64,000 bases of DNA, taken from positions 640,001-704,000 of the forward strand of contig CBDCXV010000010.1 of assembly GCA_965223905.1 (NCBI GenBank), read 5' to 3'. How positions within the stretch are numbered: the first letter of the stretch is position 1; each line of letters starts with the position of its first letter. The notes beneath the pieces are model-generated. The model did not search any database and was not told where the DNA came from. It was given only the letters and a program-made list of their open reading frames with translations. A program made the translations under genes and the position numbers. This document shows, in pieces, positions 1 through 64,000 of this stretch. This DNA is from Candidatus Latescibacterota bacterium. Lineage in GTDB: Bacteria > Latescibacterota > UBA2968 > UBA8231.

Positions 1-1
1 C

Positions 2-1930
2 ATGGCATTCCGAGCCGGGGTCGCCGCGGCGTTCGCAACTCACCTGCTACTGGCTGGTTACGCCTTAGCGGAGGGGGGGGGGACCAAGGTGGAGGACCAG
101 GTGCGGGATTATCTGCTCCCCGTGGTGAGGTACCTCAAGCAGGCCTACATCGACGAGGTTCCACCCGACTCGCTGATGCGCGTGGGAGTCGACGGCCTCT
201 TTCGCGCCCTCGATCCCGGGTCCGACTTCACCTGGTCCGGAGAGGGCGGCAGTTGGCGCGACAACTTCACCCTGCTCGAGAGGATCGTGCACCACCTCGA
301 CCGCAAGGCCTACTACTCCGTCGGCGCCGACACCCTGGTCCGCTTCGGCATCGCCGGAATGATGTCGATGCTCGATCCGGACACGGTCTTCATGGAAAAG
401 ATGAACCTCGACAACTTCCGCATCGATGTTCAGGGTGAATACGGAGGGGTCGGGTTCCGCATTCAGGTGATACGCCCGGACAGCGCCATCGCCATCGCAT
501 CGCTGCTGCACGAGAAGACGCCCGCGGCCCTCGCCGGGGTCAAGTCGGGCGACATTATCATCGCCATCGACGACAGTGCCACCACGCACATGTCGGCGAG
601 CGACGCGGCGAGCCTCATGCGCGGCAAGGCCGATACCCCGGTAACCCTGACTCTGCTCCGGGCAGGGGTCGAAGATCCTGTGGAGGTCACCATCATCCGC
701 AAGAAAGTCCACATCGACGGGGTGTCCTACTCCACGATGTTTCCCGACTCCACCGGATACATACGGCTGCTCAAGTTCCAGCAACACTCCGCCAGCGAGA
801 TCGACTCGGCCCTGGCAGACCTCATCGGCCGGGGGATGAAGCGGCTGATACTCGACCTGCGCAGCAACAGCGGCGGCTACCTCCACGAAGCGGTGCGCGT
901 CGCGGATCTGTTTCTGCCGAAGGACCACCTCGTGGTCTACACCGCTGGTCGCGCCTTCGAGGACACGACGAAGTACTTCACCAGAAAGGATCCCAGTTTC
1001 GGAGAAGGGCCCCTGCTGCTGATGGTCGACCGCGGCTCCGCCAGCGCTTCCGAGATCGTCTCGGGAGCCATGCAGGACTGGGACCGCGCCCTCGTCCTGG
1101 GCCAGCCATCGGTCGGCAAGGGCTCGGTGCAGAAAACCGTCTCCATCGGGGAAAAAGCGGAGCTCAAGCTGACCGTGGCGGCCTATTTCATCCCCAGCGG
1201 GCGCTCGATCGATAAACGCATGCGCAAGGACTCCACACTGGTCGCGCTTTCTGACCAGGAGTTCAGAACCAGGCGCCGGGGACGCATCGTGCACGGGGCG
1301 GGAGGGATCACTCCCGACATTCCGGCGCCTGGTCGCAAACGCACTCCGCTTTTCGCCCAGCTGGAGGGCTGGCTGACCGCGGACAGCAAGTTCTTTCGAT
1401 TCGCCCGCGAGTACCCCGTACACAACTCGGGGCTGACCCACGAGTTCGTCGCCGGAGATTCGGTCCTCGAGGAGTTCCGGGAGTACCTCGAAGCACAGGA
1501 GTTCTCTTACGTCAGCGAACTCGAGAACCGGCTGCTGAACCTCGAGGAGAAGGTCGAGGAAGAGGAAGAACAGGACAGCCTGGACAAGCCAATGGGCAGG
1601 CTGAAGAAGGAGATCGACAAGATCGAGGAGAAGCACTGGGAAGCCGACGCCGAGTTGATCAAGTGGAAGCTGACTTTCGACATCCTCGAAAAGACGTTCG
1701 GAATGAAGGCTGCCTATGCATACGACGTAGCCGTCGATCCCCAGGTTCGGTTGGCCAGGGAAATCATCGCCGATCCGGAGCGCTACGAAAGCTACTTTCG
1801 CCTTATCGAGATCGGCCTGACCGACGAGGAGACCATCGCCGCAGCCACGAATACCCCCGCACTCGAGGAGAGGCCGGCGGGCCTCGGGGTGCTCGAAGAT
1901 CCGGTTACCGAATCGGTTACCGAATTCTGA
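2..1930 (+). CDS. S41 family carboxyl-terminal processing protease (CtpA/Prc-like) with PDZ domain
   Basis: Signal peptide; GEYGGVG and PDZ region (TPAALAGVKSGDIIIAID); LILDLRSNSGG; catalytic SASASEI and GKGSVQ (Ser/Lys dyad). Start is at the window edge. Confidence 0.92.
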   Translation: MAFRAGVAAAFATHLLLAGYALAEGGGTKVEDQVRDYLLPVVRYLKQAYIDEVPPDSLMRVGVDGLFRALDPGSDFTWSGEGGSWRDNFTLLERIVHHLDRKAYYSVGADTLVRFGIAGMMSMLDPDTVFMEKMNLDNFRIDVQGEYGGVGFRIQVIRPDSAIAIASLLHEKTPAALAGVKSGDIIIAIDDSATTHMSASDAASLMRGKADTPVTLTLLRAGVEDPVEVTIIRKKVHIDGVSYSTMFPDSTGYIRLLKFQQHSASEIDSALADLIGRGMKRLILDLRSNSGGYLHEAVRVADLFLPKDHLVVYTAGRAFEDTTKYFTRKDPSFGEGPLLLMVDRGSASASEIVSGAMQDWDRALVLGQPSVGKGSVQKTVSIGEKAELKLTVAAYFIPSGRSIDKRMRKDSTLVALSDQEFRTRRRGRIVHGAGGITPDIPAPGRKRTPLFAQLEGWLTADSKFFRFAREYPVHNSGLTHEFVAGDSVLEEFREYLEAQEFSYVSELENRLLNLEEKVEEEEEQDSLDKPMGRLKKEIDKIEEKHWEADAELIKWKLTFDILEKTFGMKAAYAYDVAVDPQVRLAREIIADPERYESYFRLIEIGLTDEETIAAATNTPALEERPAGLGVLEDPVTESVTEF

Positions 1931-1967
1931 TTCGTATATTCTGGTTTGCCTTCGGCTGCTCCGACCG

Positions 1968-2005
1968 GGCCCGCTTCCTCGCTGGAAGTCGGGCCTTTGT
2001 TTTTT
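1968..2005 (+). terminator. Rho-independent terminator
   Basis: Stem GGCCCGCTTCC / GGAAG(T)CGGGCC followed by TTTGTTTTTT, just after the protease stop. Confidence 0.8.
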
Positions 2006-2111
2006 CATGCCTGGAAACTACACAATTGAGCACCTATCCATAAACTCCTGGACAAATATTGCATATCTATATTTCACAACAAGTTACGCATACAATCATG
2101 CATGCGCCGAC

Positions 2112-2141
2112 TTGCTGCCACATCTGTCGGGTCACTATATT
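2112..2141 (+). promoter_or_regulatory. Putative sigma70-type promoter for lipA
   Basis: TTGCTG-N18-TATATT in an AT-rich intergenic stretch. Confidence 0.35.
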
Positions 2142-2216
2142 TAATTGATTTTCGGACCCCGGAGACTGCCGGAAGCATCCGCCAAACGGACGCAACCAAC
2201 TGTTTTTGATGATGAT

Positions 2217-3161
2217 ATGAAGAGCAAAGGCCGTTTGCCTCCCTGGCTCAGGGTCAGAGCCCCGGGCAGCCCCAACTACCTCGATCTCAAGAGGCTGGTA
2301 AAGGAGCTCAGGCTCAACACGGTGTGCGAAAGCGCCCAGTGCCCCAACATCGGGGAATGCTGGGGGAGCCGCACCGCGACCTTCATGATCCTGGGAGACA
2401 TCTGCACGCGCAGCTGCGGCTTTTGCGCCATCCGCACCGGGCGCCCGCAAGGTCTCGACGAAGGGGAACCGCTGAGGGTTGCCCGCGCCATCGCAACCCT
2501 GGGGCTGAGGCACGCGGTTATCACTTCTGTCAACAGGGACGAGCTTTCCGATGGCGGCGCACGTATCTTCGCCCGGACCCTCGACGAGGTCCACCGACTC
2601 TGCCCCGGTACCACGGTCGAGGTGCTGATACCGGATTTCCAGGGGAATCTCGAAGCGCTGCAGACCGTGCTCGACTCCGGTCCCGACATACTCAACCACA
2701 ACGTCGAAACCGCCCCACGGCTGTACGGCTCCATGCGGCCGCAGGCGAAATACCGCCGCTCGCTCGAGCTGCTCGACCGCGCCCGCCGGCTCGGCCCGGC
2801 GCCTACGAAATCGGGGATGATGCTCGGCGCCGGGGAGACCCGGCTGGAGACAGAGGAAGTCATCGCCGATCTCGCCGCGGTCGGCTGCAGCATCCTCACC
2901 CTCGGACAGTACCTGAGCCCCTCGAAGCGCCACCATCCCGTCGCCCGTTTCGTGCCTCCGCACGAATTCGTGGAACTCCGCGACTACGCGCTGAAGCTCG
3001 GCTTCCGCCACGTCGAATCCGGCCCCCTGGTGCGCAGCTCGTACCACGCCGAACGGCAGGTGAGCGGCTTCGAAATGGCCGCGGTCCACCCCTTCTCCCC
3101 ACAACCCGAAGATGCGGCGGGCCCAGCAGTCGTTTCCCCACCGCGGCCATCAACCGGATGA
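2217..3161 (+). CDS. lipA: Lipoyl synthase (radical SAM)
   Basis: CESAQCPNIGEC (CX4CX5C), CTRSCGFC (CX3CX2C), NHNVET, GQYL, C-terminal RSSY; start at ATG 2217 (MKSKGRLPPWL). Confidence 0.97.
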   Translation: MKSKGRLPPWLRVRAPGSPNYLDLKRLVKELRLNTVCESAQCPNIGECWGSRTATFMILGDICTRSCGFCAIRTGRPQGLDEGEPLRVARAIATLGLRHAVITSVNRDELSDGGARIFARTLDEVHRLCPGTTVEVLIPDFQGNLEALQTVLDSGPDILNHNVETAPRLYGSMRPQAKYRRSLELLDRARRLGPAPTKSGMMLGAGETRLETEEVIADLAAVGCSILTLGQYLSPSKRHHPVARFVPPHEFVELRDYALKLGFRHVESGPLVRSSYHAERQVSGFEMAAVHPFSPQPEDAAGPAVVSPPRPSTG

Positions 3162-3171
3162 CAACCGAGTA

Positions 3172-4185
3172 ATGCCCATCCTCAACCTCGACAAGAAATC
3201 GCTCCCGCCGTACCTGCGCCGCAAGAAGATCGTCGTTCAGGGGGAATCGATCCGGGAGATCGACCCGGTGGGAGACGGCAGGAAGAACACCATCTACGCG
3301 GTCGTCACCTCGCGGCAGCGGCTGATCGTCAAGCAGGCGCACTCGCGGATCCAGCAGACCAAGGAGCGCATCTATCTCGACCGCAAGCGGATCTTCCATG
3401 AGAACGCCTGTATCGGCGTGCTCGCCGAGATCGTTCCCCCCGACTTCGTTCCCACCCCCCTTCTCCTCGACCGCAGCAATTTCATCCTCGTCACCACCGG
3501 GCCCGCTCGCGAGGCCCTGCTCTGGGAAAACGAGCTCCTGCGCGGGCGCGTCGACCTGCAGCTCGCCGCCCAGTGCGGCGAGCTGCTCGCCACGGTTCAC
3601 AACGACACGGTAAACTCGCGCGACCTGAGGGAGATGTTACAGAACACCAAGCCTTTCGAGCAGCTGCGCATCGCCCCTGCGTACGGCCGTGTCGCCGAAG
3701 CTTTTCCCGAGTACAAGAAGGTCATCGAGGATCAGTCCAAGGAGCTGCTGAAGGGCCGCAGGGTCATGGTTTTGGGCGACCTCCGTCCGCGCAACGTCTG
3801 GGTCAACAAGGGCTCGATCTTCCTCATCGATTTCGCCACCGCACATTACGGGAGCCCGGCGTTCGACCTCGCCTTCTACTGCAGCGACCTGTGTCTCAAG
3901 GCGATCATCAACAGCCCGCAGAAGGCCGCCTACCTCGAGGCCATCAACGTCTTCTGGTTGTCCTATTTCGGCGTCGCCCGGTATGCCCGGCAGCCGAAGG
4001 TCGAGCGCTCCGCGGTGAGGAGCTTCGGCTGTCTGCTGCTCGCCAGGGTCCAGTCCCCGCCACCGGACATGGACCCGGCGACCTGCGACCTCACCCGGCG
4101 GATCGCGCAGAGCCTGCTGACCACCGAACTCGAAAAGATTGAGGACATCACCGAGTTCATCAATCGCACCCTTATTGATGGATAG
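3172..4185 (+). CDS. Phosphotransferase, methylthioribose-kinase (MtnK)/APH-like, with degenerate motifs
   Basis: GDGRKNTIY and IVKQA resemble the MtnK N-lobe; LGDLRPRN catalytic loop; IDFATAHYGSPAFDL. Confidence 0.7.
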   Translation: MPILNLDKKSLPPYLRRKKIVVQGESIREIDPVGDGRKNTIYAVVTSRQRLIVKQAHSRIQQTKERIYLDRKRIFHENACIGVLAEIVPPDFVPTPLLLDRSNFILVTTGPAREALLWENELLRGRVDLQLAAQCGELLATVHNDTVNSRDLREMLQNTKPFEQLRIAPAYGRVAEAFPEYKKVIEDQSKELLKGRRVMVLGDLRPRNVWVNKGSIFLIDFATAHYGSPAFDLAFYCSDLCLKAIINSPQKAAYLEAINVFWLSYFGVARYARQPKVERSAVRSFGCLLLARVQSPPPDMDPATCDLTRRIAQSLLTTELEKIEDITEFINRTLIDG

Positions 4186-5782
4186 GAGCCTGCCCCGCGT
4201 CCGGCGCTTCGGCGCGGCGCTCGCGGCCGGGTTCCTCCTTACCTGCTCACTTCCCTCCCCGCGGCCCCACTACCGCCCCGACCTGCCGAAGCCGGCCCGG
4301 GAGTTCCGGGGCGTATGGGTGGCGACGGTCGCCAACATCGACTGGCCGTCTGCGCCCGGCATTCCGAGCCGAACCCAGCAGGCCGAAGCGCTCGCCATCC
4401 TCGAGCGCTGCCGCGCCCTCAACTTCAATGCCGTGATCCTTCAGGTCAGGCCGCAGTGCGACGTCATCTACCCCTCCGCCCTCGAGCCGTGGTCCTTCTT
4501 TCTCAGCGGCGAGCAGGGGCTCCCGCCGCAGCCGATCTACGATCCGCTGAGCTTCTGGGTCGACGAGGCCCACGCCCGCGGCCTCGAGCTCCATGCCTGG
4601 GTCAATCCGTTTCGCGCCAACCACCCCGGGCACAGGGGCAAGCTGTCTCCCCGGTCGATCGTCTCGCGGCGCCCCGACCTCGCGCTCCGGCTAGGCGGCA
4701 AGGGCTACTACTGGCTCGACCCCGGGCGGCCCGAGGCGCGGGCGCACACCATGGGGGTCATCCTCGAGGTCGTCGAACACTACGACGTCGACGGCATCCA
4801 CCTCGACGACTACTTCTACCCGTACCCCTCCTACAACGACGGCGCCGATTTTCCCGATGGGGACAGCTGGGCGGCCTACCGCGATTCCGGGGGCTCCCTG
4901 TCTCGGTCCGACTGGCGCCGCGGCAACGTCGACGATTTCGTCCGCGATCTCTATCGGGAGGTCAAGCAGCGGCGGCCCGAGGTAAAGGTCGGCATCAGTC
5001 CGTTCGGCATCTGGCGGCCGGGGCATCCCCCCGGCACGGAAGTGGGAGTGGACCAGTACGAAACCCTCTTCGCCGACCCCCGCCTGTGGCTGCGGCAGGG
5101 ATGGCTGGACTACTGCGCCCCGCAGCTGTACTGGCGCGTCGCCTCCGAGACCCGGAGCTTCCCGGCCCTGCTGTCCTGGTGGCTGGAGAACAACCTCCAG
5201 AGCCGCCACATATGGCCGGGCCTGTACACCAGCAGAGTCAGCCAGGGCAAATGGCCGGCCAGGGAGGTGGTCGATCAGATTGCGCTTGCCCGCGACATCC
5301 TCGATAGCGACGGGCATCTGCACTTCAGCATGCGCGCCATCCAGGCCGGGAATGGCCCCTCGCGGCAGCTGACCACCTCGATCGGGGCCCGGATATACGC
5401 CCAGCCGGCGCTCGTTCCCCGCTCGTCGTGGCTCGACTCCACGCCGCCGCCCCCGCCGGAGGTTGCCCCGATGGTACGGAACGGAAGCCGGGTCGAACTC
5501 TCCTGGAAGCAGCCGGCCGGGGAAGACCCGTTTCTCTACGTGGTGTACTCGAAGGCGGGAACGAGCTGGACCTACGACATCCTTCCCGGCACCCGGACAG
5601 GCCACGAGCTCGATTCCCGGGGGCTGTCGTGGTCGGGACCCGGGCGCGCAGAGCGCCGGGAGTTTGCGGTAAGCGCCGTCGACCGCCTGGGGAACGAGAG
5701 CAATCCGGTGATGGTCGCCTGCCCGTCGCAGGCAATCCGCAGGGCGGTTGGAGCCCCGGCGCCTCAACGCAGGTGGGACTGA
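4178..5782 (+). CDS. GHL10/UPF0748 (YddW/DigH-like) glycoside hydrolase lipoprotein with C-terminal Fn3-like domain
   Basis: Lipobox-like FLLTC; EFRGVWVATVANIDWPS, LELHAWVNPFR, YDVDGIHLDDYFYPYP, GISPFGIWR, PQLYW; C-terminal AVSAVDRLGNES. Confidence 0.9.
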   Translation: MDRSLPRVRRFGAALAAGFLLTCSLPSPRPHYRPDLPKPAREFRGVWVATVANIDWPSAPGIPSRTQQAEALAILERCRALNFNAVILQVRPQCDVIYPSALEPWSFFLSGEQGLPPQPIYDPLSFWVDEAHARGLELHAWVNPFRANHPGHRGKLSPRSIVSRRPDLALRLGGKGYYWLDPGRPEARAHTMGVILEVVEHYDVDGIHLDDYFYPYPSYNDGADFPDGDSWAAYRDSGGSLSRSDWRRGNVDDFVRDLYREVKQRRPEVKVGISPFGIWRPGHPPGTEVGVDQYETLFADPRLWLRQGWLDYCAPQLYWRVASETRSFPALLSWWLENNLQSRHIWPGLYTSRVSQGKWPAREVVDQIALARDILDSDGHLHFSMRAIQAGNGPSRQLTTSIGARIYAQPALVPRSSWLDSTPPPPPEVAPMVRNGSRVELSWKQPAGEDPFLYVVYSKAGTSWTYDILPGTRTGHELDSRGLSWSGPGRAERREFAVSAVDRLGNESNPVMVACPSQAIRRAVGAPAPQRRWD

Positions 5783-6522
5783 AAGTCTTTACTGCTCGAC
5801 AGGATGTGGGCGCGCATGCGCTCGCGCGCGGCCTTGGAGTCCTTGCCGGCGAGGGCGTCGAACACCTCGTGATGCTGCGCCACCGAAAGGCGGGCACGGT
5901 TCGCGGCCCGGGATGACGAGGTTTCCAGGCTCCCCTTGATCCACTCCTGCAGGTAGCCGCGGGTGGTGCGCACCAGGTTGTAGAGGATCGAGTTGTGGGC
6001 GGCGCGGGCGACCTCGAGGTGGAAGGCGACGTCGAACTCGAGGAACTCCCCCGGCCGTTCGATCTCCTTCTCCATTCCGCGCAGCGTCGCCGCGATCGCC
6101 GCGAGGTTCTCCCCGGTGGCGCGCTCCGCCGCCCACGATGCCGTGTTGGACTCGAGCATGAGCCGCGTTTCGATGAGGTCGCCGACCTGCTTCGGGTCGA
6201 GGGCGAAGCCCCACTCGTAGGCGCGCCCGAGGTAGCTCTCGTTGTCCGCCACGAAGGTGCCGTCCCCGACGCGGCCGGTGAGGATGCCCATCACCGAGAG
6301 CGACCGCAGGGCCTCGCGGACCGAGGTTCTCCCGACCGCGAAGCGGCGGCACAGCTCCCGCTCGGACGGCAGCCGGTCCCCCGGTTTCAGCACGTTGCGC
6401 GAGATCAGGTCGATGATCTGGTCGACGATGGCGTCGCTGACCGAGCTTTTCGGGACCGGCCGCAGGAGTTCGGCTCCTTCGGCGGCTCCCGTCCGTCCCC
6501 GGCTCGTTTCACCAGAACTCAT
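5764..6522 (-). CDS. GntR family (FadR subfamily) transcriptional regulator
   Basis: wHTH LKPGDRLPSERELCRRFAVGRTSVREAL...GDGTFV; FCD domain with DVAFH and QHHEV. Confidence 0.95.
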   Translation of the reverse strand: MSSGETSRGRTGAAEGAELLRPVPKSSVSDAIVDQIIDLISRNVLKPGDRLPSERELCRRFAVGRTSVREALRSLSVMGILTGRVGDGTFVADNESYLGRAYEWGFALDPKQVGDLIETRLMLESNTASWAAERATGENLAAIAATLRGMEKEIERPGEFLEFDVAFHLEVARAAHNSILYNLVRTTRGYLQEWIKGSLETSSSRAANRARLSVAQHHEVFDALAGKDSKAARERMRAHILSSSKDFQSHLR

Positions 6523-6562
6523 GATTGCTTTTATCGGCCGCCTTTGTACTTTCCTGTTGCCA

Positions 6563-6575
6563 ATGGTCTGACCAT
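6563..6575. promoter_or_regulatory. FadR/GntR-type operator palindrome ATGGTC-T-GACCAT
   Basis: Perfect inverted repeat matching the TGGT-N3-ACCA FadR-subfamily consensus, in the divergent intergenic region next to the GntR gene. Confidence 0.8.
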
Positions 6576-6590
6576 CAGGCAGATTTTCTA

Positions 6591-6619
6591 TTGATACTCA
6601 GCCGGCAGCGCGCTGTCAA
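6591..6619 (-). promoter_or_regulatory. Putative sigma70 promoter of the GntR gene
   Basis: Minus strand TTGACA-N17-TATCAA; the operator lies just downstream. Confidence 0.5.
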
Positions 6620-6630
6620 GGAAGGTTGCC

Positions 6631-7278
6631 ATGCCCCGGATCCTCGACCTCGGCTCCCGCATCGAGCTCGTGCCGATGGACTTGCACTGCGAGGAGATCT
6701 CCATAGCCCTGTACCGCCAGGAGGAATCCGGCGGACCCGAGTTTCTCGTCCACACCTACAGCGGCAGGGAAGGCGCCAGCGAACGGGTCCGCTTCATATC
6801 CGCGGCGATGAAGGTGATGGGAAACGTCGAGGACTCCCCGGCGAACCCGGGCTGCCTGCGCTTCCCCTGCGGCCGCGGCCATGACCTGGCCTGCCGGCGG
6901 CTGTTCCTCGAGGCCTGCAAGCTCCCCAACGGCAGCGACCTCGCCCCCAGACCATTGTCCGTTTTCGACAAGAAGGCCGGCAAGGAGATGGTTGCCGTCA
7001 GCGAGGGGGAAGGCCTGTACAGGGTCAGCGCGGACGACCCGGGCGAAAGCATGACCTTGCGGCGCGTCGCCGCCACGGCAGGCGGCCTCGCCAAGCTCGG
7101 GGAAATGGAGCCGGCCGGCGACCGCCGGGACCAGATTCGCTTCGAGTGCGGCCAGGCGCACGACAACCTCGTCGCCGTGCTGCTGCCCCGGGCCCTCAAC
7201 GTGCGCACCGCCATGCGCGAGGCCGAGGCCGCGGCGGCGCGGGGAGTGCTCTCCGCTCCGAGCGCGCAGGACCGGTAG
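6631..7278 (+). CDS. Hypothetical protein with internal duplication (two RFxCGxxHD motifs)
   Basis: RBS-like AAGGAAGG, GC3-rich codons, first gene of the methyltransferase cluster. Confidence 0.8.
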   Translation: MPRILDLGSRIELVPMDLHCEEISIALYRQEESGGPEFLVHTYSGREGASERVRFISAAMKVMGNVEDSPANPGCLRFPCGRGHDLACRRLFLEACKLPNGSDLAPRPLSVFDKKAGKEMVAVSEGEGLYRVSADDPGESMTLRRVAATAGGLAKLGEMEPAGDRRDQIRFECGQAHDNLVAVLLPRALNVRTAMREAEAAAARGVLSAPSAQDR

Positions 7279-7349
7279 CTCGAGGACATGAGGGGATCTG
7301 TAACCGGGACAGAATGAAGAAGCCAGGCAACTGAAAAGGAGAACGTCTC

Positions 7350-8411
7350 ATGGCAGACACCAAACCGATGACTGGCCGCGAGCGCGTGCTCGCGGCGCTG
7401 CGCCGGGAGCCGGTCGACCGCACGCCCGTGTGCAATCCGACCTCGGTGGCGACCGTCGAGCTGATGGACCTCGTCGCCGCCCCCTTTCCCGAGGCCAACC
7501 GCAAGCCCGAGCTCATGGCCCGCCTCGCCGCCACCGGGTACACCGAGCTCGGCTTCGACACCATCATGCCGGTATTCACGATCATCCAGGAGTCCTCCGC
7601 CCTCGGCTGCAAGATCCAGTGGGAGCAGAAGGACAACTGGCCGACGGTGCGCATGCGCGAGCCGATCTACGAGAAGCTGGAGGACATCGTCATCCCGGAC
7701 GATCTCTGCACCCACCCCGACACCCGATGTGTCCTCAAGGCAATCTCCATCCTCAAGCGGGAGTACGGCGACGAGGTCGCGGTGATCGGCAAGACCATGG
7801 GGCCCTGGTCGCTCGCCTACCACTGCTTCGGCGTCGAGCCCTTCCTGTTGCTGTCGCTCGACGATCCGGATGCCACGCGCGCCATCCTCGACAAGCTGAA
7901 GAAGGTGACCGTCGACTTCGGCGTCGCCCAGATCGAGGCCGGCGCCGACGCCCTGACCCTGCCCGACCACGCCACCGGCGACCTGGTCAGCGGCGAGTAC
8001 TACGAACGCTATCTGCGCGACATGCACATCGAGTTCAGCGAGAGCATCCCGATTCCGCTGATTCTCCACATCTGCGGGCGCACCGTCGACCGCATGGAGT
8101 ACATCGCCCAGACCGGGATGGCCGCCTTCCACTACGACTCGAAGAACAAGCCGCAGGAGTCCGTCGACATCATGCGGCAGCGGATCTCGCTGGTCGGCAA
8201 CATCAACAACCCGGAAACGCTGTTCTCCAAGGGTCCCGGGGAGGTGCGGGCGGAAGTCTACAGGAACCTCGACGCCGGCGTGCAGCTGGTCGGCCCGGAA
8301 TGCGCCATACCGCTGCAGACCTCGATCGAAAACCTGCTGGAAATCCCCAAGGCGGTGCAGGACTGGCACCGGGAGCGCGCCTCTTCGGCAACCAACGCGA
8401 CGCTGAATTGA
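7350..8411 (+). CDS. MtaA/CmuA family methylcobamide methyltransferase (URO-D fold)
   Basis: MTGRERVLAAL..EPVDRTPV N-terminus, GPWSLA, QIEAGAD, Zn motif LHICG...GPEC, LVGNIN; RBS AAAAGGAG. Confidence 0.9.
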   Translation: MADTKPMTGRERVLAALRREPVDRTPVCNPTSVATVELMDLVAAPFPEANRKPELMARLAATGYTELGFDTIMPVFTIIQESSALGCKIQWEQKDNWPTVRMREPIYEKLEDIVIPDDLCTHPDTRCVLKAISILKREYGDEVAVIGKTMGPWSLAYHCFGVEPFLLLSLDDPDATRAILDKLKKVTVDFGVAQIEAGADALTLPDHATGDLVSGEYYERYLRDMHIEFSESIPIPLILHICGRTVDRMEYIAQTGMAAFHYDSKNKPQESVDIMRQRISLVGNINNPETLFSKGPGEVRAEVYRNLDAGVQLVGPECAIPLQTSIENLLEIPKAVQDWHRERASSATNATLN

Positions 8412-8413
8412 CG

Positions 8414-9163
8414 ATGGCTGAACTGTCCGACATTCAGAACGAAACGATCCGCTTCGAAATCGAGGAATACGTAGAGCGGCCCGAGGAAATCGAGCGCACC
8501 GTCGAGCTGTTCGCCGGGGCCCGGCCGCTGATGCAGGAGATCGCCGCGGCCCTGATCGAGGGCGATCACGGGACCGTCGATCGGCTTTCGAGACAGGCCC
8601 TGGACGAGGGCATCGAGGCGCTCGAAGTCATGGACGATGGCCTCATCGCCGGCATGGGCATCGTCGGCATCAAGTTCCGCGAGAACTTCATCTTCGTGCC
8701 CGAGGTGCTCTCCTGCGCCCGCGCAATGAAAGCCGGCATGGCCCACATCGAGCCGATCCTGTCGGCCTCGGGCGTGAAGAAGGCCGGCACCGTGATCATG
8801 GGGACCGTCAAGGGGGACCTCCACGACATCGGCAAGAACCTCTGCATCATGATGCTTCGGGGATCGGGCTTCGAGGTCATCGACCTCGGCGTCGACACCT
8901 CCGAGGACGAGTTCATCGACGCCGTCGAGGAGCACGGGGCGCCGCTGATCGGGATGTCGGCGCTGCTGACCACGACGATGCCGAACATGGGCAAGACCAT
9001 CGAGGCGTTCATCGACGCCGACCTGCGGGACGACGTGCAGATCATGGTCGGCGGAGCGCCGGTGACCCAGGAGTTCGCCGACGACATGGGGGCCGACGGT
9101 TACGGCAAGGACGCCCTGGCCTGCGTCGCTCTCGCCAAGGAGCTGGGCGGCTCGAAGACGTGA
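8414..9163 (+). CDS. Corrinoid (B12-binding) methyl carrier protein (MtbC/MetH cap + B12 domain)
   Basis: GLIAGMGIVG...FVPEVL cap; GTVKGDLHDIGKNL (DxHxxG); SALLTTT; MVGGAPV. ATG at 8414. Confidence 0.95.
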   Translation: MAELSDIQNETIRFEIEEYVERPEEIERTVELFAGARPLMQEIAAALIEGDHGTVDRLSRQALDEGIEALEVMDDGLIAGMGIVGIKFRENFIFVPEVLSCARAMKAGMAHIEPILSASGVKKAGTVIMGTVKGDLHDIGKNLCIMMLRGSGFEVIDLGVDTSEDEFIDAVEEHGAPLIGMSALLTTTMPNMGKTIEAFIDADLRDDVQIMVGGAPVTQEFADDMGADGYGKDALACVALAKELGGSKT

Positions 9164-9174
9164 CCTGACACGAG

Positions 9175-9492
9175 ATGCGCAAGATCACCCAGGAGGAGTA
9201 CCAGGAGCGCCTCGACCGCATCACCGGGCTGTTCGCCGACATGGTCTCCCACGCCGACGAGCAGTCGCGCTACCGCTGCCCGTACCGCAACCGCCACGAC
9301 GAGTGCACGGCCAAGATCCGCTGCCGCAACCAGCTGCCGGCGCGCTCCGAGGGGTCTCCGCTCATCTGTGGCCACGACGGCAGCTTCGACTACCGCGACG
9401 CCTGGGACTCCGACCCCGGGGCCGTCGAGAAGGCCCGCGACAAGATGTCCCGCATCAGGGACAAGGCCGGAGACCGTCGCCGGAGCGGGTGA
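9175..9492 (+). CDS. Small Cys-rich hypothetical protein (Cx8Cx5Cx14C)
   Basis: Exactly fills the gap between the corrinoid and ASKHA genes, with coding-like codon bias. Confidence 0.75.
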   Translation: MRKITQEEYQERLDRITGLFADMVSHADEQSRYRCPYRNRHDECTAKIRCRNQLPARSEGSPLICGHDGSFDYRDAWDSDPGAVEKARDKMSRIRDKAGDRRRSG

Positions 9493-9493
9493 C

Positions 9494-11149
9494 ATGGCCG
9501 CGGTGATCCACGACCAGGTGCGGACCGAGCTCTCCCCCGGCCGGACGATCTTCGACTACGCCGATGAGCTCGCCGTGCAGGTGCCCACCTCCTGCTACCG
9601 GACCGGCCACTGCCACGAGTGCGTGGTCGAGATCAGGAGCGGCATCGAGGCCCTGACGCCGCCGACGGAGGCGGAATCCTTCCTGCGCGACAACTACCGC
9701 CTCGCCTGCCAGGCCGAGATTCTCCGCGACGACGTCGACGTCGAGTTCGCACCGCTGCGGCGGACCCCGAAGATCCTGACCGCGGGCGTCGAAAAGGAGA
9801 TCCCCCTCGACCCGGTAGTGACGCGCCGGGGCGGCGGCGTGCTCTACGACGGCGAGCCGGTCGACGCCTACCGCGGGCACCTCTACGGGCTGGCGATCGA
9901 CCTCGGCACCACCACGGTGGTGATGCAGCTGATCGACCTGGAGTCGGGAGCGCCGGTCTCGGTCAGCTCCTTCGAGAATCCCCAGCGCTTCGGCGGCAGC
10001 GACATCATGCACCGCATTTCCTACGACGGCGGCGAATTCCGGGGAGAGCTGCAGCGGTCCCTGGCCAACGCTGTCAGCCACGAGATCCTCGAGCTGGGAA
10101 GGCGCTTCGGGTTCGCCCGGCAGGAGATCTACGAGATCGTCGTCGCCGGCAACTCGACCATGCGCGACCTGCTGTTCAAGCTCGACGTGCAGAGCATCGG
10201 GCAGAAGCCGTACAAATCGCTGATCGAGCACGAGTACCTCGAGGGCAACAGGCCGACCACCGCCCTGGTCGAGGACGCCCGCCGCCTCGGACTGCGCGCC
10301 AACCTGCGCACCAAGGTCTACAGCATGCCGCTGATCGCCAGCCACGTCGGCGCCGATACGGCCGCGGCCATCGCCGCCTGCGGCCTCGACCGCGACGCCG
10401 ACGAGGCCGCCATGATCGTCGATGTCGGCACCAACACCGAGGTCGTCGTCGCCGGGAGGGGCCGCATGCTGACCGCCTCCTGCCCGGCCGGCCCCGCCTT
10501 CGAGGGGGGCCTCGTGAAGTTCGGCATGCCGGGGTACGAGGGGGCGATCGAATCGCTGCGCCTCGCCCCGAACGGCAGCCGGGAGTTCGAGTACTCGACG
10601 ATCGGCGGGCTGCCGCCGCAGGGGATCTGCGGCTCCGGCCTGGTCGATCTCCTCGCCGAGCTGCGGCGCCGCGGACGGATGACGGAAATGGGGGTCTTCG
10701 GGGACAGGAAGCAGCGGCAGATGACCCTGATTCCCGAGCACGGCATCACCTTCTCGCGCGACGACGCCAGCAACCTCGCGCAGGCCAAGGCGGCCAACTA
10801 CTGCGGGCAGTTCATCACCCTGCGCGCTTTCGGAGTCGATCCCGGCGACGTCTCCAGGCTCTACCTCGCCGGAGGTTTCGCCAACTACATCGACGTCGGC
10901 AACGCCATCGACATCGGCTTCCTCGCCCCGGTGCCGCGGGAGCGCATCGTCAAGGTCGGCAACGCCGCGGTCCAGGGGGCCCGGGAGGTGCTGCTCAACC
11001 GGCGGCGGCGCGCCGAAATCGAAGCGCTCGTGCACGACATCGAGCACCTCGAGCTGGAGACGACGCCCGACTTCTTCGAGGTCTTCGTCGAGGGCTGCCA
11101 GTTCAAACCGATGCCGGCCCGCCTGGCCCCGGCCGCGGCGGGAGCGTGA
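9494..11149 (+). CDS. ASKHA-domain reductive activator of corrinoid enzymes (RACE/RamA-like) with N-terminal 2Fe-2S domain
   Basis: SCYRTGHCHEC...RLACQ ferredoxin; AIDLGTTT; NPQRFGGSDI; DVGTNTE; GPAFEG; GICGSG; LAGGFA; GNAA. Confidence 0.93.
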   Translation: MAAVIHDQVRTELSPGRTIFDYADELAVQVPTSCYRTGHCHECVVEIRSGIEALTPPTEAESFLRDNYRLACQAEILRDDVDVEFAPLRRTPKILTAGVEKEIPLDPVVTRRGGGVLYDGEPVDAYRGHLYGLAIDLGTTTVVMQLIDLESGAPVSVSSFENPQRFGGSDIMHRISYDGGEFRGELQRSLANAVSHEILELGRRFGFARQEIYEIVVAGNSTMRDLLFKLDVQSIGQKPYKSLIEHEYLEGNRPTTALVEDARRLGLRANLRTKVYSMPLIASHVGADTAAAIAACGLDRDADEAAMIVDVGTNTEVVVAGRGRMLTASCPAGPAFEGGLVKFGMPGYEGAIESLRLAPNGSREFEYSTIGGLPPQGICGSGLVDLLAELRRRGRMTEMGVFGDRKQRQMTLIPEHGITFSRDDASNLAQAKAANYCGQFITLRAFGVDPGDVSRLYLAGGFANYIDVGNAIDIGFLAPVPRERIVKVGNAAVQGAREVLLNRRRRAEIEALVHDIEHLELETTPDFFEVFVEGCQFKPMPARLAPAAAGA

Positions 11150-12762
11150 GGCCGGTGAGCACCGCGACGTCAGCCGCCGGTCCCTGGAACAAGCGCTCGC
11201 TGCGCCACCTGCTCGAACGCACCTGCGAGTTCGCCACCGTCGTCGAGCTGGTCAACTCGCGCGGCGTCATCACCGAGCGCGGTGGCAGCAAGGTGATGCA
11301 GCTGGCCCGCGGCCTCGCCGACCTGCCCGGGATCCACGCCCTGAGCATCACCGACAACCCGGGCGGCAACGCCGTTCTCAGCGCCGACACCCTCGGCTTC
11401 GACCTGCTCTCGCGGGGGCAGGACGTCATCATCCACCTCTCCTGCAAGGACTGGAACCGCAACGGCCTGCAGAGCCACGCCTGGCAGCTGGCCAGCGAGG
11501 GGTTCGAGAGCATTCTCGCCCTCTCAGGCGACTACCCCGCCGACGGCTACCGCGGCCGCGCCAGCGGCGTCTTCGACATCGACTCGGTCGGCCTCCTGAA
11601 AATGCTCTCCGACATGAATCAGGGGCTGGAAACGCGGACCCCAAAGGGCCGCCGGGCGCGCATGAAACGGACCGACTTCTTCCTCGGCGCCGTGGTGAAC
11701 AACTACAAGCGTCACGAGCGCGAGGTCATGCCGCAGTACTTCAAGCTCGCCGCCAAAGTCGCGGCCGGGGCCGCCTTCGTCATCAACCAGATCGGCTACA
11801 ACGCCCGCAAGATGGACGAGCTGGTCAAATACATGGCGCTCAAGGGAATGAACGTTCCGGTCCTCGCCAACGTCTACGTCCTCAGCGGACCCGCGGCGCG
11901 CTACTTCAACGCCGGCCGCATTCCCGGAGTGGTGGTGTCGGACGAGCTGCTCGCCGAAGTCGAGAGGTACGCCCGCGGCCGGGACAAGGGCAAGGGATTC
12001 CTTCTCGAGTTCGCCGCCAGGCAGTGCGCCGTCGCCCGCGGCCTCGGCTACCGCGGCGCCTACCTCGGCGGCCACCTCAAACAGGATGATTACGCGCGCA
12101 TTCTCGAGCTGACGGCCTCCTACGGCGACGGCGACTGGCGGGATTTCGCCGCGGATTTCCGCTACGGTTTCCCGGACGAGTTCCACTTCTTCGAGGCCGA
12201 CCCGGAGACCGGACTCTCCTCCACCGAGATCAACCGCGAGTACGAGGCTTCGCGAACCCCCGAGGCCCGCCGCGCCCTGCGCCGCCAGGTGCCGCTGGCC
12301 TACAAGCTCAACCGGGCCGCCCACGAGGTTCTGTTCGAGCCGGACCGCCCGGCATTCAAGGCCGGCGAAAAACTGTTCGCCGCGGCCGATAACAGCGAGG
12401 GGCCGCGCAGGCTCCTTCACGCCGTCGAGCAGGCGGTCAAGGTGCCGGCCTTCGACTGCCGCGACTGCGGCGACTGCTCCCTGCCGGACATCGCCTTCCT
12501 CTGCCCGGAGTCGCAGTGCGTCAAGAACCAGCGCAACGGTCCCTGCGGCGGCACCCGCGACGGCAAGTGCGAGGTCGGGGAGAAGGACTGCATCTGGGCG
12601 CGGGCGTACGACCGCCTCAAAGCCTACGGGGAGGAGGAAGGGATGCTGGAGCGGCCGGTCGTCTACCGCGACGGCACTCTCGAAGGGACCAGCGCCTGGG
12701 GCAACACCTTCCTCGGACGCGACCACCACGCCGCGAACCATTCCGGGGCGCAGGCGGAATGA
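11146..12762 (+). CDS. metF: Methylenetetrahydrofolate reductase with fused C-terminal Cys-rich MTHFR_C (MetV-like) domain
   Basis: SITDNPGG, IHLSCKDWNR, ILALSGD, INQIGY; C-terminal CRDCGDC...CPESQCVKNQRNGPCGG...CE..CIW. GTG start overlaps the upstream TGA (alternative GTG 11155). Confidence 0.88.
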   Translation: MRPVSTATSAAGPWNKRSLRHLLERTCEFATVVELVNSRGVITERGGSKVMQLARGLADLPGIHALSITDNPGGNAVLSADTLGFDLLSRGQDVIIHLSCKDWNRNGLQSHAWQLASEGFESILALSGDYPADGYRGRASGVFDIDSVGLLKMLSDMNQGLETRTPKGRRARMKRTDFFLGAVVNNYKRHEREVMPQYFKLAAKVAAGAAFVINQIGYNARKMDELVKYMALKGMNVPVLANVYVLSGPAARYFNAGRIPGVVVSDELLAEVERYARGRDKGKGFLLEFAARQCAVARGLGYRGAYLGGHLKQDDYARILELTASYGDGDWRDFAADFRYGFPDEFHFFEADPETGLSSTEINREYEASRTPEARRALRRQVPLAYKLNRAAHEVLFEPDRPAFKAGEKLFAAADNSEGPRRLLHAVEQAVKVPAFDCRDCGDCSLPDIAFLCPESQCVKNQRNGPCGGTRDGKCEVGEKDCIWARAYDRLKAYGEEEGMLERPVVYRDGTLEGTSAWGNTFLGRDHHAANHSGAQAE

Positions 12763-12784
12763 ACCATTTTTCCTGGAAAAGCGA

Positions 12785-13861
12785 ATGAAGCTGCAGGACC
12801 CCGATCTCGACTTCGTCATCGTCGGCGAGAATATCCACACCACGCGGGTGGTGATGCGCCGCGGCAAGCTGGTGACCGCGGACGCCGACGGCCGCGAAGC
12901 GGTGCGCTACACCTCGGCCGCGGGCGAACGCCGCCACCTGGCTATCCCCGAGGCGGTGAAGCGCACCCAGGATTACGAGGAGGGGCGCGTCAAGCACGTC
13001 AAGATCGCCCTGCAGGGGGCGATGTCCGGGGAGGGCGAACCCGCGGCAGAGGGAATGCAGTACCTCGAACGGCTGGTTCAGCGCCAGGAACAGGCTGGGG
13101 CCGACTTCCTCGACCTCAACGTCGACGAGATCTCGCTGAAACTCGAAGAGCAGAAGGCGGCGATGGCCTGGCTCGTGCGCACTGTGCAAGGCATGTCGGA
13201 AATCCCGGTGTCCGTCGATTCCTCCAATGTCGAGACCATCGCCACCGGCCTGGAGGCGTGCGACAAGTCCAAGGGGCGGCCGCTGCTCAACTCCGCCTCG
13301 CTCGAGCGCCTCGAAGCTCTCGATCTCGCCGTCGAGAACGACGCCGGCGTCATCGTCACCGCGGCCGGCGATTCCGGGATGCCGGAGAGCGCCGAGGAGC
13401 GCATCGGCAATGCCTCGCGCATGGTCGATGCGGCTTTCGACAGGGGGATTGCCGACAGCGACATCTACATCGACCCGCTGATATTCCCGATCTCGGTGGA
13501 CGGCCGCTTCGGCCTTCACAGCTTCGAGGCGATCCGCGGCCTGCGCGAGAAATACGGCCCCCGCATTCACATAACCGGGGGCATGAGCAACGTTTCATTC
13601 GGCATCCCGAGCCGCAAGTGGATCAACGACGTCTTCATGATGCTCGCGGTCGAGGCCGGGGCCGACAGCGGCATCATCGATCCGGTGACCAGCCGGCCGG
13701 ACAAGGTGTTCGCCCTCGACCGCAGCTCACGTCCCTACCAGCTGGCCGAGGACGTGCTGATGGGCAGGGACGAGCACTGCGCCGGGTACATCCGGGCTTG
13801 GCGAAAGGGGGAGCTCGGAGACGGCGGCCCCGCGCGCCGCAGGCCGCGGCCGAGGAGATGA
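12785..13861 (+). CDS. Pterin-binding methyltransferase (AcsE / MetH folate domain-like)
   Basis: IVGENI, GADFLDLNVD, SVDSS, LLNS, IDPL, GGMSNVSFG, GADSGIIDP. Confidence 0.9.
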   Translation: MKLQDPDLDFVIVGENIHTTRVVMRRGKLVTADADGREAVRYTSAAGERRHLAIPEAVKRTQDYEEGRVKHVKIALQGAMSGEGEPAAEGMQYLERLVQRQEQAGADFLDLNVDEISLKLEEQKAAMAWLVRTVQGMSEIPVSVDSSNVETIATGLEACDKSKGRPLLNSASLERLEALDLAVENDAGVIVTAAGDSGMPESAEERIGNASRMVDAAFDRGIADSDIYIDPLIFPISVDGRFGLHSFEAIRGLREKYGPRIHITGGMSNVSFGIPSRKWINDVFMMLAVEAGADSGIIDPVTSRPDKVFALDRSSRPYQLAEDVLMGRDEHCAGYIRAWRKGELGDGGPARRRPRPRR

Positions 13862-14871
13862 AACCGCTTCTCGAGCGCCTGGAGGAAGGCCCACTCCTCT
13901 ACGACGGCGCCTTCGGCACCGAGCTGTTCGCCCGCGGCATCGAGCTGCCGAACAGCGCCATGGCCAACCAGCTGCATCCCGACGCCGTCCTCGACATCCA
14001 TCGCCGCTACATCGAGGCGGGCTCCGAGATGATCCACGTCAACACCTTCGTCGGCTCTCCGCTTCACCTCGAGATGGCCGACCCCGAAGCCGATGCCGGC
14101 CGCATCGCCGCCCTGGCCGTCGCCCACGCCCGCCGGGCGGCCGCGGAAGCAGGGCGCGATATCTATGTCGCAGGCAGCCTCGGCCCTTCCCCCGGCGCCA
14201 TCGAAGCGGATGCCGGCGGCACCGATTTCGGCATCCCGGACGCCAAGGTCCGCGACGCCCACCAGCGGGTCGCCGCGGCCCTGGCAGAGGGAGGGGTCGA
14301 CCTCTTCGTCATCGAAACGATGTTTTCCGCCAACGAAGCGGCGATCGCCGTCGACGTCGCGCGCCGTTTCGGGCTTCCCGTCGCCCTCTGCCTCACCTAC
14401 AAGTACACGCGGGACCGCCATACCCGGGGGATCGTCTACAGGACCGACTGGGGCCACTCCGCAGGGGACCTGCTCGAAGTCCTCGCCTCGGGGAAGCACT
14501 CCAACGGCGACGACCTCTTGGAATCGGTCGACCTGCTCGGGCTGAACTGCGGCGCCGAGCAGCGCCGCCGCGAGCACACCGGCATGCCGTACGCCCTGCT
14601 CGGCATCGAGCAGCTCAATGAGGCGATGGATGCCCGCGGCATGGCCCGCAAGAAGACGATCGCCTTCCCGAACGCGGGCATGCCCCGTCTCGACGAGCGC
14701 CAGCGCACCGTGTATTCGCAGACCCCGGAAGAGATGGCGGCCGAGGTCCCCGCCCTGCTCGCCGCCGGCGCCGCGGTCGTCGGGGGATGCTGCGGAACCG
14801 ACCCCGACCATATCCGTGGATTCGCCGCAGCCATGGCCGCGGCCGGTTGGCCGCGGCAGCAGGAGCAATAG
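13858..14871 (+). CDS. Homocysteine S-methyltransferase domain protein
   Basis: [51 protein letters not shown] (Zn ligands). ATGA overlap with the upstream gene. Confidence 0.92.
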
Positions 14872-14874
14872 CAG

Positions 14875-15141
14875 ATGGCCCAATACCAGATCCTCTTCTG
14901 GCAGGACATCCCCGCCCAGGTCCGCGTCTTCGACGGGCGCCGGCCGCTTTCGCAAAAAATGCCCGACCGCTTCCAGGAGGCGATCGACCAGTCGGCGATG
15001 GAGCAGGGGCTCGAGGGCACCGACGACTACCTCGAGCAGTGGAGCTGGACCGCCAGGCAGGAGCGGCCCGGCAGCCCGCAGGAGGTGCTCGAAGCGCTCC
15101 TGACCGAGCTCGAAGTGGAGTTCGACCGCAGGGACTCATGA
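14875..15141 (+). CDS. Small 'virulence factor' family protein of the type associated with corrinoid/MetF clusters
   Basis: [12 protein letters not shown]...[11 protein letters not shown]...DDYLEQW signature. Confidence 0.78.
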
Positions 15142-17036
15142 GCACCTACCCCAAGACCTACGACGTCGTCGTCGTCGGGGGCGGTCACGCCGGCACCGAG
15201 GCGGCCCTCGCCGCCGCCCGCATGGGGGCCGAAACCCTGCTGCTGACCATGAACCTCGACACCGTGGCGCAGATGTCGTGCAACCCCGCCATCGGCGGTA
15301 TCGGCAAGGGCCACATGGTCGTGGAGATCGACGCCCTCGGGGGCGCCATGGCCGCCAACACCGACCGCTCCGGGATCCAGTTCCGCCGCCTCAACACCAG
15401 CCGCGGTCCCGCGGTGCGCGCCTGCCGCGCCCAGTGCGACAAGAAGGTGTACCAGCTCGAAATGAAGTACACCTGCGAAGCCCAGGACCGCCTCGACCTG
15501 CGCCAGGGAATGATGGAGAGCCTGATCGTCGAAGGCGGCCGCGTCACTGGGGTCGGGGTCAAGGGGGGGATCCTCTACCGGGGGCGCACCGTCATCCTGA
15601 CCACGGGAACCTTCCTCAAGGGCAGGATCCACGTCGGCGACTTCAGCTACAACTCCGGCCGCGCCGGGGAGGCGGCCGCCGACAGGGCCTCGGAGGGTCT
15701 CGCCTCCCTCGGGTTCGAGATCGGGCGCCTGAAGACCGGCACCCCGCCCCGCGTCAACGGCCGCAGCATCGACTTCGACGCCCTCGAGAGGCAGCCGGGC
15801 GACGACCCGCCGCGAATGTTCTCGTACGAAAGCGAGGGCCCGGTGCTGCCGCAGCTCCCCTGCTGGATCGCCTACACCAACAGCGAAACCCATGACCTCA
15901 TCCGCGGCAACCTCGGCCGCTCTGCCATGTACAGCGGCCGCATCGAGGGGGTGGGACCGCGCTACTGCCCCTCGATCGAGGACAAGATCGTCAAGTTCGC
16001 CGACCGCGAGCGCCACCAGGTCTTCGTCGAGCCGGAGGGAGTCCGCACCCTCGAGTTCTACATCAACGGCCTGTCGATGAGCCTGCCCGAAGAGCTCCAG
16101 CACGACATCCTGCGCACCGTTCCCGGTCTCGAGCGCGCCGAGATCATGCGCCCCGCCTACGCCGTCGAGTACGACTACGCGCCGCCGACGCAGCTGTACG
16201 CGTGGCTGGAAACCAAGCTCGTCGACTCGCTCTTCTTCGCCGGGCAGATCAACGGCACCACCGGGTACGAGGAAGCCGCGGCCCAGGGCCAGCTCGCCGG
16301 CATCAACGCCGTGCTCAAGGGGCGCGGCGAGGAGCCGTTCGTGCTGAAGCGCTCCGAGGCTTACATGGGGGTGCTGGTCGACGACCTGGTGACCAAGGGA
16401 ACGCCGGAGCCGTACCGGATGTTCACCTCGCGCGCCGAGTACCGCCTGCTGCTGCGCGAGGACAACGCCGACTACCGGCTGATGGAACACGGGCGCCGCT
16501 TCGGAATGGTGGGAGACAGTGCCTGGAACCGGTTCCGGCGCAAGCAGCGGGACGTCGCCGAGGAGCTGGCGCGGCTGCGCAGCGTGCGCATCCGGCCCGG
16601 GGAAGGAGTGAACGAGGTGCTGGAAAGACAGGGCACGGCGAAGATCTCCGAGGCGGCCCTGCTCGCCGACCTGCTGCGGAGGCCGCAGCTCGGGTACGAC
16701 GACGTCTGCGAGCTGTCGCCCCCGCCGCGGCCCCTGCCAGCCGACGCCGCCGAGCACGTCGAGGCGGAGATCAAGTATGAAGGGTACATCGACCGGCAGC
16801 AGCAGGAGGTCGCCAAGGTACGGCGCCTCGAGGAGCTCGTCATACCGGCCGATTTCGACTTCGAGGCGGAGGCCGACAAGCTGTCGACGGAGGCGCGCCA
16901 GAAGCTCTCCGCGGTGCGGCCCCGCACCCTGGGACAGGCCTCCCGGATCTCGGGTGTCTCCCCCGCGGACGTATCCTCCCTGATGGTCATCCTGCACGCC
17001 CGCCGGGCAAATGCGGATACGGTTCCACCCCGGTGA
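15138..17036 (+). CDS. mnmG: tRNA uridine-5-carboxymethylaminomethyl modification enzyme MnmG (GidA)
   Basis: [76 protein letters not shown]. Confidence 0.98.
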
Positions 17037-17393
17037 AAAATCGATGCCCTGCGTCCCCATCGGATTTGCCCCCGCTTCCGGTCCCGCGAGCCGGCCGGTC
17101 GCACCCCTTCCTTCAGCCAGGCCTGGTAGCTTCCACCGGGGTGATCCATCCGCCTGCGGGCATGTCCGAGTCCTCCGCAGCCGGCGTTCCCCTTCGACAG
17201 CGACTCGAACCGCTCGCTTTCCCCGCAAATCTGCCGGTGGAGCGGGCGCTTGCGGAACCCTGAATGATTGGTTAGATACAGTGTTTCGTTTTTCTTCCGC
17301 CCGCATGGGTTTCACTGCTTGCATGATGCGGCGCTTCTTGCAGGGACCTCGCCGAAATCCGCTACCCCGCGTCATCACAGGAGAACAGTTTTT

Positions 17394-18107
17394 TTGCGTT
17401 TGATCCTTTTGGGTGCCCCTGGCTCCGGTAAGGGGACGCAGGCCAAGAGGCTTGTCGAGCACTTCGGCATCCTTCAGGTATGCACTGGCGACATGCTCCG
17501 GGAAGCCGTTGCCTCGCAAAGCGATCTCGGGGTCCTCGTGGAACACTACATGAGGGTCGGGCACCTCGTGCCCGACCCTCATGTCAATCAACTAGTCGCC
17601 GAGCGCCTTGCCCAGGAGGACGCCGGCGATGGCTTCGTCATGGACGGGTACCCCCGGACCCTCCCCCAGGTCGACTCGTTCCAGGAGCTGCTCGACCGCC
17701 GCGGCCTGCAGCTCGACGGCGTCCTCTTCATCGACGTCCCGGACGAGGCGGTAATCCACCGCATGACCGGACGCCGAGTCGACCCGCTGACAGGGGCGAT
17801 CTACAACCTCCACCTCGACGGCGCCCCGCCCGCGGCCGAGGTCGCCGGGCGCCTCGAGCAGCGCCCGGACGACACCGAGGAGGTGATCCGCGAACGCATG
17901 GAGACCTTTCACCGCGAGACCGGCCCCGTGATCGCCCGTTACCGGTGTCTGGGGAGGCTGATCACCGTCGACGGAAACGCCGATTCCGACACTGTCTTCA
18001 AGGATGTAGCTGCTTCATTTTCCTCCGGCGACCCGACTCTGTCCAGGCCTTCTCTGGACAAGATCCGGCAGCAGTTCCCGGCGCCGGCCCCGGAACCCAG
18101 GCAATGA
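17394..18107 (+). CDS. adk: Adenylate kinase
   Basis: TTG start with AGGAG RBS at 17379; GAPGSGKGTQ, TGDMLR, DGYPRT, LID region, QRPDD. Confidence 0.93.
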   Translation: MRLILLGAPGSGKGTQAKRLVEHFGILQVCTGDMLREAVASQSDLGVLVEHYMRVGHLVPDPHVNQLVAERLAQEDAGDGFVMDGYPRTLPQVDSFQELLDRRGLQLDGVLFIDVPDEAVIHRMTGRRVDPLTGAIYNLHLDGAPPAAEVAGRLEQRPDDTEEVIRERMETFHRETGPVIARYRCLGRLITVDGNADSDTVFKDVAASFSSGDPTLSRPSLDKIRQQFPAPAPEPRQ

Positions 18108-18433
18108 CCGAAGCCGACAAACTGTCCCTCTACAAGACCGGCCTGGACCACTACGCCCGGCAGGAGTTCGAGGCCGCGGCCGACGCCTTTCGCCGGGCTC
18201 TCGAGATCGATCCCGAATTTGCCGATGTCCACCAGGCCCTGGCACACGTCCGGGAAAAGCTCGGGGATTTCGACGCTGCCCTGGAATCGGCGAAGCGCGC
18301 CGCGGAGATCAATCCCGACGACTTCCTCGTCCACACCAGCCTGTCGATGTTCTACCAGCGCAAGGGCATGATCGCCGAAGCCGAGGCGTCGAAAGCCAGG
18401 GCCGCGGAGCTGCTGCTGCAACAAGGGGGCTGA
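18104..18433 (+). CDS. Small tetratricopeptide repeat protein
   Basis: ATGA overlap with adk; AFRRALEIDP and AKRAAEINP TPR motifs. Confidence 0.85.
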   Translation: MTEADKLSLYKTGLDHYARQEFEAAADAFRRALEIDPEFADVHQALAHVREKLGDFDAALESAKRAAEINPDDFLVHTSLSMFYQRKGMIAEAEASKARAAELLLQQGG

Positions 18434-18482
18434 TCCGCTTTCCCAGGCCTCCCGGGACGCTCGGGCGCCACCGGCAGCAACC

Positions 18483-19601
18483 ATGTCCTCCTCCCCTCTC
18501 GCCACAGCACCGGCGCCAACCCATCCCGGACCGTCCCAAAACGAGCCGGAGCCCGGCTTTCGGATCGGGCCCCATCGGGTTCGTCCCCTGCGCCCGGACA
18601 TGCCGGTGCTCTCCCTCGCCCCGATGGCGGGGGTGGGGAACTGGGTGTTCCGCCTGATCTGCGCCCGCCTGGGGGCGCGCACCGTCGGGGTGGAGTTCAT
18701 CAACTGCCGGGTGATCGGGGAAAACTCGGCGCGCACCCGCAGACTGCTCGACTTCTCCGACGCCGCGGTCTACGACCGCACCGGAATGTCCCTTCTCGCC
18801 GCCCAGATCTACGGCAACGACATCGAGCTCATCGCCGCGGGGGCGCGCGAGTTCGAAAGGCGCGGATGCCACCTCGTCGACATCAATTTCGGCTGCAGCG
18901 TGCCCCAGATCCTGCGCAAGGGATGCGGCGCCGCGTACCTGCGTGACCTCGACCGCCTGTACCGCGCCGTGCGCGCCGCGGTCGAGGCGGTTTCCATCCC
19001 CGTCATCGTCAAGACCCGCATCGGTTGGGACGCCGATTCGGTCAACATCGTCGAGGTGATAAAACGCTGCGAGGAGGCCGGCGCCCGGGCGATCGCCGTT
19101 CACGCCCGCACCGTGGAACAGAAATACAAGGGCAGGGCGGACTGGGGCTGGATAGCCGCGGCAGTGGAGGCGGCAAGCGTGCCGGTGTTCGGCAACGGCG
19201 ACGTGCACACCTACGAGGACGCCGTCGCCATGAGCGAGCAGACCGGCTGCGCCGGCGTCATGGTCGGGCGCGCCGCCATCGCCAACCCGTGGATCTTCGC
19301 CGGCAGGAGGAACGTCGGACTGCCGGAGCGCATCGACCTCGCCATCGAGCAGTTGAAGCTGATGGCGCGCCACAAGGGGGACCGGGTCGGGGTGCTCGAA
19401 ACCCGCAAGCACCTCGCCCTCTACTTCAAGGACCTCGACAGGAACTCGGCGACGCGGCGCAGTATTCTGACCACGGGGTCGCTGCCGGAGCTGATCGAGG
19501 TGCTGTGCGCCTGGCGGGAACGCGGCGGCGCCGAGCCTGAGGCCGACCTGGGACTGACCGACGCCGAGGCCGGGTCCCTCGCCTGGGGCGGCAACGGCTG
19601 A
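18483..19601 (+). CDS. tRNA-dihydrouridine synthase (DusB-like)
   Basis: LAPMAG, QIYG, DINFGC, KTRIGWD, VHART, GNGDV, MVGRAAIANPWIF. Confidence 0.92.
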   Translation: MSSSPLATAPAPTHPGPSQNEPEPGFRIGPHRVRPLRPDMPVLSLAPMAGVGNWVFRLICARLGARTVGVEFINCRVIGENSARTRRLLDFSDAAVYDRTGMSLLAAQIYGNDIELIAAGAREFERRGCHLVDINFGCSVPQILRKGCGAAYLRDLDRLYRAVRAAVEAVSIPVIVKTRIGWDADSVNIVEVIKRCEEAGARAIAVHARTVEQKYKGRADWGWIAAAVEAASVPVFGNGDVHTYEDAVAMSEQTGCAGVMVGRAAIANPWIFAGRRNVGLPERIDLAIEQLKLMARHKGDRVGVLETRKHLALYFKDLDRNSATRRSILTTGSLPELIEVLCAWRERGGAEPEADLGLTDAEAGSLAWGGNG

Positions 19602-19631
19602 TACGGACCCGCGCCGCGGCCGCTTCCCCGA

Positions 19632-19660
19632 TTGACCCCTCCGGTTCTCAGGCTGATATT
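19632..19660 (+). promoter_or_regulatory. Putative sigma70 promoter
   Basis: TTGACC-N17-GATATT upstream of the PhyH gene. Confidence 0.4.
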
Positions 19661-19698
19661 GGCGGGCTTCCCCCCAGCGCGCAGCGCGGAAAGAACAG

Positions 19699-20547
19699 GT
19701 GAGCAAGAGTTTCTGGGATTCCACCCCACGCCATTTCCCCACCCAGGAGGAGTTGGCGGCCCTCGACAGGGACCTGCGGTTTCACCCCGCGCCGGCTACC
19801 GCCGGGGAGAAGCTGAGCCCCGGGCAGCTGGAGTCCTACAACCGCGAGGGGTACCTGCTGCCGTTCCGGGTGTTCCCGGAGGGCGAGATCGGACAGTTCC
19901 GCGCCCATGTCGACGGCTGGCTCGAGGAGACGCAGCGCCAGGGGGCCGACAGCTACTCGATCGTTTCGGCGCACATGAAGCACGGCATCGTCTGGGACCT
20001 CCTCAGGGACCGGCGCATCACCGCCTTTGTCGGCGACATCCTCGGCGGGGACTTCATCTGCTGGGGCGCCCACTTCTTCTGCAAGATGCCGGGCGACGGC
20101 AAGCGCGTCTCCTGGCACCAGGACGCCAGCTACTGGCCCCTGAGCCCCTCGAAGACGGTCTCCGTCTGGCTCGCCGTGGACAGGGCCGACCGCGAAAACG
20201 CCTGCATGCAGTTCGTCGCCGGCTCCCATCTTCACGGCCACCTCGATTTCATCCGCAGCGCCGAGTCGGAGGCCAACATCCTCAACCAGACCGTCCCGGA
20301 GGCGGAACGCTTCGGGCACGGGGTCGTCGACGTCGAGCTCGAAGCGGGAGAGATATCCCTGCACTCCGACCTGCTGCTGCACGGCTCGGCGCCGAACCTG
20401 TCCGACCGCCGCCGCTGCGGCCTCACCCTGCGCTACGCCGCCACCGAGGTGCGCGCCGAGTACAACTGGAACTCCGAGGGAGTCGTCGTCAGCGGCAGCG
20501 ACCCGAGCGGACACTGGGCCGATCCGCCGCGCCCCGAGATCGACTGA
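19699..20547 (+). CDS. Phytanoyl-CoA dioxygenase (PhyH) family Fe(II)/2OG oxygenase
   Basis: YNREGY, WHQD, ENACMQFVAGSH, LHGS..N.SDRRR. Confidence 0.92.
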   Translation: MSKSFWDSTPRHFPTQEELAALDRDLRFHPAPATAGEKLSPGQLESYNREGYLLPFRVFPEGEIGQFRAHVDGWLEETQRQGADSYSIVSAHMKHGIVWDLLRDRRITAFVGDILGGDFICWGAHFFCKMPGDGKRVSWHQDASYWPLSPSKTVSVWLAVDRADRENACMQFVAGSHLHGHLDFIRSAESEANILNQTVPEAERFGHGVVDVELEAGEISLHSDLLLHGSAPNLSDRRRCGLTLRYAATEVRAEYNWNSEGVVVSGSDPSGHWADPPRPEID

Positions 20548-20554
20548 GACACCC

Positions 20555-22037
20555 GTGAAACGTGTCCTCATCGCCGGCCTCTACGAGGAGGTCGGCAGCT
20601 TCAACCCCCTGCTGACGCGCTACGAGGATTTCCAGATCCGCCGCGGCCGGGAGATCCTCGACCAGCTGCGCGGCACCGACAGCGCCACCGCCGGCGGCAT
20701 CGCCGTGCTCCAAGCCCGCGACGACATCGAGCTGGTGCCGACCGTCCACGCCTTTCGCGACGCAACCGGGGGGCCGGTCGCCGCGGACGACCTCGAGCGC
20801 CTGCTCGGGGAGATCCTCGCTTCCGTGCGCGACCATGCCGACGCCGACGGCGCCTTCCTCTTCCTGCACGGAGCCATGGCCGGGGTCGGCGAGGACGATC
20901 CGGAGGGCTGGTTGGCCGCGGGAGTTCGCGAGATCCTCGGCCCCGGAAAGCCGATCACGGCGCCGATGGACCTGCACGCCATCCTCACCCCGCGGCTGCT
21001 CGACAGCATCGACGTCGTCAACCTGCTGCTGACCTACCCCCACACCGACATGGTCTCCACGGGGGAGCGGGCGGCGCGCAACCTCCTGCGCCTCCTCGAC
21101 GGCGAGGTGAAACCGGCAACCGCATGCATTCAGCTGCCGATGCTGGTGCGCGGCGACGAGCTCATCACCGCGACCGGCCTCTTCGGAGAAGCGATCCGGC
21201 ACTGCGAGATGCTGGAGAAAACCGGGGCCTGCCTGGCCGCGGGGGTCAACATCGGCAACCCGTTCACGGACGTTCCCGACCTGCGCTCCAACGTGCTCGT
21301 CACCACGGACAACCACCCGCAGCGGGCGCGGCGGGAGGCGCTGCGGCTCGCCCGCTTCATGTGGCGCCACCGCGGCGACATGCAGGCCGCCTTGACCCCT
21401 CTGCCGGAGGCGATCCGCCTCGCCGAAGGGACCGGAGGGCTCACCGTGTTCTCCGACGCCGCCGACTCGACCGCTTCAGGGGCGCCCGGGGACAGCAACG
21501 CCGTCCTCCGGGGGCTGTTCGAGCACCGCTTATTCGAAGCGCGCCCTGGTTCCCATCGTCGACGCCCCGGCCGTCGCCATGGCCGCGGAAGCCGGTGTCG
21601 GCGCTGCCCTGACGCTGCCGCTCGGGGGGACGATCGACAGCGAGCGCCACACCCCGTTCGAGGTCGAAGCGAGGGTGGTGAGCCTCGGCGACGGCAACTT
21701 CACCTACGAAGGGGGAATCCCGGGGGAGGCCGGCCTCACCGCGGTTCTCGCCGCGGGCAGGCACCGCGTCATGGTCACCGAAAGAGCGGTGATGTGGGTG
21801 GGCCGCCGCGTCTTCCAGGCCCAGGGACTGGAGCCGCTCGATTTCGACCTGGTGGTTTGCAAGTCCCCGAACGGCTTCCGCGTCCACTACGAGTCCATCG
21901 CTTCCCGCATCGTCGCCGTCGACCTGCCGGGAGGCACCAGCGCCAACCTCAAGTCGCTCCCCTACCGGCGCATCTCGCGGCCTATGTACCCCCTCGACGA
22001 GGATGCAGATCCGCCGCCCGAGCTCGGCGGCGACTGA
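20555..22037 (+). pseudogene. M81 (MlrC-like) metallopeptidase, split by a +1 frameshift near 21530 (pseudogene or sequencing error)
   Basis: N part: LHGAM, DLHA, TYPHTD, SDAADSTASGAPGDS. Removing one T at 21530 gives ...EHR-YSKRALVPIVDAPAV..., which continues into the 21579..22037 frame (VVCKSPNGFR, DLPGGTS, RPMYPLD). Confidence 0.85.
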
Positions 22038-22115
22038 CTTTCCCCGAGCCGTATTCGACGACACCGGGCGATTGCCCCCGGCCTCCCTTGAATGCGGCTG
22101 GGGCCGCCCCACATG

Positions 22116-22150
22116 AAAAAGGCGCGTCCCGAAGATGAGACGCGCCTTTT
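22116..22150. terminator. Bidirectional Rho-independent terminator
   Basis: AAAAAGGCGCGTC-loop-GACGCGCCTTTT between convergent genes. Confidence 0.85.
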
Positions 22151-22256
22151 CCGCGTTTACCTGTCCCGTCCCGCTGTGTGAAAACCGCTGCCCGCCTCGG
22201 GCGCCTGCCGCTCGAGGCGGCGCCTTGCCGGCGACAGGGTCTTCCGGTGGTGCCGG

Positions 22257-23165
22257 CTACGATTTGGCCGGCACTACCTCCCAGCGGTGATGCCTGGCGC
22301 CCCTGGCCGCCTCAGCTGCCAGGGCCTCTGCCCACATCCGCGCCCACTCGCCGTGATCGGTCAGCACCGAGTCCGGGTTCGAGCGGCTGCGCACCACGAA
22401 GTCCGGGTAGAACGGGCGCCCGGTCGGGGTGCCGGTCTTCTGGTATCGCAGGTCCATGCTCCAGCGCACCGTGTCGGTGTTGTTCGGGGTCGAGCGATGG
22501 GGGATCTCCTTGCTCATCAACAGCAGGTCCCCCTTCTCCATCGGCAGGGTCAGCGGTTCGACGTCGGGCATCGCCTCTTCGGCGATCACCGTCCCCCTGC
22601 CCTGGATGGTCTCGTGTTTCCACAGCCCGGTCTTGTGCACCCTGGGGATGATCTGGAGACAGCCGTTTTCCGGCGTCGCCGGGACCATCGGCAGCCATAC
22701 CGTCAGGATGAAGTGGGGATCCGCCTCTTCCCAGGTGACGCCGGCGTCCTGGTGCCAGGGCGCCACGTGGCCGTCCCCCATCTTGGTGGTGCCGTGCGGC
22801 AGCTTGCCGCGGATGTGCTGGATCGGGCTGCAAGTGATCTCCGGCCCGACGATGGGTTCGACGAGACCCAGCAGGTTGTCGTTGAGCAGAAATTCGAACG
22901 ACGCCTTCCCCCGCAGCCGGTATATGTCGAGGTCGTCGTAGATCTCCGCGCACTGGTCGTTGATCAGGGCGAGCCGCTTGTCGAACGGGGCATCGGCGTG
23001 CGGATCCCCGATCTTCCCCTCTGCCAGCAGCTCGTTCGCCCGCCGGTCGATGTGCGCCTCGTACTCCTCGATCACGGGGTCGATGTCGCTGTCCGAGAGG
23101 GCGCCCCGCAGCAGCAGGAAGCCGTCGTTGTCGAACATCTTCAGTTGTTCTTCGGTCAGTCCCAT
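22257..23165 (-). CDS. PhyH family Fe(II)/2OG dioxygenase
   Basis: LTEEQLKMFDNDGFL, WHQD, ENGCLQIIP, PHRSTPN...RWSMDLRY; ATG at 23165. Confidence 0.92.
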   Translation of the reverse strand: MGLTEEQLKMFDNDGFLLLRGALSDSDIDPVIEEYEAHIDRRANELLAEGKIGDPHADAPFDKRLALINDQCAEIYDDLDIYRLRGKASFEFLLNDNLLGLVEPIVGPEITCSPIQHIRGKLPHGTTKMGDGHVAPWHQDAGVTWEEADPHFILTVWLPMVPATPENGCLQIIPRVHKTGLWKHETIQGRGTVIAEEAMPDVEPLTLPMEKGDLLLMSKEIPHRSTPNNTDTVRWSMDLRYQKTGTPTGRPFYPDFVVRSRSNPDSVLTDHGEWARMWAEALAAEAARGARHHRWEVVPAKS

Positions 23166-23406
23166 GTCAGCGCTCCGATTTTGTGAAGGGTGCTTTCTCA
23201 AAGGTGCCACTTGGAGGGGAAGTCATCAAGAATTCGCGTCGATACTCGCGATTCCTGTTCCTATTCAATTTCCTGATTATGTCATATTTTCCGGCGCCTT
23301 ATACCCACCAGGGCAACATACGACCGATGACCGGCACCCGACTTATGGGCCGTGCAACAGGCGGGCGGAGTCGGATTCCCCAATTAGTTCAGTTAGAGCG
23401 AAAACA

Positions 23407-26406
23407 ATGACCACCCCTACGATATTCGAAACATGCCGGCCGCGCGCGGATGTTCTCGAGGGAGCGATTTCCGAGGACTTCGCTGCGGATCTCGCCCAAG
23501 TTATCACCGGCTCGGGAAATGTCGAATACCTCGACCCGGCACGTTTCTTCTCCACCACCTATCCCACAAGGGGCCTCAGAAACCTGCTCGCCAACGTGTG
23601 CCGGAGGCTGACCGGTGCCGGCGGTGAGGTGGCATCGATCTTCCGGCTGGACACTTCCTACGGGGGTGGCAAAACCCACGGACTGATAGCGTTGTGCCAT
23701 GCCGCCCGGGGCATGCAGGGTGTGTCGAATGTTCCTGAGTTCGTCGACCCTTCCCTGCTTCCGGGGGGAAACGTCCGCATCGCCGCATTCGATGGGGAAA
23801 ACGCGGACCCGGCCAACGGCAGGGCCATGGGCGACGGCATTTTGGCCCACACACCCTGGGGTGAGATCGCGTACGCGCTGGCCGGCAAGGATGGGTACGA
23901 GAGGGTGCGCAATAGCGATGAAAGCCGCATTTCCCCGGGAGCCGAGACCTTGCGCGAGCTGTTCGGCGGCGAGCCGACACTGATTTTGCTCGACGAGCTT
24001 TCGGTTTACCTGCGCAAGGTGAGAAACCTCGCGGACGCCCGTGATCAGTTGACGGCCTTCCTGACCTCGTTGTTCAAGGCCGTCGAAAGCGCGCCAAAGG
24101 CCGCCCTCGTCTATACACTTGCCATCGGAAAAGACGGACGGGCTACCGATGCCTACAGCGATGAAAATCAGTTCATCGCCGATCACATGGCGGAAGCAGA
24201 AAGCGTCTCCGCGCGCAAGGCGACCCTGTTGAATCCTACCGAGGAAGACGAGACGGTTCAGGTGCTCCGCCGCCGACTGTTCGAATCGGTTGATGACACC
24301 AGGATTTCGGCGGTCACGGATGCCTACCGGGATCTCTGGGCGGCCAACAGGGAATCTCTGGCGGATGATGCCGCACGGCCCGGGACCATCGAGACCTTTC
24401 TTTCGAGTTACCCACTGCATCCGGAAGTTCTGGAGACCCTGAGAGGCAAGACCGCAACGCTCGGCAATTTCCAGCGAGTGCGCGGCATGCTGCGACTACT
24501 TGCCCGCACGATCTCCCATCTTTGGGAAGAGAAGCCCGGGGACGCGACCGCCATTCATCTTCACCATATTGATCCGGGCTACGAGCCGATCCGCCAGGAG
24601 ATCGTGACCCGCCTCGGACAGTCCGCCTATGTGCCGGCCATTTTGAACGACGTAGCCTCCGGGGGCGAGAAGAAGGCGTTGGCGCAGGAGATCGACAGTG
24701 CACATCACAGCGGCCTGCCGCCCTACGCGGTCTATGTCGCCCGCACCATCTTCATGCACACGCTCGCCTTCAACGAGCCGCTGAAGGGGATCCCGCCGAA
24801 ACAGTTGCTCTATTCTGTTTTGGGTCCAACCACGGACGTCAGCTTTATCGACGAGGCGCGGAAAAAGTTCATCGCCGAATCCGCATATCTCGACGACCGC
24901 CCCGGCGCTCCGATGCGTTTTCTGGCCGAGGCCAATCTGGTTCAGATCATCCGCCGCGAGGAGCGCCACGTCGACGCCGCGGAAGCGCGCGCTCAGCAAA
25001 ATGACCGCATCCGTGAGATATTCGGCGGAAAGACGTTCGAGACCGTGTCATTCCCGGGAGGGCCGTTCGACATCCCAGACGAGGTTGCCGATGGCCGGCC
25101 GAAACTCGTGGTCCTGGCCTATGACGCGGTGACTATCGGCAGTTCGGTCGAGAACGTACCCGAGTTGATCGAGCGGATTTTCGCGCGGAAAGGCTCGGAG
25201 GGTTCAGCCTTGAGAGCGCTTCGAAACAGCCTGGTGTTCGTGGTCGCCGACGACGCACGCAAGGAGGAGATGCGCCGCAAGACCCATCATCGTTTGGCGC
25301 TGCGGGAACTGAAAAAGCCGGACCGCCTCATCGATCTGGCGGAGCACCAGCAGGACCGGGTGCGCGAGATGGAAGCCCGATCCGAGCAGGAACTTGCGAT
25401 CGCCATTCAGCAGTGCTACCGGCACGTTTTCTATCCTTCCCGAAACCGGGTAGGCACCAGTGACGTCGATCTGGCCCACTCCGCTATCGACGTCCATTCC
25501 GCCTCCGATAAGCCCGGCGCAGGCCAGCAACAGATAGTTAGGGCATTGCGAGACCTGGGGAAGCTGCGCCTCCCCGAGGACGAGCCGGACTCCCCAGCCT
25601 ATGTGCGGGACCGAACCCCACTCAAGAAAGGGCAAATCACCACGCTGTCGCTGCGCGATGAGTTCCGGCGCGATCCGGCACTGCCCATCCTGATCGGTGA
25701 CGATATCTTCATCCGCGGCGTCCGGCTAGGAATCGACCAGGGGGAATACGTCTATCAAAGGGGAGAATTGCTTTTCGGCCCGGCAGATCCATCGGCCAGC
25801 ATTCTGATCGACGAGCAGTCCCTGATCTTTACCATGGCGTACGCCAGGAATGCGGGCTTCTGGCCGCGCAAGCCCGAGCCGGCGACCAAACCTCCGGAAC
25901 CACCTGAGCCCCCCGAGCCGCCGGAGCCACCCTCCCTACCTGAGCCACCGACCTCAGAAATCGGATCCTATACGGCCGAGGGTATCCTCAGAGAGGCATT
26001 GGTCCGACTGTGGGAGCAGGCCCGGGCCGACGATGTCGACCGGATCGGGGTCCTGACCATCCGCATGTTCGAAGCCGGCGACGCCTTCCGTCTTCTCGGC
26101 GCCGTGGGGGCCGTATCCGGCGCCGACAAGATCGTCACCTTCACGGGCGGCTACGAAACTAGGCACGGGGCCTCCTTCGTACTCGACCAGTTCCGAGGCC
26201 CGGTGACGGATGCTCAGCCCGTGAGGGAATTCCTGGAGCCGCAGTTGCGCGACGCCGCTTCCAACGACCTTCAAGCGGGGTTCGAGTTGACCTTCGCCGA
26301 CGGTCTCTCCATGAAGGGAGACGCGGCAGAGAAGCTCACCGAGCGGCTCTCGCGCTACGCGAGCGGGGCCGCGTACGTGTCCGCCGCGGCCGAGGCACGG
26401 ACCTGA
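23407..26406 (+). CDS. DUF499 family AAA+ ATPase (BrxC/PglY-related)
   Basis: FAADL, FFSTTYPT, Walker A TSYGGGKTH, TPWGEIA, Walker B LILLDE, SYPLHPE, FQRVRGMLRLLA. Confidence 0.92.
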   Translation: MTTPTIFETCRPRADVLEGAISEDFAADLAQVITGSGNVEYLDPARFFSTTYPTRGLRNLLANVCRRLTGAGGEVASIFRLDTSYGGGKTHGLIALCHAARGMQGVSNVPEFVDPSLLPGGNVRIAAFDGENADPANGRAMGDGILAHTPWGEIAYALAGKDGYERVRNSDESRISPGAETLRELFGGEPTLILLDELSVYLRKVRNLADARDQLTAFLTSLFKAVESAPKAALVYTLAIGKDGRATDAYSDENQFIADHMAEAESVSARKATLLNPTEEDETVQVLRRRLFESVDDTRISAVTDAYRDLWAANRESLADDAARPGTIETFLSSYPLHPEVLETLRGKTATLGNFQRVRGMLRLLARTISHLWEEKPGDATAIHLHHIDPGYEPIRQEIVTRLGQSAYVPAILNDVASGGEKKALAQEIDSAHHSGLPPYAVYVARTIFMHTLAFNEPLKGIPPKQLLYSVLGPTTDVSFIDEARKKFIAESAYLDDRPGAPMRFLAEANLVQIIRREERHVDAAEARAQQNDRIREIFGGKTFETVSFPGGPFDIPDEVADGRPKLVVLAYDAVTIGSSVENVPELIERIFARKGSEGSALRALRNSLVFVVADDARKEEMRRKTHHRLALRELKKPDRLIDLAEHQQDRVREMEARSEQELAIAIQQCYRHVFYPSRNRVGTSDVDLAHSAIDVHSASDKPGAGQQQIVRALRDLGKLRLPEDEPDSPAYVRDRTPLKKGQITTLSLRDEFRRDPALPILIGDDIFIRGVRLGIDQGEYVYQRGELLFGPADPSASILIDEQSLIFTMAYARNAGFWPRKPEPATKPPEPPEPPEPPEPPSLPEPPTSEIGSYTAEGILREALVRLWEQARADDVDRIGVLTIRMFEAGDAFRLLGAVGAVSGADKIVTFTGGYETRHGASFVLDQFRGPVTDAQPVREFLEPQLRDAASNDLQAGFELTFADGLSMKGDAAEKLTERLSRYASGAAYVSAAAEART
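25891..25950 (+). repeat. Pro-Pro-Glu tandem repeat linker in the DUF499 protein
   Basis: PPEPPEPPEPPEPPSLPEPP encoded with varied synonymous codons. Confidence 0.85.
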
Positions 26407-26409
26407 GAG

Positions 26410-26904
26410 ATGGCACGGCTCAAGAGATTTGTCCAGATCGACAGGCCGGCCTCCGCGCCCCGGTACGAACTGCGCGTGCGCAGTACCGGCCTGACCGAGG
26501 CCGAATACGAGATCTGGCAGATGCCTTCCCAAGCTACCCCTCAGGTGACCTGTCCCCTGCGGGTGGCGGGGCTTCGCGGGCGCAACCTCGAGCTGGTCGA
26601 GCACCGGGTGCTGAAGCGGCTTTCCCGGTCCGGCGTCAAGCTCTCCGGCGGGGCTGGCGCCAGCAAAAACGGCTACGCCCTCAGCGAAGACCTGGCGCTG
26701 ACCCTGGGGCTGTTGTTCCGAACCCTGGCGCCCATGCGAAGCCGCGACAACATGCGGGCAGTGGCAGAAGGGATCGAGGCAATGGAACACGAGGAGGCCG
26801 CGTACTGGCTCGGCATGGCAATGCATCGGAAGCAACCGCGCCGGGTGCTGACCGCCTTGCGCTTCCTTCTGACCGAGCCCAGGCGAGCAGAAGGGCGATC
26901 ATGA
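26410..26904 (+). CDS. Small protein at the DUF3780 position of DUF499-DUF1156 operons
   Basis: 3 bp after the DUF499 stop; C-terminal helical MEHEEAAYWLG motif. Family assignment is positional. Confidence 0.7.
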   Translation: MARLKRFVQIDRPASAPRYELRVRSTGLTEAEYEIWQMPSQATPQVTCPLRVAGLRGRNLELVEHRVLKRLSRSGVKLSGGAGASKNGYALSEDLALTLGLLFRTLAPMRSRDNMRAVAEGIEAMEHEEAAYWLGMAMHRKQPRRVLTALRFLLTEPRRAEGRS

Positions 26905-28010
26905 TGAATACAGAAGCTGCTGAGCAGTCCATCGAGATCGAAGAACCTGAGGGCTTGGAGGAAGGCGCGTCGTGGGGAGACTACCCGCTCGACGAAATGC
27001 TGATACGCAACGACCACCGGACCGTTCGCGACGTCCTGCACCGCATCGATCAGGGTCGCTACGTGATGAACCCCGACTTCCAGCGCGGTTTCATCTGGCC
27101 CGAGGACAAGCAGAGCAAGCTGGTTGAATCGGTGGTCATGCGCATTCCGTTGCCGGTCTTTTACATGGCGGAGGATTCCGAGGGCCGGATGGTGGTGGTA
27201 GACGGCCTGCAGCGCCTGTCCACGTTCAAACGCTTCGTCGGCGGCGAGCTCAAGCTCCGACTGCCGGACCGCCCCGAGCTGAACGGCCAACGCTTTGCCG
27301 ACTTGCCGCCGAAGTTTCAGAATCGCGTCGAGGACTGCAACCTGATCTTCTACATCATCGACTCGAAGGCGCCTGAGCGTGCCCGGCTGGACATCTTCGA
27401 GCGCGTCAACGGCGGTCTCCAATTGACGCGGCAGCAAATGCGCAACTGCCTCTACATGGGAAAGGCGACGCAATTCCTCAGAGACGAGGCGCAGGCCGAG
27501 ATGTTCCGCACGGCGACGGGCGCCAGCCTGAATCCGTCGACCATGCGGGATCGCGAGTTCGTGAACCGCTTCTGCGCATTTCAGGTACTTGGCGCCGACC
27601 AATACCAACGCGGCGACATGGACGTTTTTCTTGCCCGCTGCCTGATACGCATGAACGAGATGAACGACACGGAATTGTCCGAACTCTCCGCGACATTCCA
27701 TCGCGGCCTCGCCAACAATTTTCAGCTCTTCGAACGTAACGCCTTTCGCAAGCGCAAGCCCGAGCAGGAAAAGAGAAGCGTGCTCAACGCATCCCTTTGG
27801 GATGTGATGAGCACGGGGCTGTCGCACCACTCGGAGTCGCAGGTCGAAGCACAGGCCGATGAACTGCGCGAGGCCGTGTACGGCTTGTTGCGGAACGAGG
27901 AGTTCAACACCGCCATCACCTATGGCCCGAACGATCCGAAAAAGGTGAAGACGCGATTCGACATGGCCCGGACGGCGCTGCGGGAGGTGCTCGGTGATCA
28001 CGCGGATTGA
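26901..28010 (+). CDS. DUF262 (ParB/Srx-like, GmrS-type) protein; Menshen NsnA-like
   Basis: PDFQRGFIW, VVDGLQRL, IFERVNGG motifs; ATGA overlap with the upstream gene. Confidence 0.9.
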   Translation: MMNTEAAEQSIEIEEPEGLEEGASWGDYPLDEMLIRNDHRTVRDVLHRIDQGRYVMNPDFQRGFIWPEDKQSKLVESVVMRIPLPVFYMAEDSEGRMVVVDGLQRLSTFKRFVGGELKLRLPDRPELNGQRFADLPPKFQNRVEDCNLIFYIIDSKAPERARLDIFERVNGGLQLTRQQMRNCLYMGKATQFLRDEAQAEMFRTATGASLNPSTMRDREFVNRFCAFQVLGADQYQRGDMDVFLARCLIRMNEMNDTELSELSATFHRGLANNFQLFERNAFRKRKPEQEKRSVLNASLWDVMSTGLSHHSESQVEAQADELREAVYGLLRNEEFNTAITYGPNDPKKVKTRFDMARTALREVLGDHAD

Positions 28011-29154
28011 CCTGCGTCACTTCAAGTGCTTCGAGACACTCAGGCTGCCGTTGCGCCGACTCACGTTGCTGTCGGGCCTCAACGCCTCCGGCAAGTCGTC
28101 GGTGATGCAGGCGCTGGTTCTGCTGCATCAGACCATGCGCGAGCATGAGTGGTCGCGGCGGCTCATGCTCAATGGCGCCGCCCTTCGTCTGGGCGCCGTC
28201 AGGGATGTGATCGATCAGATCAGTGGAGGGCGCGGGTGCTCCCTGGCCCTCGAGGACGATGATGCAGGCTTGGTTGAATGGGAGTTCAGCGGCGAACAAG
28301 GCGCCATGTCGATGGCCGTTGTCCTCGTGCGGGCAACAGCGGAATGGCGGAGGGCCGATCCACAACCCTTGCAGTACCTGCTCCCCGAGGCTGTGGCGAA
28401 TTCGCCCGAGGGGGGTTCGCTGGCCAGGCGCCTGCAAGGTCTGACCTGGCTGGCCGCCGAACGCCTGGGACCGAGAGATCTGTATGCGCTGGACGATCCC
28501 GAGTTGACGCCCGTGGTCGGGCAGGCAGGCGAACACACAGCCAGCGTTCTCTACTCGGGCGCGGACGAGAGGATTGCCATCCCCCTGCTTGTGCAAGAGG
28601 TCGCGCCCACACTTCTTCGGCAGGTCGAAGCGCGAATGGGCGAGTTCTTTCCATGCTTCGGTATGGATCTGTCGCCGGTGGCGGGCGCCAATGCCGTCAC
28701 CCTGGGCGTGCGAACGTCGCGGGATACGGAGTTCCATCGGCCGGGCCATACCGGATTCGGCGTCACGCAGGTACTGCCGATCGTCGTCGCGGTTCTGGCC
28801 GCGAAACCCGACGACCTGCTGCTCATCGAGAACCCCGAGGTGCATCTGCATCCGGCCGGGCAGTCCAGGATGGGTGAATTCCTGGCCGCGGCCGCGAACG
28901 CCGGCCTGCAGGTGCTCATCGAGTCCCACAGCGACCATGTCCTCAATGGCATCCGGCGCGCTGTCAGAAACGGGATCCTCGATCCAGGCGACACCGCGCT
29001 GTACTTCTTCCGACCCCGCCACGAAGCCCAGACTTCGGGCGCGGCCCAGGTCGAGAGCCCGTCCATCGATGCCGACGGAAACATCGACACTTGGCCGGCC
29101 GGGTTCTTCGATCAGTTCGATCATGACATGAACGTCCTGGCCGGCTGGGACTGA
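27994..29154 (+). CDS. ABC-type ATPase with C-terminal DUF3696; Menshen NsnB-like
   Basis: GTG with GGAGG RBS; FKCF, GLNASGKSS, GFGVTQVLP, IENPEVHLHP, ESHSDH, WPAGFFDQ. Confidence 0.9.
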   Translation: MITRIDLRHFKCFETLRLPLRRLTLLSGLNASGKSSVMQALVLLHQTMREHEWSRRLMLNGAALRLGAVRDVIDQISGGRGCSLALEDDDAGLVEWEFSGEQGAMSMAVVLVRATAEWRRADPQPLQYLLPEAVANSPEGGSLARRLQGLTWLAAERLGPRDLYALDDPELTPVVGQAGEHTASVLYSGADERIAIPLLVQEVAPTLLRQVEARMGEFFPCFGMDLSPVAGANAVTLGVRTSRDTEFHRPGHTGFGVTQVLPIVVAVLAAKPDDLLLIENPEVHLHPAGQSRMGEFLAAAANAGLQVLIESHSDHVLNGIRRAVRNGILDPGDTALYFFRPRHEAQTSGAAQVESPSIDADGNIDTWPAGFFDQFDHDMNVLAGWD

Positions 29155-29155
29155 C

Positions 29156-30115
29156 ATGGACCTGCTGGCCAACGACCTGTCGGTTCATGAGCAGTTCCAC
29201 GACCTGGCCGGATTCCGGGAGGCCCTGTCGCAACTGATGGCCATGCGTCGAGCGGCCAGACGCTTCGGCCGCGAAGTCCATTGCCACAGGACATTGCTCA
29301 ACAGGGCGCCGATTGCGGGCATGCCAATGCAGCAGGCGGTCGGCAAACTGGGTGTGGAGAGCCAGCGCCGCGCCGTCATGGTCTGGATGACGCGATCCGG
29401 TCCGTTCTGGGACGATGTGCGGCGGCACGGCGGGGATGACTGGCTGGAGTGCCAAGGCGAAGTCGCCACGGATACCGCCGTCGGGGAGGCAGCATTCAGA
29501 ACCATGCACGGGGCGGAATGCGGCCTGGTCAGTCTCGCGCCGTCCGATTGGTGCGAGTCCCCTCTTGAGGTGACCTGGCTTCGAGAAGGCGAGGGATTGC
29601 GCAACCGGGAAGGGGCGGTCGAGAACTGGTGGCGCACGGAAGCGCTGGAGGCGGCGCTGCGAGATCAAGCGCCGCCCCTTCGCTCGTGGAATGGTTTGCG
29701 GGAGGCTTCGAGCCGGTTCGGGCGCCTCACCTTCGCCGAGGATTGCTTTTCGCCGCTGGCAAGGGTTCCCTTCTCCAAGAACGCGGCCGACCGCCTTCTT
29801 TTCTTGCTCGACATTCTGGACCGTTTCGCGCGCGCCTTCGACGACCGCGGGGCACGCAATCCCGAAGGCCACCGCCTCCAGGCGGATTACTTCACGGGCG
29901 AGCGGGCCCTGTTTTCCGACTCATCGGATACCGAAAAACGGCAGTTCGAGAGTGGGTTGACCTTTGCCCATCCGGCCGACCCGGGGAAAACCCTGCCTTG
30001 CCCATGGCACGGCAAGGTTTCGCATCTGACGCTCCGCCTGCACTTTTCGTGGCCCGTCGAGGCAAACAAACCTGTTTATGTGGTGTACGCCGGCTCCAAG
30101 ATCACGAAGCGGTGA
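29156..30115 (+). CDS. Hypothetical protein, putative third (effector) component of the DUF262-DUF3696 module
   Basis: 1 bp after the ATPase stop; C-terminus WHGK...LRLHF...VYVVYAG has a RelE-like strand pattern (inferred). Confidence 0.75.
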   Translation: MDLLANDLSVHEQFHDLAGFREALSQLMAMRRAARRFGREVHCHRTLLNRAPIAGMPMQQAVGKLGVESQRRAVMVWMTRSGPFWDDVRRHGGDDWLECQGEVATDTAVGEAAFRTMHGAECGLVSLAPSDWCESPLEVTWLREGEGLRNREGAVENWWRTEALEAALRDQAPPLRSWNGLREASSRFGRLTFAEDCFSPLARVPFSKNAADRLLFLLDILDRFARAFDDRGARNPEGHRLQADYFTGERALFSDSSDTEKRQFESGLTFAHPADPGKTLPCPWHGKVSHLTLRLHFSWPVEANKPVYVVYAGSKITKR

Positions 30116-30510
30116 CGGCGCCGCCTGACATACGGGAGGTGGACGGGTTGCATGTATTGCAGGAGTGGGAGGGCTATGTGGTCAGTATCGAAGACGATGC
30201 CTTCGTGGCTCGGCTCGTCGATGTGACTGCTGGCAAGACATACGCAGACGAAGAAGCCATCATTCCTCTAGACCAAGTCTCCGAGCATGACGCCGCCAAC
30301 ATGGAGATAGGAAGTATCTTTCGCTGGGTGATCGGATACGAATTTTCGCCTGGGCAAACCCGCAAGTCGGTGTCGCGGATCGTTTTTCTCGACCTGGGCA
30401 GGATGACCGAAGACGACCTGCGGGCTGGCCGTGAGTGGGCGGACAAGATCGCGCGGGGAGCTCAATCCATGACGAGTACGGACCGCACCCTGCGTAATAT
30501 GCTGCCCTGA
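30112..30510 (+). CDS. Hypothetical beta-rich protein (LQEWEGYVV motif)
   Basis: GTGA overlap with the upstream stop; 132 aa, beta-strand pattern. Confidence 0.7.
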   Translation: MTAPPDIREVDGLHVLQEWEGYVVSIEDDAFVARLVDVTAGKTYADEEAIIPLDQVSEHDAANMEIGSIFRWVIGYEFSPGQTRKSVSRIVFLDLGRMTEDDLRAGREWADKIARGAQSMTSTDRTLRNMLP

Positions 30511-30650
30511 CCGCACCGAGGCATTTTGCACGACGACGACATGCGCGGGGCCACGCGCCCGGCGTACTCCTCTTGCATCCGGGATGGATTGTCCGTCGAG
30601 CCGCTGGGGGACGCCTGCCGCCCCGCTCGGGAATACGGTGGAACGAGACA

Positions 30651-33600
30651 ATGACCGACAGACGCCTGATCGAGGACTGGCTGCCGATCGCGGAACTCGG
30701 CATCGAGAGCACTCGCGAGCGGACCCCGATGACGCCGTTCCCGGCCCCGAACCGCCTGCACGTCTGGTGGGCGCGGCGGCCGCTGGTGGCGTCTCGGGCA
30801 GCCGTGCTCGCATCCCTGCTGCCGGCGGATGCGGACCACGAGAAGTTCCTGCACGTGCTGGGGATCCATGGGGATCCGGTGGCCACCCGGGAGAAGATCA
30901 ATTCCGCACGTCGACGAGGCGAGCGGTTCGAAGGTCAAGCGTACAGCTATCCCCGGGCCTTCGGTCATGTGCCCCAAGAGGCCGATGTTGAGTGGATATC
31001 CGCCGCTCTGGGTGCATCTCCAAGAAACTTCGCGGCTCTCGACCCGACCGCTGGCGGAGGGAGCATCCCCTTCGAAGCCCTCCGCCTCGGAGCGAAGGCT
31101 GTCGCGAACGACTTGAATCCGGTCTCGGCCCTGATCATGCGCGCGACGGTGGAGTGGCCGTCAAGGCACGGCCGTGACCTTGGGCCTGAATTCGCTGCAT
31201 TGTCGCGACGGTTCGTTCTCGAGAGGGAGGAGCGGCTCGCGCCGCATTTTCCCCAGGAATCCGAGCCGGACGCCATATCGACCAATTTCCTCTGGGCCCG
31301 CACCATCACCTGCCCGTACTGCGCCGGCCTTGTCCCGCTCTCCCCGAACTGGCGTCTGACGCCGGGCGGAACCGGGGTGCGGCTGAAGCCGGAGCTGGCT
31401 TCAGGACCGGGTTCCGAAGGCCGCGTCTGCTCGTTCGAAATCGTGGAGAACGCGCGGGACCAGTCGCCGGGCACGGTGTCGCGAGGCGATGGCGCGTGCC
31501 CGTATTCGGACTGCATCCGCGTCGTCGACGGCGGCGAGATCAAGAGCCAGGCCCAGGCCGGAGACATGGGCGAGCAGCTCTACGCGGTCGTGTACAAGAA
31601 GCGCGTGCCGGGCAAGCTGCTGAAGTCCGGCAAGCGCGGCAAGGACCGATGGGTCCGGGGCTACCGTGCGCCGGCGTCCGAGGACGACAACGGCGCGGAG
31701 ATCGCGGCGAGGCTCGCCGAGAAGCTGCCGGAGTGGGAGGCCCTCGACTTGGTGCCGGGCGAGAGGATTCCGGACGGCAACAAGACGACGGAACCCCACC
31801 GTTACGGGATGCAGGTCTGGCGCGACCTGTTCTCGCCGCGCCAGCTTCTCTGTCACGCCACCGGCGTCGAGGTCTTCCGGGAGATGCTGGAGGCGGACCG
31901 GGCAAACGGGGAGTTGACCGACGTTCGGAAAGCGGCGTATGGCTACTTGGCGTTGTCGCTCGACAAGCTGCTGAACTACAACTCTCGCATGTCGATTTGG
32001 ATGCCAACGCGAGAGGTGGTGGCGAACACCTTTAACCGCCATGATTTCGCGTTCTGTTGGTCTCATGCCGAAATGGCCCCGCTAATCGCCGGGCTAGGCT
32101 ACGACTGGGCAATCCGCCAGACCGCCAAGTGCATCGACGAGCTCGTCGCGCTGGTGCGCCCCGATGCCGACATCGAGAACGACGATCTCTTCGACGATGC
32201 GAATGAGGCGAACTACAGACCGCCGCCGATCACGATTTCCTGCAAGCCGGGCGACAGCCTCGACCACATCGAAGACGGCAGCATCGACGCCGTGGTCATG
32301 GACCCGCCCTACTACGACAACGTGATGTACGCCGAGTTGTCGGACTTCTTCTACGTCTGGCTCAAGCGCACCGCCGGCCATCTCTTCCCCGACCTGTTCC
32401 GCCGCCACCTGACCGACAAGGAGAACGAGGCGGTTGCCAATCCGGCGCGGTTCCAGGGCCAGAAGGGCGCGAAGGCGCTGGCGGGCCGGGACTATCAGGA
32501 GCGCATGGCGTCGATCTTCGCCGAGTGCCGCCGGGTACTGAAGCCCGGCGGCATCATGACGCTCATGTTCACGCACAAGGCGACCGGCGCCTGGGACGCG
32601 CTGACCAAGGGCCTGATGGAGGCCGGCTTCGCAATCACCGCGTCCTGGCCGGTCAACACCGAGGCCGAGGGCAGCCTGCACATCCGCAACAAGGCGGCGG
32701 CCAACAGCACCGTCTTTCTGGTCTGCCGCCCGCCGCATCCTGGCGCTGACCGCGCTGACGAGGAATACGCAGAAGAGGTTCGCGAAGGGGCGCCGCCGTA
32801 CGGAGAGTCCCCGACCTCCCTCTATTGGGAAGACGTGGAGCCGAAGGTGGCGCAGGCCGTCCGAGCGAAGGTTGAAGAGTTCCAGAACTCCGGCATTGTC
32901 GGGGTCGATCTCTATCTCGCTTCGTTCGGGCCGGCGTTGGAGGAGTTCTCCCGCCACTGGCCCTTGAGGCGGGGAACGCCGCGCGAGGTGCCCGAGGAGC
33001 GCCGGCGGCGGCTCCAGCATGTGTTGTTCGAAGAGGAATGGGATCCCTACGCGGCGACTCCGGAGGACGCTCTCGACGTGGCCCGGCGCGAGGTCAAGCG
33101 CTGGCGCCTGGAGCAACTGACCCATCTCAAGGCCGATGCCGATCTCGACCCCACCACGGCCTTCTTCGTGCTCGCCTGGGACGCCTTCAAGGCGCCGATA
33201 TTCCTCTATGACGAGGCCCTCCGGCTCGCCCGCGCCGTTGGTGTCGATCTCGACGGCGACATCATCGGACGACTGGCGCAGAAGAAGGGCAGCGATCTGC
33301 TGATGTGGGACAGCGCCCGCCGTGCGGCCAAGGGGTCACTCGGCCCGGCGGATGGTTCCCGAGGCATGATCGACGCCATCCACCATGCCGCCAACATGGC
33401 CCGCGCCCGCTCTCTCGAGGCCTCCCGGGACCTGCTGGCCGAGACGCTGGTCGACCAGGACCCGCGCTTCTACTCCGGCCTCGAAGCCGTGCTGGAGGTG
33501 CTCCCGGTGTCCGGGGCCTTTACCGGCATCGAACTCGAAGGCGAGGCGGCCGCCGCCAGCAACGACTTCGAAGCTCTCTACAACCTGTACCGTCTCGCCT

Positions 33601-33659
33601 ACAGCGATCAGATCGATGAGCCTGAGCAACTCAAGCTCTGGCAAGACGATGACCTGTGA
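30651..33659 (+). CDS. DUF1156 family DNA amino-methyltransferase with Zn ribbon
   Basis: RLIEDWLPI, LHVWWARRPL, SAM motif DPTAGGGSIP, CPYC...CPYSDC, catalytic DPPYYDN, RVLKPGG. Confidence 0.93.
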   Translation: MTDRRLIEDWLPIAELGIESTRERTPMTPFPAPNRLHVWWARRPLVASRAAVLASLLPADADHEKFLHVLGIHGDPVATREKINSARRRGERFEGQAYSYPRAFGHVPQEADVEWISAALGASPRNFAALDPTAGGGSIPFEALRLGAKAVANDLNPVSALIMRATVEWPSRHGRDLGPEFAALSRRFVLEREERLAPHFPQESEPDAISTNFLWARTITCPYCAGLVPLSPNWRLTPGGTGVRLKPELASGPGSEGRVCSFEIVENARDQSPGTVSRGDGACPYSDCIRVVDGGEIKSQAQAGDMGEQLYAVVYKKRVPGKLLKSGKRGKDRWVRGYRAPASEDDNGAEIAARLAEKLPEWEALDLVPGERIPDGNKTTEPHRYGMQVWRDLFSPRQLLCHATGVEVFREMLEADRANGELTDVRKAAYGYLALSLDKLLNYNSRMSIWMPTREVVANTFNRHDFAFCWSHAEMAPLIAGLGYDWAIRQTAKCIDELVALVRPDADIENDDLFDDANEANYRPPPITISCKPGDSLDHIEDGSIDAVVMDPPYYDNVMYAELSDFFYVWLKRTAGHLFPDLFRRHLTDKENEAVANPARFQGQKGAKALAGRDYQERMASIFAECRRVLKPGGIMTLMFTHKATGAWDALTKGLMEAGFAITASWPVNTEAEGSLHIRNKAAANSTVFLVCRPPHPGADRADEEYAEEVREGAPPYGESPTSLYWEDVEPKVAQAVRAKVEEFQNSGIVGVDLYLASFGPALEEFSRHWPLRRGTPREVPEERRRRLQHVLFEEEWDPYAATPEDALDVARREVKRWRLEQLTHLKADADLDPTTAFFVLAWDAFKAPIFLYDEALRLARAVGVDLDGDIIGRLAQKKGSDLLMWDSARRAAKGSLGPADGSRGMIDAIHHAANMARARSLEASRDLLAETLVDQDPRFYSGLEAVLEVLPVSGAFTGIELEGEAAAASNDFEALYNLYRLAYSDQIDEPEQLKLWQDDDL

Positions 33660-36600
33660 GCATGCTGCGTGATCGCACATGGCAGCTCAAGTACACCCCC
33701 GATGACGGCGATCTCGTCACCCTGTTCTATCTCCCCGCCCTCGAGGACGCCGAGCGCTACGACCGCCTGACCGGATACTTCAATGCCTGCGCCCTGTCCC
33801 TTGCGGCGCGCGGCATCGAGGGGCTGGTCCGAAACGGGGGCCGAATGCGTCTCGTCGCCGGCTGCACTCTGGCGGCGCCGGAAATCGAGGCGATCGAAAG
33901 GGGAGAGCAGTTGCGTGACCTCGTCGAACGGCGTTTGACGAGTCCCCCCCTCGACCCGCCGGACTCCGACTCTTCCCAAGCCCTGGAACTGCTGGCCTGG
34001 ATGGTGGCCCGCGGCTTCCTCGATGTGAAGGTCGCCGTGCCTTGCGATGCCGATTCCAAGCCGATCCCCGCGGACGGCATCTTTCACGAGAAGGCCGGGA
34101 TCATCCAAGACCGGGGCGGTGACAAGATCGCCTGGAATGGCAGCGTCAACGAGACGGCCGCCGGCTGGCAGTACAACTGGGAGAGCATCAGCGTCTTTAC
34201 AAGCTGGGGTCCGGAGCCCCGCAGGGTTGAAGATGAGGAGGCCAACTTCGCCCGCATATGGGCGAACAAGGCGCAACGCGTGATCGTCCTCGACGTGCCC
34301 GATGCTGCGCGCCGTGACCTGATGCGCTTCATGCCGGCGAACGACAGGCCCGCCCGCCTCGACAAGCTCGAGAGCAAACCGGTGAAGCCCTTGCCCGAAG
34401 AGCCGGACTCTCCACCCCGGGAACCCAGAGACTCGCCGCAGGGCGGGCAGGTGGATCTACGAAGCCGCGTCTGGTCCTTCATCCGGCATGCTCCCACATT
34501 GTCACAGACGGGAGAACGTGTAGGCGAGATGACCTCGGCGGTCACTCCCTGGCCTCACCAGGTGAGAGCCTTTGAGCGCCTCTACCACAATTGGCCGCCC
34601 AGACTGCTGATCGCCGATGAAGTTGGCCTCGGTAAGACCATCCAGGCAGGCATGCTGTTGAGACAGGCCTGGCTCTCCGGTCGAGTCAAACGGATCCTGA
34701 TCCTGGCTCCCAAGGCTGTCCTGAACCAGTGGCAGATCGAGCTGCGCGAGAAGTTCAACCTCAACTGGCCGATCTACGACGGGAGCAAGCTGGTCTGGTA
34801 CCCTTCTCCGGCTTGGCGCGGACGGAACGAGCGCGATGCTGACCGCGACCACTGGCACCAGGAACCAGTGGTGATCGCCTCGAGCCACCTGATGCGACGG
34901 CGAGATCGTGCCGCGGCTCTTCTGGAGCAAGCCGAACCCTGGGACTTGGTGATACTCGACGAGGCCCACCATGCCCGCAGGCGCGCCGCGGGAAGCCCGC
35001 AGGAAGGCGGCCCCAACGCCCTTCTCCAGCTCATGCAGGGTCTCAAGAACCGAACGAAGGGATTGGTTCTGCTGACGGCCACGCCGATGCAGGTGCATCC
35101 CATTGAGGTCTGGGACCTGCTGGATCTCCTCGGCCTGCCGCCGGAGTGGGACTCCAAGGCGTTCCTCGACTTCTTCGAGGACATGGCGCAGGAGAGTCCC
35201 TCCGAGGAGGCCCTGGATCGTATGGCCGGGCTGTTCCGGTCAGCCGAAGGCGCATACGGGGCCGTCGAGACGGAGGAAGCCCAACGACGTGCCGACCTGA
35301 CGCCCTTGAAGGCCAACAAGATCCTCCGTGCCCTGCGTGACGCCGCCAGTATCCCGCGCCGTCAGCTGGAAACCACGGAACGCCGCGCCGCGATGAGAAT
35401 CATGCAGGCCCACACGCCGCTGCGCAGGCTGGTCTCTCGACACACGCGAGAGGTGCTGCGGCGGTACTTCAGGGCGGGAATGTTGACGACGCGGGTTGCT
35501 GATCGCCAGGTGGAAGACCGCTTTCTCCAGATGACTCCGGAAGAGCGGGAACTCTACGACGCGGTCGAGAAATACATCGCCAGTACCTACAACCAAGCCA
35601 GCGCGAAGGAGCGTACGGCCGTGGGCTTTGTCATGACCATCTATCGCCGCCGGCTGGCCAGCAGCTTCCGGGCCCTGAGCAGAACGCTTCAGAAGCATCG
35701 CGAAGCCATTGCCGCCGGGGATCAGGCACAGTTGGCGGGCCTCGACGAAGACGTTCCGGACGATGAACTGATCAGCGAGTACCCGGATACCGCCGAGCTG
35801 GAGAAACTCCAGCTCCAGGCTCTTGCGGCCGAGGAGGAGGCCGACATCCACGGTCTTCTCGACTCCATCGAGGGCCTCCCGCCCGACAGCAAGCTCGCAG
35901 GCCTGAAGAGCGCTCTTGACGAGGTGCGCCAGGACGGGTACAGCCAAGTGATGGTCTTCACCCAGTACACGGACACCATGGATTTCCTGCGCGAGGAGCT
36001 CCACAAGGACGCAGATTCGAGGCTGATGTGCTTCTCAGGGCGCGGTGGTGAAGTGCCGTCTGCTGACGGCACCTGGCGACGGATCACCCGCGACGACGCC
36101 AAGCGGCGGTTCCTCGAGGGTGAGGCCGACGTCCTTCTATGCACCGAGGCCGCGGCCGAGGGTTTGAACTTTCAGTTCTGCGGCGCCCTGATCAACTACG
36201 ACATGCCCTGGAACCCCATGAAGGTGGAGCAACGCATCGGCCGCATCGACCGGCTCGGCCAGCAACATTCCGTCATCCGGATTGTCAACCTGCACTACGA
36301 GGGCACAGTGGAAACCGACGTGTACCGGGCGCTCAGGGAACGCATCGGTCTGTTCGAGTCCGTGGTCGGGCGGCTGCAGCCCATTCTCGCCAGGCTCCCC
36401 GGTGTCATTTCGGAAACGGTACTGTCGGGCCGCGAGCGCGAGGAAGCGGAACGCGCTCGGGTCGTTAGCAGGATCGAACAGCAGGCAACTGAATCAGAGA
36501 GAAGCGGATTCGATATCGATGCGGTGACAGAAGAAGAACTCACCATGCCGGAGCGACCACGGTCACCGGTTACCATGGAAGACCTCGACCGGGTGATCGG

Positions 36601-36844
36601 AACCCCGGATCTCATGCCTCCCGGCTTCGATGTCCAGTCAATGAGAAACCGGGAATACGGCCTGCTGGCCCCTGGTATGATTGACCGCCTCCGCGTGACC
36701 ACTGATCCCGGGTATTTCGAGAAACATGCCGAGAGCATGGAGCTCTGGTCGCCGGGCAATGCGCTGTTTATCCCTCCGGAGTTCGCAACGCAGGAGGCCC
36801 CGCCCCCAGGCGACAAGACGTTGAAGGACATCCTGGACGGCTGA
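33656..36844 (+). CDS. PLD-like nuclease fused to SNF2-family helicase
   Basis: GYF, FHEKAGI (HxK), NGSVNET; IADEVGLGKT, DEAH, LTATP, VFTQY, EGLNFQ, NYDMPWNP, QRIGRIDRLGQ. GTGA overlap with the methylase. Confidence 0.93.
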   Translation: MSMLRDRTWQLKYTPDDGDLVTLFYLPALEDAERYDRLTGYFNACALSLAARGIEGLVRNGGRMRLVAGCTLAAPEIEAIERGEQLRDLVERRLTSPPLDPPDSDSSQALELLAWMVARGFLDVKVAVPCDADSKPIPADGIFHEKAGIIQDRGGDKIAWNGSVNETAAGWQYNWESISVFTSWGPEPRRVEDEEANFARIWANKAQRVIVLDVPDAARRDLMRFMPANDRPARLDKLESKPVKPLPEEPDSPPREPRDSPQGGQVDLRSRVWSFIRHAPTLSQTGERVGEMTSAVTPWPHQVRAFERLYHNWPPRLLIADEVGLGKTIQAGMLLRQAWLSGRVKRILILAPKAVLNQWQIELREKFNLNWPIYDGSKLVWYPSPAWRGRNERDADRDHWHQEPVVIASSHLMRRRDRAAALLEQAEPWDLVILDEAHHARRRAAGSPQEGGPNALLQLMQGLKNRTKGLVLLTATPMQVHPIEVWDLLDLLGLPPEWDSKAFLDFFEDMAQESPSEEALDRMAGLFRSAEGAYGAVETEEAQRRADLTPLKANKILRALRDAASIPRRQLETTERRAAMRIMQAHTPLRRLVSRHTREVLRRYFRAGMLTTRVADRQVEDRFLQMTPEERELYDAVEKYIASTYNQASAKERTAVGFVMTIYRRRLASSFRALSRTLQKHREAIAAGDQAQLAGLDEDVPDDELISEYPDTAELEKLQLQALAAEEEADIHGLLDSIEGLPPDSKLAGLKSALDEVRQDGYSQVMVFTQYTDTMDFLREELHKDADSRLMCFSGRGGEVPSADGTWRRITRDDAKRRFLEGEADVLLCTEAAAEGLNFQFCGALINYDMPWNPMKVEQRIGRIDRLGQQHSVIRIVNLHYEGTVETDVYRALRERIGLFESVVGRLQPILARLPGVISETVLSGREREEAERARVVSRIEQQATESERSGFDIDAVTEEELTMPERPRSPVTMEDLDRVIGTPDLMPPGFDVQSMRNREYGLLAPGMIDRLRVTTDPGYFEKHAESMELWSPGNALFIPPEFATQEAPPPGDKTLKDILDG

Positions 36845-37010
36845 CTCATTCGCAGGCCGCGGGCGCGGTTTGCTGAGTGCCACTGTACAAGGATCGGCAC
36901 GCCCGGTACCCAGTCGCGACTCCCTCAAGACGATCTCCCGAAGGGCGACCGTCTCCTCCCCCCCGGCATCCGTCCCGCCCCCCTCAGTACAGAAGCAAAT
37001 GCCCCTTTTT

Positions 37011-37060
37011 TTGACTGTGCCTGGTTTTGCCAACATATTTGTTTGCAACAAATCCGTTGG
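37011..37060 (+). promoter_or_regulatory. Sigma70-like promoter overlapped by a palindromic operator
   Basis: TTGACT(37011)-N17-CATATT(37034); inverted repeat CCAAC-AT-ATTTGTT-TGC-AACAAAT-CC-GTTGG at 37030-37060. Confidence 0.65.
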
Positions 37061-37077
37061 AGACGAATGGCAAAGGG

Positions 37078-38343
37078 ATGTCACTCAGGAAAGCCGGGGC
37101 AAATTGGGTTGAGGGGGATCGGTTCTTCGACCGGGAGAGCGAGCTTGAAGCGCTCACCGAGCGGGTAAGGGACGGAACCCACACGCTGTTGACTGCCCAG
37201 CGGCGGATGGGCAAAACGAGCCTGGTTCGGGAGCTACAGCGTCGCTTACAGGCAGAGGCCAAGTTCGAGATGGTCTTCGTCGATCTGGAGGGCGCTGCAA
37301 CCCCTGCAGATGCCATAGCCGAAATCGGGGTTCAGTCGAGGTCGGTGCAGGGCGCATGGCGCCGGATCAAGGCTTGGCTCGCCAACAACTTATTGGAGGT
37401 CGGGATCGGCGCTCGGCTAGATGAGCTGGCTGCACCCGAGGTGTGGGTAAAGCTCCGCGCCGCGATCGATGCCGGAAACTGGCGGCAGAAAGGTGACGAG
37501 GTCTTCGCTGCTCTGGCGAAGAATGATCGTCGTGTGGTGCTGGCAATCGACGAACTCCCGATTCTCGTCAACCGGTTGCTGAAAGGAGACGACTACCGCA
37601 TCACGCCAGAGCGACGGCAGGCGGTTGACGAGTTCTTGGGCTGGCTTCGCAAGAACGGCCAGGCGCATCGTGGCCGAATCTGTCTGATCCTCTCCGGCAG
37701 CGTCAGTCTCGAACCGATCCTGCGACAGGCCGGGCTCAGCGCCCACGCTAACATCTTCTTCCCCTTCGATCTGAAGTCCTGGGACGATGAGACCGCCGCC
37801 GCCTGCCTCGCGGAGCTGGCCAACAGTTATTGCCTCGATCTCCCCCTCCCGGTCCGCTTGGAGATGTGCCGCAAACTGCGGTGTCAGATTCCCCACCATG
37901 TGCAGCAATTCTTCGACAACCTTCACGAAGATCTGCGCAGCGCCGGCCGGAGCGAAGCCACGATGACCGACGTAGAGCGGGTGTACACCACTGAAATGCT
38001 CGCCGTCCGAGGACAGATGGACCTCGATCATTACGAGAGCCGGCTGAAAATGGTGCTCGGGCGGGAGGTTTATGGAATCGCCCTTGAGATATTGACCGAA
38101 GCCGCGGTCGATGACGGCCAGTTGAGCAGCGATGTCGTCGACAGGTACCGCGAGTATTTCCAAGGCCGGGCCCAAGCCGAAACCGAGGCGGACCCGGTCC
38201 CGATCGAGGACGTGCTCTACGTGCTCGAACATGACGGGTACCTTGAGCGGCAGGGCGACGGCTACCGGTTCGTATCGGGTCTGCTCGAAGACTGGTGGCG
38301 CGCTCGGCACAGCCGGCACTTCGTCCCCATCAAACTGCGCTGA
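37078..38343 (+). CDS. STAND-like (archaeal-type) P-loop ATPase with C-terminal winged helix
   Basis: FFDRESE, Walker A variant TAQRRMGKTS, Walker B LAIDE, LSGS, LEHDGYL...FVSGLLEDWW. Confidence 0.85.
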   Translation: MSLRKAGANWVEGDRFFDRESELEALTERVRDGTHTLLTAQRRMGKTSLVRELQRRLQAEAKFEMVFVDLEGAATPADAIAEIGVQSRSVQGAWRRIKAWLANNLLEVGIGARLDELAAPEVWVKLRAAIDAGNWRQKGDEVFAALAKNDRRVVLAIDELPILVNRLLKGDDYRITPERRQAVDEFLGWLRKNGQAHRGRICLILSGSVSLEPILRQAGLSAHANIFFPFDLKSWDDETAAACLAELANSYCLDLPLPVRLEMCRKLRCQIPHHVQQFFDNLHEDLRSAGRSEATMTDVERVYTTEMLAVRGQMDLDHYESRLKMVLGREVYGIALEILTEAAVDDGQLSSDVVDRYREYFQGRAQAETEADPVPIEDVLYVLEHDGYLERQGDGYRFVSGLLEDWWRARHSRHFVPIKLR

Positions 38344-38364
38344 ATCATAACGGAGCAGGAAACG

Positions 38365-41300
38365 ATGACCGTGACCGCCAGGAAGTACAACCCGGGGTTC
38401 CTCACCGACGAGGAGCTGATGGCCTCGTTCTGCGTGAGGACGGGGGAGTTCGAATCGATCATCGAAATGCTGCGCGAATGCACCGGACCCTCGAATCCGC
38501 ATCAAATCGTGATCGGCCCTCGCGGCAGCGGCAAGACAAGCCTGCTTCTGCGCGTCGCAGCCGAAGTGCGCCGGGACCCGGAGTTGTCGCGGGGCTTTTT
38601 TCCGGTCGTCTTCGCGGAGGAGAGCTACGAAGTCGACACCGCCGGGGAGTTCTGGCTGGAATCCCTGTCGCGGCTGGCGGACCAAGCACCCCATCAGGAG
38701 GACGCCCCCGACCTGCACCGAACCTTCGCAGACCTGCGCACCATCCAGGACGACAGGACACTCGGCGAGCGTTGCCTGGGCGCTCTGCTCGACTTCTCGG
38801 ACCGGGAGGGCAAACGGCTCGTGCTGATGGTCGAGAATCTGGGCATGATGTTCAAAGACATGTCGGACCAGGAGGCGGGTTGGCGGCTGCGCAAGATCCT
38901 TCAGACCGAGCCGCGGATCATCCTGCTCGCAAGCGCGACCAGCCGCTTCGACGAGATCGACCACCCGGACCACGCCCTCTACGACTTGCTCCGGGTACGC
39001 ACGCTACGCCCTCTCGACACCGACGAGTGCACCGTGCTTTGGGAAGCAGTGGCCGGCAAACAGCCCCGGTCCGAGACGATCCGGTCACTGGAGATTCTCA
39101 CCGGCGGCAGCCCGCGCCTCGTTGCGATCGTGGCCCGGTTCCGCGCGGGGCGCTCTTTTCGCCAGCTCATGGAAGATCTTCTCGACCTCGTCGACGACCA
39201 TACGGAATACTTCAAAAGCCACATCGAATCGCTACCCGCACAGGAGCGGCGGGTCTACCTCGCCCTCGCGGACCTTTGGAAGCCGGCGACCACGAGGGAG
39301 ATCGCCGACAGAACCCGGATCGAAACGAGCAAATGCAGCGCCCAGCTTACCCGCCTCACCGAACGAGGCGTCGTCCAAGTCACGGGCGGCAGCGCCCGGC
39401 GCAAGCAGTATTACCTGACCGAACGGCTGTACAACATCTACTACCTGCTGCGGCGAAACCGCGGGCCGGACTCACTGATCGAGACCCTTATCCAGTTCAT
39501 GGAGTCGTACTACTCTCCAACGGAGCTTATGGAGATCGGCGCCGGTATAGTCCGGGAATTGGACGCCTTCGATACCGAGAAGCAATTGCTGCACCGGGCT
39601 GCGCTCGCACGATTGGTAGAGTTGCCGGCTCTATCCAGGCATCGGGACGAGCTGTTGGCAAGGGTACCACAGAGCTTGTTGAAACCAGACAGGAGTCCGG
39701 TCCTGCCCAGTGGGGCGGACACGGCTTCTGCGGGAACAGATGAATCCAAAGAATTGGCAGCGGCTACGGATCTCTTCAACAACGCGGTCGAGTTGCAGAA
39801 CCGGAACAGGCGGGAGGAGGCGCTGGCCGCCTATGACGAACTGACACGTCGATTTGGGGAAAAGGAGACCCCGGCAGTTGTCGGTCTGGTCGCCAGGGCT
39901 CTCGTCAACAAAGGAGCTTTACTTGGCTGGGGAGACCTGCTTGATGAGCCAAACATGGAAGAAAACGCACTTACTGCCGTTGTCGAAACGATTAATCGAT
40001 CTGGAAGCCGCCGGGATGCGTTAAACCTTCCCGATATGCACTCAATGATGGGAGTCAGTAATGGTTCTGGAATGAACCGGATGCAGGACGCACTGGATGT
40101 CTACGACGACGTGGTGCGTCGATTCGGGGAGAGCAAGATGCCGGACCTTCTCGAGCCAGTCTCCGCAGCGCTCATAGACAAAGGAACCCTGCTCATCTGC
40201 TTGAACCAAATGGAGGAAGCGCTTGCTGTCTACGACGACGTGGTGCGCCGATTCGGGGAGAGCAAAATGCCGAACCTTCTCAGGCCGGTCGCCGCGGCGC
40301 TCATGGGAAAAGGTGCCCTGTTCGGGATGCTGAAGCTGCCACATAAAGCGCTGGCCGCCTTTGACGAGGTGATTGAACGGTTCGGGGAGAGGGAGATGCC
40401 AAACCTTCTTGAACTTGTCGCCGCGGCGCTCGTAGGTAAAGGGGGTCTACTAAGGGAAATGAATCGGCCACGAGCAGCACTGGCCGCCTATGACGAAGTG
40501 GTGGTTCGATGTGGAGAAAGCGAATCACCGAGGTTTCTTCGACTGGTCGCGGAGGGCATCGTAAGCAAGGGGGTACTACTCGGGGAGTTGAATCGGCCAG
40601 ATGAAGCGCTTGCCGCCCTTGACGAAGCTGTTTCCCGGTTCGGGCAAAGCGAATCACCGATGGTCCTTCGACTGACCGCAGAGGCCCTCGTAACCAGGGG
40701 GATCACACTCGGCAGGATGAATCGGCTGGAGGAAACACTGGAAACCCTTCACGAAGTGGTGCAACGGTTCGGAAAAAGCGAGATACCGATGGTCCCCCAA
40801 CTGGTTGCGATGGCCCTCTTCTACATGGGAGTCACATTCGGCAGGATGAACCGGGCAGAGGAAGCACTAGCCCCTTATGACGAGGTCGTAAAGCGATTCG
40901 AGAAAAGCGAGACATCGGTACCTCTCGAGTTCGTTGTCAAAGCCCTTGTTCACAAGGGGATAGAACTCATCAACTTGAACCGAACAGAGGAAGCACTGGC
41001 CCCCTTGAACGAGGTGGTGCGGCGATTCAGGGAGAGTGAGACGCCGGCCGTTCTCGAAATGGTCGCATCGGCCTTCGTCGGAAAAGGGATCATACTCAAC
41101 GACTTGGATCGGTCAGAGCAAGCGCTGGCCGTCTTTGAGGAAATGCTGTGCTGTTTTGGGGAAAGCGAGAGCCATGCAGTTCTAAGCCAAGTAGTGATTG
41201 CCCTTCTGAACAAGGGTGGCACACTCATGGGGCTAAACCGGCCAGAGGAAGCGCTGGTCGCTTTTGACGAAGTAGTGCGTCGATTCGGGGACGATAGTTC

Positions 41301-41820
41301 TCCCGAATTCAGGATGCCGACCGAACGCGCACTCCTTGGAAAAGCTGAACTGGAACTGGGGTTTTCGCGATACGAGGAAGCCGCCGAAACAACTAGTCGG
41401 TTACTTGAACTGCGCCAAATGGAATCCCTGGAAAACCGGTGGCGCGGTCATCTGATCCGTGCAAGGGCGACTTTGGCGACCGGTGATCAGACATCGTGCG
41501 AGCGGGACATCAAGGTGATTCTCGCAATACTCCCGAACCTCGGCTCTCTCCCTAGGGAAACCCTCGATGCATTGATGGAATTCAGCATCGATCTCGGGCA
41601 GGAGCGTATGTGTGAGATCATCCAGGCATCCCCTTCGGCGAAGCTGTTGCTGCCGCTCACGACAGCGCTGGAGCAGGAAATCGGACGTGAACCCCGCGTG
41701 GCCCGGGAAGTCGAGGAAGTAGCCCGGGACATCCGGCGGGATCTGGCAAGGCGACGGGAAGCTCGAGCCGATGGTAGCGAACAAAGAGATGGCGAGCCCC
41801 GCGGCCGTTCAGGCGGATAA
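38365..41820 (+). CDS. STAND-like ATPase + wHTH + long TPR-like repeat array
   Basis: KYNPG, Walker A GPRGSGKTS, Walker B variant LMVENL, TGGSPR (GxP), wHTH TTREIADRTR...LTRLTERGVV, eleven 43-aa repeats. Confidence 0.88.
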   Translation: MTVTARKYNPGFLTDEELMASFCVRTGEFESIIEMLRECTGPSNPHQIVIGPRGSGKTSLLLRVAAEVRRDPELSRGFFPVVFAEESYEVDTAGEFWLESLSRLADQAPHQEDAPDLHRTFADLRTIQDDRTLGERCLGALLDFSDREGKRLVLMVENLGMMFKDMSDQEAGWRLRKILQTEPRIILLASATSRFDEIDHPDHALYDLLRVRTLRPLDTDECTVLWEAVAGKQPRSETIRSLEILTGGSPRLVAIVARFRAGRSFRQLMEDLLDLVDDHTEYFKSHIESLPAQERRVYLALADLWKPATTREIADRTRIETSKCSAQLTRLTERGVVQVTGGSARRKQYYLTERLYNIYYLLRRNRGPDSLIETLIQFMESYYSPTELMEIGAGIVRELDAFDTEKQLLHRAALARLVELPALSRHRDELLARVPQSLLKPDRSPVLPSGADTASAGTDESKELAAATDLFNNAVELQNRNRREEALAAYDELTRRFGEKETPAVVGLVARALVNKGALLGWGDLLDEPNMEENALTAVVETINRSGSRRDALNLPDMHSMMGVSNGSGMNRMQDALDVYDDVVRRFGESKMPDLLEPVSAALIDKGTLLICLNQMEEALAVYDDVVRRFGESKMPNLLRPVAAALMGKGALFGMLKLPHKALAAFDEVIERFGEREMPNLLELVAAALVGKGGLLREMNRPRAALAAYDEVVVRCGESESPRFLRLVAEGIVSKGVLLGELNRPDEALAALDEAVSRFGQSESPMVLRLTAEALVTRGITLGRMNRLEETLETLHEVVQRFGKSEIPMVPQLVAMALFYMGVTFGRMNRAEEALAPYDEVVKRFEKSETSVPLEFVVKALVHKGIELINLNRTEEALAPLNEVVRRFRESETPAVLEMVASAFVGKGIILNDLDRSEQALAVFEEMLCCFGESESHAVLSQVVIALLNKGGTLMGLNRPEEALVAFDEVVRRFGDDSSPEFRMPTERALLGKAELELGFSRYEEAAETTSRLLELRQMESLENRWRGHLIRARATLATGDQTSCERDIKVILAILPNLGSLPRETLDALMEFSIDLGQERMCEIIQASPSAKLLLPLTTALEQEIGREPRVAREVEEVARDIRRDLARRREARADGSEQRDGEPRGRSGG
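39805..41364 (+). repeat. 129-bp (43-aa) coding tandem repeat array
   Basis: Unit starts at 40075, 40204 ... 41236 keep an exact 129-bp register (10 units). A further unit at 39805 is separated by an insert. Consensus NRxEEALAxYDEVVRRFGESExP...VAxALxxKG. Confidence 0.9.
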
Positions 41821-41862
41821 CCCATTCATGGCCGAAGTCGCTTCCGCTGGCCTCCATAATCC

Positions 41863-43704
<1,842 letters not shown>

Positions 43705-43982
43705 CGGGCGACTATCAGCCTGTACCTTCGAAATAATGCGGAAGTCCGTGCCCATATTCACGGTTATGGACAGGAAGTATAGCGGGCATTTGAACCTGGC
43801 CAAGACGCATGCAACACGGCGTAGCACGGGAGACCGCATCCGCTACAGCTGGTTGTCGTGCAACAGACGGGCCGGTTTCGAGCGCCTGCTCTGCCAGGGT
43901 CCCCCGGCAGGCTTCGAGCCAGACCTTTTCTCCGTCTGTCAGGTTGGGCATGGGTGATCTTTCCAGTAGACGGACGCCGCGA

Positions 43983-44822
43983 CTATTCGGCTACCGCCTC
44001 CTCTCCCAGGTGCTCGCGAATCCACTCGCGCAGCGGCACGTCCTCCTCCTTTGGAGAGGTGAACCCCATCCCTCCGGTGGGCCCGGCCCCGAGCAGCTGC
44101 CGCCTGACGGGATCGCTGCGCTCCATGTAGTGGGCGACGGTCATGTTGTCGCGCGGCTTGAGCCAGCGGTAGCTGTACCCGTAGAACAGCACCTTGCGCG
44201 TGATGTCGGAGCGGTTGCGGCCGGCCGCGTGCCACAGCCGGCGGTCGAAGAAGACGGCGTCCCCCGGTTTGGCGCGGATCTCGGTAGCCCCGGGGGGGTC
44301 GGAGCCGTCCCCGGGCAGCTCGAGCTCGTTGCGCAGGTGGCTCCCCGGCACGACGGTGAAGTTGCCGCGGTGCGGCTGCGAGGTGTCGGTGAGGAAGTAG
44401 GCGACCTTGAGCGACACCCGGGGCCGCGGATTCCCGTCGAGCTCGATGTTCAGCCTTCCGGTGTCCTGGTGCCAGCCGAGCCGCCTCTCGAGCCGGGGGT
44501 TCTCCTCGGAAAGCGGCGGCGTCACCACGACATGGGAGTGGTAGAGCTGGATGTGCCAGCCGAGAATCCCCCACACCTTGGGGAAGGTCAGCGGCCAGTC
44601 GAGGAGCTCGAGGAAGGCGTCGTCCTTGCCGATGAAATCGAGCAGCAGGTACGACTCGCGCGGATCCGGCGGCAGCTCGATGCGGTCGGTCGCCGCCTCC
44701 AGCCTGCGCACGAGGTCGATCGGCACCACCTCCGGGACCTGGAAGAAACCGTCCCTTTCGAAGGCGAGCTGCTCTTCTTCGGTGAGGCAGTGCTCGAGAC
44801 AGGAGGGGTCCATCTTCTTCAC
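43983..44822 (-). CDS. PhyH family Fe(II)/2OG dioxygenase
   Basis: FERDGF, WHQD, VVPGSH, LWHAAGRN...RK. Confidence 0.92.
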   Translation of the reverse strand: MKKMDPSCLEHCLTEEEQLAFERDGFFQVPEVVPIDLVRRLEAATDRIELPPDPRESYLLLDFIGKDDAFLELLDWPLTFPKVWGILGWHIQLYHSHVVVTPPLSEENPRLERRLGWHQDTGRLNIELDGNPRPRVSLKVAYFLTDTSQPHRGNFTVVPGSHLRNELELPGDGSDPPGATEIRAKPGDAVFFDRRLWHAAGRNRSDITRKVLFYGYSYRWLKPRDNMTVAHYMERSDPVRRQLLGAGPTGGMGFTSPKEEDVPLREWIREHLGEEAVAE

Positions 44823-44970
44823 CTGTTTGCGGAAGTGCTGCCGGCGCAGGTGCCTGCCCGAATCATGGGCTCCGGGCGGCAGGCCGTGCCGAAAATGAAC
44901 ATTCGCCCGGGGGCCGGATCCGGCCGCCCGCGGAGCGGGAGTTGTGCCGGGAAGCGGTGGGTGTATCTGA

Positions 44971-44999
44971 TTGACAGCCGTGGAAAAGATCGCTAAGGT
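44971..44999 (+). promoter_or_regulatory. Putative sigma70 promoter
   Basis: TTGACA-N17-TAAGGT upstream of the CocE gene. Confidence 0.55.
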
Positions 45000-45037
45000 C
45001 GCCCGCCCCTGCTACCAACCTACCCGGAGACAGAGCC

Positions 45038-46711
45038 TTGGCTGAAACCTACGACGTCGACCTGCAACTCGATCTCAAGGTGCCGATGCGGGACGGCGTC
45101 GACCTCTCTGCCGACGTCTACCGGCCGCGGGCTTCCGGGCGCTTTCCCACGGTGCTGATCCGCACCCCGTACGACAACAACAGCGTCATTGCCAAGGGCC
45201 GCAGCCTCGCCAACAGGGGCTACGTCTGCGTCGCCCAGGACTGCCGCGGCCGCTGGGACTCCGACGGCACCTACTACCCGTTTCACCCGGACGGCGAAGA
45301 CGGGTACGACACCCAGGAATGGATCGGCAGGCAGGAGTGGAGCAACGGAAAAATCGGCATGTCCGGCGGCTCCTACCTCGGCCTGGTTCAGTGGCAGAGT
45401 GCCGTGCACGCCAGCGACCACCTCACCTGCATGGCCCCGCGCGTCATCTGCGCCGACTTCTACCAGGGCCTCGTCCACCCCGGCGGGGCTCTGCAGCTCG
45501 GCGTCTGCATGACCTGGGGCATGCGCACCAACGGCCGCACCGCCCAGAACATCGACTACCACAACTGGACCGAAGCCTTCCGCGGCCTGCCGCTCGCCGA
45601 CATCGACGAGCTCGCCGGCCGCAACATCCAGTTCTGGAAGGACTGGGTCGACCATCCATGCTACGACGACTACTGGGAGGCGGTCGACGTCGAGAAGCGC
45701 TTCGGCGACATCCGCGCCCCCGCCTTCAACATGGGGGGCTGGTACGATCTCTACGCGCGCGACACCTTCGTCTGCTTCAACGGCTTGCGCCGGCAGGGCG
45801 CCACAGACGAGGCGAAGCGGAGCAAGCTGATCGTCGGCCCCTGGCCCCACGGCCTGAGCACCTCGACGAGGACCGGGGACGTCGACTTCGGCGCCGACTC
45901 GATGGTCGACCTCGAAGGTCTGGAACTGCGCTGGTTCGACTACTGGCTCAAGGGGATCGACAACGGCATCGCCGACGAGCCGCCCCTGCGCCTGTTCATC
46001 ATGGGGAGCAACCAGTGGCGCGACGAACACGAGTGGCCGCTGGCGCGCACCGACTGGCAGAAATGGCACCTCCATTCGCAAGGCGACGCCAACACCCTGC
46101 TCGGGGACGGTTCGCTTGCGCCGCAGGAACCCGGCAACGAACCTCCCGACCGCTACGTGTACGACCCCGAGCTCCCGGTGCAGACCAACGGGGGCAACAA
46201 CTGCTGCTCCCCCCACATCGTCCCCTGGGGACCGTACGACCAGCGCCCGGTCGAGATGCGCGGCGACGTGCTCTGCTACACGAGCGCGCCGCTGAGGGAA
46301 GCGATGGAGGTGACCGGGCCGATAATTGTAGTGCTGTTCGCCGCCACCGACGGCCGCGACACCGACTGGACGGCGAAGCTCGTCGACGTCTCCCCGGGCG
46401 GCTACGCCATGAACCTGTGCGACGGCATCCTCCGCGCCCGCTTTCACGAGGGGTTCGAGAGCGAGTCGCTGCTCGAGCCGAACCGGATCTACCGGTACGA
46501 AATCGACGTCGCTGCAACCGGCAATCTCTTCCTCGAGGGGCACCGGATCAGGCTGGAGATCTCGTCGTCGAACTTCCCGCGCTTCGACCGCAACCCTAAC
46601 ACCGGAAACGAGCTCGGCAGGGACACCGAAATGCGCCGGGCAAGGCAGACGGTCTACCACGACTCCGACCACCCGTCGCACGTTCTGCTGCCGGTGATTC
46701 CCGCAAGCTGA
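45038..46711 (+). CDS. CocE/NonD family hydrolase (peptidase S15)
   Basis: VPMRDGVDL, RTPY, QDCRGR, nucleophile GGSYLG, GGWYD, GPWPH, SSSNFPRFDRN; TTG start. Confidence 0.95.
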   Translation: MAETYDVDLQLDLKVPMRDGVDLSADVYRPRASGRFPTVLIRTPYDNNSVIAKGRSLANRGYVCVAQDCRGRWDSDGTYYPFHPDGEDGYDTQEWIGRQEWSNGKIGMSGGSYLGLVQWQSAVHASDHLTCMAPRVICADFYQGLVHPGGALQLGVCMTWGMRTNGRTAQNIDYHNWTEAFRGLPLADIDELAGRNIQFWKDWVDHPCYDDYWEAVDVEKRFGDIRAPAFNMGGWYDLYARDTFVCFNGLRRQGATDEAKRSKLIVGPWPHGLSTSTRTGDVDFGADSMVDLEGLELRWFDYWLKGIDNGIADEPPLRLFIMGSNQWRDEHEWPLARTDWQKWHLHSQGDANTLLGDGSLAPQEPGNEPPDRYVYDPELPVQTNGGNNCCSPHIVPWGPYDQRPVEMRGDVLCYTSAPLREAMEVTGPIIVVLFAATDGRDTDWTAKLVDVSPGGYAMNLCDGILRARFHEGFESESLLEPNRIYRYEIDVAATGNLFLEGHRIRLEISSSNFPRFDRNPNTGNELGRDTEMRRARQTVYHDSDHPSHVLLPVIPAS

Positions 46712-46758
46712 GAGGCCGCGGAGAATCAGTTGGCCGCAGTCTGGAAGGCTGCCATCCA

Positions 46759-47928
46759 TTGGCTGCAACCACGGTAAAGGTCGCCACCTTCGACGGCCCC
46801 GGAGCGCGCCCGCGGATCCAGGCCGTGGAACGGCCGCGGGTTCCGGAGCGGGCCGCGCTGATCGAGGTGGGGGCCTGCGGCGTCTGCGGCACCGATCTGC
46901 ACATTCTCAAGGGGCACTGGCCGAAGCCGCTTCCCTGGCCGTTCACCCTCGGCCACGAGGTCGCCGGTGTAATCGCCGAGAAGGGACCCGGCCTCGAGGC
47001 CGACTACATGGGCAAGCCCCTGGAGGTGGGAGCGAAAGTCATGATCCCACCGCTGATGCCCTGCGGCGAGTGCGACTACTGCCGCCACTACCCCGCCCAT
47101 GCCAACAAGTGCCTCAACCCGACCTACTACGGCCGCTACATCCCGTTCGCGAAGCCGCCGCACCTGTGGGGCGGCTGGGCGGAGATGGTCTACGTCGACC
47201 TCGACATGTTCCCGGCGACCAAGATCTACCGCCTGCCCGACGACATGACCTGCATGCAGGGCTCGCTCTCCGAGCCGCTCGCCTGCTGCATCCGCGCTCT
47301 CGGCCGCGCCCGCTCGACGGGCGGTTTCCAGTACGGCGATACCGTCGTCGTGCAGGGGGCCGGACCGATCGCGGTGCTGATGGTGGCCGCCGCGCGCGAG
47401 ATGGGGGCCGGGACCATCGCCGTCATCGGCGCCCCGGAAGAGCCGCGGCTCGCCCTCTGCCGAGAGTTCTCCGCGGCGGGGACCGTCTGCCTCGACGACC
47501 ATCCCACTTCCGCGGCCCGCATCGACGCGGTGCGGGACCTCCTCGCCGGCTTCGGGGCCCGGTTCGGCGCCGATCTCGTGATCGACTGCGCCGGCCACCC
47601 ATCGGCCGGCCCAGAGGGTATCGAGATGCTCCGCGACGGCGGCACCTATGTCGAGATGGGGCAGTTCACCGACGCCGGGGCGATCGCCACCAACTGGCAC
47701 CGCATCTGCGCCAAGGACGTGACCATCGTCGCTTCCTGGGGGATCACCGCGGGCGACCTGCCGCTCGGCGTCGACATGCTGCACCGGGCGCGGGAGCGAT
47801 ACCCCTGGTCGCGCATGCAGACGGTCTTTCCCTTCACCGAAGAGGGAGTGCAGGAAGCGACCCGAAAGGCCATGGCCATGGAGTGCGTCAAGGCGACCAT
47901 CCTGCCCAATCCGGCGCTCGCCGAGTAG
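46759..47928 (+). CDS. Zinc-dependent (MDR) alcohol dehydrogenase
   Basis: CGVCGTD, LGHE, structural Zn CGECDYC...C, EPLAC, QGAGPIA; TTG start. Confidence 0.93.
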   Translation: MAATTVKVATFDGPGARPRIQAVERPRVPERAALIEVGACGVCGTDLHILKGHWPKPLPWPFTLGHEVAGVIAEKGPGLEADYMGKPLEVGAKVMIPPLMPCGECDYCRHYPAHANKCLNPTYYGRYIPFAKPPHLWGGWAEMVYVDLDMFPATKIYRLPDDMTCMQGSLSEPLACCIRALGRARSTGGFQYGDTVVVQGAGPIAVLMVAAAREMGAGTIAVIGAPEEPRLALCREFSAAGTVCLDDHPTSAARIDAVRDLLAGFGARFGADLVIDCAGHPSAGPEGIEMLRDGGTYVEMGQFTDAGAIATNWHRICAKDVTIVASWGITAGDLPLGVDMLHRARERYPWSRMQTVFPFTEEGVQEATRKAMAMECVKATILPNPALAE

Positions 47929-48557
47929 TTTCCCGTCCATCCACATTCTGCCGTTCCCCCGCCCAATCCCGGCAATCGATTTCCGGGCCTGGACACCAGG
48001 GTGCCGGCCGGGTATCGCTGCAATCGTCACCGAAGCTTCGCGAGATCGCCACGCCCCGGTCGCCGGGCGGCCCCCGGGAACCCGGAGATTTGTCCCACCG
48101 TCAAGTCATTCAAACCCTTCCTCCCTCCCCCGCAGCTCTTCCACCTGCGAAGCGAAACCATGCCGGCCAAGCGCTCCAACGTCCGCCGAGTGCGCCAGAA
48201 GCTCGTGGCGCGGCGGCGGCTGTTTCGACTCGCCTGCAAGGACCGCGACCAGAAGATCGAGGCCCTGCCCGCGACCCGGATCTTCGTCGCCGCGGCGTAG
48301 GTCTCCTGGAAACCTGCCGGACCGAATCGCAGGCGCCCGCCCGGCCTGCATGGCCGGGATGGAGCCATGTATTCGGCACTGCGTTCGCAAGACCGCAGGC
48401 AGGGACACCTGTCCGAACCTGTCCCAAGGTATTCGCCAGACGGCACACCAGTCCATGCTGCGAGGAAGGGCAGGCCGATACCGGCCTCGGTAAGGTTGGA
48501 ACCGCTGCAGGCCCGCACCTATCGTTAGCTGCATCACGCTCAACGAAAGGGTGCCCC

Positions 48558-49778
48558 ATGCCATTCGACCTGCTGCTCACAGGCGGCCACGTCATCGACC
48601 CCGGAAACTTCATCGACACCCCTGCAGATGTCGCCGTAACCGACGGCAGGATCTCCGCGGTCGAGGCCGGAATTCCCGCCTCGCAGGCCGGCAGAACGAT
48701 CGACGTCTCCGGCCTCTACGTGACCCCCGGTCTCGTCGACATCCACGTCCACCTCTACGCCACCCCGGGAAACCGGGATGCCTGGGCCGGCGACAAAAGC
48801 GTCCTGCCGGACGGCTTCGGCTTCCGCACCGGGGTGACGACCATGGTCGACACCGGATCGGCCGGCTGGCGCAACCTCGACGACTTCCGCCACCGCGTCA
48901 TCGACCGCTTCGACACCCGCGCCTACGCCCTCGTCAACATCGCCGGTCTCGGCATGGCCACCGACAGCACCGAGCAGAACGCCGCCGACATGGATCCGGA
49001 GCGGGCCGCGGCCGCGGCCCGCGAGCACGCCGACATCGTCGTCGGCATCAAGACCGCCCACTACCGCGGGCGGGACTGGACCTCCGTCGACCGCACCCTC
49101 GACGCGGGACGGCGCGCCGACCTCCCGGTCATGGTCGACTTCGGTTTCTTCCAGCGCACCCGGCCCTACTACGAGCTGGTCGGCGAGCGCCTGCGGCCCG
49201 GCGACATCAGCACCCACATGTACCGGGGGCCGATTCCGATCTGCGACGGCGACGGCAACCTCTACCCCTACCTGTGGCAGGCGCGCGAGCGCGGGGTGCT
49301 GTTCGACCTGGGGCACGGCGCCGGCAGCTTCGTCTGGGCGAACGCCCTTCCCTGCATCGAGCAGGGGTTCTATCCCGACTCGATCTCCACCGACCTGCAC
49401 ACGATGAGCATGAATGTCGGCATGCTCGACATGGCGACGACGATGTCGAAATGCCTGGTGATGGGGATGCCGTTCAACGACGTGGTCAAGGCCTCGACGG
49501 TCGACGCGGCCCGGGTGATCGGCCGCCCCGAGCACGGCCACCTGACGGTGGGAGCGGCTGCCGACGTCGCCGTGCTCAAGCTGCTCGAGGGCTCGTTCGG
49601 GTATCTCGACTCGTTCGATGGCCGCTACGAGGGGGACCGGCGCCTGGTCTGCGAGCTGACCCTGAAGGACGGCGAGGTGATGTGGGACTGGAACGGCCGT
49701 TCCGGGGTCGACTTCCGCGAGATGGGGGACAGCGTCGGCATCAGGGGAGGCGAGGAGCGCACCCCGCCCCCCGCCTGA
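48558..49778 (+). CDS. Amidohydrolase/deacetylase family metallohydrolase (dihydroorotase-like)
   Basis: GGHVIDP, PGLVDIHVH, GVTTMVDTGSAG, VGIK, DLGHGAGSF, ISTDLH; ATG 48558. Confidence 0.9.
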   Translation: MPFDLLLTGGHVIDPGNFIDTPADVAVTDGRISAVEAGIPASQAGRTIDVSGLYVTPGLVDIHVHLYATPGNRDAWAGDKSVLPDGFGFRTGVTTMVDTGSAGWRNLDDFRHRVIDRFDTRAYALVNIAGLGMATDSTEQNAADMDPERAAAAAREHADIVVGIKTAHYRGRDWTSVDRTLDAGRRADLPVMVDFGFFQRTRPYYELVGERLRPGDISTHMYRGPIPICDGDGNLYPYLWQARERGVLFDLGHGAGSFVWANALPCIEQGFYPDSISTDLHTMSMNVGMLDMATTMSKCLVMGMPFNDVVKASTVDAARVIGRPEHGHLTVGAAADVAVLKLLEGSFGYLDSFDGRYEGDRRLVCELTLKDGEVMWDWNGRSGVDFREMGDSVGIRGGEERTPPPA

Positions 49779-49784
49779 CGGGAA

Positions 49785-51017
49785 CTACACGACGACAACC
49801 GAGGTGCGCTCGATTTCGTCCCAGTCCGGTTCCGCCGGCCGCACCGGTTTCCAGGCGATCGACATGTAGCCGTTCTCGACGACCGTGGTGCCCCGGCAGT
49901 CGAGCGCCTCGTCCGGGGGGCGCGGAGCAAGACCGCCTCCTGCCGCCTCGAAAATCGGATCGTTGCTGTTGGCGAGGATGGTGTGCGGATCGCCGCCGTG
50001 CACCTGGGCGCCGAAGCTCTCGGCTAGCTGCGCCTGCTTCACCGATCCTGTGATGCCGACCCCGCGCTGGCGCACGATGTCGGCGGCTCCCAGGGCGAGG
50101 TAGGGAGCGGTGTTGAACGGCTGGCCGCCGATGGCGCCGATCCACTCCAGGGTCAGAACCGGCAGGTCGAGGGCGTCGCACAGCTTCTTCAACCCCATGA
50201 TGTCGTAGTCCTGTAACGGCTCCTCGATCCAGGTGTAGTTGAGCTTCTCGAGCTCGCGCCCGATCCGGATCGCCTCCATGCAGGTGTAGGATTCTACTGG
50301 ATCATGCAGCAGGATGAAGTCGTCCCCGAGGGCCCGGCGCAGCTCGGTTCCGAGCTCCGTGTTCCCCTTGACGCCGCGGTAGGAGTGGTCCTTGCAGCCG
50401 ACGAAGCCGTCCTCCTTGACCTTGAGGGCGCTGGCGACCAGTGCGTCGATGGTGGCCCCGCCGATGTTGCGGTACGCCGGAATCCGTTCCCGGGAGGCCC
50501 CCAGCAGCTTGTAGATCGGCATGCAGGCGTAGCGGCTCGCCAGGTCCCAGAGCATGCGGTCGACCTTGTCGACCACCCCCCTGCCGGTGTAGAAGAAGCG
50601 CTGCGCGTACCACAGCCGCTGCCAGATGAACTCGCGGTCGAAGGCGTCGACCCCGAGAAGCATCGGCGCCAACCTGACCTTGAACTCCTTGGCCGCCCAC
50701 TCGAGGTCGTCGGCGTGGAAGCCGCTGCCGAAATCGGCGTAGGCGTCGTAGCCTCCGTCGGTGACCAGGCGGATCGTCGACTTGAAGTGCGGGCTTTCCC
50801 CGGCCGCGGTGTACTCCAGGCATAGGGCTCCGGGATCGATCAGCCCTTCGTCGATGCGGATCGAACCGTCGCGGAAGCCGGCGGAGTGGGTGAACAGGCC
50901 GGAGAGGCCGGGCGGAACCTTCTCGAGCGTCCCCATGCCGCCGTTCGCGGCGCTACGGCGGCGGGTGCCGTCCGGCTGTACGTAGAACTTTACGTCCTTG
51001 ATCAACATGGTGGTCAA
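49785..51017 (-). CDS. Mandelate racemase/enolase superfamily protein
   Basis: LWDLAS...PIYKLLG, KDH, HDPVE, WIEEPL, LEW metal ligands; alternative ATG at 51008. Confidence 0.85.
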   Translation of the reverse strand: MTTMLIKDVKFYVQPDGTRRRSAANGGMGTLEKVPPGLSGLFTHSAGFRDGSIRIDEGLIDPGALCLEYTAAGESPHFKSTIRLVTDGGYDAYADFGSGFHADDLEWAAKEFKVRLAPMLLGVDAFDREFIWQRLWYAQRFFYTGRGVVDKVDRMLWDLASRYACMPIYKLLGASRERIPAYRNIGGATIDALVASALKVKEDGFVGCKDHSYRGVKGNTELGTELRRALGDDFILLHDPVESYTCMEAIRIGRELEKLNYTWIEEPLQDYDIMGLKKLCDALDLPVLTLEWIGAIGGQPFNTAPYLALGAADIVRQRGVGITGSVKQAQLAESFGAQVHGGDPHTILANSNDPIFEAAGGGLAPRPPDEALDCRGTTVVENGYMSIAWKPVRPAEPDWDEIERTSVVVV

Positions 51018-51068
51018 GCTCTGGATGGGATTCTTCGTGGCGGGAGGTCGGTCGGGTTGCGGGCGGGC

Positions 51069-51126
51069 AACCTAAGCCGCCGCGGTGGCCGGGTCAATTG
51101 ACAGCGCTGGCGGCATTGTGAATGAT
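51069..51126. promoter_or_regulatory. Back-to-back divergent sigma70-like promoters
   Basis: GGTCAATTGACA gives minus TTGACC-N17-TAGGTT and plus TTGACA-N17-AATGAT. Confidence 0.5.
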
Positions 51127-51210
51127 ACTGGGCCGCATCTCCCGGAGGTGTTGCCCGGCTCGGGCAGCGCCCCGATGCCTCCACGATTTCACCAATGGAG
51201 TGAATGAACC

Positions 51211-51609
51211 ATGGCTGTCAGAACCTCCTTGCGTCCACCCGGCTGGACCTGGGCCGAAAACCTCAGTCACGACATTGGGGTCCAGGTGGGGGATACGATC
51301 TGGGTCTCCGGGCAGGTGGCCTTCGACCCCGGGGGCAACATCGTCGGGGGCGACAGCATGCGCGCCCAGGCCGACCAGGTCTTCGCCAACATCGCCGCGG
51401 TGCTCGCCGTGGCAGGGGCGACCCTGGATGACGTCGTCAAGATCACCGCCTGGCTTACGGACATGGGGCGCTACGGGGAATACAACGACGCCCGCGCCGC
51501 GGCCTTCCCCGGCCGCCTGCCGGCGAGCGCGACGGTGATGTCCCCGCAGCTGGTGGTCCCCGGGCTCCTGGTCGAGGTCGAGGCGGTCGCCGTGGTGGGT
51601 ACGACGTGA
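51211..51609 (+). CDS. RidA/YjgF family protein
   Basis: VSGQVA, QVFANI, DDVVK, PASAT, LVEVEAVA. Confidence 0.92.
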   Translation: MAVRTSLRPPGWTWAENLSHDIGVQVGDTIWVSGQVAFDPGGNIVGGDSMRAQADQVFANIAAVLAVAGATLDDVVKITAWLTDMGRYGEYNDARAAAFPGRLPASATVMSPQLVVPGLLVEVEAVAVVGTT

Positions 51610-52058
51610 TCGAGAGCCTGGTTCCCTGGTACCTCTGGCTCAAGGCGATCCACCTCATCTCGATGATCGCCTGGATGGCGGGACTGCTCTACCTGCCGCG
51701 GCTGTTCGTCTACCACACCGGGGTCGCCGTCGACTCCGACGCCTACCGCGCCTTCGAGACCATGGAACGCCGCCTGCTCCGGGTCATCATCAACCCGTCG
51801 GGAATCGCCGTTTTCGTCACGGGAATCCTGCTGATCGCCGCCACCGGCGCCGGCGCTCCGGGCACCGGAGCCTGGATGCACCTGAAGCTCCTGCTCGTCC
51901 TCGGGTTGGGGGCGCTGCACGGCATGATGGCGCGCTACCGCAAGGATTTCGAGCGCCGGCAGAACAGGAAGACGCAGAAGTTCTACCGGGTCTTCAACGA
52001 GATCCCGACGGTGCTGATGATCGCCATCGTCCTCCTCGCCGTCCTCAAGCCGTTCTGA
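51606..52058 (+). CDS. hemJ: Protoporphyrinogen IX oxidase HemJ
   Basis: WLKAIHLISMIAWMAGLLYLPRLFVYH, MERRL, WMHLKL, NEIPT, LKPF. Confidence 0.95.
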   Translation: MIESLVPWYLWLKAIHLISMIAWMAGLLYLPRLFVYHTGVAVDSDAYRAFETMERRLLRVIINPSGIAVFVTGILLIAATGAGAPGTGAWMHLKLLLVLGLGALHGMMARYRKDFERRQNRKTQKFYRVFNEIPTVLMIAIVLLAVLKPF

Positions 52059-52060
52059 CC

Positions 52061-52909
52061 ATGCTTTTCGGCGCCCACCAATCGATCTCGGGAGGGGTTT
52101 TCAACGCCATCGGGCGCGGCCGGGAGGCGACCTGCGACACCGTCCAGATCTTCAACAAATCGAACAACCAGTGGCGCGCCAAGAAGCTGGCCGCCGCGGA
52201 GATCGACCAGTTCCTCGAAGCGATCGCGGCCACCGGGATCGGGGTGGCCTGCTCCCACGACAGCTACCTCATCAACCTCGCTTCACCCGATCCCGGGCTC
52301 GAGGAGAAGTCGCTGGCTTCCTTCGTCACCGAGGTGGAACGCTGCAACCTCCTGCGCATCCCCAACCTCGTCTTTCACCCGGGCTCCCACGTCGGTTCCG
52401 GGGTCGAGAGCGGCCTCGACCGCATCGCCGCCAACCTCAACCGCGTCTTCGACGAGGTGCCGGACAACGAGGTCTGCCTGTGCCTCGAAGCCACCGCCGG
52501 GCAGGGCTCCAATCTCGGCCATCGCTTCGAGCAGCTCGCCTGGATCATCGACCGCGTCGACAACGCCGGACAGATGGGCGCCTGTATCGACACCTGCCAC
52601 CTGTTCGCCGCCGGGTATCCCCTTGCCGATGCGGAGGAATACGCCGCGACCATGACGCAGTTCGACGAAATCGTCGGCCTCGAGCGATTGAGGATAATCC
52701 ACGCCAACGACAGCAAGAGGGAGCTGGGGTCCCGCGTCGACCGCCACGAGCATATCGGTGAGGGAGAAATCGGCCTGGAGGGGTTCCGCAACGTCGTCAA
52801 CGACGAGCGCCTGCAGGAGATCCCGGTGATCATCGAGACCCCGAAGGGGGAGGACCTGGCCGAGGACGTCGAGAACCTGCGGGTGCTGCGCTCCCTGGTC
52901 GCCTCATAG
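52061..52909 (+). CDS. nfo: Endonuclease IV
   Basis: GAHQSI, HDSYLINL, HPGSH, EATAGQG, DTCH, HANDSK, DRHEHIG, ETP. Confidence 0.97.
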   Translation: MLFGAHQSISGGVFNAIGRGREATCDTVQIFNKSNNQWRAKKLAAAEIDQFLEAIAATGIGVACSHDSYLINLASPDPGLEEKSLASFVTEVERCNLLRIPNLVFHPGSHVGSGVESGLDRIAANLNRVFDEVPDNEVCLCLEATAGQGSNLGHRFEQLAWIIDRVDNAGQMGACIDTCHLFAAGYPLADAEEYAATMTQFDEIVGLERLRIIHANDSKRELGSRVDRHEHIGEGEIGLEGFRNVVNDERLQEIPVIIETPKGEDLAEDVENLRVLRSLVAS

Positions 52910-53044
52910 TTACACGCCCCGGGACCGATCGCCGGGAACTCTGTCACCCCGAGGCGGTCTCCAGTGCCGCTTCGTCCCCCGGGGCCGGAAGAAATCGGCG
53001 ATGACCTCACGGGATCGAGGCCACCCCTTCCCGCGTGCCGAATC

Positions 53045-53743
53045 TCAGGGCCCGCGGAACTCCGCCTTGTTCCAGTACTTTCCCAGGTTGGTCCGGATCC
53101 ATTCGAGAGGGGCGAAGCGGAGCGCGTTGAAACCGCCCCAGGTCCAGCGCTCAGGCAGCCGGCGCCCGATCAGCCTGCGGATCAGCTTCTGACGCTGCTC
53201 CCCTTCCACCAGCTCGACATCCCGGCCGAGGCGGACAAGGGACCGCTCGTACACCGACGTTATCAGGTTGTACGCATGGCGGACGAGCTTCTCCGGTTGC
53301 GTAACCATGACCCTCGGGCAGACCATGCCGCCCTCCCGGATGGCGAATCTCCTGAGCCAGCGGTCCGGGGCTTCCCCCTCGTGGCGCTCGACCGCCTCGG
53401 CAATGGTAGCGGGGGTCATTACCGCGTAGGTGCGGCAGATCAGCGGCCGCACCGGGTAGATGGAGCAGCGGTTGTCGGCCGCGAGGAAGGGACATCGTCG
53501 CGGCCGCTCCTCGGTCACCGCCAGCAACTCGCGCCGTTTCTCCTCGGGGAACTGCTCGGTCACCCAGCGGACGATGTTGAGGTACTCGGCGCGGTAGAGC
53601 GGAAACATGGTCGCGTACCCCTCCTCCATCTCCTTCTCCGTCAGCGAGCAGCACTCCCCTGAATTGGCGCAGCAGGTCGCCGGCACCTGATCGTAGAGCA
53701 CCCGCAGCTCTTCGGCGAGTTTCTCACCGTTCAGTCGCGGCAT
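53045..53743 (-). CDS. YkgJ-family cysteine cluster protein
   Basis: CCANSGECC, CPFL...CSIYPVRPLICR. Confidence 0.82.
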   Translation of the reverse strand: MPRLNGEKLAEELRVLYDQVPATCCANSGECCSLTEKEMEEGYATMFPLYRAEYLNIVRWVTEQFPEEKRRELLAVTEERPRRCPFLAADNRCSIYPVRPLICRTYAVMTPATIAEAVERHEGEAPDRWLRRFAIREGGMVCPRVMVTQPEKLVRHAYNLITSVYERSLVRLGRDVELVEGEQRQKLIRRLIGRRLPERWTWGGFNALRFAPLEWIRTNLGKYWNKAEFRGP

Positions 53744-53839
53744 CGAAAGTCTCCCGTTGTGCCAAGAGGGTCCCCGGGGGGAGTCGACGATTCCGAATAG
53801 CCTCCGCGCCCGAGGTCGGCCGTGCCAGTCCGGGCATGC

Positions 53840-55939
53840 TCAGAACCTCTGGTCCCGCTTCCGACCCCCGGATCCTCCGTGCAGGGGACAGAGCTCGGGC
53901 AGGACCCCGTCGGCGATGAACAGCTCCTCCGACTTCCTCGGGCAGTAGCGCGTCGCCAGGCTGTGGCTGTCCTCGCAGACCTGCAGGGAGGTGACCGCTC
54001 CCTCGGGGTAGTCGAAGTCCTGCCGGCGGCGCTTCTGGTATTCGGGGATGGTGTCGTACACCTCCTTCATGAAGTTTGCCCACAATGGGAGGGCGGCGCG
54101 CGATCCCGGCTGCCTCCCGAGAGTCTGGGCGGGGTCGTCCATTCCCACCCAGACCCCGGCGACGAGATGCGGGGTGAAGCCGATGAACCAGGCATCGGCG
54201 TACTCGTTGGTGGTTCCGGTCTTGCCGCCCGCCGGGGAGTGGAAGCCGTAGCGGGTGCGCGCTCCCCGGCCGGTTCCGCCCACCTCGTCCATCACCGACC
54301 GCATCAGGTCCGTCATCAGCACCGCTACCGAGGGGCGCAGCACCTCTCTGGCGATCACCGAGGGCTCGAACACCACGTTGCCTTCGGAGTCCTCGATGCG
54401 CTCGACGACGACCGGGGGCACGAGCACCCCCTTGTTGGGGAACACGCCGAAGGCGGCGACCAGCTCGAGGAGATGGACCTCGCTGGTGCCGACGCCGATC
54501 GACTCGAAGGGGCGGAGCGGCGCCGTTATCCCCATGTTGCGCGCGTACTGGACGACCCGCTCGGGGCCTACCAAGATCGCCAGCTTCAGGGCCACGAGGT
54601 TGCGCGACTGCTTGAAGGCGTCGCGCAGCGTCATCGGTCCCTTGAACTTGTGGTCGTAGTTCTCGGGATCCCAGACCTTCCCGGTGACCGGATCGACGAT
54701 GGTGATGGCGTTGTCCTCGTACACGTCGACGGGGAAGATCCCGTTGTCGAAGGCCGCGGTGTAGACGAACGGCTTGAAGGAGGAGCCGGCCTGCCGCAGG
54801 GCCTGGGTCGCCCTGTTGAACTCGCTGTCGCTGAAATCGCGGCCGCCGATCATGGCCAGAACGTGCCCGGTGGAGGGATCCAGGGCTACGAAGGCTGCCT
54901 GGACCAGCGCCGAATCCGGCGTTCCGGGGGTATGGGCCCGGGACGCCATGAACTTGTCGACCCTCTCCTGCACCTTGCCGATCTCGGTGACGAACAGGGT
55001 TTCGGCTATCCGCTGCAGCCGCGAATCGAGGGTGGTCTGCACCCTGAAGCCGTCGCGGTACAGGGAGAGGCCGTACTCGCGGTTGAGCTGCTGGCGCACG
55101 TGCTCGACGAAGTAGGGGCCCAGGCCGAAGGTTTCGGCGTGCCGCCGCTTGCGCACCTCCACCGGCTGCTTCTGCAGCCGTAGAAAATCCGCCTCGGTCA
55201 GTTTGCCGGAGCGCATCATCTGCGAGAGCACCTTGTTGCGGCGCCGGGCCGCGCGCTCGGGGTTGACCAAGGGACTGTAGGAGTTGGGCTTCGGCAGCAG
55301 CCCCGCCAGGGTCGCGCACTCCTCCACCGTCAGGTCCGCTACTTCCTTGTCGAAATACAGGCGCGCGGCCGATTTGAGGCCGTACGCATCGTGTCCGAAG
55401 AAGACGGTGTTTAGGTACATCATCAGGATCTCGCGCTTGGTGTAGAGGCGCTCGACGTGGACCGCGGTGATCCACTCGCGGATTTTGCGCGCGTAGGTCG
55501 CCAGAAGCTCGCCGAAGGTGCCGCTGCCTCTCTGGCGGCCGACCTGCGGGTACAGGTTGCGCGCCAGCTGCTGCGTCAGGGTGCTCGCCCCCTCCGCGGT
55601 CAGATCGAGCGAGACGACGTTTGCGTACACCGCCCCGAAGATCCGCCGCAGGTCGATGCCCCAGTGCGAGTAGAAGCGGCGGTCCTCGATGGCGATCAGG
55701 GCCTCCTCCATCGCCTGCGGGATCTCCTCGTACCCCTTGAGCAGCTCGCGGTTCTCCTCGAGGAAATTGCGCAGATGCTTGCCGTCGGCGGAGAAAACCT
55801 TGGTGATACGCTTGGGCTGGAATCGCTCGAGCTCGTCGATGTCGGGAAGGTCGTCGTCGAACAGGTTGACGGCGACCACCAGGGAGATGCCGTACACCGC
55901 CATGCAAGCGAATGCGATCAGCGGCAGGAATTTCAGCAT
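53840..55939 (-). CDS. Class A penicillin-binding protein (PBP1A family)
   Basis: TG motifs EDRRFYSH, GASTLTQQL, RKIRE, YLN; TP motifs SSFK, SRN, KTG; ATG at 55939. Confidence 0.95.
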   Translation of the reverse strand: MLKFLPLIAFACMAVYGISLVVAVNLFDDDLPDIDELERFQPKRITKVFSADGKHLRNFLEENRELLKGYEEIPQAMEEALIAIEDRRFYSHWGIDLRRIFGAVYANVVSLDLTAEGASTLTQQLARNLYPQVGRQRGSGTFGELLATYARKIREWITAVHVERLYTKREILMMYLNTVFFGHDAYGLKSAARLYFDKEVADLTVEECATLAGLLPKPNSYSPLVNPERAARRRNKVLSQMMRSGKLTEADFLRLQKQPVEVRKRRHAETFGLGPYFVEHVRQQLNREYGLSLYRDGFRVQTTLDSRLQRIAETLFVTEIGKVQERVDKFMASRAHTPGTPDSALVQAAFVALDPSTGHVLAMIGGRDFSDSEFNRATQALRQAGSSFKPFVYTAAFDNGIFPVDVYEDNAITIVDPVTGKVWDPENYDHKFKGPMTLRDAFKQSRNLVALKLAILVGPERVVQYARNMGITAPLRPFESIGVGTSEVHLLELVAAFGVFPNKGVLVPPVVVERIEDSEGNVVFEPSVIAREVLRPSVAVLMTDLMRSVMDEVGGTGRGARTRYGFHSPAGGKTGTTNEYADAWFIGFTPHLVAGVWVGMDDPAQTLGRQPGSRAALPLWANFMKEVYDTIPEYQKRRRQDFDYPEGAVTSLQVCEDSHSLATRYCPRKSEELFIADGVLPELCPLHGGSGGRKRDQRF

Positions 55940-55967
55940 CCGGGCGGCCCCTCTCCTCGCGGACCGG

Positions 55968-58900
55968 CTACTCGTAGTAGCCGGCGACCCGGCGGGTGTT
56001 GTACTCCAGCACGTACTCGACATGTTCCGGGCTCGTCGGGTAGGACTCGGTTGCCGGGTACGGGTACCTGCTCATGCCGTGAAACGGCAGCGGCTCGACC
56101 GTGAGGGAGGCGGCGCTGTGGAAGTCCATGTCCTTGCCGAAGCCGTCCGAGTAGAACAGGAAGGTCCTGCTCATGCCCTCGGCGAGCGGCGGGAAGGCGG
56201 CGGCGGCGACCTCCATGGTCAGCTCGTCACCATGAGACATGATGACGAAGCGGTCGTCCACCTCCCGGAGCAGGCCGGACACCGGGCCGAGCCGGGTAAA
56301 GGCACCTGCATGCGTGCCCCAGTCGGTGTAGGGATCGAGGCGGCCGTAGTCGTAGCGGAAGGCAAACGTCCCCTTGATCGAGGTGTGTTCCGGGTAGCCG
56401 CGCCAGTGCAGGTCCGCGGCCTCGAAGCCGCGGCGGTGAACGGTGACGCCGCCCTCGGCGATATCCCCGATGAGAATCTGGTCGAAGTAGACGGCCGCGG
56501 TGGTGGTGATGCGCACCTGCCGGACCCCGGCCGGCAGGGCTCCGGAGAGGTCGACGAGCATCCGCTTCGGCAGTCCCGCTGGCACCCCCAGGTCGGCGAT
56601 GGCCGTGCGCCAGCCTCCGGCGCCGTCGGGAATCTCCAGCCGCGGCGAGGAGAGCTGCAGCCGCGCCTGTGCCGCGGCCCAGTTCGAGGTCGAGTGGGCG
56701 TAGTCGACCCAGCCGTGGGCCAGCAGCGCCGGGCGCTTCATCCCCGACAGGTCGCCGAGGTCGAGAATCAGCGAGTACTCGCGCGCGTACCCGTGTATGC
56801 GCAGGCGCTCGAAGCCGTCGTACCAGTCGTCGTCGACCTGCTCGAGCTGCCCGAGGATGTCGTTGCCGCGGTCGTCGCGGGCGGCCGCGAGCGGCCGCAG
56901 TCCGGCCAGGGCGCAGGCCTCGAACTGCGGGTACGGCGGCGCCGACAGGAGGCGCTCGTTCGGGTGCACCTCGAGCCCGGGGGGATGGTCGACGGCGATC
57001 AGCTCGGCGGCGTCGAGGTAGATGATCTCCTCGAGCTGGTTTGCCGCCTGCAGGACGTAGCGCCCCTCCTTCGGAACCAGCTCCCCGATGCGCACGTACT
57101 CGTCGTGGTCGGGGGTGTAGTACTCGCCCGGCGCCGTGAGGTACCCGATGATGCCTCCCCCCAGGAAGTCGGTCACGAAGCGGAAGCGGCTTCCGTCCCA
57201 GGCGTAGAGGATGGGGCACGAGGTCCCCTTGCGGTTGAGCTCCACGAGGTCGAGGCGCTGCCGCGCCGCGGTCGCCAGCTCCGTCTGCCGGACCCCGCTC
57301 GGCCACAGGATGCGGACGAATTCGACCGAGTCGGCCGCTCCCAGACCGAAGGTGAGGCTCGACGGCGAGCGGCTGCCCCCGCGCAGCTCCCGCTTCTGCT
57401 GGTGGCTGCGGGTCTTGACCTCCACCTTGGCGCCGAACCCGTCGAGGTTGCTGTTCAGGCCGCTGAGCCCGATGCGGACCCAGCTGCCGCCCGCGGTGGT
57501 GTTGGCGTGCAGCTCCCCGTCGGACCAGAGGTCGAGGTCGCCGTCGCCGTCGAAGTCCTCGAGCAGGACCAGCCCGGCCGCCTCCCCCGCGCGCAGCGTC
57601 GCATCGCTCGGCCGGAAGCTGCCGCCGGTGCGCTGCAGGAAACGGATTCCGCCCTTTCCGAAGGCGACGAGGTCGAGGTCGCCGTCGTTGTCGACGTCCG
57701 CGGCGCGAATGCCTCGGGCCCCGTCCAGATCGACCTTTCCGGCTCTCTTGCCCTCGAAACCGCGGCCGCCGCCCCTGTTTTCAAAGGTGCGGACCTCGCC
57801 ACCAGGCGAGATCGAGGCGATATCCATGCGCCCGTCCGGGGACAGGTCGCCGACGCAGATATCCGCGATGGCGCTGCCCTCTCCGGAGAGTCGGCCGATG
57901 CCGCGGTCGGCAGCGCGGTCGGAGAAAGTGCCGTCGCGGTTGTTCTCGTAGAGCTCGACCGCCCCGCCGTCTGAAAGGACGAGGAAGTCGACGTCGCGGT
58001 CGTTGTCGAAGTCGGAGAAAACCGCTTCCCGGCCGGGATCGCCCCCTACCCCGGCATCCTGCGTGATGTCGGTGAAGGCGGCGCTGCCGTCGTTGCTCAG
58101 CAGGCGCTTGCCTCCTGCCCCCGCCTGCAGCAGGTCGAGGTCGCCGTCGTGGTCGACGTCTGCGGGAACCGACCGCGAGGAAGCGCCGCCGAGGGGGATC
58201 GATTTCCCGAAGCGGCCGCCCTCGTTGACGGCAGCCAGGCTGGCTGCGGCGCTGACGACCATGTCGGAATCGCCGTCGCCGTCGAAGTCTCCGAAAGCCA
58301 GGTCGCCAGCGCCCTCCACCGCTACCGGGAAGCTCCAGCGTTCGTCCGCGCCCAATCCCTCTCCGTCACTCCCCGACCACAGGCGAATCCCCGCCGCAGT
58401 CGCGACCACGAGGCCGGGCCTGTCCTCGCCGTCGATCCCCGCTACTGCGGCCGCGGCCAGCGGCGTCTCGCCGGGGGGGGCCTCATGGCGAAGCTCGAAG
58501 GAGATGGCCGCGGCCGGCGCCTCGCGCGTTTCGCCTGCGTAGCTGCCGTCGGCGAGCGCCTCGGCGTACTTCCCCTGGCCCTGGTAGGAGGAGCTGACTC
58601 CCTCGTGTCCGGCGCGGCTGAGCTGGTCGAATTTCTCCAGCGTCCGGCGCCACTCCGCGGTGCGCTGCTGCAGCCGGAACTGATGGGCGAGGGCGTAGTG
58701 GGCGGAGACGCTGGTAGGGTCGAGCTCGATGGCGCGCTCGAACTCCGCTACCGCCTCGTCCCCGCGCTCCAGTTTCGCCAGGGTGCGGCCGAGGTAGTAG
58801 TGCACCAGCGGATCGTCGTCGTCGGCTGCGACCACCACCTCGAAGGCGGCCAGGGCCGCCTCGTGCTCCTTGCCCTGGGCGTGAAAGATCAGCCCGCGGG

Positions 58901-59252
58901 TGTAGTGGGAGTGCAGCAGGTGGGGGTGGCGCTCGAGGGCTTCGTCGAGCGCCACCAGGGCGGAATCGTACTTGCCCAGGCTGAAAAGGGCGATCCCGAG
59001 GTTGGAACGGGCCAGCGCGTACGAGGGGTCGGCCGCGGCCGCGGCGGCGAATTGCTCGCGCCCGCGAACGTAGTTGTGCTGGTCCATGTAGACGACGCCC
59101 TGATTGTTGTGCCAGCGCGCTTGCAGGCGCTCTGGCGACGGCCCCCCGGGTTGGCAGGACAACCCTGTGAGGGCCGATGAGCAGAGGAACAGCAGGGCGG
59201 CGCTACGGAGGGGTGAGTTCTTGACTGGTACGGGTCGCATTTCTACCTTCAT
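55968..59252 (-). CDS. TPR + FG-GAP/VCBS repeat + ASPIC/UnbV (CRTAC1-like) lipoprotein
   Basis: Lipobox LSC; N-terminal TPRs; repeated DFDGDGDxD motifs; GAKVEV...FGLG...ILWPSG; C-terminal SCPILYAWDG extension. Exact start uncertain. Confidence 0.88.
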   Translation of the reverse strand: MKVEMRPVPVKNSPLRSAALLFLCSSALTGLSCQPGGPSPERLQARWHNNQGVVYMDQHNYVRGREQFAAAAAADPSYALARSNLGIALFSLGKYDSALVALDEALERHPHLLHSHYTRGLIFHAQGKEHEAALAAFEVVVAADDDDPLVHYYLGRTLAKLERGDEAVAEFERAIELDPTSVSAHYALAHQFRLQQRTAEWRRTLEKFDQLSRAGHEGVSSSYQGQGKYAEALADGSYAGETREAPAAAISFELRHEAPPGETPLAAAAVAGIDGEDRPGLVVATAAGIRLWSGSDGEGLGADERWSFPVAVEGAGDLAFGDFDGDGDSDMVVSAAASLAAVNEGGRFGKSIPLGGASSRSVPADVDHDGDLDLLQAGAGGKRLLSNDGSAAFTDITQDAGVGGDPGREAVFSDFDNDRDVDFLVLSDGGAVELYENNRDGTFSDRAADRGIGRLSGEGSAIADICVGDLSPDGRMDIASISPGGEVRTFENRGGGRGFEGKRAGKVDLDGARGIRAADVDNDGDLDLVAFGKGGIRFLQRTGGSFRPSDATLRAGEAAGLVLLEDFDGDGDLDLWSDGELHANTTAGGSWVRIGLSGLNSNLDGFGAKVEVKTRSHQQKRELRGGSRSPSSLTFGLGAADSVEFVRILWPSGVRQTELATAARQRLDLVELNRKGTSCPILYAWDGSRFRFVTDFLGGGIIGYLTAPGEYYTPDHDEYVRIGELVPKEGRYVLQAANQLEEIIYLDAAELIAVDHPPGLEVHPNERLLSAPPYPQFEACALAGLRPLAAARDDRGNDILGQLEQVDDDWYDGFERLRIHGYAREYSLILDLGDLSGMKRPALLAHGWVDYAHSTSNWAAAQARLQLSSPRLEIPDGAGGWRTAIADLGVPAGLPKRMLVDLSGALPAGVRQVRITTTAAVYFDQILIGDIAEGGVTVHRRGFEAADLHWRGYPEHTSIKGTFAFRYDYGRLDPYTDWGTHAGAFTRLGPVSGLLREVDDRFVIMSHGDELTMEVAAAAFPPLAEGMSRTFLFYSDGFGKDMDFHSAASLTVEPLPFHGMSRYPYPATESYPTSPEHVEYVLEYNTRRVAGYYE

Positions 59253-59319
59253 CGCTCCTGAAAATCGCCGCGGAACAGAGATGTTGGAGAATCCTGTTTG
59301 CGGCTTGTCGAGGTTTCGG

Positions 59320-59395
59320 GCGGGAGTAGCTCAGTTGGTAGAGCCCAACGTTGCCAACGTTGTTGTCGCGGGTTCGAGTCCCGTCTCCCGCTCCA
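59320..59395 (+). tRNA. tRNA-Gly (GCC)
   Basis: Acceptor GCGGGAG/CTCCCGC, D arm GCTC/GAGC, anticodon arm CAACG-TTGCCAA-CGTTG, T loop TTCGAGT, encoded CCA; 76 nt. Confidence 0.98.
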
Positions 59396-59515
59396 TCACA
59401 CTTCACTAGAGTGGTTCCACTGACCGGGTTCTTCCCCGTCAGCAAATCAAAAATCGGATGTTGGCGAATCCGGGCAATAGACCTGCCCCGTTCAGCCGCA
59501 TCCGATCGAAAGTCG

Positions 59516-59548
59516 ACCCGGCCGAGATCCCCGGCCGGGTTTCTTTTT
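59516..59548 (+). terminator. Rho-independent terminator between the tRNA and the convergent MMPL gene
   Basis: ACCCGGCCG-7 nt-CGGCCGGGT followed by TTCTTTTT. Confidence 0.8.
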
Positions 59549-59576
59549 GTACCCGCCCCGGTGGTGGCGGGCAGCT

Positions 59577-61952
59577 TCAAACCTTTCCCTCCCGAAGCTG
59601 CAGCAACGCCGGCAGCAGGGTGACCGCGGCGACGAAGCAGCAGCCCAGTCCGAACAGCGAAACCGTGCCGATCCAGTAGAGCGCCGGGTGATGAGCCGGC
59701 ACCAGTCCGGCGAATCCCACCATGGTCGTCATCGTCGTCGCCACCAGCGCCACCCCGGTTGTGCGCAGCACCAGGCGCAGGGAGCCCCTCCCGGACTCGC
59801 GGTAGCGGTGGAAGATGTGCACGGCGTTGTCGATACCCATGCCGATGATCGTCGGGAAGGCGACCATGTTGTAGATGTTGACGCGGTAGTCGAGCAGGTA
59901 CATGAACCCGGTCACCCAAGCCAGCGCCGTCAGCAACGGCGTCAGCACGAGCACCGTGTCGACAACGTTGCGCAGATCGATCAGAAGGACCACGAAGACT
60001 ACCAGCAGGGTCACCACCACCGCCTTCACGGCATCGTCGAGCATCAGCTCGAGCATCTCGGCGAAGATGATGTGGGCGCTCGAGGCGTGGTAGGTGCCCT
60101 TCCCGGTGCGGATCTCCTTGATCTCGCGGGCGAAGTTCATGGCGTTGCGGCCGTCGCGCAGAGGCACCGAGGCGTTGATCATCACGAACGACAGGATGTC
60201 GCCGTCCTTGCTCGAAAAGCTCTTGGTCAGGTCCTCGGGCAGATCCTCCAGCGACAGGCGCTCGACCTCAAGGTACTGCCGCAGGGAATCGAGGCGCACC
60301 CGGTCGCCGTCGCTCAACAGGTTCTCGTTGCTGTCGAGCAACCCGCGGATGCCGGCGATCAGGGCCAGCTTCCCCTCCTGGTCGGCAGGCAGGGCGCTGT
60401 AGACGCTCCTGACCGAGCGGATGGTCGACGAATCGCCGCGCGCCGCCTTGATCCTTTTCACCGCCGACACCACCTCCGTCGCTTCCTCGAAGCTCTCGGT
60501 CAGCACGATCGCCGGCGAGCGCGTCTCCTTGAGGTCCTCGGGAAGCGTCGCCTTCGGACCGGAGCGCGGCAGCTCAGGACGCAGCTTCTTGAAGTCGTAC
60601 TCGAAGCGGAGGTCGTTGAGGTGGTAGAGCGAGTAGGCGGTAGCGATCACCCCTAGAGCCACGGTCGCCACCGAGAACGGATAGCGGCCCATGCGCAGCA
60701 GGTGAACGGGCACGCTCTTCTGCTGCAGCCGGATCAGGTCGAAGCGCTCGGCGAGCACGATGAAGGCGGGACAGACGACGAGGATCGCCCCGAGGGAGAA
60801 CAGGATGCCGGTCCCGACGATGAAGCCGAACTCCGAGAACCCCTTGAAGTCGGAAAACAGCAGCGAGAAGAAGGCGACGGAGGTGGTTACCGCGGTGGTC
60901 GTCAAGGCGCTGCCGGTGTGGACGACGGTCTCGACAAGGGCGTCCTCCGTGCCCATGCCGCGGCGGCGCGCCTCGCGATAGCGGGCGAAGATGTGAATTC
61001 CGAAATCGATGCCGAGGCCGAAAAGGATCGCGAACAGGCAGACGGTGATCTGGTTGAGGTTGCCGATGACGATCTTGGTCAGCCCGAAGGTCCAGGCCAG
61101 CGACATCAGCAGCGGCACGATGATGAAGATCGGCGCGAAAACCTGCCGGAAGTGGATCGATATGAGCACCAGCACCCCGACAAAGGCCAGCATCGCCGAG
61201 GACCTGAGATCGTCGACGACTACCTCGTACTGCTGGGAAGCGTTCTTGAAGCTGCCCTGGTAGTCGCACTGGATGTCGGGATGGAAACGGGCAGGGTCGA
61301 TCGCGGCGATAGTCTCGTCGAGGCTGCGGCGCAGCTGGCGGGTGAACTCGATGTCGGTGATCACCCCGGTCGGATACAGGCGCAGGATCACCCCGTTCTT
61401 CTCCTCGGTCAGGTAATAGTCCCTGTCGAGGCCGCTGGCCTGGTGTCCTTCGTACTTCTGCTCGATGTCGCTGAAGTCGAGGTCGCCCCCCTCCTCCTCT
61501 TCATCGAAGCCGAAGTAGAGAGGAGAGCGTTTCAGCTTTTCGAGCTCGACGCGGTCCTCGACCCGGCGGCGGATCTCCTCGAGGTCCCCGGTCTCCATGT
61601 AGAGCAGGCGGTTGCGGCTGAAGAACCCGGTGCTCTTGCCGCGGATCACCGAGCTGATCAGGGGATTGCCTTCCAGCGAGTCGGCGAGGACGAGCATGAA
61701 GTCGACGCAGCGCTGCAGGTCGCTGCCTGTGACGATGACCATCGAGGGCCCGATGCCGCCGACCCGTTCCTTGATGCGGTTGAGCTCGCGAACGCTGGTG
61801 TAGTCGTCGGGCAGCAGGTCGGCGGAATCCGCCTTGATGCGCAGCTGCACGGCGAAGCTGCCGGCCGCGACCGACAGGGCCAGCGCCACCAGGATGATGC
61901 CGATGTGGTGGTGGTAGACGTAGTGGACTATGCGTTCGTAGCTGACGCGCAT
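59577..61952 (-). CDS. MMPL/RND family lipid transporter (HpnN-like)
   Basis: Two repeated TM bundles with GLGIDFGIH and GMGIDNAVH motifs and two large periplasmic loops. Confidence 0.9.
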   Translation of the reverse strand: MRVSYERIVHYVYHHHIGIILVALALSVAAGSFAVQLRIKADSADLLPDDYTSVRELNRIKERVGGIGPSMVIVTGSDLQRCVDFMLVLADSLEGNPLISSVIRGKSTGFFSRNRLLYMETGDLEEIRRRVEDRVELEKLKRSPLYFGFDEEEEGGDLDFSDIEQKYEGHQASGLDRDYYLTEEKNGVILRLYPTGVITDIEFTRQLRRSLDETIAAIDPARFHPDIQCDYQGSFKNASQQYEVVVDDLRSSAMLAFVGVLVLISIHFRQVFAPIFIIVPLLMSLAWTFGLTKIVIGNLNQITVCLFAILFGLGIDFGIHIFARYREARRRGMGTEDALVETVVHTGSALTTTAVTTSVAFFSLLFSDFKGFSEFGFIVGTGILFSLGAILVVCPAFIVLAERFDLIRLQQKSVPVHLLRMGRYPFSVATVALGVIATAYSLYHLNDLRFEYDFKKLRPELPRSGPKATLPEDLKETRSPAIVLTESFEEATEVVSAVKRIKAARGDSSTIRSVRSVYSALPADQEGKLALIAGIRGLLDSNENLLSDGDRVRLDSLRQYLEVERLSLEDLPEDLTKSFSSKDGDILSFVMINASVPLRDGRNAMNFAREIKEIRTGKGTYHASSAHIIFAEMLELMLDDAVKAVVVTLLVVFVVLLIDLRNVVDTVLVLTPLLTALAWVTGFMYLLDYRVNIYNMVAFPTIIGMGIDNAVHIFHRYRESGRGSLRLVLRTTGVALVATTMTTMVGFAGLVPAHHPALYWIGTVSLFGLGCCFVAAVTLLPALLQLREGKV

Positions 61953-61962
61953 CGCTGCCCGA

Positions 61963-62592
61963 TCAGTCGGCCGACAGGCTCTCGAGCTGGCTCTTCAGCC
62001 GCTGCAGAAGCTTCTCGAAGGAGTGGCGCTCGATGTAGCGGGCGTACTGGCGGCGGTTGCCCGCGGCAGTGCCGGCGCCATCGATGGCGAGATCGTAGAT
62101 GCGCCAGCCGCCGTCGATCCCGTGCAGGTGGTAGGTGATGGGGACGCGCTCGCGCCGCAGCGGCGCGGTGGCGTGGACGGTTGCCCGGCCGCCCTCGATC
62201 TCCTCGCTCCGGTACTCGATGCCGCCCTCGCGGTAGTAGCGCACGAAGCTGTCGAAGTTGCGCTCCTCGACGATGCGCCGGAAGGTCTCGACGAACTCGG
62301 TACGCTCAGCTTCGCTGCGCCCTGCCCAGTGGTCTCCCAGCGACAGGCGGGCGAGCTCGACGAAATCGAAGGCGAGGTTGATGCGCTCCTTTACCTGCCG
62401 GCGGTGTTCCGCGGAAAGGCTGTCTGACGGGCTCGCGGCCAGTATCTCCCGGACGGCCTGGTCCTGGGCCTGCAGGAAAACGATCGCGCTTCCCGGCTCA
62501 CCGGCCTCCCCGGTTTGTTTCTCGGTTCCGGCGGCGCCGTTCCAGGCCGCCAGGACGAAGCCCGGCAGCAACAGCAGCATTCTCGATGACAT
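61963..62592 (-). CDS. MlaC/Ttg2D (HpnM-like) lipid-binding periplasmic protein
   Basis: Signal peptide; FDFVELARLSLGDHW, EFVETF, WRIYDLAIDG, RRQY; ATG 62592 with GGAG RBS. Confidence 0.88.
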   Translation of the reverse strand: MSSRMLLLLPGFVLAAWNGAAGTEKQTGEAGEPGSAIVFLQAQDQAVREILAASPSDSLSAEHRRQVKERINLAFDFVELARLSLGDHWAGRSEAERTEFVETFRRIVEERNFDSFVRYYREGGIEYRSEEIEGGRATVHATAPLRRERVPITYHLHGIDGGWRIYDLAIDGAGTAAGNRRQYARYIERHSFEKLLQRLKSQLESLSAD

Positions 62593-62603
62593 GGATACTC
62601 CCT

Positions 62604-63983
62604 CTATGGCCGTTCCGGGTCGGCTTCGACCGCGGCGCTCGCAGCCGGTCCCCGCCCACCGGTCACGGGCGGGTCGGGCAGGCACTCGCAGTGATTGCGC
62701 ACTTCCCCCCTCTCGAGCGCCTCGCGCGTCCACACCCGCAGGTCGGCGTAATGCGCCTCGGCGTAGGAATGGGTGGAGTTGGCGTCGGTCAGTATGCCGA
62801 GACCGCGCGTCCGGCTCTTCGGTTCCCCCCCGTAGACGCGGTCGTAGTCGGCGAGCAGATCGACCTGCTCGAACACCCAGCTCCCGAGGTTTCCGGGGCC
62901 CGATTCGACGACGAAGAACCAGGGCCTGGCAAAGCGCTTGCGGCGGTCGACGGTTCCCTCCGGCAGGGTCGAGCTCCACACGTACTTGATCTGCCTCGGG
63001 ATGCCCAGCCAGTTCTGCGAGAAGAAAACGTAGAGGCCTGCGGCGCTGTCGTTGGTGGGGCCGTAGCGCTCGTCGCCGCCCGGGGGCAGCGACTCGGCGC
63101 GCCAGCACCAGGTCAGAATCGGGTACTGCCGCGGATTCCAGTGGGAGACCTTGAGCAGGATGATGGAGCTGCCCGAATCCCGGGCGGCGAGGTAGCGGTG
63201 ACTGCCGGCGGCCAGCACCGTGTACGGCTTGGGCTTGTCGCGGTCCTTGTTCCTCCAGCCCCAGCCCTCGGGCGGGCGCCCGGGCTCGGTGGCCGAGAAG
63301 TCCTCGAGGACGACGTAGGGCCGCTGCCGCATGCGCGCCTCGAGTACCGGCAGGGAGTACTCTTTTTTCAGGATCTCTTCGAAACGGCCTCGCATCAGGT
63401 CGCTGGCGCTCCGGCCCCCGGTCTCGACGTCGACGAGCCGCCAGTCCGGCCCGGCCCGCAGTTGCAGGATCAGGGTCCGCGGCTCCCCCCCTGGCCCGGT
63501 TTCGGCTGCGATCTCCACCTCGGCCTCGTCGCCGCGGTCGTCGATCTCCACCAGGCGGAGGGAGGTCAACGGCCCCTCCCGCAGGTAGGCGGCGAGGGCG
63601 GAAACCCAGTGCGCGCGGAACTCCTTCTGCAGGCGCTCTTCGTGCAGGGCGACGAAATCGTCGAGCTCCTTCCCGGACATGAACTTGCCGTAGCCCTTCA
63701 AGGTCCTGGCGCAGTAGTCGCGAAACACCGTCCGGGTGAAGCCCTCGTGATCTACGCGGCGGCCCGCCCATTCGTCGAGGAGGCCGTCGAGGGCGGGGGG
63801 AGAAGAATCGGCGAGGGCGGCGTTGAGCCGCGTGAGGTCGCCACGCAACTCCTCCCAGGGGGCCTGATCCGGCTGCGCCGCGGTGGCGGCGCAACAGAGG
63901 GCAGCGGCCCCGGAGAGGACAGCGGCGCGTTGGAGGGCCGCGGCCCAAAAGGCGAAAATGCGCACGAAACGGGAGGAATCCAC
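62604..63983 (-). CDS. Secreted fusion: MlaC-like N-terminal domain + DUF3047 C-terminal domain
   Basis: Signal peptide; WRLVDVETGG..MRGRF (MlaC-like); YPILTWCWR...DSAAGLYV...IKYVWSS...DLLADY...TDANST (DUF3047). Confidence 0.78.
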   Translation of the reverse strand: MDSSRFVRIFAFWAAALQRAAVLSGAAALCCAATAAQPDQAPWEELRGDLTRLNAALADSSPPALDGLLDEWAGRRVDHEGFTRTVFRDYCARTLKGYGKFMSGKELDDFVALHEERLQKEFRAHWVSALAAYLREGPLTSLRLVEIDDRGDEAEVEIAAETGPGGEPRTLILQLRAGPDWRLVDVETGGRSASDLMRGRFEEILKKEYSLPVLEARMRQRPYVVLEDFSATEPGRPPEGWGWRNKDRDKPKPYTVLAAGSHRYLAARDSGSSIILLKVSHWNPRQYPILTWCWRAESLPPGGDERYGPTNDSAAGLYVFFSQNWLGIPRQIKYVWSSTLPEGTVDRRKRFARPWFFVVESGPGNLGSWVFEQVDLLADYDRVYGGEPKSRTRGLGILTDANSTHSYAEAHYADLRVWTREALERGEVRNHCECLPDPPVTGGRGPAASAAVEADPERP

Positions 63984-64000
63984 GGCTACCCTGTCATTCG

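Follow-up and report, generated by a model that had tools for sequence, protein, structure and literature searches.

The nine genes at positions 6631-15141 of the window (the whole stretch of 64,000 nt that was analysed; Table 1) form an operon that is real and conserved in its gene content, its motifs and the linkage of g1 to g2, and two gene fusions at related loci bear on its accessory proteins. The operon may act as a corrinoid methyl-transfer hub. Five of its proteins (g3, g5, g6, g7 and g8) would on their own make a complete MetF and split-MetH module; what is new is the pair g1-g2. We tentatively posit, with somewhat less than an even chance of being right, that g1-g2 transfers a methyl group from a methyl-sulfur or methyl-selenium compound to the carrier g3, which would hand it on to homocysteine and tetrahydrofolate (THF). 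From sequence we infer every catalytic step, the direction of g2, what kind of donor is used and what g1 does.

Table 1. Coordinates (window positions), strands and supporting matches of the operon and of other features in the window.
Feature	Position	Strand	Evidence or remark
g0 GntR/FCD-family transcription regulator	5764..6522	-	Pfam GntR 2.2e-19, FCD 5.5e-24
Palindromic operator TGGTCTGACCA	6564..6574	.	g0/g1 intergenic region
g1, 215 aa, unnamed family, partner of g2	6631..7278	+	without Pfam/NCBIfam match
g2 MtaA/CmuA-family (UroD-fold) corrinoid methyltransferase	7350..8411	+	Pfam URO-D 2.1e-64
g3 corrinoid carrier	8414..9163	+	Pfam B12-binding 2e-28, B12-binding_2 5.4e-21
g4, 105 aa, four-cysteine protein	9175..9492	+	without family match; fused to RACo in other loci
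g5 RACo/RamA-type activase	9494..11149	+	Pfam Fer2, Raco_middle, RACo_C_ter, down to 5.8e-64
g6 fused MetF-MetV-type methylene-THF reductase	11146..12762	+	Pfam MTHFR 7.7e-13, MTHFR C-terminal domain (DUF5981) 9.5e-26
g7 pterin-binding methyl-THF:corrinoid methyltransferase	12785..13861	+	Pfam Pterin_bind 2.4e-22
g8 homocysteine S-methyltransferase	13858..14871	+	Pfam S-methyl_trans 5.3e-51
g9 PF13769 small protein	14875..15141	+	Pfam Virulence_fact (PF13769) 7.4e-19
g10 mnmG	15138..17036	+	TIGR00136 857 bits
PhyH-family dioxygenase gene	19699-20547		
PhyH-family dioxygenase gene	22257-23210	-	
PhyH-family dioxygenase gene	43983-44822	-	

Operon structure and regulation

As an earlier note on this DNA had described, the nine genes are co-oriented on the + strand and tightly packed, with successive gaps from g1 to g9 of 71, 2, 11, 1, -4, 22, -4 and 3 nt. 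Third-position GC is 0.89-0.95 for g1, g4 and g9, whose stop-to-stop frames are essentially the gene, and 0.62-0.91 for the remaining genes of the nine, in frames longer than the gene. All domains named in the note were matched by Pfam; g1 and g4 belong to no Pfam family. Of the 80 related loci in the synteny survey that it had proposed, 36 keep the order g1-g2-g3-g4-g5 and 79 keep g1-g2, so the arrangement is not due to chance. A tenth co-oriented gene, mnmG (g10), was absent from the note. It overlaps the stop codon of g9 by ATGA and is probably co-transcribed with the cluster; apart from the window, only 2 of the 80 loci (L001 and L011) have it behind g9, and it is not a conserved cluster member.

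Also missed earlier was the divergent GntR/FCD gene g0 upstream of g1; 25 of the 80 related loci have a homologue of it, likewise divergent and in the same place. The operator sequence occurs once in the window, where 0.06 occurrences would be expected. The core GGTCNGACC occurs 35 times in total across 1.49 Mb of loci; 22 of the 25 loci with g0, and none of the 54 without it, have it in the 350 nt preceding g1. Expression would be set by a GntR/FCD repressor. Dedicated regulators of this family with their operators are found more typically with inducible catabolic operons, and we count this one in favour of a catabolic role in which a methyl donor is used. A formate-THF ligase adjoining the regulator in one Poribacteria locus (L012) was counted likewise.

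Carrier, activase and split methionine synthase

The carrier g3 displays the motif DLHDIG at residue 135, and its best NCBIfam match is of the MtgC type (200.9 bits, below the cut-off of 370). g7 scores 208 bits against NF005719, below the cut-off of 259, and g8 has the zinc cysteines C231 and C311-C312. With g3 as cobalamin carrier, g7 on the THF side and g8 on the homocysteine side, these three proteins would constitute a three-piece MetH. An N-terminal 2Fe-2S domain (cysteines 34, 40, 43 and 72) is found in g5, and a C-terminal cysteine cluster (residues 438-482) in g6. The proposal that a RACo-type activase takes the place of the SAM-dependent reactivation domain held, with RACo domains in g5 and no Pfam match to the SAM-dependent domain in any of the nine proteins.

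According to the scheme that we propose, g3 would carry the cobalamin, and g5 together with the cysteine module g4 would use ATP to bring the oxidised cobalamin from Co(II) back to Co(I). Methyl exchange between carrier and THF would be the task of g7, methyl-THF would be linked to methylene-THF by g6 (MetF-MetV), g8 would transfer the methyl group from the carrier to homocysteine to yield methionine, and g9 may assist the carrier. Added to this core would be g2, a zinc (His-Cys-Cys) methyltransferase of the MtaA/MtsA/MtpA kind, with its two-repeat partner g1. The pair would load Co(I)-g3 with methyl groups from a methyl-sulfur (e.g., DMS, methanethiol or methylmercaptopropionate) or methyl-selenium compound, which may pass directly into methionine or into the THF C1 pool. 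All parts for one carrier serving three methyltransferases, as first suggested in the earlier note, are present with intact motifs; the sharing itself we infer.

The "Cys protein" and the "virulence factor" of the operon were found as previously described and are recast by gene fusions as probable accessory modules of the activase and the corrinoid protein, respectively. g4, for which no family match was found in Pfam or NCBIfam, forms one ORF with RACo in 19 of the 37 loci having g4 (blastp agreed in 5 of 5 loci checked), which points to a detached N-terminal module of the activase. A segment homologous to g9 constitutes the C-terminus of a corrinoid protein ORF in Gemmatirosa (L083:8971-9942), and the AF2 model of g9 (pLDDT 92.7) found no match in the PDB (best E 0.63). 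We therefore regard g9 as a putative corrinoid-protein accessory, not a virulence factor in this setting.

The g1-g2 pair

g2 aligns with MtaA of M. mazei (4AY7) at an E-value of 2.9e-52 (181 bits). Its zinc motif H-x-C...C (H240, C242 and C318) is indeed kept: the same letters stand column for column in MtaA, and none of the 22 aligned relatives deviates from the His-Cys-Cys triad. The protein passes the MtaA/CmuA family model TIGR01463 (248.8, cut-off 235.4) and NF004889 (252.6, cut-off 244), and is below the equivalog cut-offs of MtaA (232 versus 400) and MtbA (192 versus 600). Relatives across five phyla are 80-86% identical. Grouping with true uroporphyrinogen decarboxylases, which would have contradicted the original proposal, is ruled out by a hemE score of 68 bits against a cut-off of 303. 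According to a preprint (PMC10418091), S/Se methyltransferases of the UroD superfamily are recognised by a His-Cys-Cys site, whereas O-demethylases have other residues in place of the cysteines. The sequence features of g2 are those of the thiol-methyltransferase type.

g1 had been listed as unknown. It does lack a known family (no Pfam match even at E<=10 and no NCBIfam match), and the 732 clusters of its own family are all "hypothetical protein" or unnamed; it is, however, a constant partner of g2, located directly upstream in the 79 loci, which span five phyla, while the sole exception ends at a contig end. The protein is an internal tandem duplication: HHalign aligned its halves with a probability of 95.3% (E 2.4e-8), and F-x-C-G-x-x-H recurs in both (C80/H84 and C173/H177). 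Its AF2 model (pLDDT 89.8, pTM 0.85) has no fold match in the PDB (best E 0.049, TM 0.21). Complex prediction for g1-g2 yielded a score of 0.54 (runs 0.00, 0.54 and 0.83; best of three controls 0.00), with runs sharing at least 2% of contacts and a partner pLDDT of at least 76. Of 157 solved complexes, 116 pass the mark applied, as do 2 of 215 mismatched pairs; at scores of 0.60 or lower, only 18 of the 157 pass, together with both of those mismatches. These counts hold only roughly here because the alignments were our own. The prediction weakly suggests that g1 binds g2.

Direction of transfer and nature of the donor

The conserved order g1-g2-g3-g4-g5 places methyltransferase, carrier and activase side by side, as is usual for substrate-specific corrinoid systems. 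Eight Latescibacterota loci of one clade (support 93) contain g1-g2-g3-g4/5-g8 with no g6 or g7 within 10 kb, leaving g2 as the only possible donor-side enzyme there beside the homocysteine methyltransferase. We also count for an external donor that the same carrier, activase and homocysteine methyltransferase module occurs with other donor enzymes in Gemmatirosa and Aminobacter (in the latter, a carrier 45% identical to g3 adjoins an MttB-family methyltransferase), and that Ruegeria uses one carrier for demethylation and methionine synthesis. Counted against it is the lack of a recurring transporter, methanethiol oxidase, sulfide-handling or other sulfur gene by the cluster, none being found in the window and none recurring in 66 flanking ORFs (17 loci) or 38 ORFs (6 loci). 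So are the 41 of 81 rows, 38 from a single Poribacteria clade, in which g1-g2 stands without the rest among unrelated neighbours (judged by neighbourhoods only), and the fact that g3, g5, g6, g7 and g8 would suffice for ordinary methionine synthesis without such a donor.

We consider it unlikely, yet worth weighing closely, that g1-g2 works on the acceptor side, as a second outlet from methyl-Co(III)-g3 loaded by g7 of the MetF and split-MetH module. A thiol, sulfide or selenide would then be methylated to a methylthio or methylseleno compound for detoxification or for a cofactor, with no external donor. In most characterised MtaA-type enzymes, MtaA (the nearest solved relative of g2) among them, the methyl group moves from methyl-cobamide to a thiol, and the His-Cys-Cys zinc site activates thiolates, so g2 could likewise act on the acceptor side. 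g6 and g7 would form a complete methyl-THF supply line, and uptake or sulfur-oxidation genes are lacking nearby (window and scanned flanks). ClMlp2, too, was assayed as methylcobalamin:selenide methyl transfer in the preprint (PMC10418091). The eight loci without g6 and g7, however, would have two outlets and no inlet, and donor-type enzymes hold the same position in the parallel Gemmatirosa and Aminobacter clusters. MtsA and MtpA, of the same enzyme type, also work from thioether to Co(I).

It is improbable that g3 and g5 to g9 are a plain split methionine synthase to which g1-g2 is merely adjacent, serving an unrelated process with another carrier. The rows with g1-g2 alone and the Gemmatirosa module, which shows that the core can occur without the pair, would agree with this, but the pair-only state is essentially one event, in a single clade of 38. 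Moreover, g2 and g3 are only 2 nt apart and the gene order is fixed in the 36 loci from five phyla; both points argue for one unit. No other protein of the set is as conserved as g2 and g3 (median identity 83% and 81%, versus 51-69% for the others), which fits a shared interface.

The donor class first suggested, methyl-sulfur or halomethane, can be narrowed, as a methyl-sulfur or methyl-selenium compound fits better. We think it very improbable that g1-g2 is a CmuA-kind chloromethane or bromomethane dehalogenase feeding THF and methionine. g2 does pass the joint MtaA/CmuA model, a THF methyltransferase and MetF are in the cluster as in the cmu system, and CmuA likewise keeps H-x-C...C when aligned with g2, so this motif alone does not exclude halomethanes. 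Against this, g2 is 24% identical to the CmuA N-domain (36.6 bits, versus 181 bits to MtaA) and has no fused corrinoid domain, and in PMC13222342 CmuA, MecE/C and CdmB belong to other branches, early-diverging or O-demethylase-related, zinc not being needed by CdmB. Sulfur or selenium is favoured by the MtaA score next to the low CmuA similarity, by the His-Cys-Cys rule and by the absence of plasmid pCMU01 from tblastn matches at E<=1e-3, although hemE genes matched. Removal of methyl groups from methoxylated aromatics or other O-methyl compounds by g2 is hardly credible, even though UroD-fold MT1 enzymes of O-demethylases occur in similar three-component clusters, some vanillate systems are under GntR-type regulators and the Gemmatirosa relative has an O-type site. 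Both cysteines are kept in all 22 g2 relatives, while known O-demethylases swap one or both for carboxylates or non-ligands (PMC10418091), and the MtaA score is far above expectation for that branch.

Comparison with known systems

A carrier common to catabolic, THF and homocysteine methyltransferases was shown genetically in Ruegeria pomeroyi in 2025, with a different donor enzyme (PMC12478193), and the shared-carrier concept is therefore not new. The MtgBCDE/split-MetH system of R. pomeroyi and Phaeobacter inhibens resembles the present operon in its separate corrinoid-, pterin- and homocysteine-binding proteins with one carrier, its RamA/RACo-type activase replacing the SAM domain and a second MetF adjoining the THF methyltransferase, and, as we propose here, a donor-specific methyltransferase feeds the common carrier. 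There, the donor is glycine betaine and the enzyme, MtgB, belongs to the MttB superfamily (PMC12478193), whereas the enzyme here would be a UroD-fold MtaA-type protein with g1. All parts stand in one operon here, and g4 and g9 are present instead of DUF1638.

MtaA, like MtsA and MtpA, is a soluble coenzyme M methyltransferase of methanogens. It has the same fold and His-Cys-Cys zinc site as g2, but in this operon g2 is accompanied by THF and homocysteine methyltransferases, and g1 is without counterpart; bacteria, the hosts here, are not known to make coenzyme M. CmuAB of Methylorubrum extorquens CM4 (pCMU01) combines a UroD-fold methyltransferase, a corrinoid domain and a THF route, with folD and purU nearby; CmuA fuses methyltransferase and carrier, and its carrier domain shares 36% identity with g3. 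Type 1 mlp clusters, as described in the preprint (PMC10418091), contain two or three Mlp paralogues and no THF methyltransferase and belong to obligate anaerobes. The present operon has one such enzyme with THF and homocysteine methyltransferases and MetFV, in a genome whose O2-dependent dioxygenases, already remarked upon in the earlier note, are represented in the window by three PhyH-family genes.

An unannotated cluster on plasmid 1 of Gemmatirosa kalamazoonensis (L083) has the order UroD-family methyltransferase, corrinoid protein, PF13769 segment, RACo and homocysteine methyltransferase, its counterparts of g3, g5 and g8 being 53%, 46% and 38% identical. The UroD enzyme there shows H-N-D where g2 has H-x-C and has no second cysteine either, so that both cysteines are missing. 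g1 and g4 have no counterpart in this cluster, g9 is fused to the carrier, and one additional protein, of 403 aa, belongs to no known family. If the reading of g1-g2 as a demethylase is true, marine bacteria of this group may use methyl-sulfur compounds.

Gene order and operon structure

The nine genes g1 to g9 constitute a real and strongly conserved operon with intergenic gaps of 71, 2, 11, 1, -4, 22, -4 and 3 nt. They were located from stop-to-stop frames, from GC at third codon positions and from in-frame starts, in DNA with a GC content of 0.58-0.70 (2-kb windows). The gene content that the earlier note had read from the sequence alone was matched exactly by Pfam and NCBIfam. Absent from that note were the overlap of g9 with mnmG, the divergent GntR/FCD regulator gene g0, and a palindrome at 6564-6574. 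The mnmG product uses methylene-THF as one-carbon donor, and among the 80 loci kept the gene comes after g9 in L001 and L011 alone, as it does in the window.

Features of the window, with the occurrence of the cluster genes in 80 related loci and the median identity of their products to the window protein
Feature	Position	Strand	Assignment	Loci	Median identity
GHL10 gene	4139-5782		glycosyl-hydrolase-like
g0	5764-6522		GntR/FCD gene, divergent to g1	25/80 (divergent)
palindrome	6564-6574		TGGTCTGACCA
g1	6631-7278	+	no Pfam or NCBIfam match	79/80 (immediately 5' of g2; L055 cut)	51%
g2	7350-8411	+	UroD-fold, passes MtaA/CmuA family models; 353 aa		83%
g3	8414-9163	+	two-domain corrinoid protein (PF02310 + PF02607); DLHDIG intact	39/80	81%
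g4	9175-9492	+	no Pfam or NCBIfam match	37/80	51%
g5	9494-11149	+	RACo-type activase: Fer2, middle, ASKHA domains; four ferredoxin cysteines intact	36/80	69%
g6	11146-12762	+	MetF domain, then MetV-like C-terminal domain; C-terminal cysteine cluster	26/80 (varying order downstream)	66%
g7	12785-13861	+	pterin-binding methyltransferase (PF00809)	22/80 (varying order downstream)	64%
g8	13858-14871	+	homocysteine S-methyltransferase (PF02574); C231, C311-C312 intact	23/80 (varying order downstream)	60%
g9	14875-15141	+	PF13769	18/80 (varying order downstream)	60%
mnmG	15138-17036	+	overlaps g9 stop by ATGA
PhyH gene	19699-20547	+	PhyH-family dioxygenase
PhyH gene	22257-23210	-	PhyH-family dioxygenase
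defence island	22960-38343	+	lower GC (0.58-0.65); PADLOC
HmaC	22960-26406	+	PADLOC
NsnA	26901-28010	+	Nsn system inside defence island
NsnB	27994-29154	+	Nsn system inside defence island
NsnC	29156-30115	+	Nsn system inside defence island
HmaB	30573-33659	+	DUF1156 methylase; PADLOC
helicase	33656-36844	+	SNF2+PLD, HmaA/BrxH/DrmD type; PADLOC
ATPase	37027-38343	+	defence island
PhyH gene	43983-44822	-	PhyH-family dioxygenase

Distribution and conservation

With one genome scanned per species, at least 487 loci with a g2 relative came up, of which the best 80 were analysed; the synteny counts are lower bounds, as some loci run into contig ends. The nearest locus, L001, lies on a Candidatus Latescibacterota chromosome and encodes a g2 that is 98% identical, with 89-97% identity for the other cluster proteins. 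The remaining loci belong to Poribacteria, Latescibacterota, Acidobacteriota, Gemmatimonadota and Lentisphaerota. Of the 7999 g2 candidates scored in a large protein collection, 3524 matched at E<=1e-10; among the 120 matches listed, identities were 80-99% and any names given were MtaA/CmuA family methyltransferase or CoM methyltransferase.

Conservation across the cluster proteins is uneven. The genes g3, g4 and g5 occur together and in this order in 36 of the 80 loci. Eight Latescibacterota loci carry g1-g2-g3-g4/5-g8 without g6 or g7 within 10 kb (L026 and L062 among them also carry g9). In a FastTree phylogeny with 81 g2 rows, the eight loci fall into a single group (support 93), and the 41 rows that have the g1-g2 pair without the rest of the cluster are explained by only two changes, with 38 of them in one Poribacteria clade (support 100). 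The pair-only state is thus essentially one rearrangement, through which g1 remained with g2.

Several observations concern individual loci. In seven Poribacteria loci (L009, L012, L013, L015-L018), 3-6 kb of inserted genes, including an IS605/TnpB-type gene, a DDE transposase, an Eco57I-type methylase and an HNH nuclease, separate g5 from g6. The Acidobacteriota contig CBDFLD010000014.1 carries two cluster copies about 60 kb apart with identical g2 (L008 and L010), which may reflect a duplication or a repeat in the assembly. In the g2 tree, a Gemmatimonadota sequence (L027) is nested among Latescibacterota and the Acidobacteriota sequence of L010 is sister to a Latescibacterota one, which suggests inter-phylum transfer or binning errors.

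The methionine synthase core and its accessory modules

The homocysteine-, pterin- and B12-binding domains reside on separate proteins (g8 PF02574, g7 PF00809, g3 PF02310 + PF02607), and none of the nine cluster proteins matched the SAM-dependent reactivation domain at E<=0.01. The domains of g5 (Fer2 1.8e-8, Raco_middle 1.7e-39, RACo_C_ter 5.8e-64; Pfam) give the architecture of RACo/RamA reductive activases; as a candidate AcsV or RamA, g5 fell short of both family models (255 against 800 and 106 against 500, respectively). The combination of g3, g7 and g8 with an activase, and with no SAM domain in the cluster, matches the MetH that Phaeobacter and Ruegeria have in three pieces, and g6 has its counterpart in the extra MetF of that system (PMC12478193). 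The split-MetH/MetF/RACo core is of a known kind, and the cluster as a whole very probably encodes a shared-carrier corrinoid methyl-transfer system that includes a split MetH.

Two small proteins accompany this core. In 19 of the 37 loci with g4, g4 and the RACo gene are a single ORF (blastp confirmed both parts in five of five checked), and g4, whose four cysteines are conserved on reading the relatives' sequences, is therefore an N-terminal module that can be detached from the activase. The protein g9 matches PF13769 with 68.3 bits (gathering threshold 25); its model is confident (pLDDT 92.7) and matched nothing in the PDB by sequence or by fold (best E 0.63). In Gemmatirosa kalamazoonensis, a Gemmatimonadota bacterium available in culture, a g9-homologous segment (40% identical, E 1.4e-15) forms the C-terminus of the corrinoid ORF L083:8971-9942, a single case, since a search for longer g9 homologues gave one protein only. 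The PF13769 protein g9 goes with corrinoid proteins, which makes the label 'virulence factor' misleading here; the family name carries no functional information in this setting.

Enzyme type of g2

The g2 protein passes the thresholds of the MtaA/CmuA family (TIGR01463, 248.8 bits against a cut-off of 235.4; NF004889, 252.6 against 244), and its closest solved relative is MtaA of M. mazei (4AY7; E 2.9e-52, 181 bits). The residues H240, C242 and C318 of its H-x-C...C motif align with the same letters in 4AY7, in the columns of the zinc ligands, and each of 22 aligned relatives (22 of 22) retains them. As an equivalog of MtaA (NF040654, 232.1 against a cut-off of 400) or of MtbA (NF041608, 192 against 600), g2 was rejected. 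According to Kountz and Balskus (PMC10418091), His-Cys-Cys is the mark of S/Se methyltransferases in the UroD superfamily, the O-demethylases having their cysteines replaced. These comparisons point to g2 as a thiol/thioether-type (or selenol-type) corrinoid methyltransferase.

A halomethane enzyme of the CmuA type must be weighed against this assignment, since CmuA likewise retains H-x-C...C, a point that counts against a methyl-sulfur or methyl-selenium donor. However, g2 is unfused to its carrier g3, and the CmuA N-domain is only 24% identical to it (36.6 bits). The plasmid pCMU01, which was in the searched collection and whose CmuA reference was reached via its carrier domain, gave no tblastn match to g2 at E<=1e-3, and the cmuC gene beside cmuA showed no similarity. 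According to PMC13222342, the known halomethane enzymes sit in other branches and CdmB is zinc-independent. On the strength of these scores, identities, the His-Cys-Cys rule and the branch placement, g2 is not a near relative of CmuA and is unlikely to be an O-demethylase. Nor is it the uroporphyrinogen decarboxylase HemE (TIGR01464, 68.2 against a cut-off of 302.95; HemE structures at most 54.9 bits, against 181 for MtaA). Type 1 mlp gene clusters contain at least the paralogues Mlp2 and Mlp3 and no THF methyltransferase, whereas the present cluster has a single UroD-family gene together with a pterin-binding methyltransferase.

The constant partner g1

The 215-aa protein g1 has no match in Pfam, even at E<=10, or in NCBIfam, and its profile reached a best E of only 0.24 against the PDB. 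The AF2 model is confident (pLDDT 89.8, pTM 0.85); Foldseek found no neighbour for it in the PDB (best E 0.049, TM 0.21), and the ESM Atlas held no usable match. The family comprises 732 clusters, each unnamed or 'hypothetical', and the g1 profile had 277 matches at E<=1e-3 among 1.84 billion representatives (50% identity). None of the 150 matches listed exceeds 359 aa, and none of the seven scanned with Pfam is a convincing fusion. The 359-aa relative P0301 has no further Pfam domain. The one candidate, P0327 (345 aa), joins the N-part of g1 to the first 96 URO-D positions; both are incomplete, and it is therefore treated as a fragment or frameshift.

The g1 protein consists of two duplicated halves (HHalign between them: probability 95.3%, E 2.4e-8), with F-x-C-G-x-x-H in register in both halves; HHalign gave a probability of 0.14% for the repeats as kin of g9. 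Thirty-five close relatives all retain C80, H84, C173 and H177. Among six distant full-length members aligned, two (P0375 and P0376) have C80, H84 and C173 substituted and one of these also lacks H177. We infer that a Cys2His2 metal site may lie at the repeat interface.

Because g1 lies next to g2 in 79 of 80 loci, we regard it as either a subunit of g2 or a helper dedicated to it. Co-folding of the two, with our own alignments as input, scored 0.54 (runs 0.00, 0.54 and 0.83; runs sharing at least 2% of contacts, partner pLDDT at least 76), the best of three controls scoring 0.00. Among 157 solved complexes, 116 reach the mark, as do 2 of 215 mismatches; at 0.60 or lower only 18 of the 157 complexes do so, together with both passing mismatches. 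The co-fold hints faintly that g1 may bind g2. The g1 protein represents a new protein family with a fold confidently predicted yet unmatched, tied to a methanogen-type enzyme.

Regulation

The perfect palindrome 5' of g1 occurs once in the window, against 0.06 matches expected. Its core, GGTCNGACC, is present at most 350 nt 5' of g1 in 22 of the 25 loci with a GntR/FCD gene and in none of the 54 loci without one, with 35 occurrences in 1.49 Mb of loci. A ligand-sensing repressor suits an inducible function more than constitutive methionine synthesis, and by this analogy g0 gives a slight hint of inducibility. The word TGTCAAG, at about 6610-6625 between the operator and the start of g1, also occurs in the Poribacteria intergenic regions inspected; a promoter element and a second binding site are both conceivable roles for it. 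Within the window, Rfam at gathering score detected a tRNA as sole match and no riboswitch or other RNA regulator; there were no sigma-70-type promoter-like sites and seven terminator-like sites, against 5.0 expected.

Genomic neighbourhood

According to flank scans of 6 and 17 of the 80 loci, a GFO/IDH/MocA oxidoreductase and a Cof-type HAD hydrolase are recurrent neighbours in Latescibacterota and Gemmatimonadota. The pair was noted as co-oriented and just 5' of the cluster in L003, L014, L021, L026, L027, L028, L036, L039 and L062; in L021, L036 and L026 the oxidoreductase was non-adjacent or absent from the flanks scanned. The window lacks this pair. In Poribacteria the flank scans revealed Ldh_2, PhyH and mobile elements, and PhyH genes, of which the window has three, also lie within or beside the cluster in the Poribacteria and Latescibacterota loci L009, L011, L012, L013 and L024. 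The defence island of the window additionally holds a DUF7680 gene.

Substrate of the g1-g2 pair and significance

Carriers of this kind are paired elsewhere with other donor enzymes. An MttB-family methyltransferase of Aminobacter adjoins a carrier with 45% identity to g3. In Gemmatirosa, a UroD-family enzyme that has H-N-D and lacks the cysteines is followed by a 53%-identical carrier and then by RACo and a homocysteine methyltransferase; a 403-aa ORF between the latter two (L083:11806-13017) has no Pfam or NCBIfam match. The position of these donor enzymes is filled in the window by g1-g2. It is mainly because of this parallel and of the eight loci lacking g6 and g7 that we place g2 on the donor side. 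What is new is the attachment of the g1-g2 pair, with its new protein family g1, to a core of a known kind.

The most likely substrate of g1-g2 is a methyl-sulfur or methyl-selenium compound, which the pair would demethylate onto g3. We regard the full mechanism as tentative, somewhat short of an even chance. Against it stands that MtaA-type enzymes usually methylate thiols, that the core alone would be enough for methionine synthesis, and that no transporter or sulfur-handling gene recurs beside the cluster, either in the window or among the 38 ORFs flanking 6 of the 80 loci and the 66 ORFs flanking 17 of them.

A 'DMS methyltransferase' of aerobes was reportedly postulated by Visscher and Taylor in 1993. 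According to PMC6548844, dependence on cobalamin and delivery to THF had been suggested for it, and the enzyme was still unidentified in 2019. The literature searched, with subscription journals outside its coverage, contained no identification after 2019 and no earlier description of the cluster or of g1 in Poribacteria, Latescibacterota or elsewhere. That g1-g2 is this enzyme, a cobalamin-dependent methyltransferase with a new-fold metal-binding subunit, g1, by which aerobes demethylate DMS or methanethiol, the methyl-sulfur carbon going directly to methionine and THF, and that it is widespread in Poribacteria, Latescibacterota, Acidobacteriota, Gemmatimonadota and Lentisphaerota, is in this specific form improbable.

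Whatever the donor, the cluster would extend the 2025 finding of a carrier shared between methionine synthesis and methyl catabolism to a second donor-enzyme class and to other phyla, and it places two orphan modules in a working context, g4 with RACo and g9 with corrinoid proteins. Poribacteria are known chiefly as sponge symbionts. If g1-g2 does demethylate a methyl-sulfur or methyl-selenium compound onto g3, several abundant marine phyla that are mostly known through metagenomes would gain a B12-dependent route for methyl groups of reduced sulfur or selenium compounds straight into methionine and the folate pool. It would also represent an additional sink for DMS, methanethiol or MMPA that present marker-gene surveys do not count, and a concrete candidate for the enzyme sought since 1993.

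Follow-up and report, generated by a model that had tools for sequence, protein, structure and literature searches.

Nesting of a Menshen defence system in a cargo slot of an Hma-type, BREX-related operon of Candidatus Latescibacterota

A complete Menshen anti-phage system lies inside a restriction-modification-like Hma operon in the window, the 64,000-nucleotide stretch of a Candidatus Latescibacterota genome analysed here. The eight open reading frames at 23407..36844, all on the plus strand, have the gene order, families and junctions first described for them. We hold, with a probability of about 0.7, that this single operon carries two self-sufficient anti-phage systems, which would have been nested through a recombination hotspot, would be co-expressed and would function independently of each other. 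The nesting is real here, but the embedding of defence genes in Hma systems has already been published (bioRxiv 10.1101/2024.01.29.577857).

The outer operon begins with hmaC (23407..26406, + strand) for a 999-aa DUF499 AAA+/STAND-type ATPase (Pfam DUF499, E 2e-37; PADLOC HmaC, E 1.6e-95), which carries the Walker A motif YGGGKT at residues 85-90 and the Walker B motif LILLDE at residue 192 and which has over 120 clusters of homologs at 77-91% identity. The small core gene G2 (26410..26904, +) encodes a 164-aa DUF7680 protein (Pfam, E 8.9e-44) of a family of which the literature searched holds no mention; it lies invariably 3' of hmaC, at a median gap of 0 bp (77 loci, from the best 80 of 319 relatives). 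An assignment of G2 to DUF3780 was rejected, since Pfam gives DUF7680 and no DUF3780 match even at E<=10. The gene hmaB (30651..33659, +) encodes an N6-adenine DNA methyltransferase of 1002 aa whose N-terminus is a DUF1156 domain (Pfam DUF1156, E 4.5e-16, and N6_N4_Mtase; PADLOC HmaB, E 3.4e-67) and which has the motifs DPTAGGG at residue 131 and DPPY at residue 551; its start was set by alignment with homologs and with hmaB stubs. The last gene (33656..36844, +) encodes a 1062-aa helicase-nuclease that joins an N-terminal HKD (PLD) domain and a RapA-like SNF2 helicase in one polypeptide (Pfam PLDc_2, SNF2-rel_dom and Helicase_C; RapA among PDB sequences, E 1.3e-41), with the motifs HEKAGIIQD...GSVN (residues 144-165), GLGKT and DEAH; its PADLOC matches are BrxH (2.3e-77), PbeA (residues 4-441, 6.8e-72), PLD_Helicase (2.8e-71) and HmaA (1.4e-56). 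The preliminary description had placed these genes in the BREX-related, Gao RL-type architecture. They do form an Hma or "BREX-related" RM-like four-gene operon, but their scores fall far under the NCBIfam anti-phage-associated equivalog cut-offs for DUF499 (199 vs 1200 bits), DUF1156 (211 vs 1000) and PLD (370 vs 1100), equivalogs that we take to be the Gao RL set.

The three inner genes, initially called Menshen-like, are true Menshen, as the PADLOC models match NsnA, NsnB and NsnC near full length with E-values of 1e-101 to 1e-114. The product of nsnA (26901..28010, +; 369 aa) is a ParB/DUF262 protein (Pfam GmrSD_N (DUF262), E 4.8e-22; PADLOC NsnA PDLC03877, E 2.2e-114, residues 29-365) with the motif DGLQR at residue 101. 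That of nsnB (27994..29154, +; 386 aa) is an ABC-type ATPase with a DUF3696 C-terminus (Pfam AAA_15, AAA_21 and DUF3696; PADLOC NsnB, E 6.4e-101, residues 1-384), which contains the Walker A motif GLNASGKS at residue 28 and a Walker-B-like stretch LLLIENPEVHLH; an ENPE..HLH motif is present in 15/15 NsnB sequences. The third gene, nsnC (29156..30115, +; 319 aa), encodes the presumed effector, which matches PADLOC NsnC PDLC03896 over residues 1-319 of 319 (E 2.4e-113), the remaining PADLOC NsnC models covering just its N-terminal or just its C-terminal half. NsnC has no match in Pfam, NCBIfam or PDB sequences, and its homologs make up 1073 clusters at E<=1e-5. The motifs named earlier for the two systems (DPPY, HxK, DGxQR, Walker A) are all present in the predicted proteins.

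The genes are tightly joined, with a 3-bp gap between hmaC and G2, a 4-bp overlap (ATGA) between G2 and nsnA, a 17-bp overlap between nsnA and nsnB, a 1-bp gap between nsnB and nsnC, a 4-bp overlap (GTGA) between nsnC and the following 132-aa ORF, G6, and a GTGA junction between hmaB and the helicase gene. A consensus scan found no terminator-like sites between the operon genes (seven in the region vs 14.7 expected from shuffles). Because of these junctions and the lack of intergenic terminator-like sites, the predicted co-transcription fits, as had been proposed for a co-expressed nested operon; the nesting itself is seen directly, and co-expression of the hma and Menshen genes is likely, judged by spacing and by a consensus scan perhaps unsuited to this host. 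A 140-bp spacer (30511..30650) separates G6 from hmaB. It was unmatched by blastn in the 80 loci except for its last ~11 nt, its RNA fold is not more stable than shuffles (z = +0.87), and it showed neither an Rfam match nor a promoter-like or terminator-like site in the consensus scan; a promoter unlike those that the scan covers may lie in the spacer.

The relatives surveyed were the best 80 of 319 detected, a single HmaC clade from nearly exclusively metagenome-assembled genomes. They comprised 53 closed loci with both flanks and 23 open loci, in which the downstream methylase lay outside the fetched DNA (76 in total). For ORFs in gaps a simple longest-ORF rule was used, cargo was named from PADLOC and Pfam, and the tally counts only genes co-stranded with hma. 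The cargo slot is bordered on the left by the stop codon of G2 and on the right by hmaB. At this junction the gap exceeds 600 bp in 43/53 closed loci, while gaps above 150 bp occur in 2/77 loci between hmaC and G2 and in 10/46 between hmaB and the helicase gene. The slot of the 53 closed loci contains the unnamed three-gene cassette B in 14, Menshen in 11, Septu in 10, the G9-G10 pair in five, PDC-M68, TIR/SLOG and RmrA-like cargo in two each and AbiLi in one; it is empty in nine. Tabulating cargo across related loci, as the preliminary description advised, thus revealed that the nesting recurs, and since Menshen occupies the slot in 11/53 closed and 4/23 open loci, the arrangement is not due to chance. 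The suspicion of a cargo hotspot behind the small gene was borne out: cargo is varied, its types are dispersed over the HmaC tree, and the slot is therefore promiscuous. Two unannotated cassettes are a side finding of the survey.

The presence of Menshen (17/76 rows) requires 14 changes on the HmaC tree, and loci with ~97-99% identical hmaC and G2 DNA yet differ in cargo (L046/L050, L076/L079, L006/L007). On two trees, cargo labels clustered no more than shuffled labels, which fits fast turnover and equally fits poorly resolved trees. The same test showed no general association of cargo type with the allele at the hmaB 5' end, and the idea that cargo travels with this end therefore depends on stubs and on a small number of recent pairs. 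Such stubs of the hmaB 5' end separate stacked cassettes in 9/62 loci. Compared with the syntenic locus L001, the window is a mosaic, with 92.6% identity up to 25886, 90.5% from 41488 and 69-82% between.

It had been suggested that the inner module guards the outer one. NsnA could sense either the methylation state that HmaB imposes or phage DNA that is modified, or the Hma complex could silence Menshen; Menshen would fire once a phage anti-restriction protein disables Hma, for which PrrC/EcoprrI and BrxU/BREX are cited as backup precedents (bioRxiv 10.1101/2024.01.29.577857). The translationally coupled junctions are in line with such a link. Menshen is moreover among the commonest cargos of this Hma clade (15/76 loci), the embedded copies (n=15) all belong to one subtype with NsnC 55-72% identical to that of the window, and this subtype may have some specific fit to the clade; 27.9% of Menshen operons are reported to neighbour BREX, RM systems or methylases (PMC12065111). 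However, unrelated systems (Septu, PDC-M68, AbiL, TIR/SLOG and others) occupy the slot just as often, and Menshen is present or absent in near-identical Hma operons. In L068 and L013 this Menshen type is found at positions other than the slot, on 4/4 plasmids inspected it is stand-alone, and the four-gene outer operon occurs without cargo on 3/4 plasmids inspected. No fusion or adaptor gene joins the two systems, the sole extra ORF, G6, being that of another cassette. These comparative data give no support to a specific guard or backup role of Menshen towards Hma, and we consider such a role unlikely; for embedded systems in general, the guard idea has already been discussed in print (bioRxiv 10.1101/2024.01.29.577857).

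Less probable still is selfish hitch-hiking in a decaying locus, whereby the insertion would be neutral or harmful and polar on hmaB and the helicase gene, one system would be non-functional and the window would capture a transient stage of erosion. The slot does contain leftovers, namely the domain-only G6, with four of 35 conserved positions lost, and the orphan 140-bp spacer; in the syntenic L001, hmaB is 5'-truncated (coverage 0.79) and the G10 gene is reduced to its 3' end, and Menshen fragments (7/53 closed loci) are, like Septu fragments, common among the surveyed loci. Against decay, all seven large genes of the window are full length compared with models and homologs and their catalytic motifs are intact, the outer genes align with homologs across 100% of their length, and in ten other loci a full hmaB start comes immediately after a complete Menshen.

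The 132-aa ORF G6 (30112..30510, +), whose GTG start overlaps the nsnC stop, had been counted as a member of the inner module; it belongs to the cassette B family, not to Menshen. No family was found for it in Pfam, PADLOC or NCBIfam. Its homologs (2496 representatives at E<=1e-3) are typically ~200 aa long and G6 aligns with their residues ~95-199, so that it consists of the conserved C-terminal domain alone of the ~200-aa middle gene of cassette B. Of the 35 columns conserved at >=90% it retains 31, the losses including the invariant P178, and the window contains no homologs of the partner genes c2 and c3. We regard G6 as a probable leftover of recombination or deletion; a fusion of the G6 domain with the N-terminus of c2 occurs in L026 and L031. 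That G6 is a fourth Menshen component, such as an immunity or antitoxin partner of NsnC (cf. DUF4160/DUF2442 toxin-antitoxin logic), is highly improbable in spite of its overlap with nsnC, the G6-domain-only ORFs alongside Menshen in L020, L026, L058 and L061 and the toxin-antitoxin-like partners described for one NsnC effector family (PMC12065111), since it is absent from 11/15 embedded Menshens, lies 5' of nsnA and not 3' of nsnC in L026 and L058, stands alone with PDC-M68 or RmrA-like cargo in L021 and L068, has lost conserved positions in the window, and comes from a family normally flanked by c2 and c3, with the full trio in 14/53 closed loci, 10 of them without Menshen genes or fragments.

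For the preferred reading of two nested, independent systems, family knowledge and the cited papers suggest the following roles. HmaB would place N6-adenine methylation on the host genome, DNA would be recognized or scanned by the ATPase HmaC together with its constant partner, the small DUF7680 protein, and the HKD-SNF2 protein would translocate along and cut unmarked DNA. Menshen would respond to its own trigger, with the ParB/DUF262 protein NsnA as sensor, the ABC-ATPase NsnB as transducer and NsnC, probably a nuclease, as effector, following the sensor-transducer-effector model of Menshen (Li 2025, PMC12065111). A recombination hotspot would lie between the DUF7680 gene and hmaB, where the well-conserved flanking hma genes would act as homology arms and entire defence cassettes would be swapped, stacked and deleted, G6 and the 140-bp spacer being putative remnants of such events. 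Embedded cassettes in the same orientation would be driven by the hma promoter, so that both layers would be co-expressed and co-inherited, and neither Hma nor Menshen would require the other.

The locus resembles the Hma systems of Payne 2024, in which co-oriented defence genes are nested among those for a DUF499 ATPase, a methylase and a helicase (bioRxiv 10.1101/2024.01.29.577857). According to that preprint, 62.7% of 1,485 Hma systems have embedded genes, of which 96.7% run in the same direction as the system around them; Septu is often found among the guests, as in 10/53 loci here, and embedded systems are discussed in terms of backup, co-regulation and a "genomic sink"; Menshen is named in its text as an ABC ATPase example, not as an Hma guest. 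Its count admits no more than three embedded genes between one hma gene and the next; in the window hmaC and hmaB are separated by five ORFs because the DUF7680 gene is outside the three hma genes of that count, and therefore loci like this one may have been missed. Unlike in Payne 2024, an HKD domain is present in the helicase, for which the BrxH, PbeA and PLD_Helicase models score higher than HmaA. The locus also resembles the Type-2 BREX-related systems, which share the tripartite core of DUF499 ATPase, DUF1156-N6-methylase and HKD-helicase fusion, one small standalone gene, and auxiliary or backup effectors reported within core loci; their small gene is DUF3780 in 98% of Type-2 taxa, in contrast to DUF7680 here (PMC12839542). 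The inner module agrees with the Menshen of Li 2025 in its A-B-C order and in its DUF262/ParB protein, ABC ATPase with DUF3696 and polymorphic third protein; there Menshen often adjoins methylase-based systems, while here it lies within the operon, and the main text of that paper has no mention of DUF499, DUF1156 or Hma (PMC12065111). PrrC in the EcoprrI hsd genes and BrxU in the BREX system of pEFER are likewise second defence genes nested in methylation-based systems. Their link is experimental, through release on inhibition or complementary targets, whereas the comparative data here indicate interchangeable cargo (bioRxiv 10.1101/2024.01.29.577857).

A two-gene module, G9-G10 (37027..41820, +), adjoins the Hma operon in the same low-GC island; the GC dip spans 23-42 kb of the window. 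G9 (37027-38343, +) encodes a 438-aa ATPase_2/AAA_22 protein and G10 (38365-41820, +) a 1151-aa protein with AAA_16, winged-helix and TPR domains, both with weak matches only in Pfam and PADLOC. Both genes are found together in the slot between G2 and hmaB in 5/53 closed and 3/23 open loci, and a similar pair is stand-alone on a Clostridium plasmid.

The eight co-oriented ORFs that the preliminary description placed at 23407-36844 of the window were confirmed when their positions and junctions were re-read, the latter being, from 5' to 3', a 3-bp gap, an ATGA (4-bp overlap), a 17-bp overlap, a 1-bp gap, a GTGA (4-bp overlap), a 140-bp gap and a GTGA between methylase and helicase. Its domain calls (DUF499, DUF262, ABC-type ATPase with DUF3696, DUF1156 and PLD-SNF2) agree with the family searches, and all the catalytic motifs that it named are found in the proteins. 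The outer operon consists of hmaC (23407-26406) for a DUF499 protein (PADLOC HmaC, E 1.6e-95), a small gene (26410-26904) for a Pfam DUF7680 protein (E 8.9e-44), hmaB (30651-33659) for a DUF1156 adenine methylase (PADLOC HmaB, E 3.4e-67; DPPY at residue 551) and a gene (33656-36844) for a helicase with a RapA-like core, to which an HKD (PLD) nuclease is fused (Pfam PLDc_2, E 4.1e-6, residues 136-202; PbeA N-terminal match, residues 4-441; motif HEKAGIIQD...GSVN, with GSVN at residue 162). The island is flanked by PhyH-like and RecQ genes. No integrase, transposase or tRNA was found at its edges, the only tRNA in the window lying at 59320; Rfam gave zero matches across 22900-42000, and the search for flanking repeats or att-like sites around the Menshen genes returned only short chance-level repeats.

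The architecture is named Hma in the text accessible from Payne 2024 (bioRxiv 10.1101/2024.01.29.577857) and DUF499-centred BREX-related (BR) system in that of PMC12839542. Within the latter text, the Type-2 BR system is the closest fit for the window operon by its HKD-helicase fusion; it is reported there with a standalone DUF3780 and a helicase without N-terminal TUDOR domain, whereas the window has DUF7680 in the place of DUF3780, for which the small gene gave no Pfam match at E<=10 with sequence profiles. The HmaA model matches the helicase (E 1.4e-56, 190 bits) and is outscored in the model-by-model PADLOC comparison by BrxHI/BrxHII (259 bits), PbeA (241), PLD_Helicase (239) and DrmD (224). 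The Gao RL-type architecture proposed earlier held for the families, i.e., DUF499, DUF1156 and PLD, but not for membership, because the scores against the NCBIfam equivalogs NF042962-4 for anti-phage-associated DUF499/DUF1156/PLD proteins (199, 211 and 370 bits) are far under the cut-offs (1200, 1000 and 1100 bits), so that the outer proteins are distant relatives, not members, of these families. We take NF042962-4 to be the Gao 2020 RL set. With DUF7680 and an HKD-helicase, the locus delimits a branch within the Hma/BR family, and no mention of DUF7680 was found in a literature text search. Seven plasmid records carry a DUF7680 relative, four of which were inspected. Three plasmids from cultured bacteria (Aminobacter pMET2, Sinorhizobium pMl1 and Skermanella pTT6-3) carry the bare operon, DUF499 - small protein - DUF1156 - SNF2, with junctions that overlap, and on Nostoc pTCL26-01_C an annotated VapBC pair lies between methylase and helicase (L084:13462-14105).

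The three large inner genes are, by their profile matches, a genuine Menshen system with the order A-B-C in one operon, nsnA (26901-28010) and nsnB (27994-29154) overlapping by 17 bp and nsnC (29156-30115) following after 1 bp. NsnA has a ParB/DUF262 N-terminal domain (Pfam GmrSD_N, E 4.8e-22; PADLOC NsnA, E 2.2e-114, residues 29-365), in which the DGxQR motif reads DGLQR at residue 101. NsnB is an ABC-type ATPase with a DUF3696 C-terminus (Pfam AAA_15, AAA_21 and DUF3696; PADLOC NsnB, E 6.4e-101, residues 1-384) and the Walker A motif GLNASGKS. At its Walker-B-like stretch (28800-28840, residues ~270-281), LLL(I/V)ENPE.HLH is found in 15/15 NsnB sequences; related ABC ATPases have DEPE at the Walker-B position, which is replaced in these NsnB. 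NsnC matches the PADLOC model PDLC03896 over its whole length (E 2.4e-113, 1-319 of 319). Other NsnC models cover one half alone, residues 1-140 in some and 163-316 in others, and these half-length matches suggest that the protein consists of two modules. The accessible text of Li 2025 (PMC12065111) describes NsnC as an inactive PIN-like N-domain joined to a nuclease-type C-domain. The C-terminus of NsnC had no usable match in the protein atlas, and a PDB sequence search returned nothing for NsnC, NsnA, HmaC or HmaB.

For the survey of related loci, the best 80 of 319 relatives that an HmaC alignment detected in one-genome-per-species contigs were fetched with 10-kb flanks (L001-L080). Their HmaC is 59-89% identical to that of the window, nearly all are MAGs, and by record titles they belong to Latescibacterota, Acidobacteriota, Pseudomonadota, Binatota, Spirochaetota, Gemmatimonadota, Tectimicrobiota and others. 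The 80 loci were searched with the ten window proteins and with representatives of the ORFs that recur in the gaps, where ORFs were called by a heuristic; cargo names derive from scanning representatives with PADLOC and Pfam, and all counts refer to the same strand as hma. Scoring covered 76 loci, 53 closed, with a full hmaB start downstream, and 23 open, with none within the fetched DNA. The DUF7680 gene lies 3' of hmaC in 77 loci at a median gap of 0 bp, and the remaining three stop at a contig edge.

Complete Menshen occupies the slot between the small gene and hmaB in 11/53 closed loci and lies directly 3' of the small gene in four open loci too; the nesting that the preliminary description saw in the window is thus found elsewhere and is therefore recurrent. 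When the Menshens of three loci were re-scanned, all nine proteins matched the same three PADLOC models. The closed slots otherwise hold Menshen fragments (7/53), a three-gene cassette B made up of c2, a G6-family gene and the MBL-fold c3 (14), the G6 domain alone (6), Septu (PtuA-PtuB; 10), an ATPase + STAND-TPR pair termed G9-G10 (5), PDC-M68 (2), TIR/SLOG genes (2), an RmrA-like HTH-M78 gene (2), AbiLi (1), or nothing recognisable in a gap of <600 bp (9); these counts do not add to 53 because some loci carry more than one cassette. Menshen of the same type also occurs outside the slot, 5' of hmaC (L068) and 3' of the helicase (L013). Distant NsnC relatives (28-33% identity) belong to stand-alone DUF262-DUF3696-hypothetical operons on 4/4 plasmids; one of these operons adjoins a type I hsdRSM, and a DUF499 operon encloses none of them.

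The suspicion that the site after the small gene attracts cargo was borne out by this tabulation, as the gap between small gene and hmaB exceeds 600 bp in 43 of 53 loci; gaps above 150 bp occur between hmaC and the small gene in 2/77 loci and between hmaB and the helicase in 10/46. On a FastTree phylogeny of 76 HmaC sequences, from which L045, L054, L066 and L075 (partial HmaC) and L059 (in-frame stop) were left out, the number of changes required is 14 for Menshen presence (17 rows), 16 for cassette B, 13 for Septu and 21 for host phylum. Cargo differs even within pairs sharing ~97-99% identical hmaC and small-gene DNA (L046/L050, L076/L079 and L006/L007). HmaC that is 59-89% identical across many phyla, together with 21 phylum changes, implies that the whole operon is often transferred between phyla. 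On this comparative evidence the slot is a hotspot rather than a partnership; its position is sharp, invariably 3' of the small gene, and its contents turn over very fast across at least eight phyla.

Two operon copies with differing slot contents (L007 and L009) were observed in one genome (OZ240210.1). The junction of hmaB and helicase is a second, weaker insertion site, at which six of the ten gaps measure ~0.8 kb. In L039, the sole locus scanned for this insert, it encodes a 229-aa PIN-domain protein (5048-5737, minus strand), and gaps of ~775 bp likewise occur in L043, L047, L049 and L079.

Traces in several loci point to cargo exchange by recombination through the conserved hma flanks. 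L001, found in a MAG of Latescibacterota, is a syntenic counterpart of the window with shared chromosomal flanks (90-93% DNA identity): window 20002-25886, which spans the genes for M81-peptidase and PhyH plus 2.5 kb at the 5' end of hmaC, is 92.6% identical to L001:6597-12484, and 41488-42558 is 90.5% identical to L001:22002-23036, whereas the interior (25886-41488) shows 69-82% identity. The island interior has thus been replaced by recombination. The left breakpoint lies at the PEPPEPP low-complexity linker of HmaC (~25886-25962). The L001 interior holds c2 and a G6-family gene and no Menshen; its hmaB is missing ~640 nt at the 5' end, and of the G10 gene only the final ~330 nt are present. 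Similarly, L046 and L050 are 96.8% identical through hmaC and the small gene and carry unrelated cargo; in hmaB the first ~230 nt are 84% identical, the next ~390 nt have no match and identity returns to 96.1% from about +627.

Stubs of the hmaB 5' end (first ~50-165 nt, from the ATG, with varying end points) lie between stacked cassettes in 9/62 loci with a detectable hmaB start, namely L005 (16802-16890 and 19506-19597), L012 (15984-16095), L020 (16544-16705), L072 (16010-16074), L030 (15536-15626), L023 (15328-15417), L034 (9691-9764), L019 and L029; none was found in the window. An alignment of eight stubs with six true hmaB starts has a common start at the ATG and differing ends, which suggests illegitimate joins within the hmaB 5' region during serial insertion, and some stubs have decayed, with an in-frame TAG (L030) or a lost ATG (L020). 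In L026 and L031 the G6 domain follows the c2 N-terminus in a direct fusion. Such sequence-level traces, i.e., mosaic breakpoints in hmaC and hmaB, hmaB 5' stubs and cassette fragments, bear on a mechanism that is open in published work.

The L034 stub lies 3' of a G9-G10 pair that is situated upstream of hmaC. An nsnA-type leader and 5' piece, as in L005, L011 and L074, is located just 3' of the small gene in the Menshen-less L002, L006, L007, L009 and L010 (e.g., L006:13500-13570), and looks like the scar of a lost Menshen cassette. A test for a general linkage of cargo type to the hmaB 5' allele was negative: over 53 rows, Menshen takes 11 changes on the HmaB-N200 tree and 10 on the HmaC tree, against a mean of 10.0 for shuffled labels.

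Families and published work would assign self-marking of DNA to HmaB, DNA recognition to HmaC with the small protein, and restriction of unmarked DNA to the HKD-SNF2 protein, while in Menshen, after the accessible text of Li 2025 (PMC12065111), NsnA would sense, NsnB transduce and NsnC execute. Nesting would confer shared transcription and linked inheritance with no mutual dependence. A more ambitious reading makes the junction of the DUF7680 gene and hmaB a plug-in bay for guards of Hma, in which cassettes such as Menshen would stay silent while Hma works and fire once a phage disables it or brings in modified DNA. The conserved hma genes, serving as portable homology arms, would let the cassettes spread from phylum to phylum, and the hmaB 5' stubs would be a record of serial insertions. 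We regard this as distinctly unlikely; if true, second-line defences would be arrayed in the slot under a single promoter, as in an integron but with no recombinase. Menshen itself as a guard of Hma, which if true would offer a tractable model of layered immunity, finds no specific support in these data.

The accessible text of Payne 2024 (bioRxiv 10.1101/2024.01.29.577857) reports embedded genes in 62.7% of 1,485 Hma systems, 22.8% of these genes being known defences and 96.7% co-oriented, that of Li 2025 associates Menshen with BREX, RM systems and methylases, and that of PMC12839542 describes backup effectors embedded in BR loci. No passage naming Menshen inside a DUF499 operon was found in the literature searched, which covered the accessible text of Payne 2024, and the main text of Li 2025 contains 'DUF499', 'DUF1156' and 'Hma' 0 times. 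Embedding in Hma, the Menshen-methylase association and BR backup effectors are thus already known, and the modest extras here are the exchange traces and two unannotated cassettes. Embedded defence genes already serve the discovery of new immune systems, and the locus is mainly one more well-resolved example.

The 132-aa G6 ORF (30112-30510) had no family match in Pfam, PADLOC or NCBIfam. An exhaustive profile-free search yielded 2496 representative relatives at E<=1e-3, mostly of about 200 aa and labelled only 'hypothetical protein' in the protein atlas; the window ORF aligns only to their C-terminal ~105 residues, a domain that is the sole conserved part of a 66-sequence alignment of the family. 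In the window copy, 4 of the 35 highly conserved positions are no longer kept, an invariant proline among them, and no c2 or c3 partner or remnant was found near it at E<=10 in the relevant region. The 140-bp spacer (30511-30650) has no match in the 80 loci, folds as RNA no better than shuffles, and gave no Rfam match and no promoter-like site by a consensus that may not be the host's. The ORF and the spacer are read as probable leftovers of an earlier cassette B. A role for G6 as a Menshen immunity gene was rejected.

Embedding in the slot flags two recurrent unannotated cassettes as defence candidates. Cassette B (e.g., L008:13537-15923, L012:13559-15950 and L024:13563-15960) comprises c2 of ~233 aa, a G6-family protein of ~200 aa with variable N-terminus and conserved C-domain, and c3 of ~371 aa; the first two have no PADLOC, Pfam or NCBIfam name, and c3 is a protein of metallo-beta-lactamase fold that matches ComEC, LmuA and 6A-MBL weakly. 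Its place in the slot makes the cassette a candidate defence system by guilt-by-embedding. The same argument makes G9-G10 a candidate STAND-type defence pair. In the window it lies just 3' of the helicase (37027-41820) and encodes a 438-aa ATPase_2/AAA_22 protein and a 1151-aa protein with AAA_16, winged-helix and TPR; PADLOC gave weak matches only (mad8). It also occupies the slot in 3/23 open loci, and a similar pair is found by itself on a plasmid of Clostridium estertheticum. Six diverged tandem units of 129 nt (43 aa) with 60-83% identity, which correspond to the TPR-like repeats, make up the C-terminal half of the larger protein (39803-41287).
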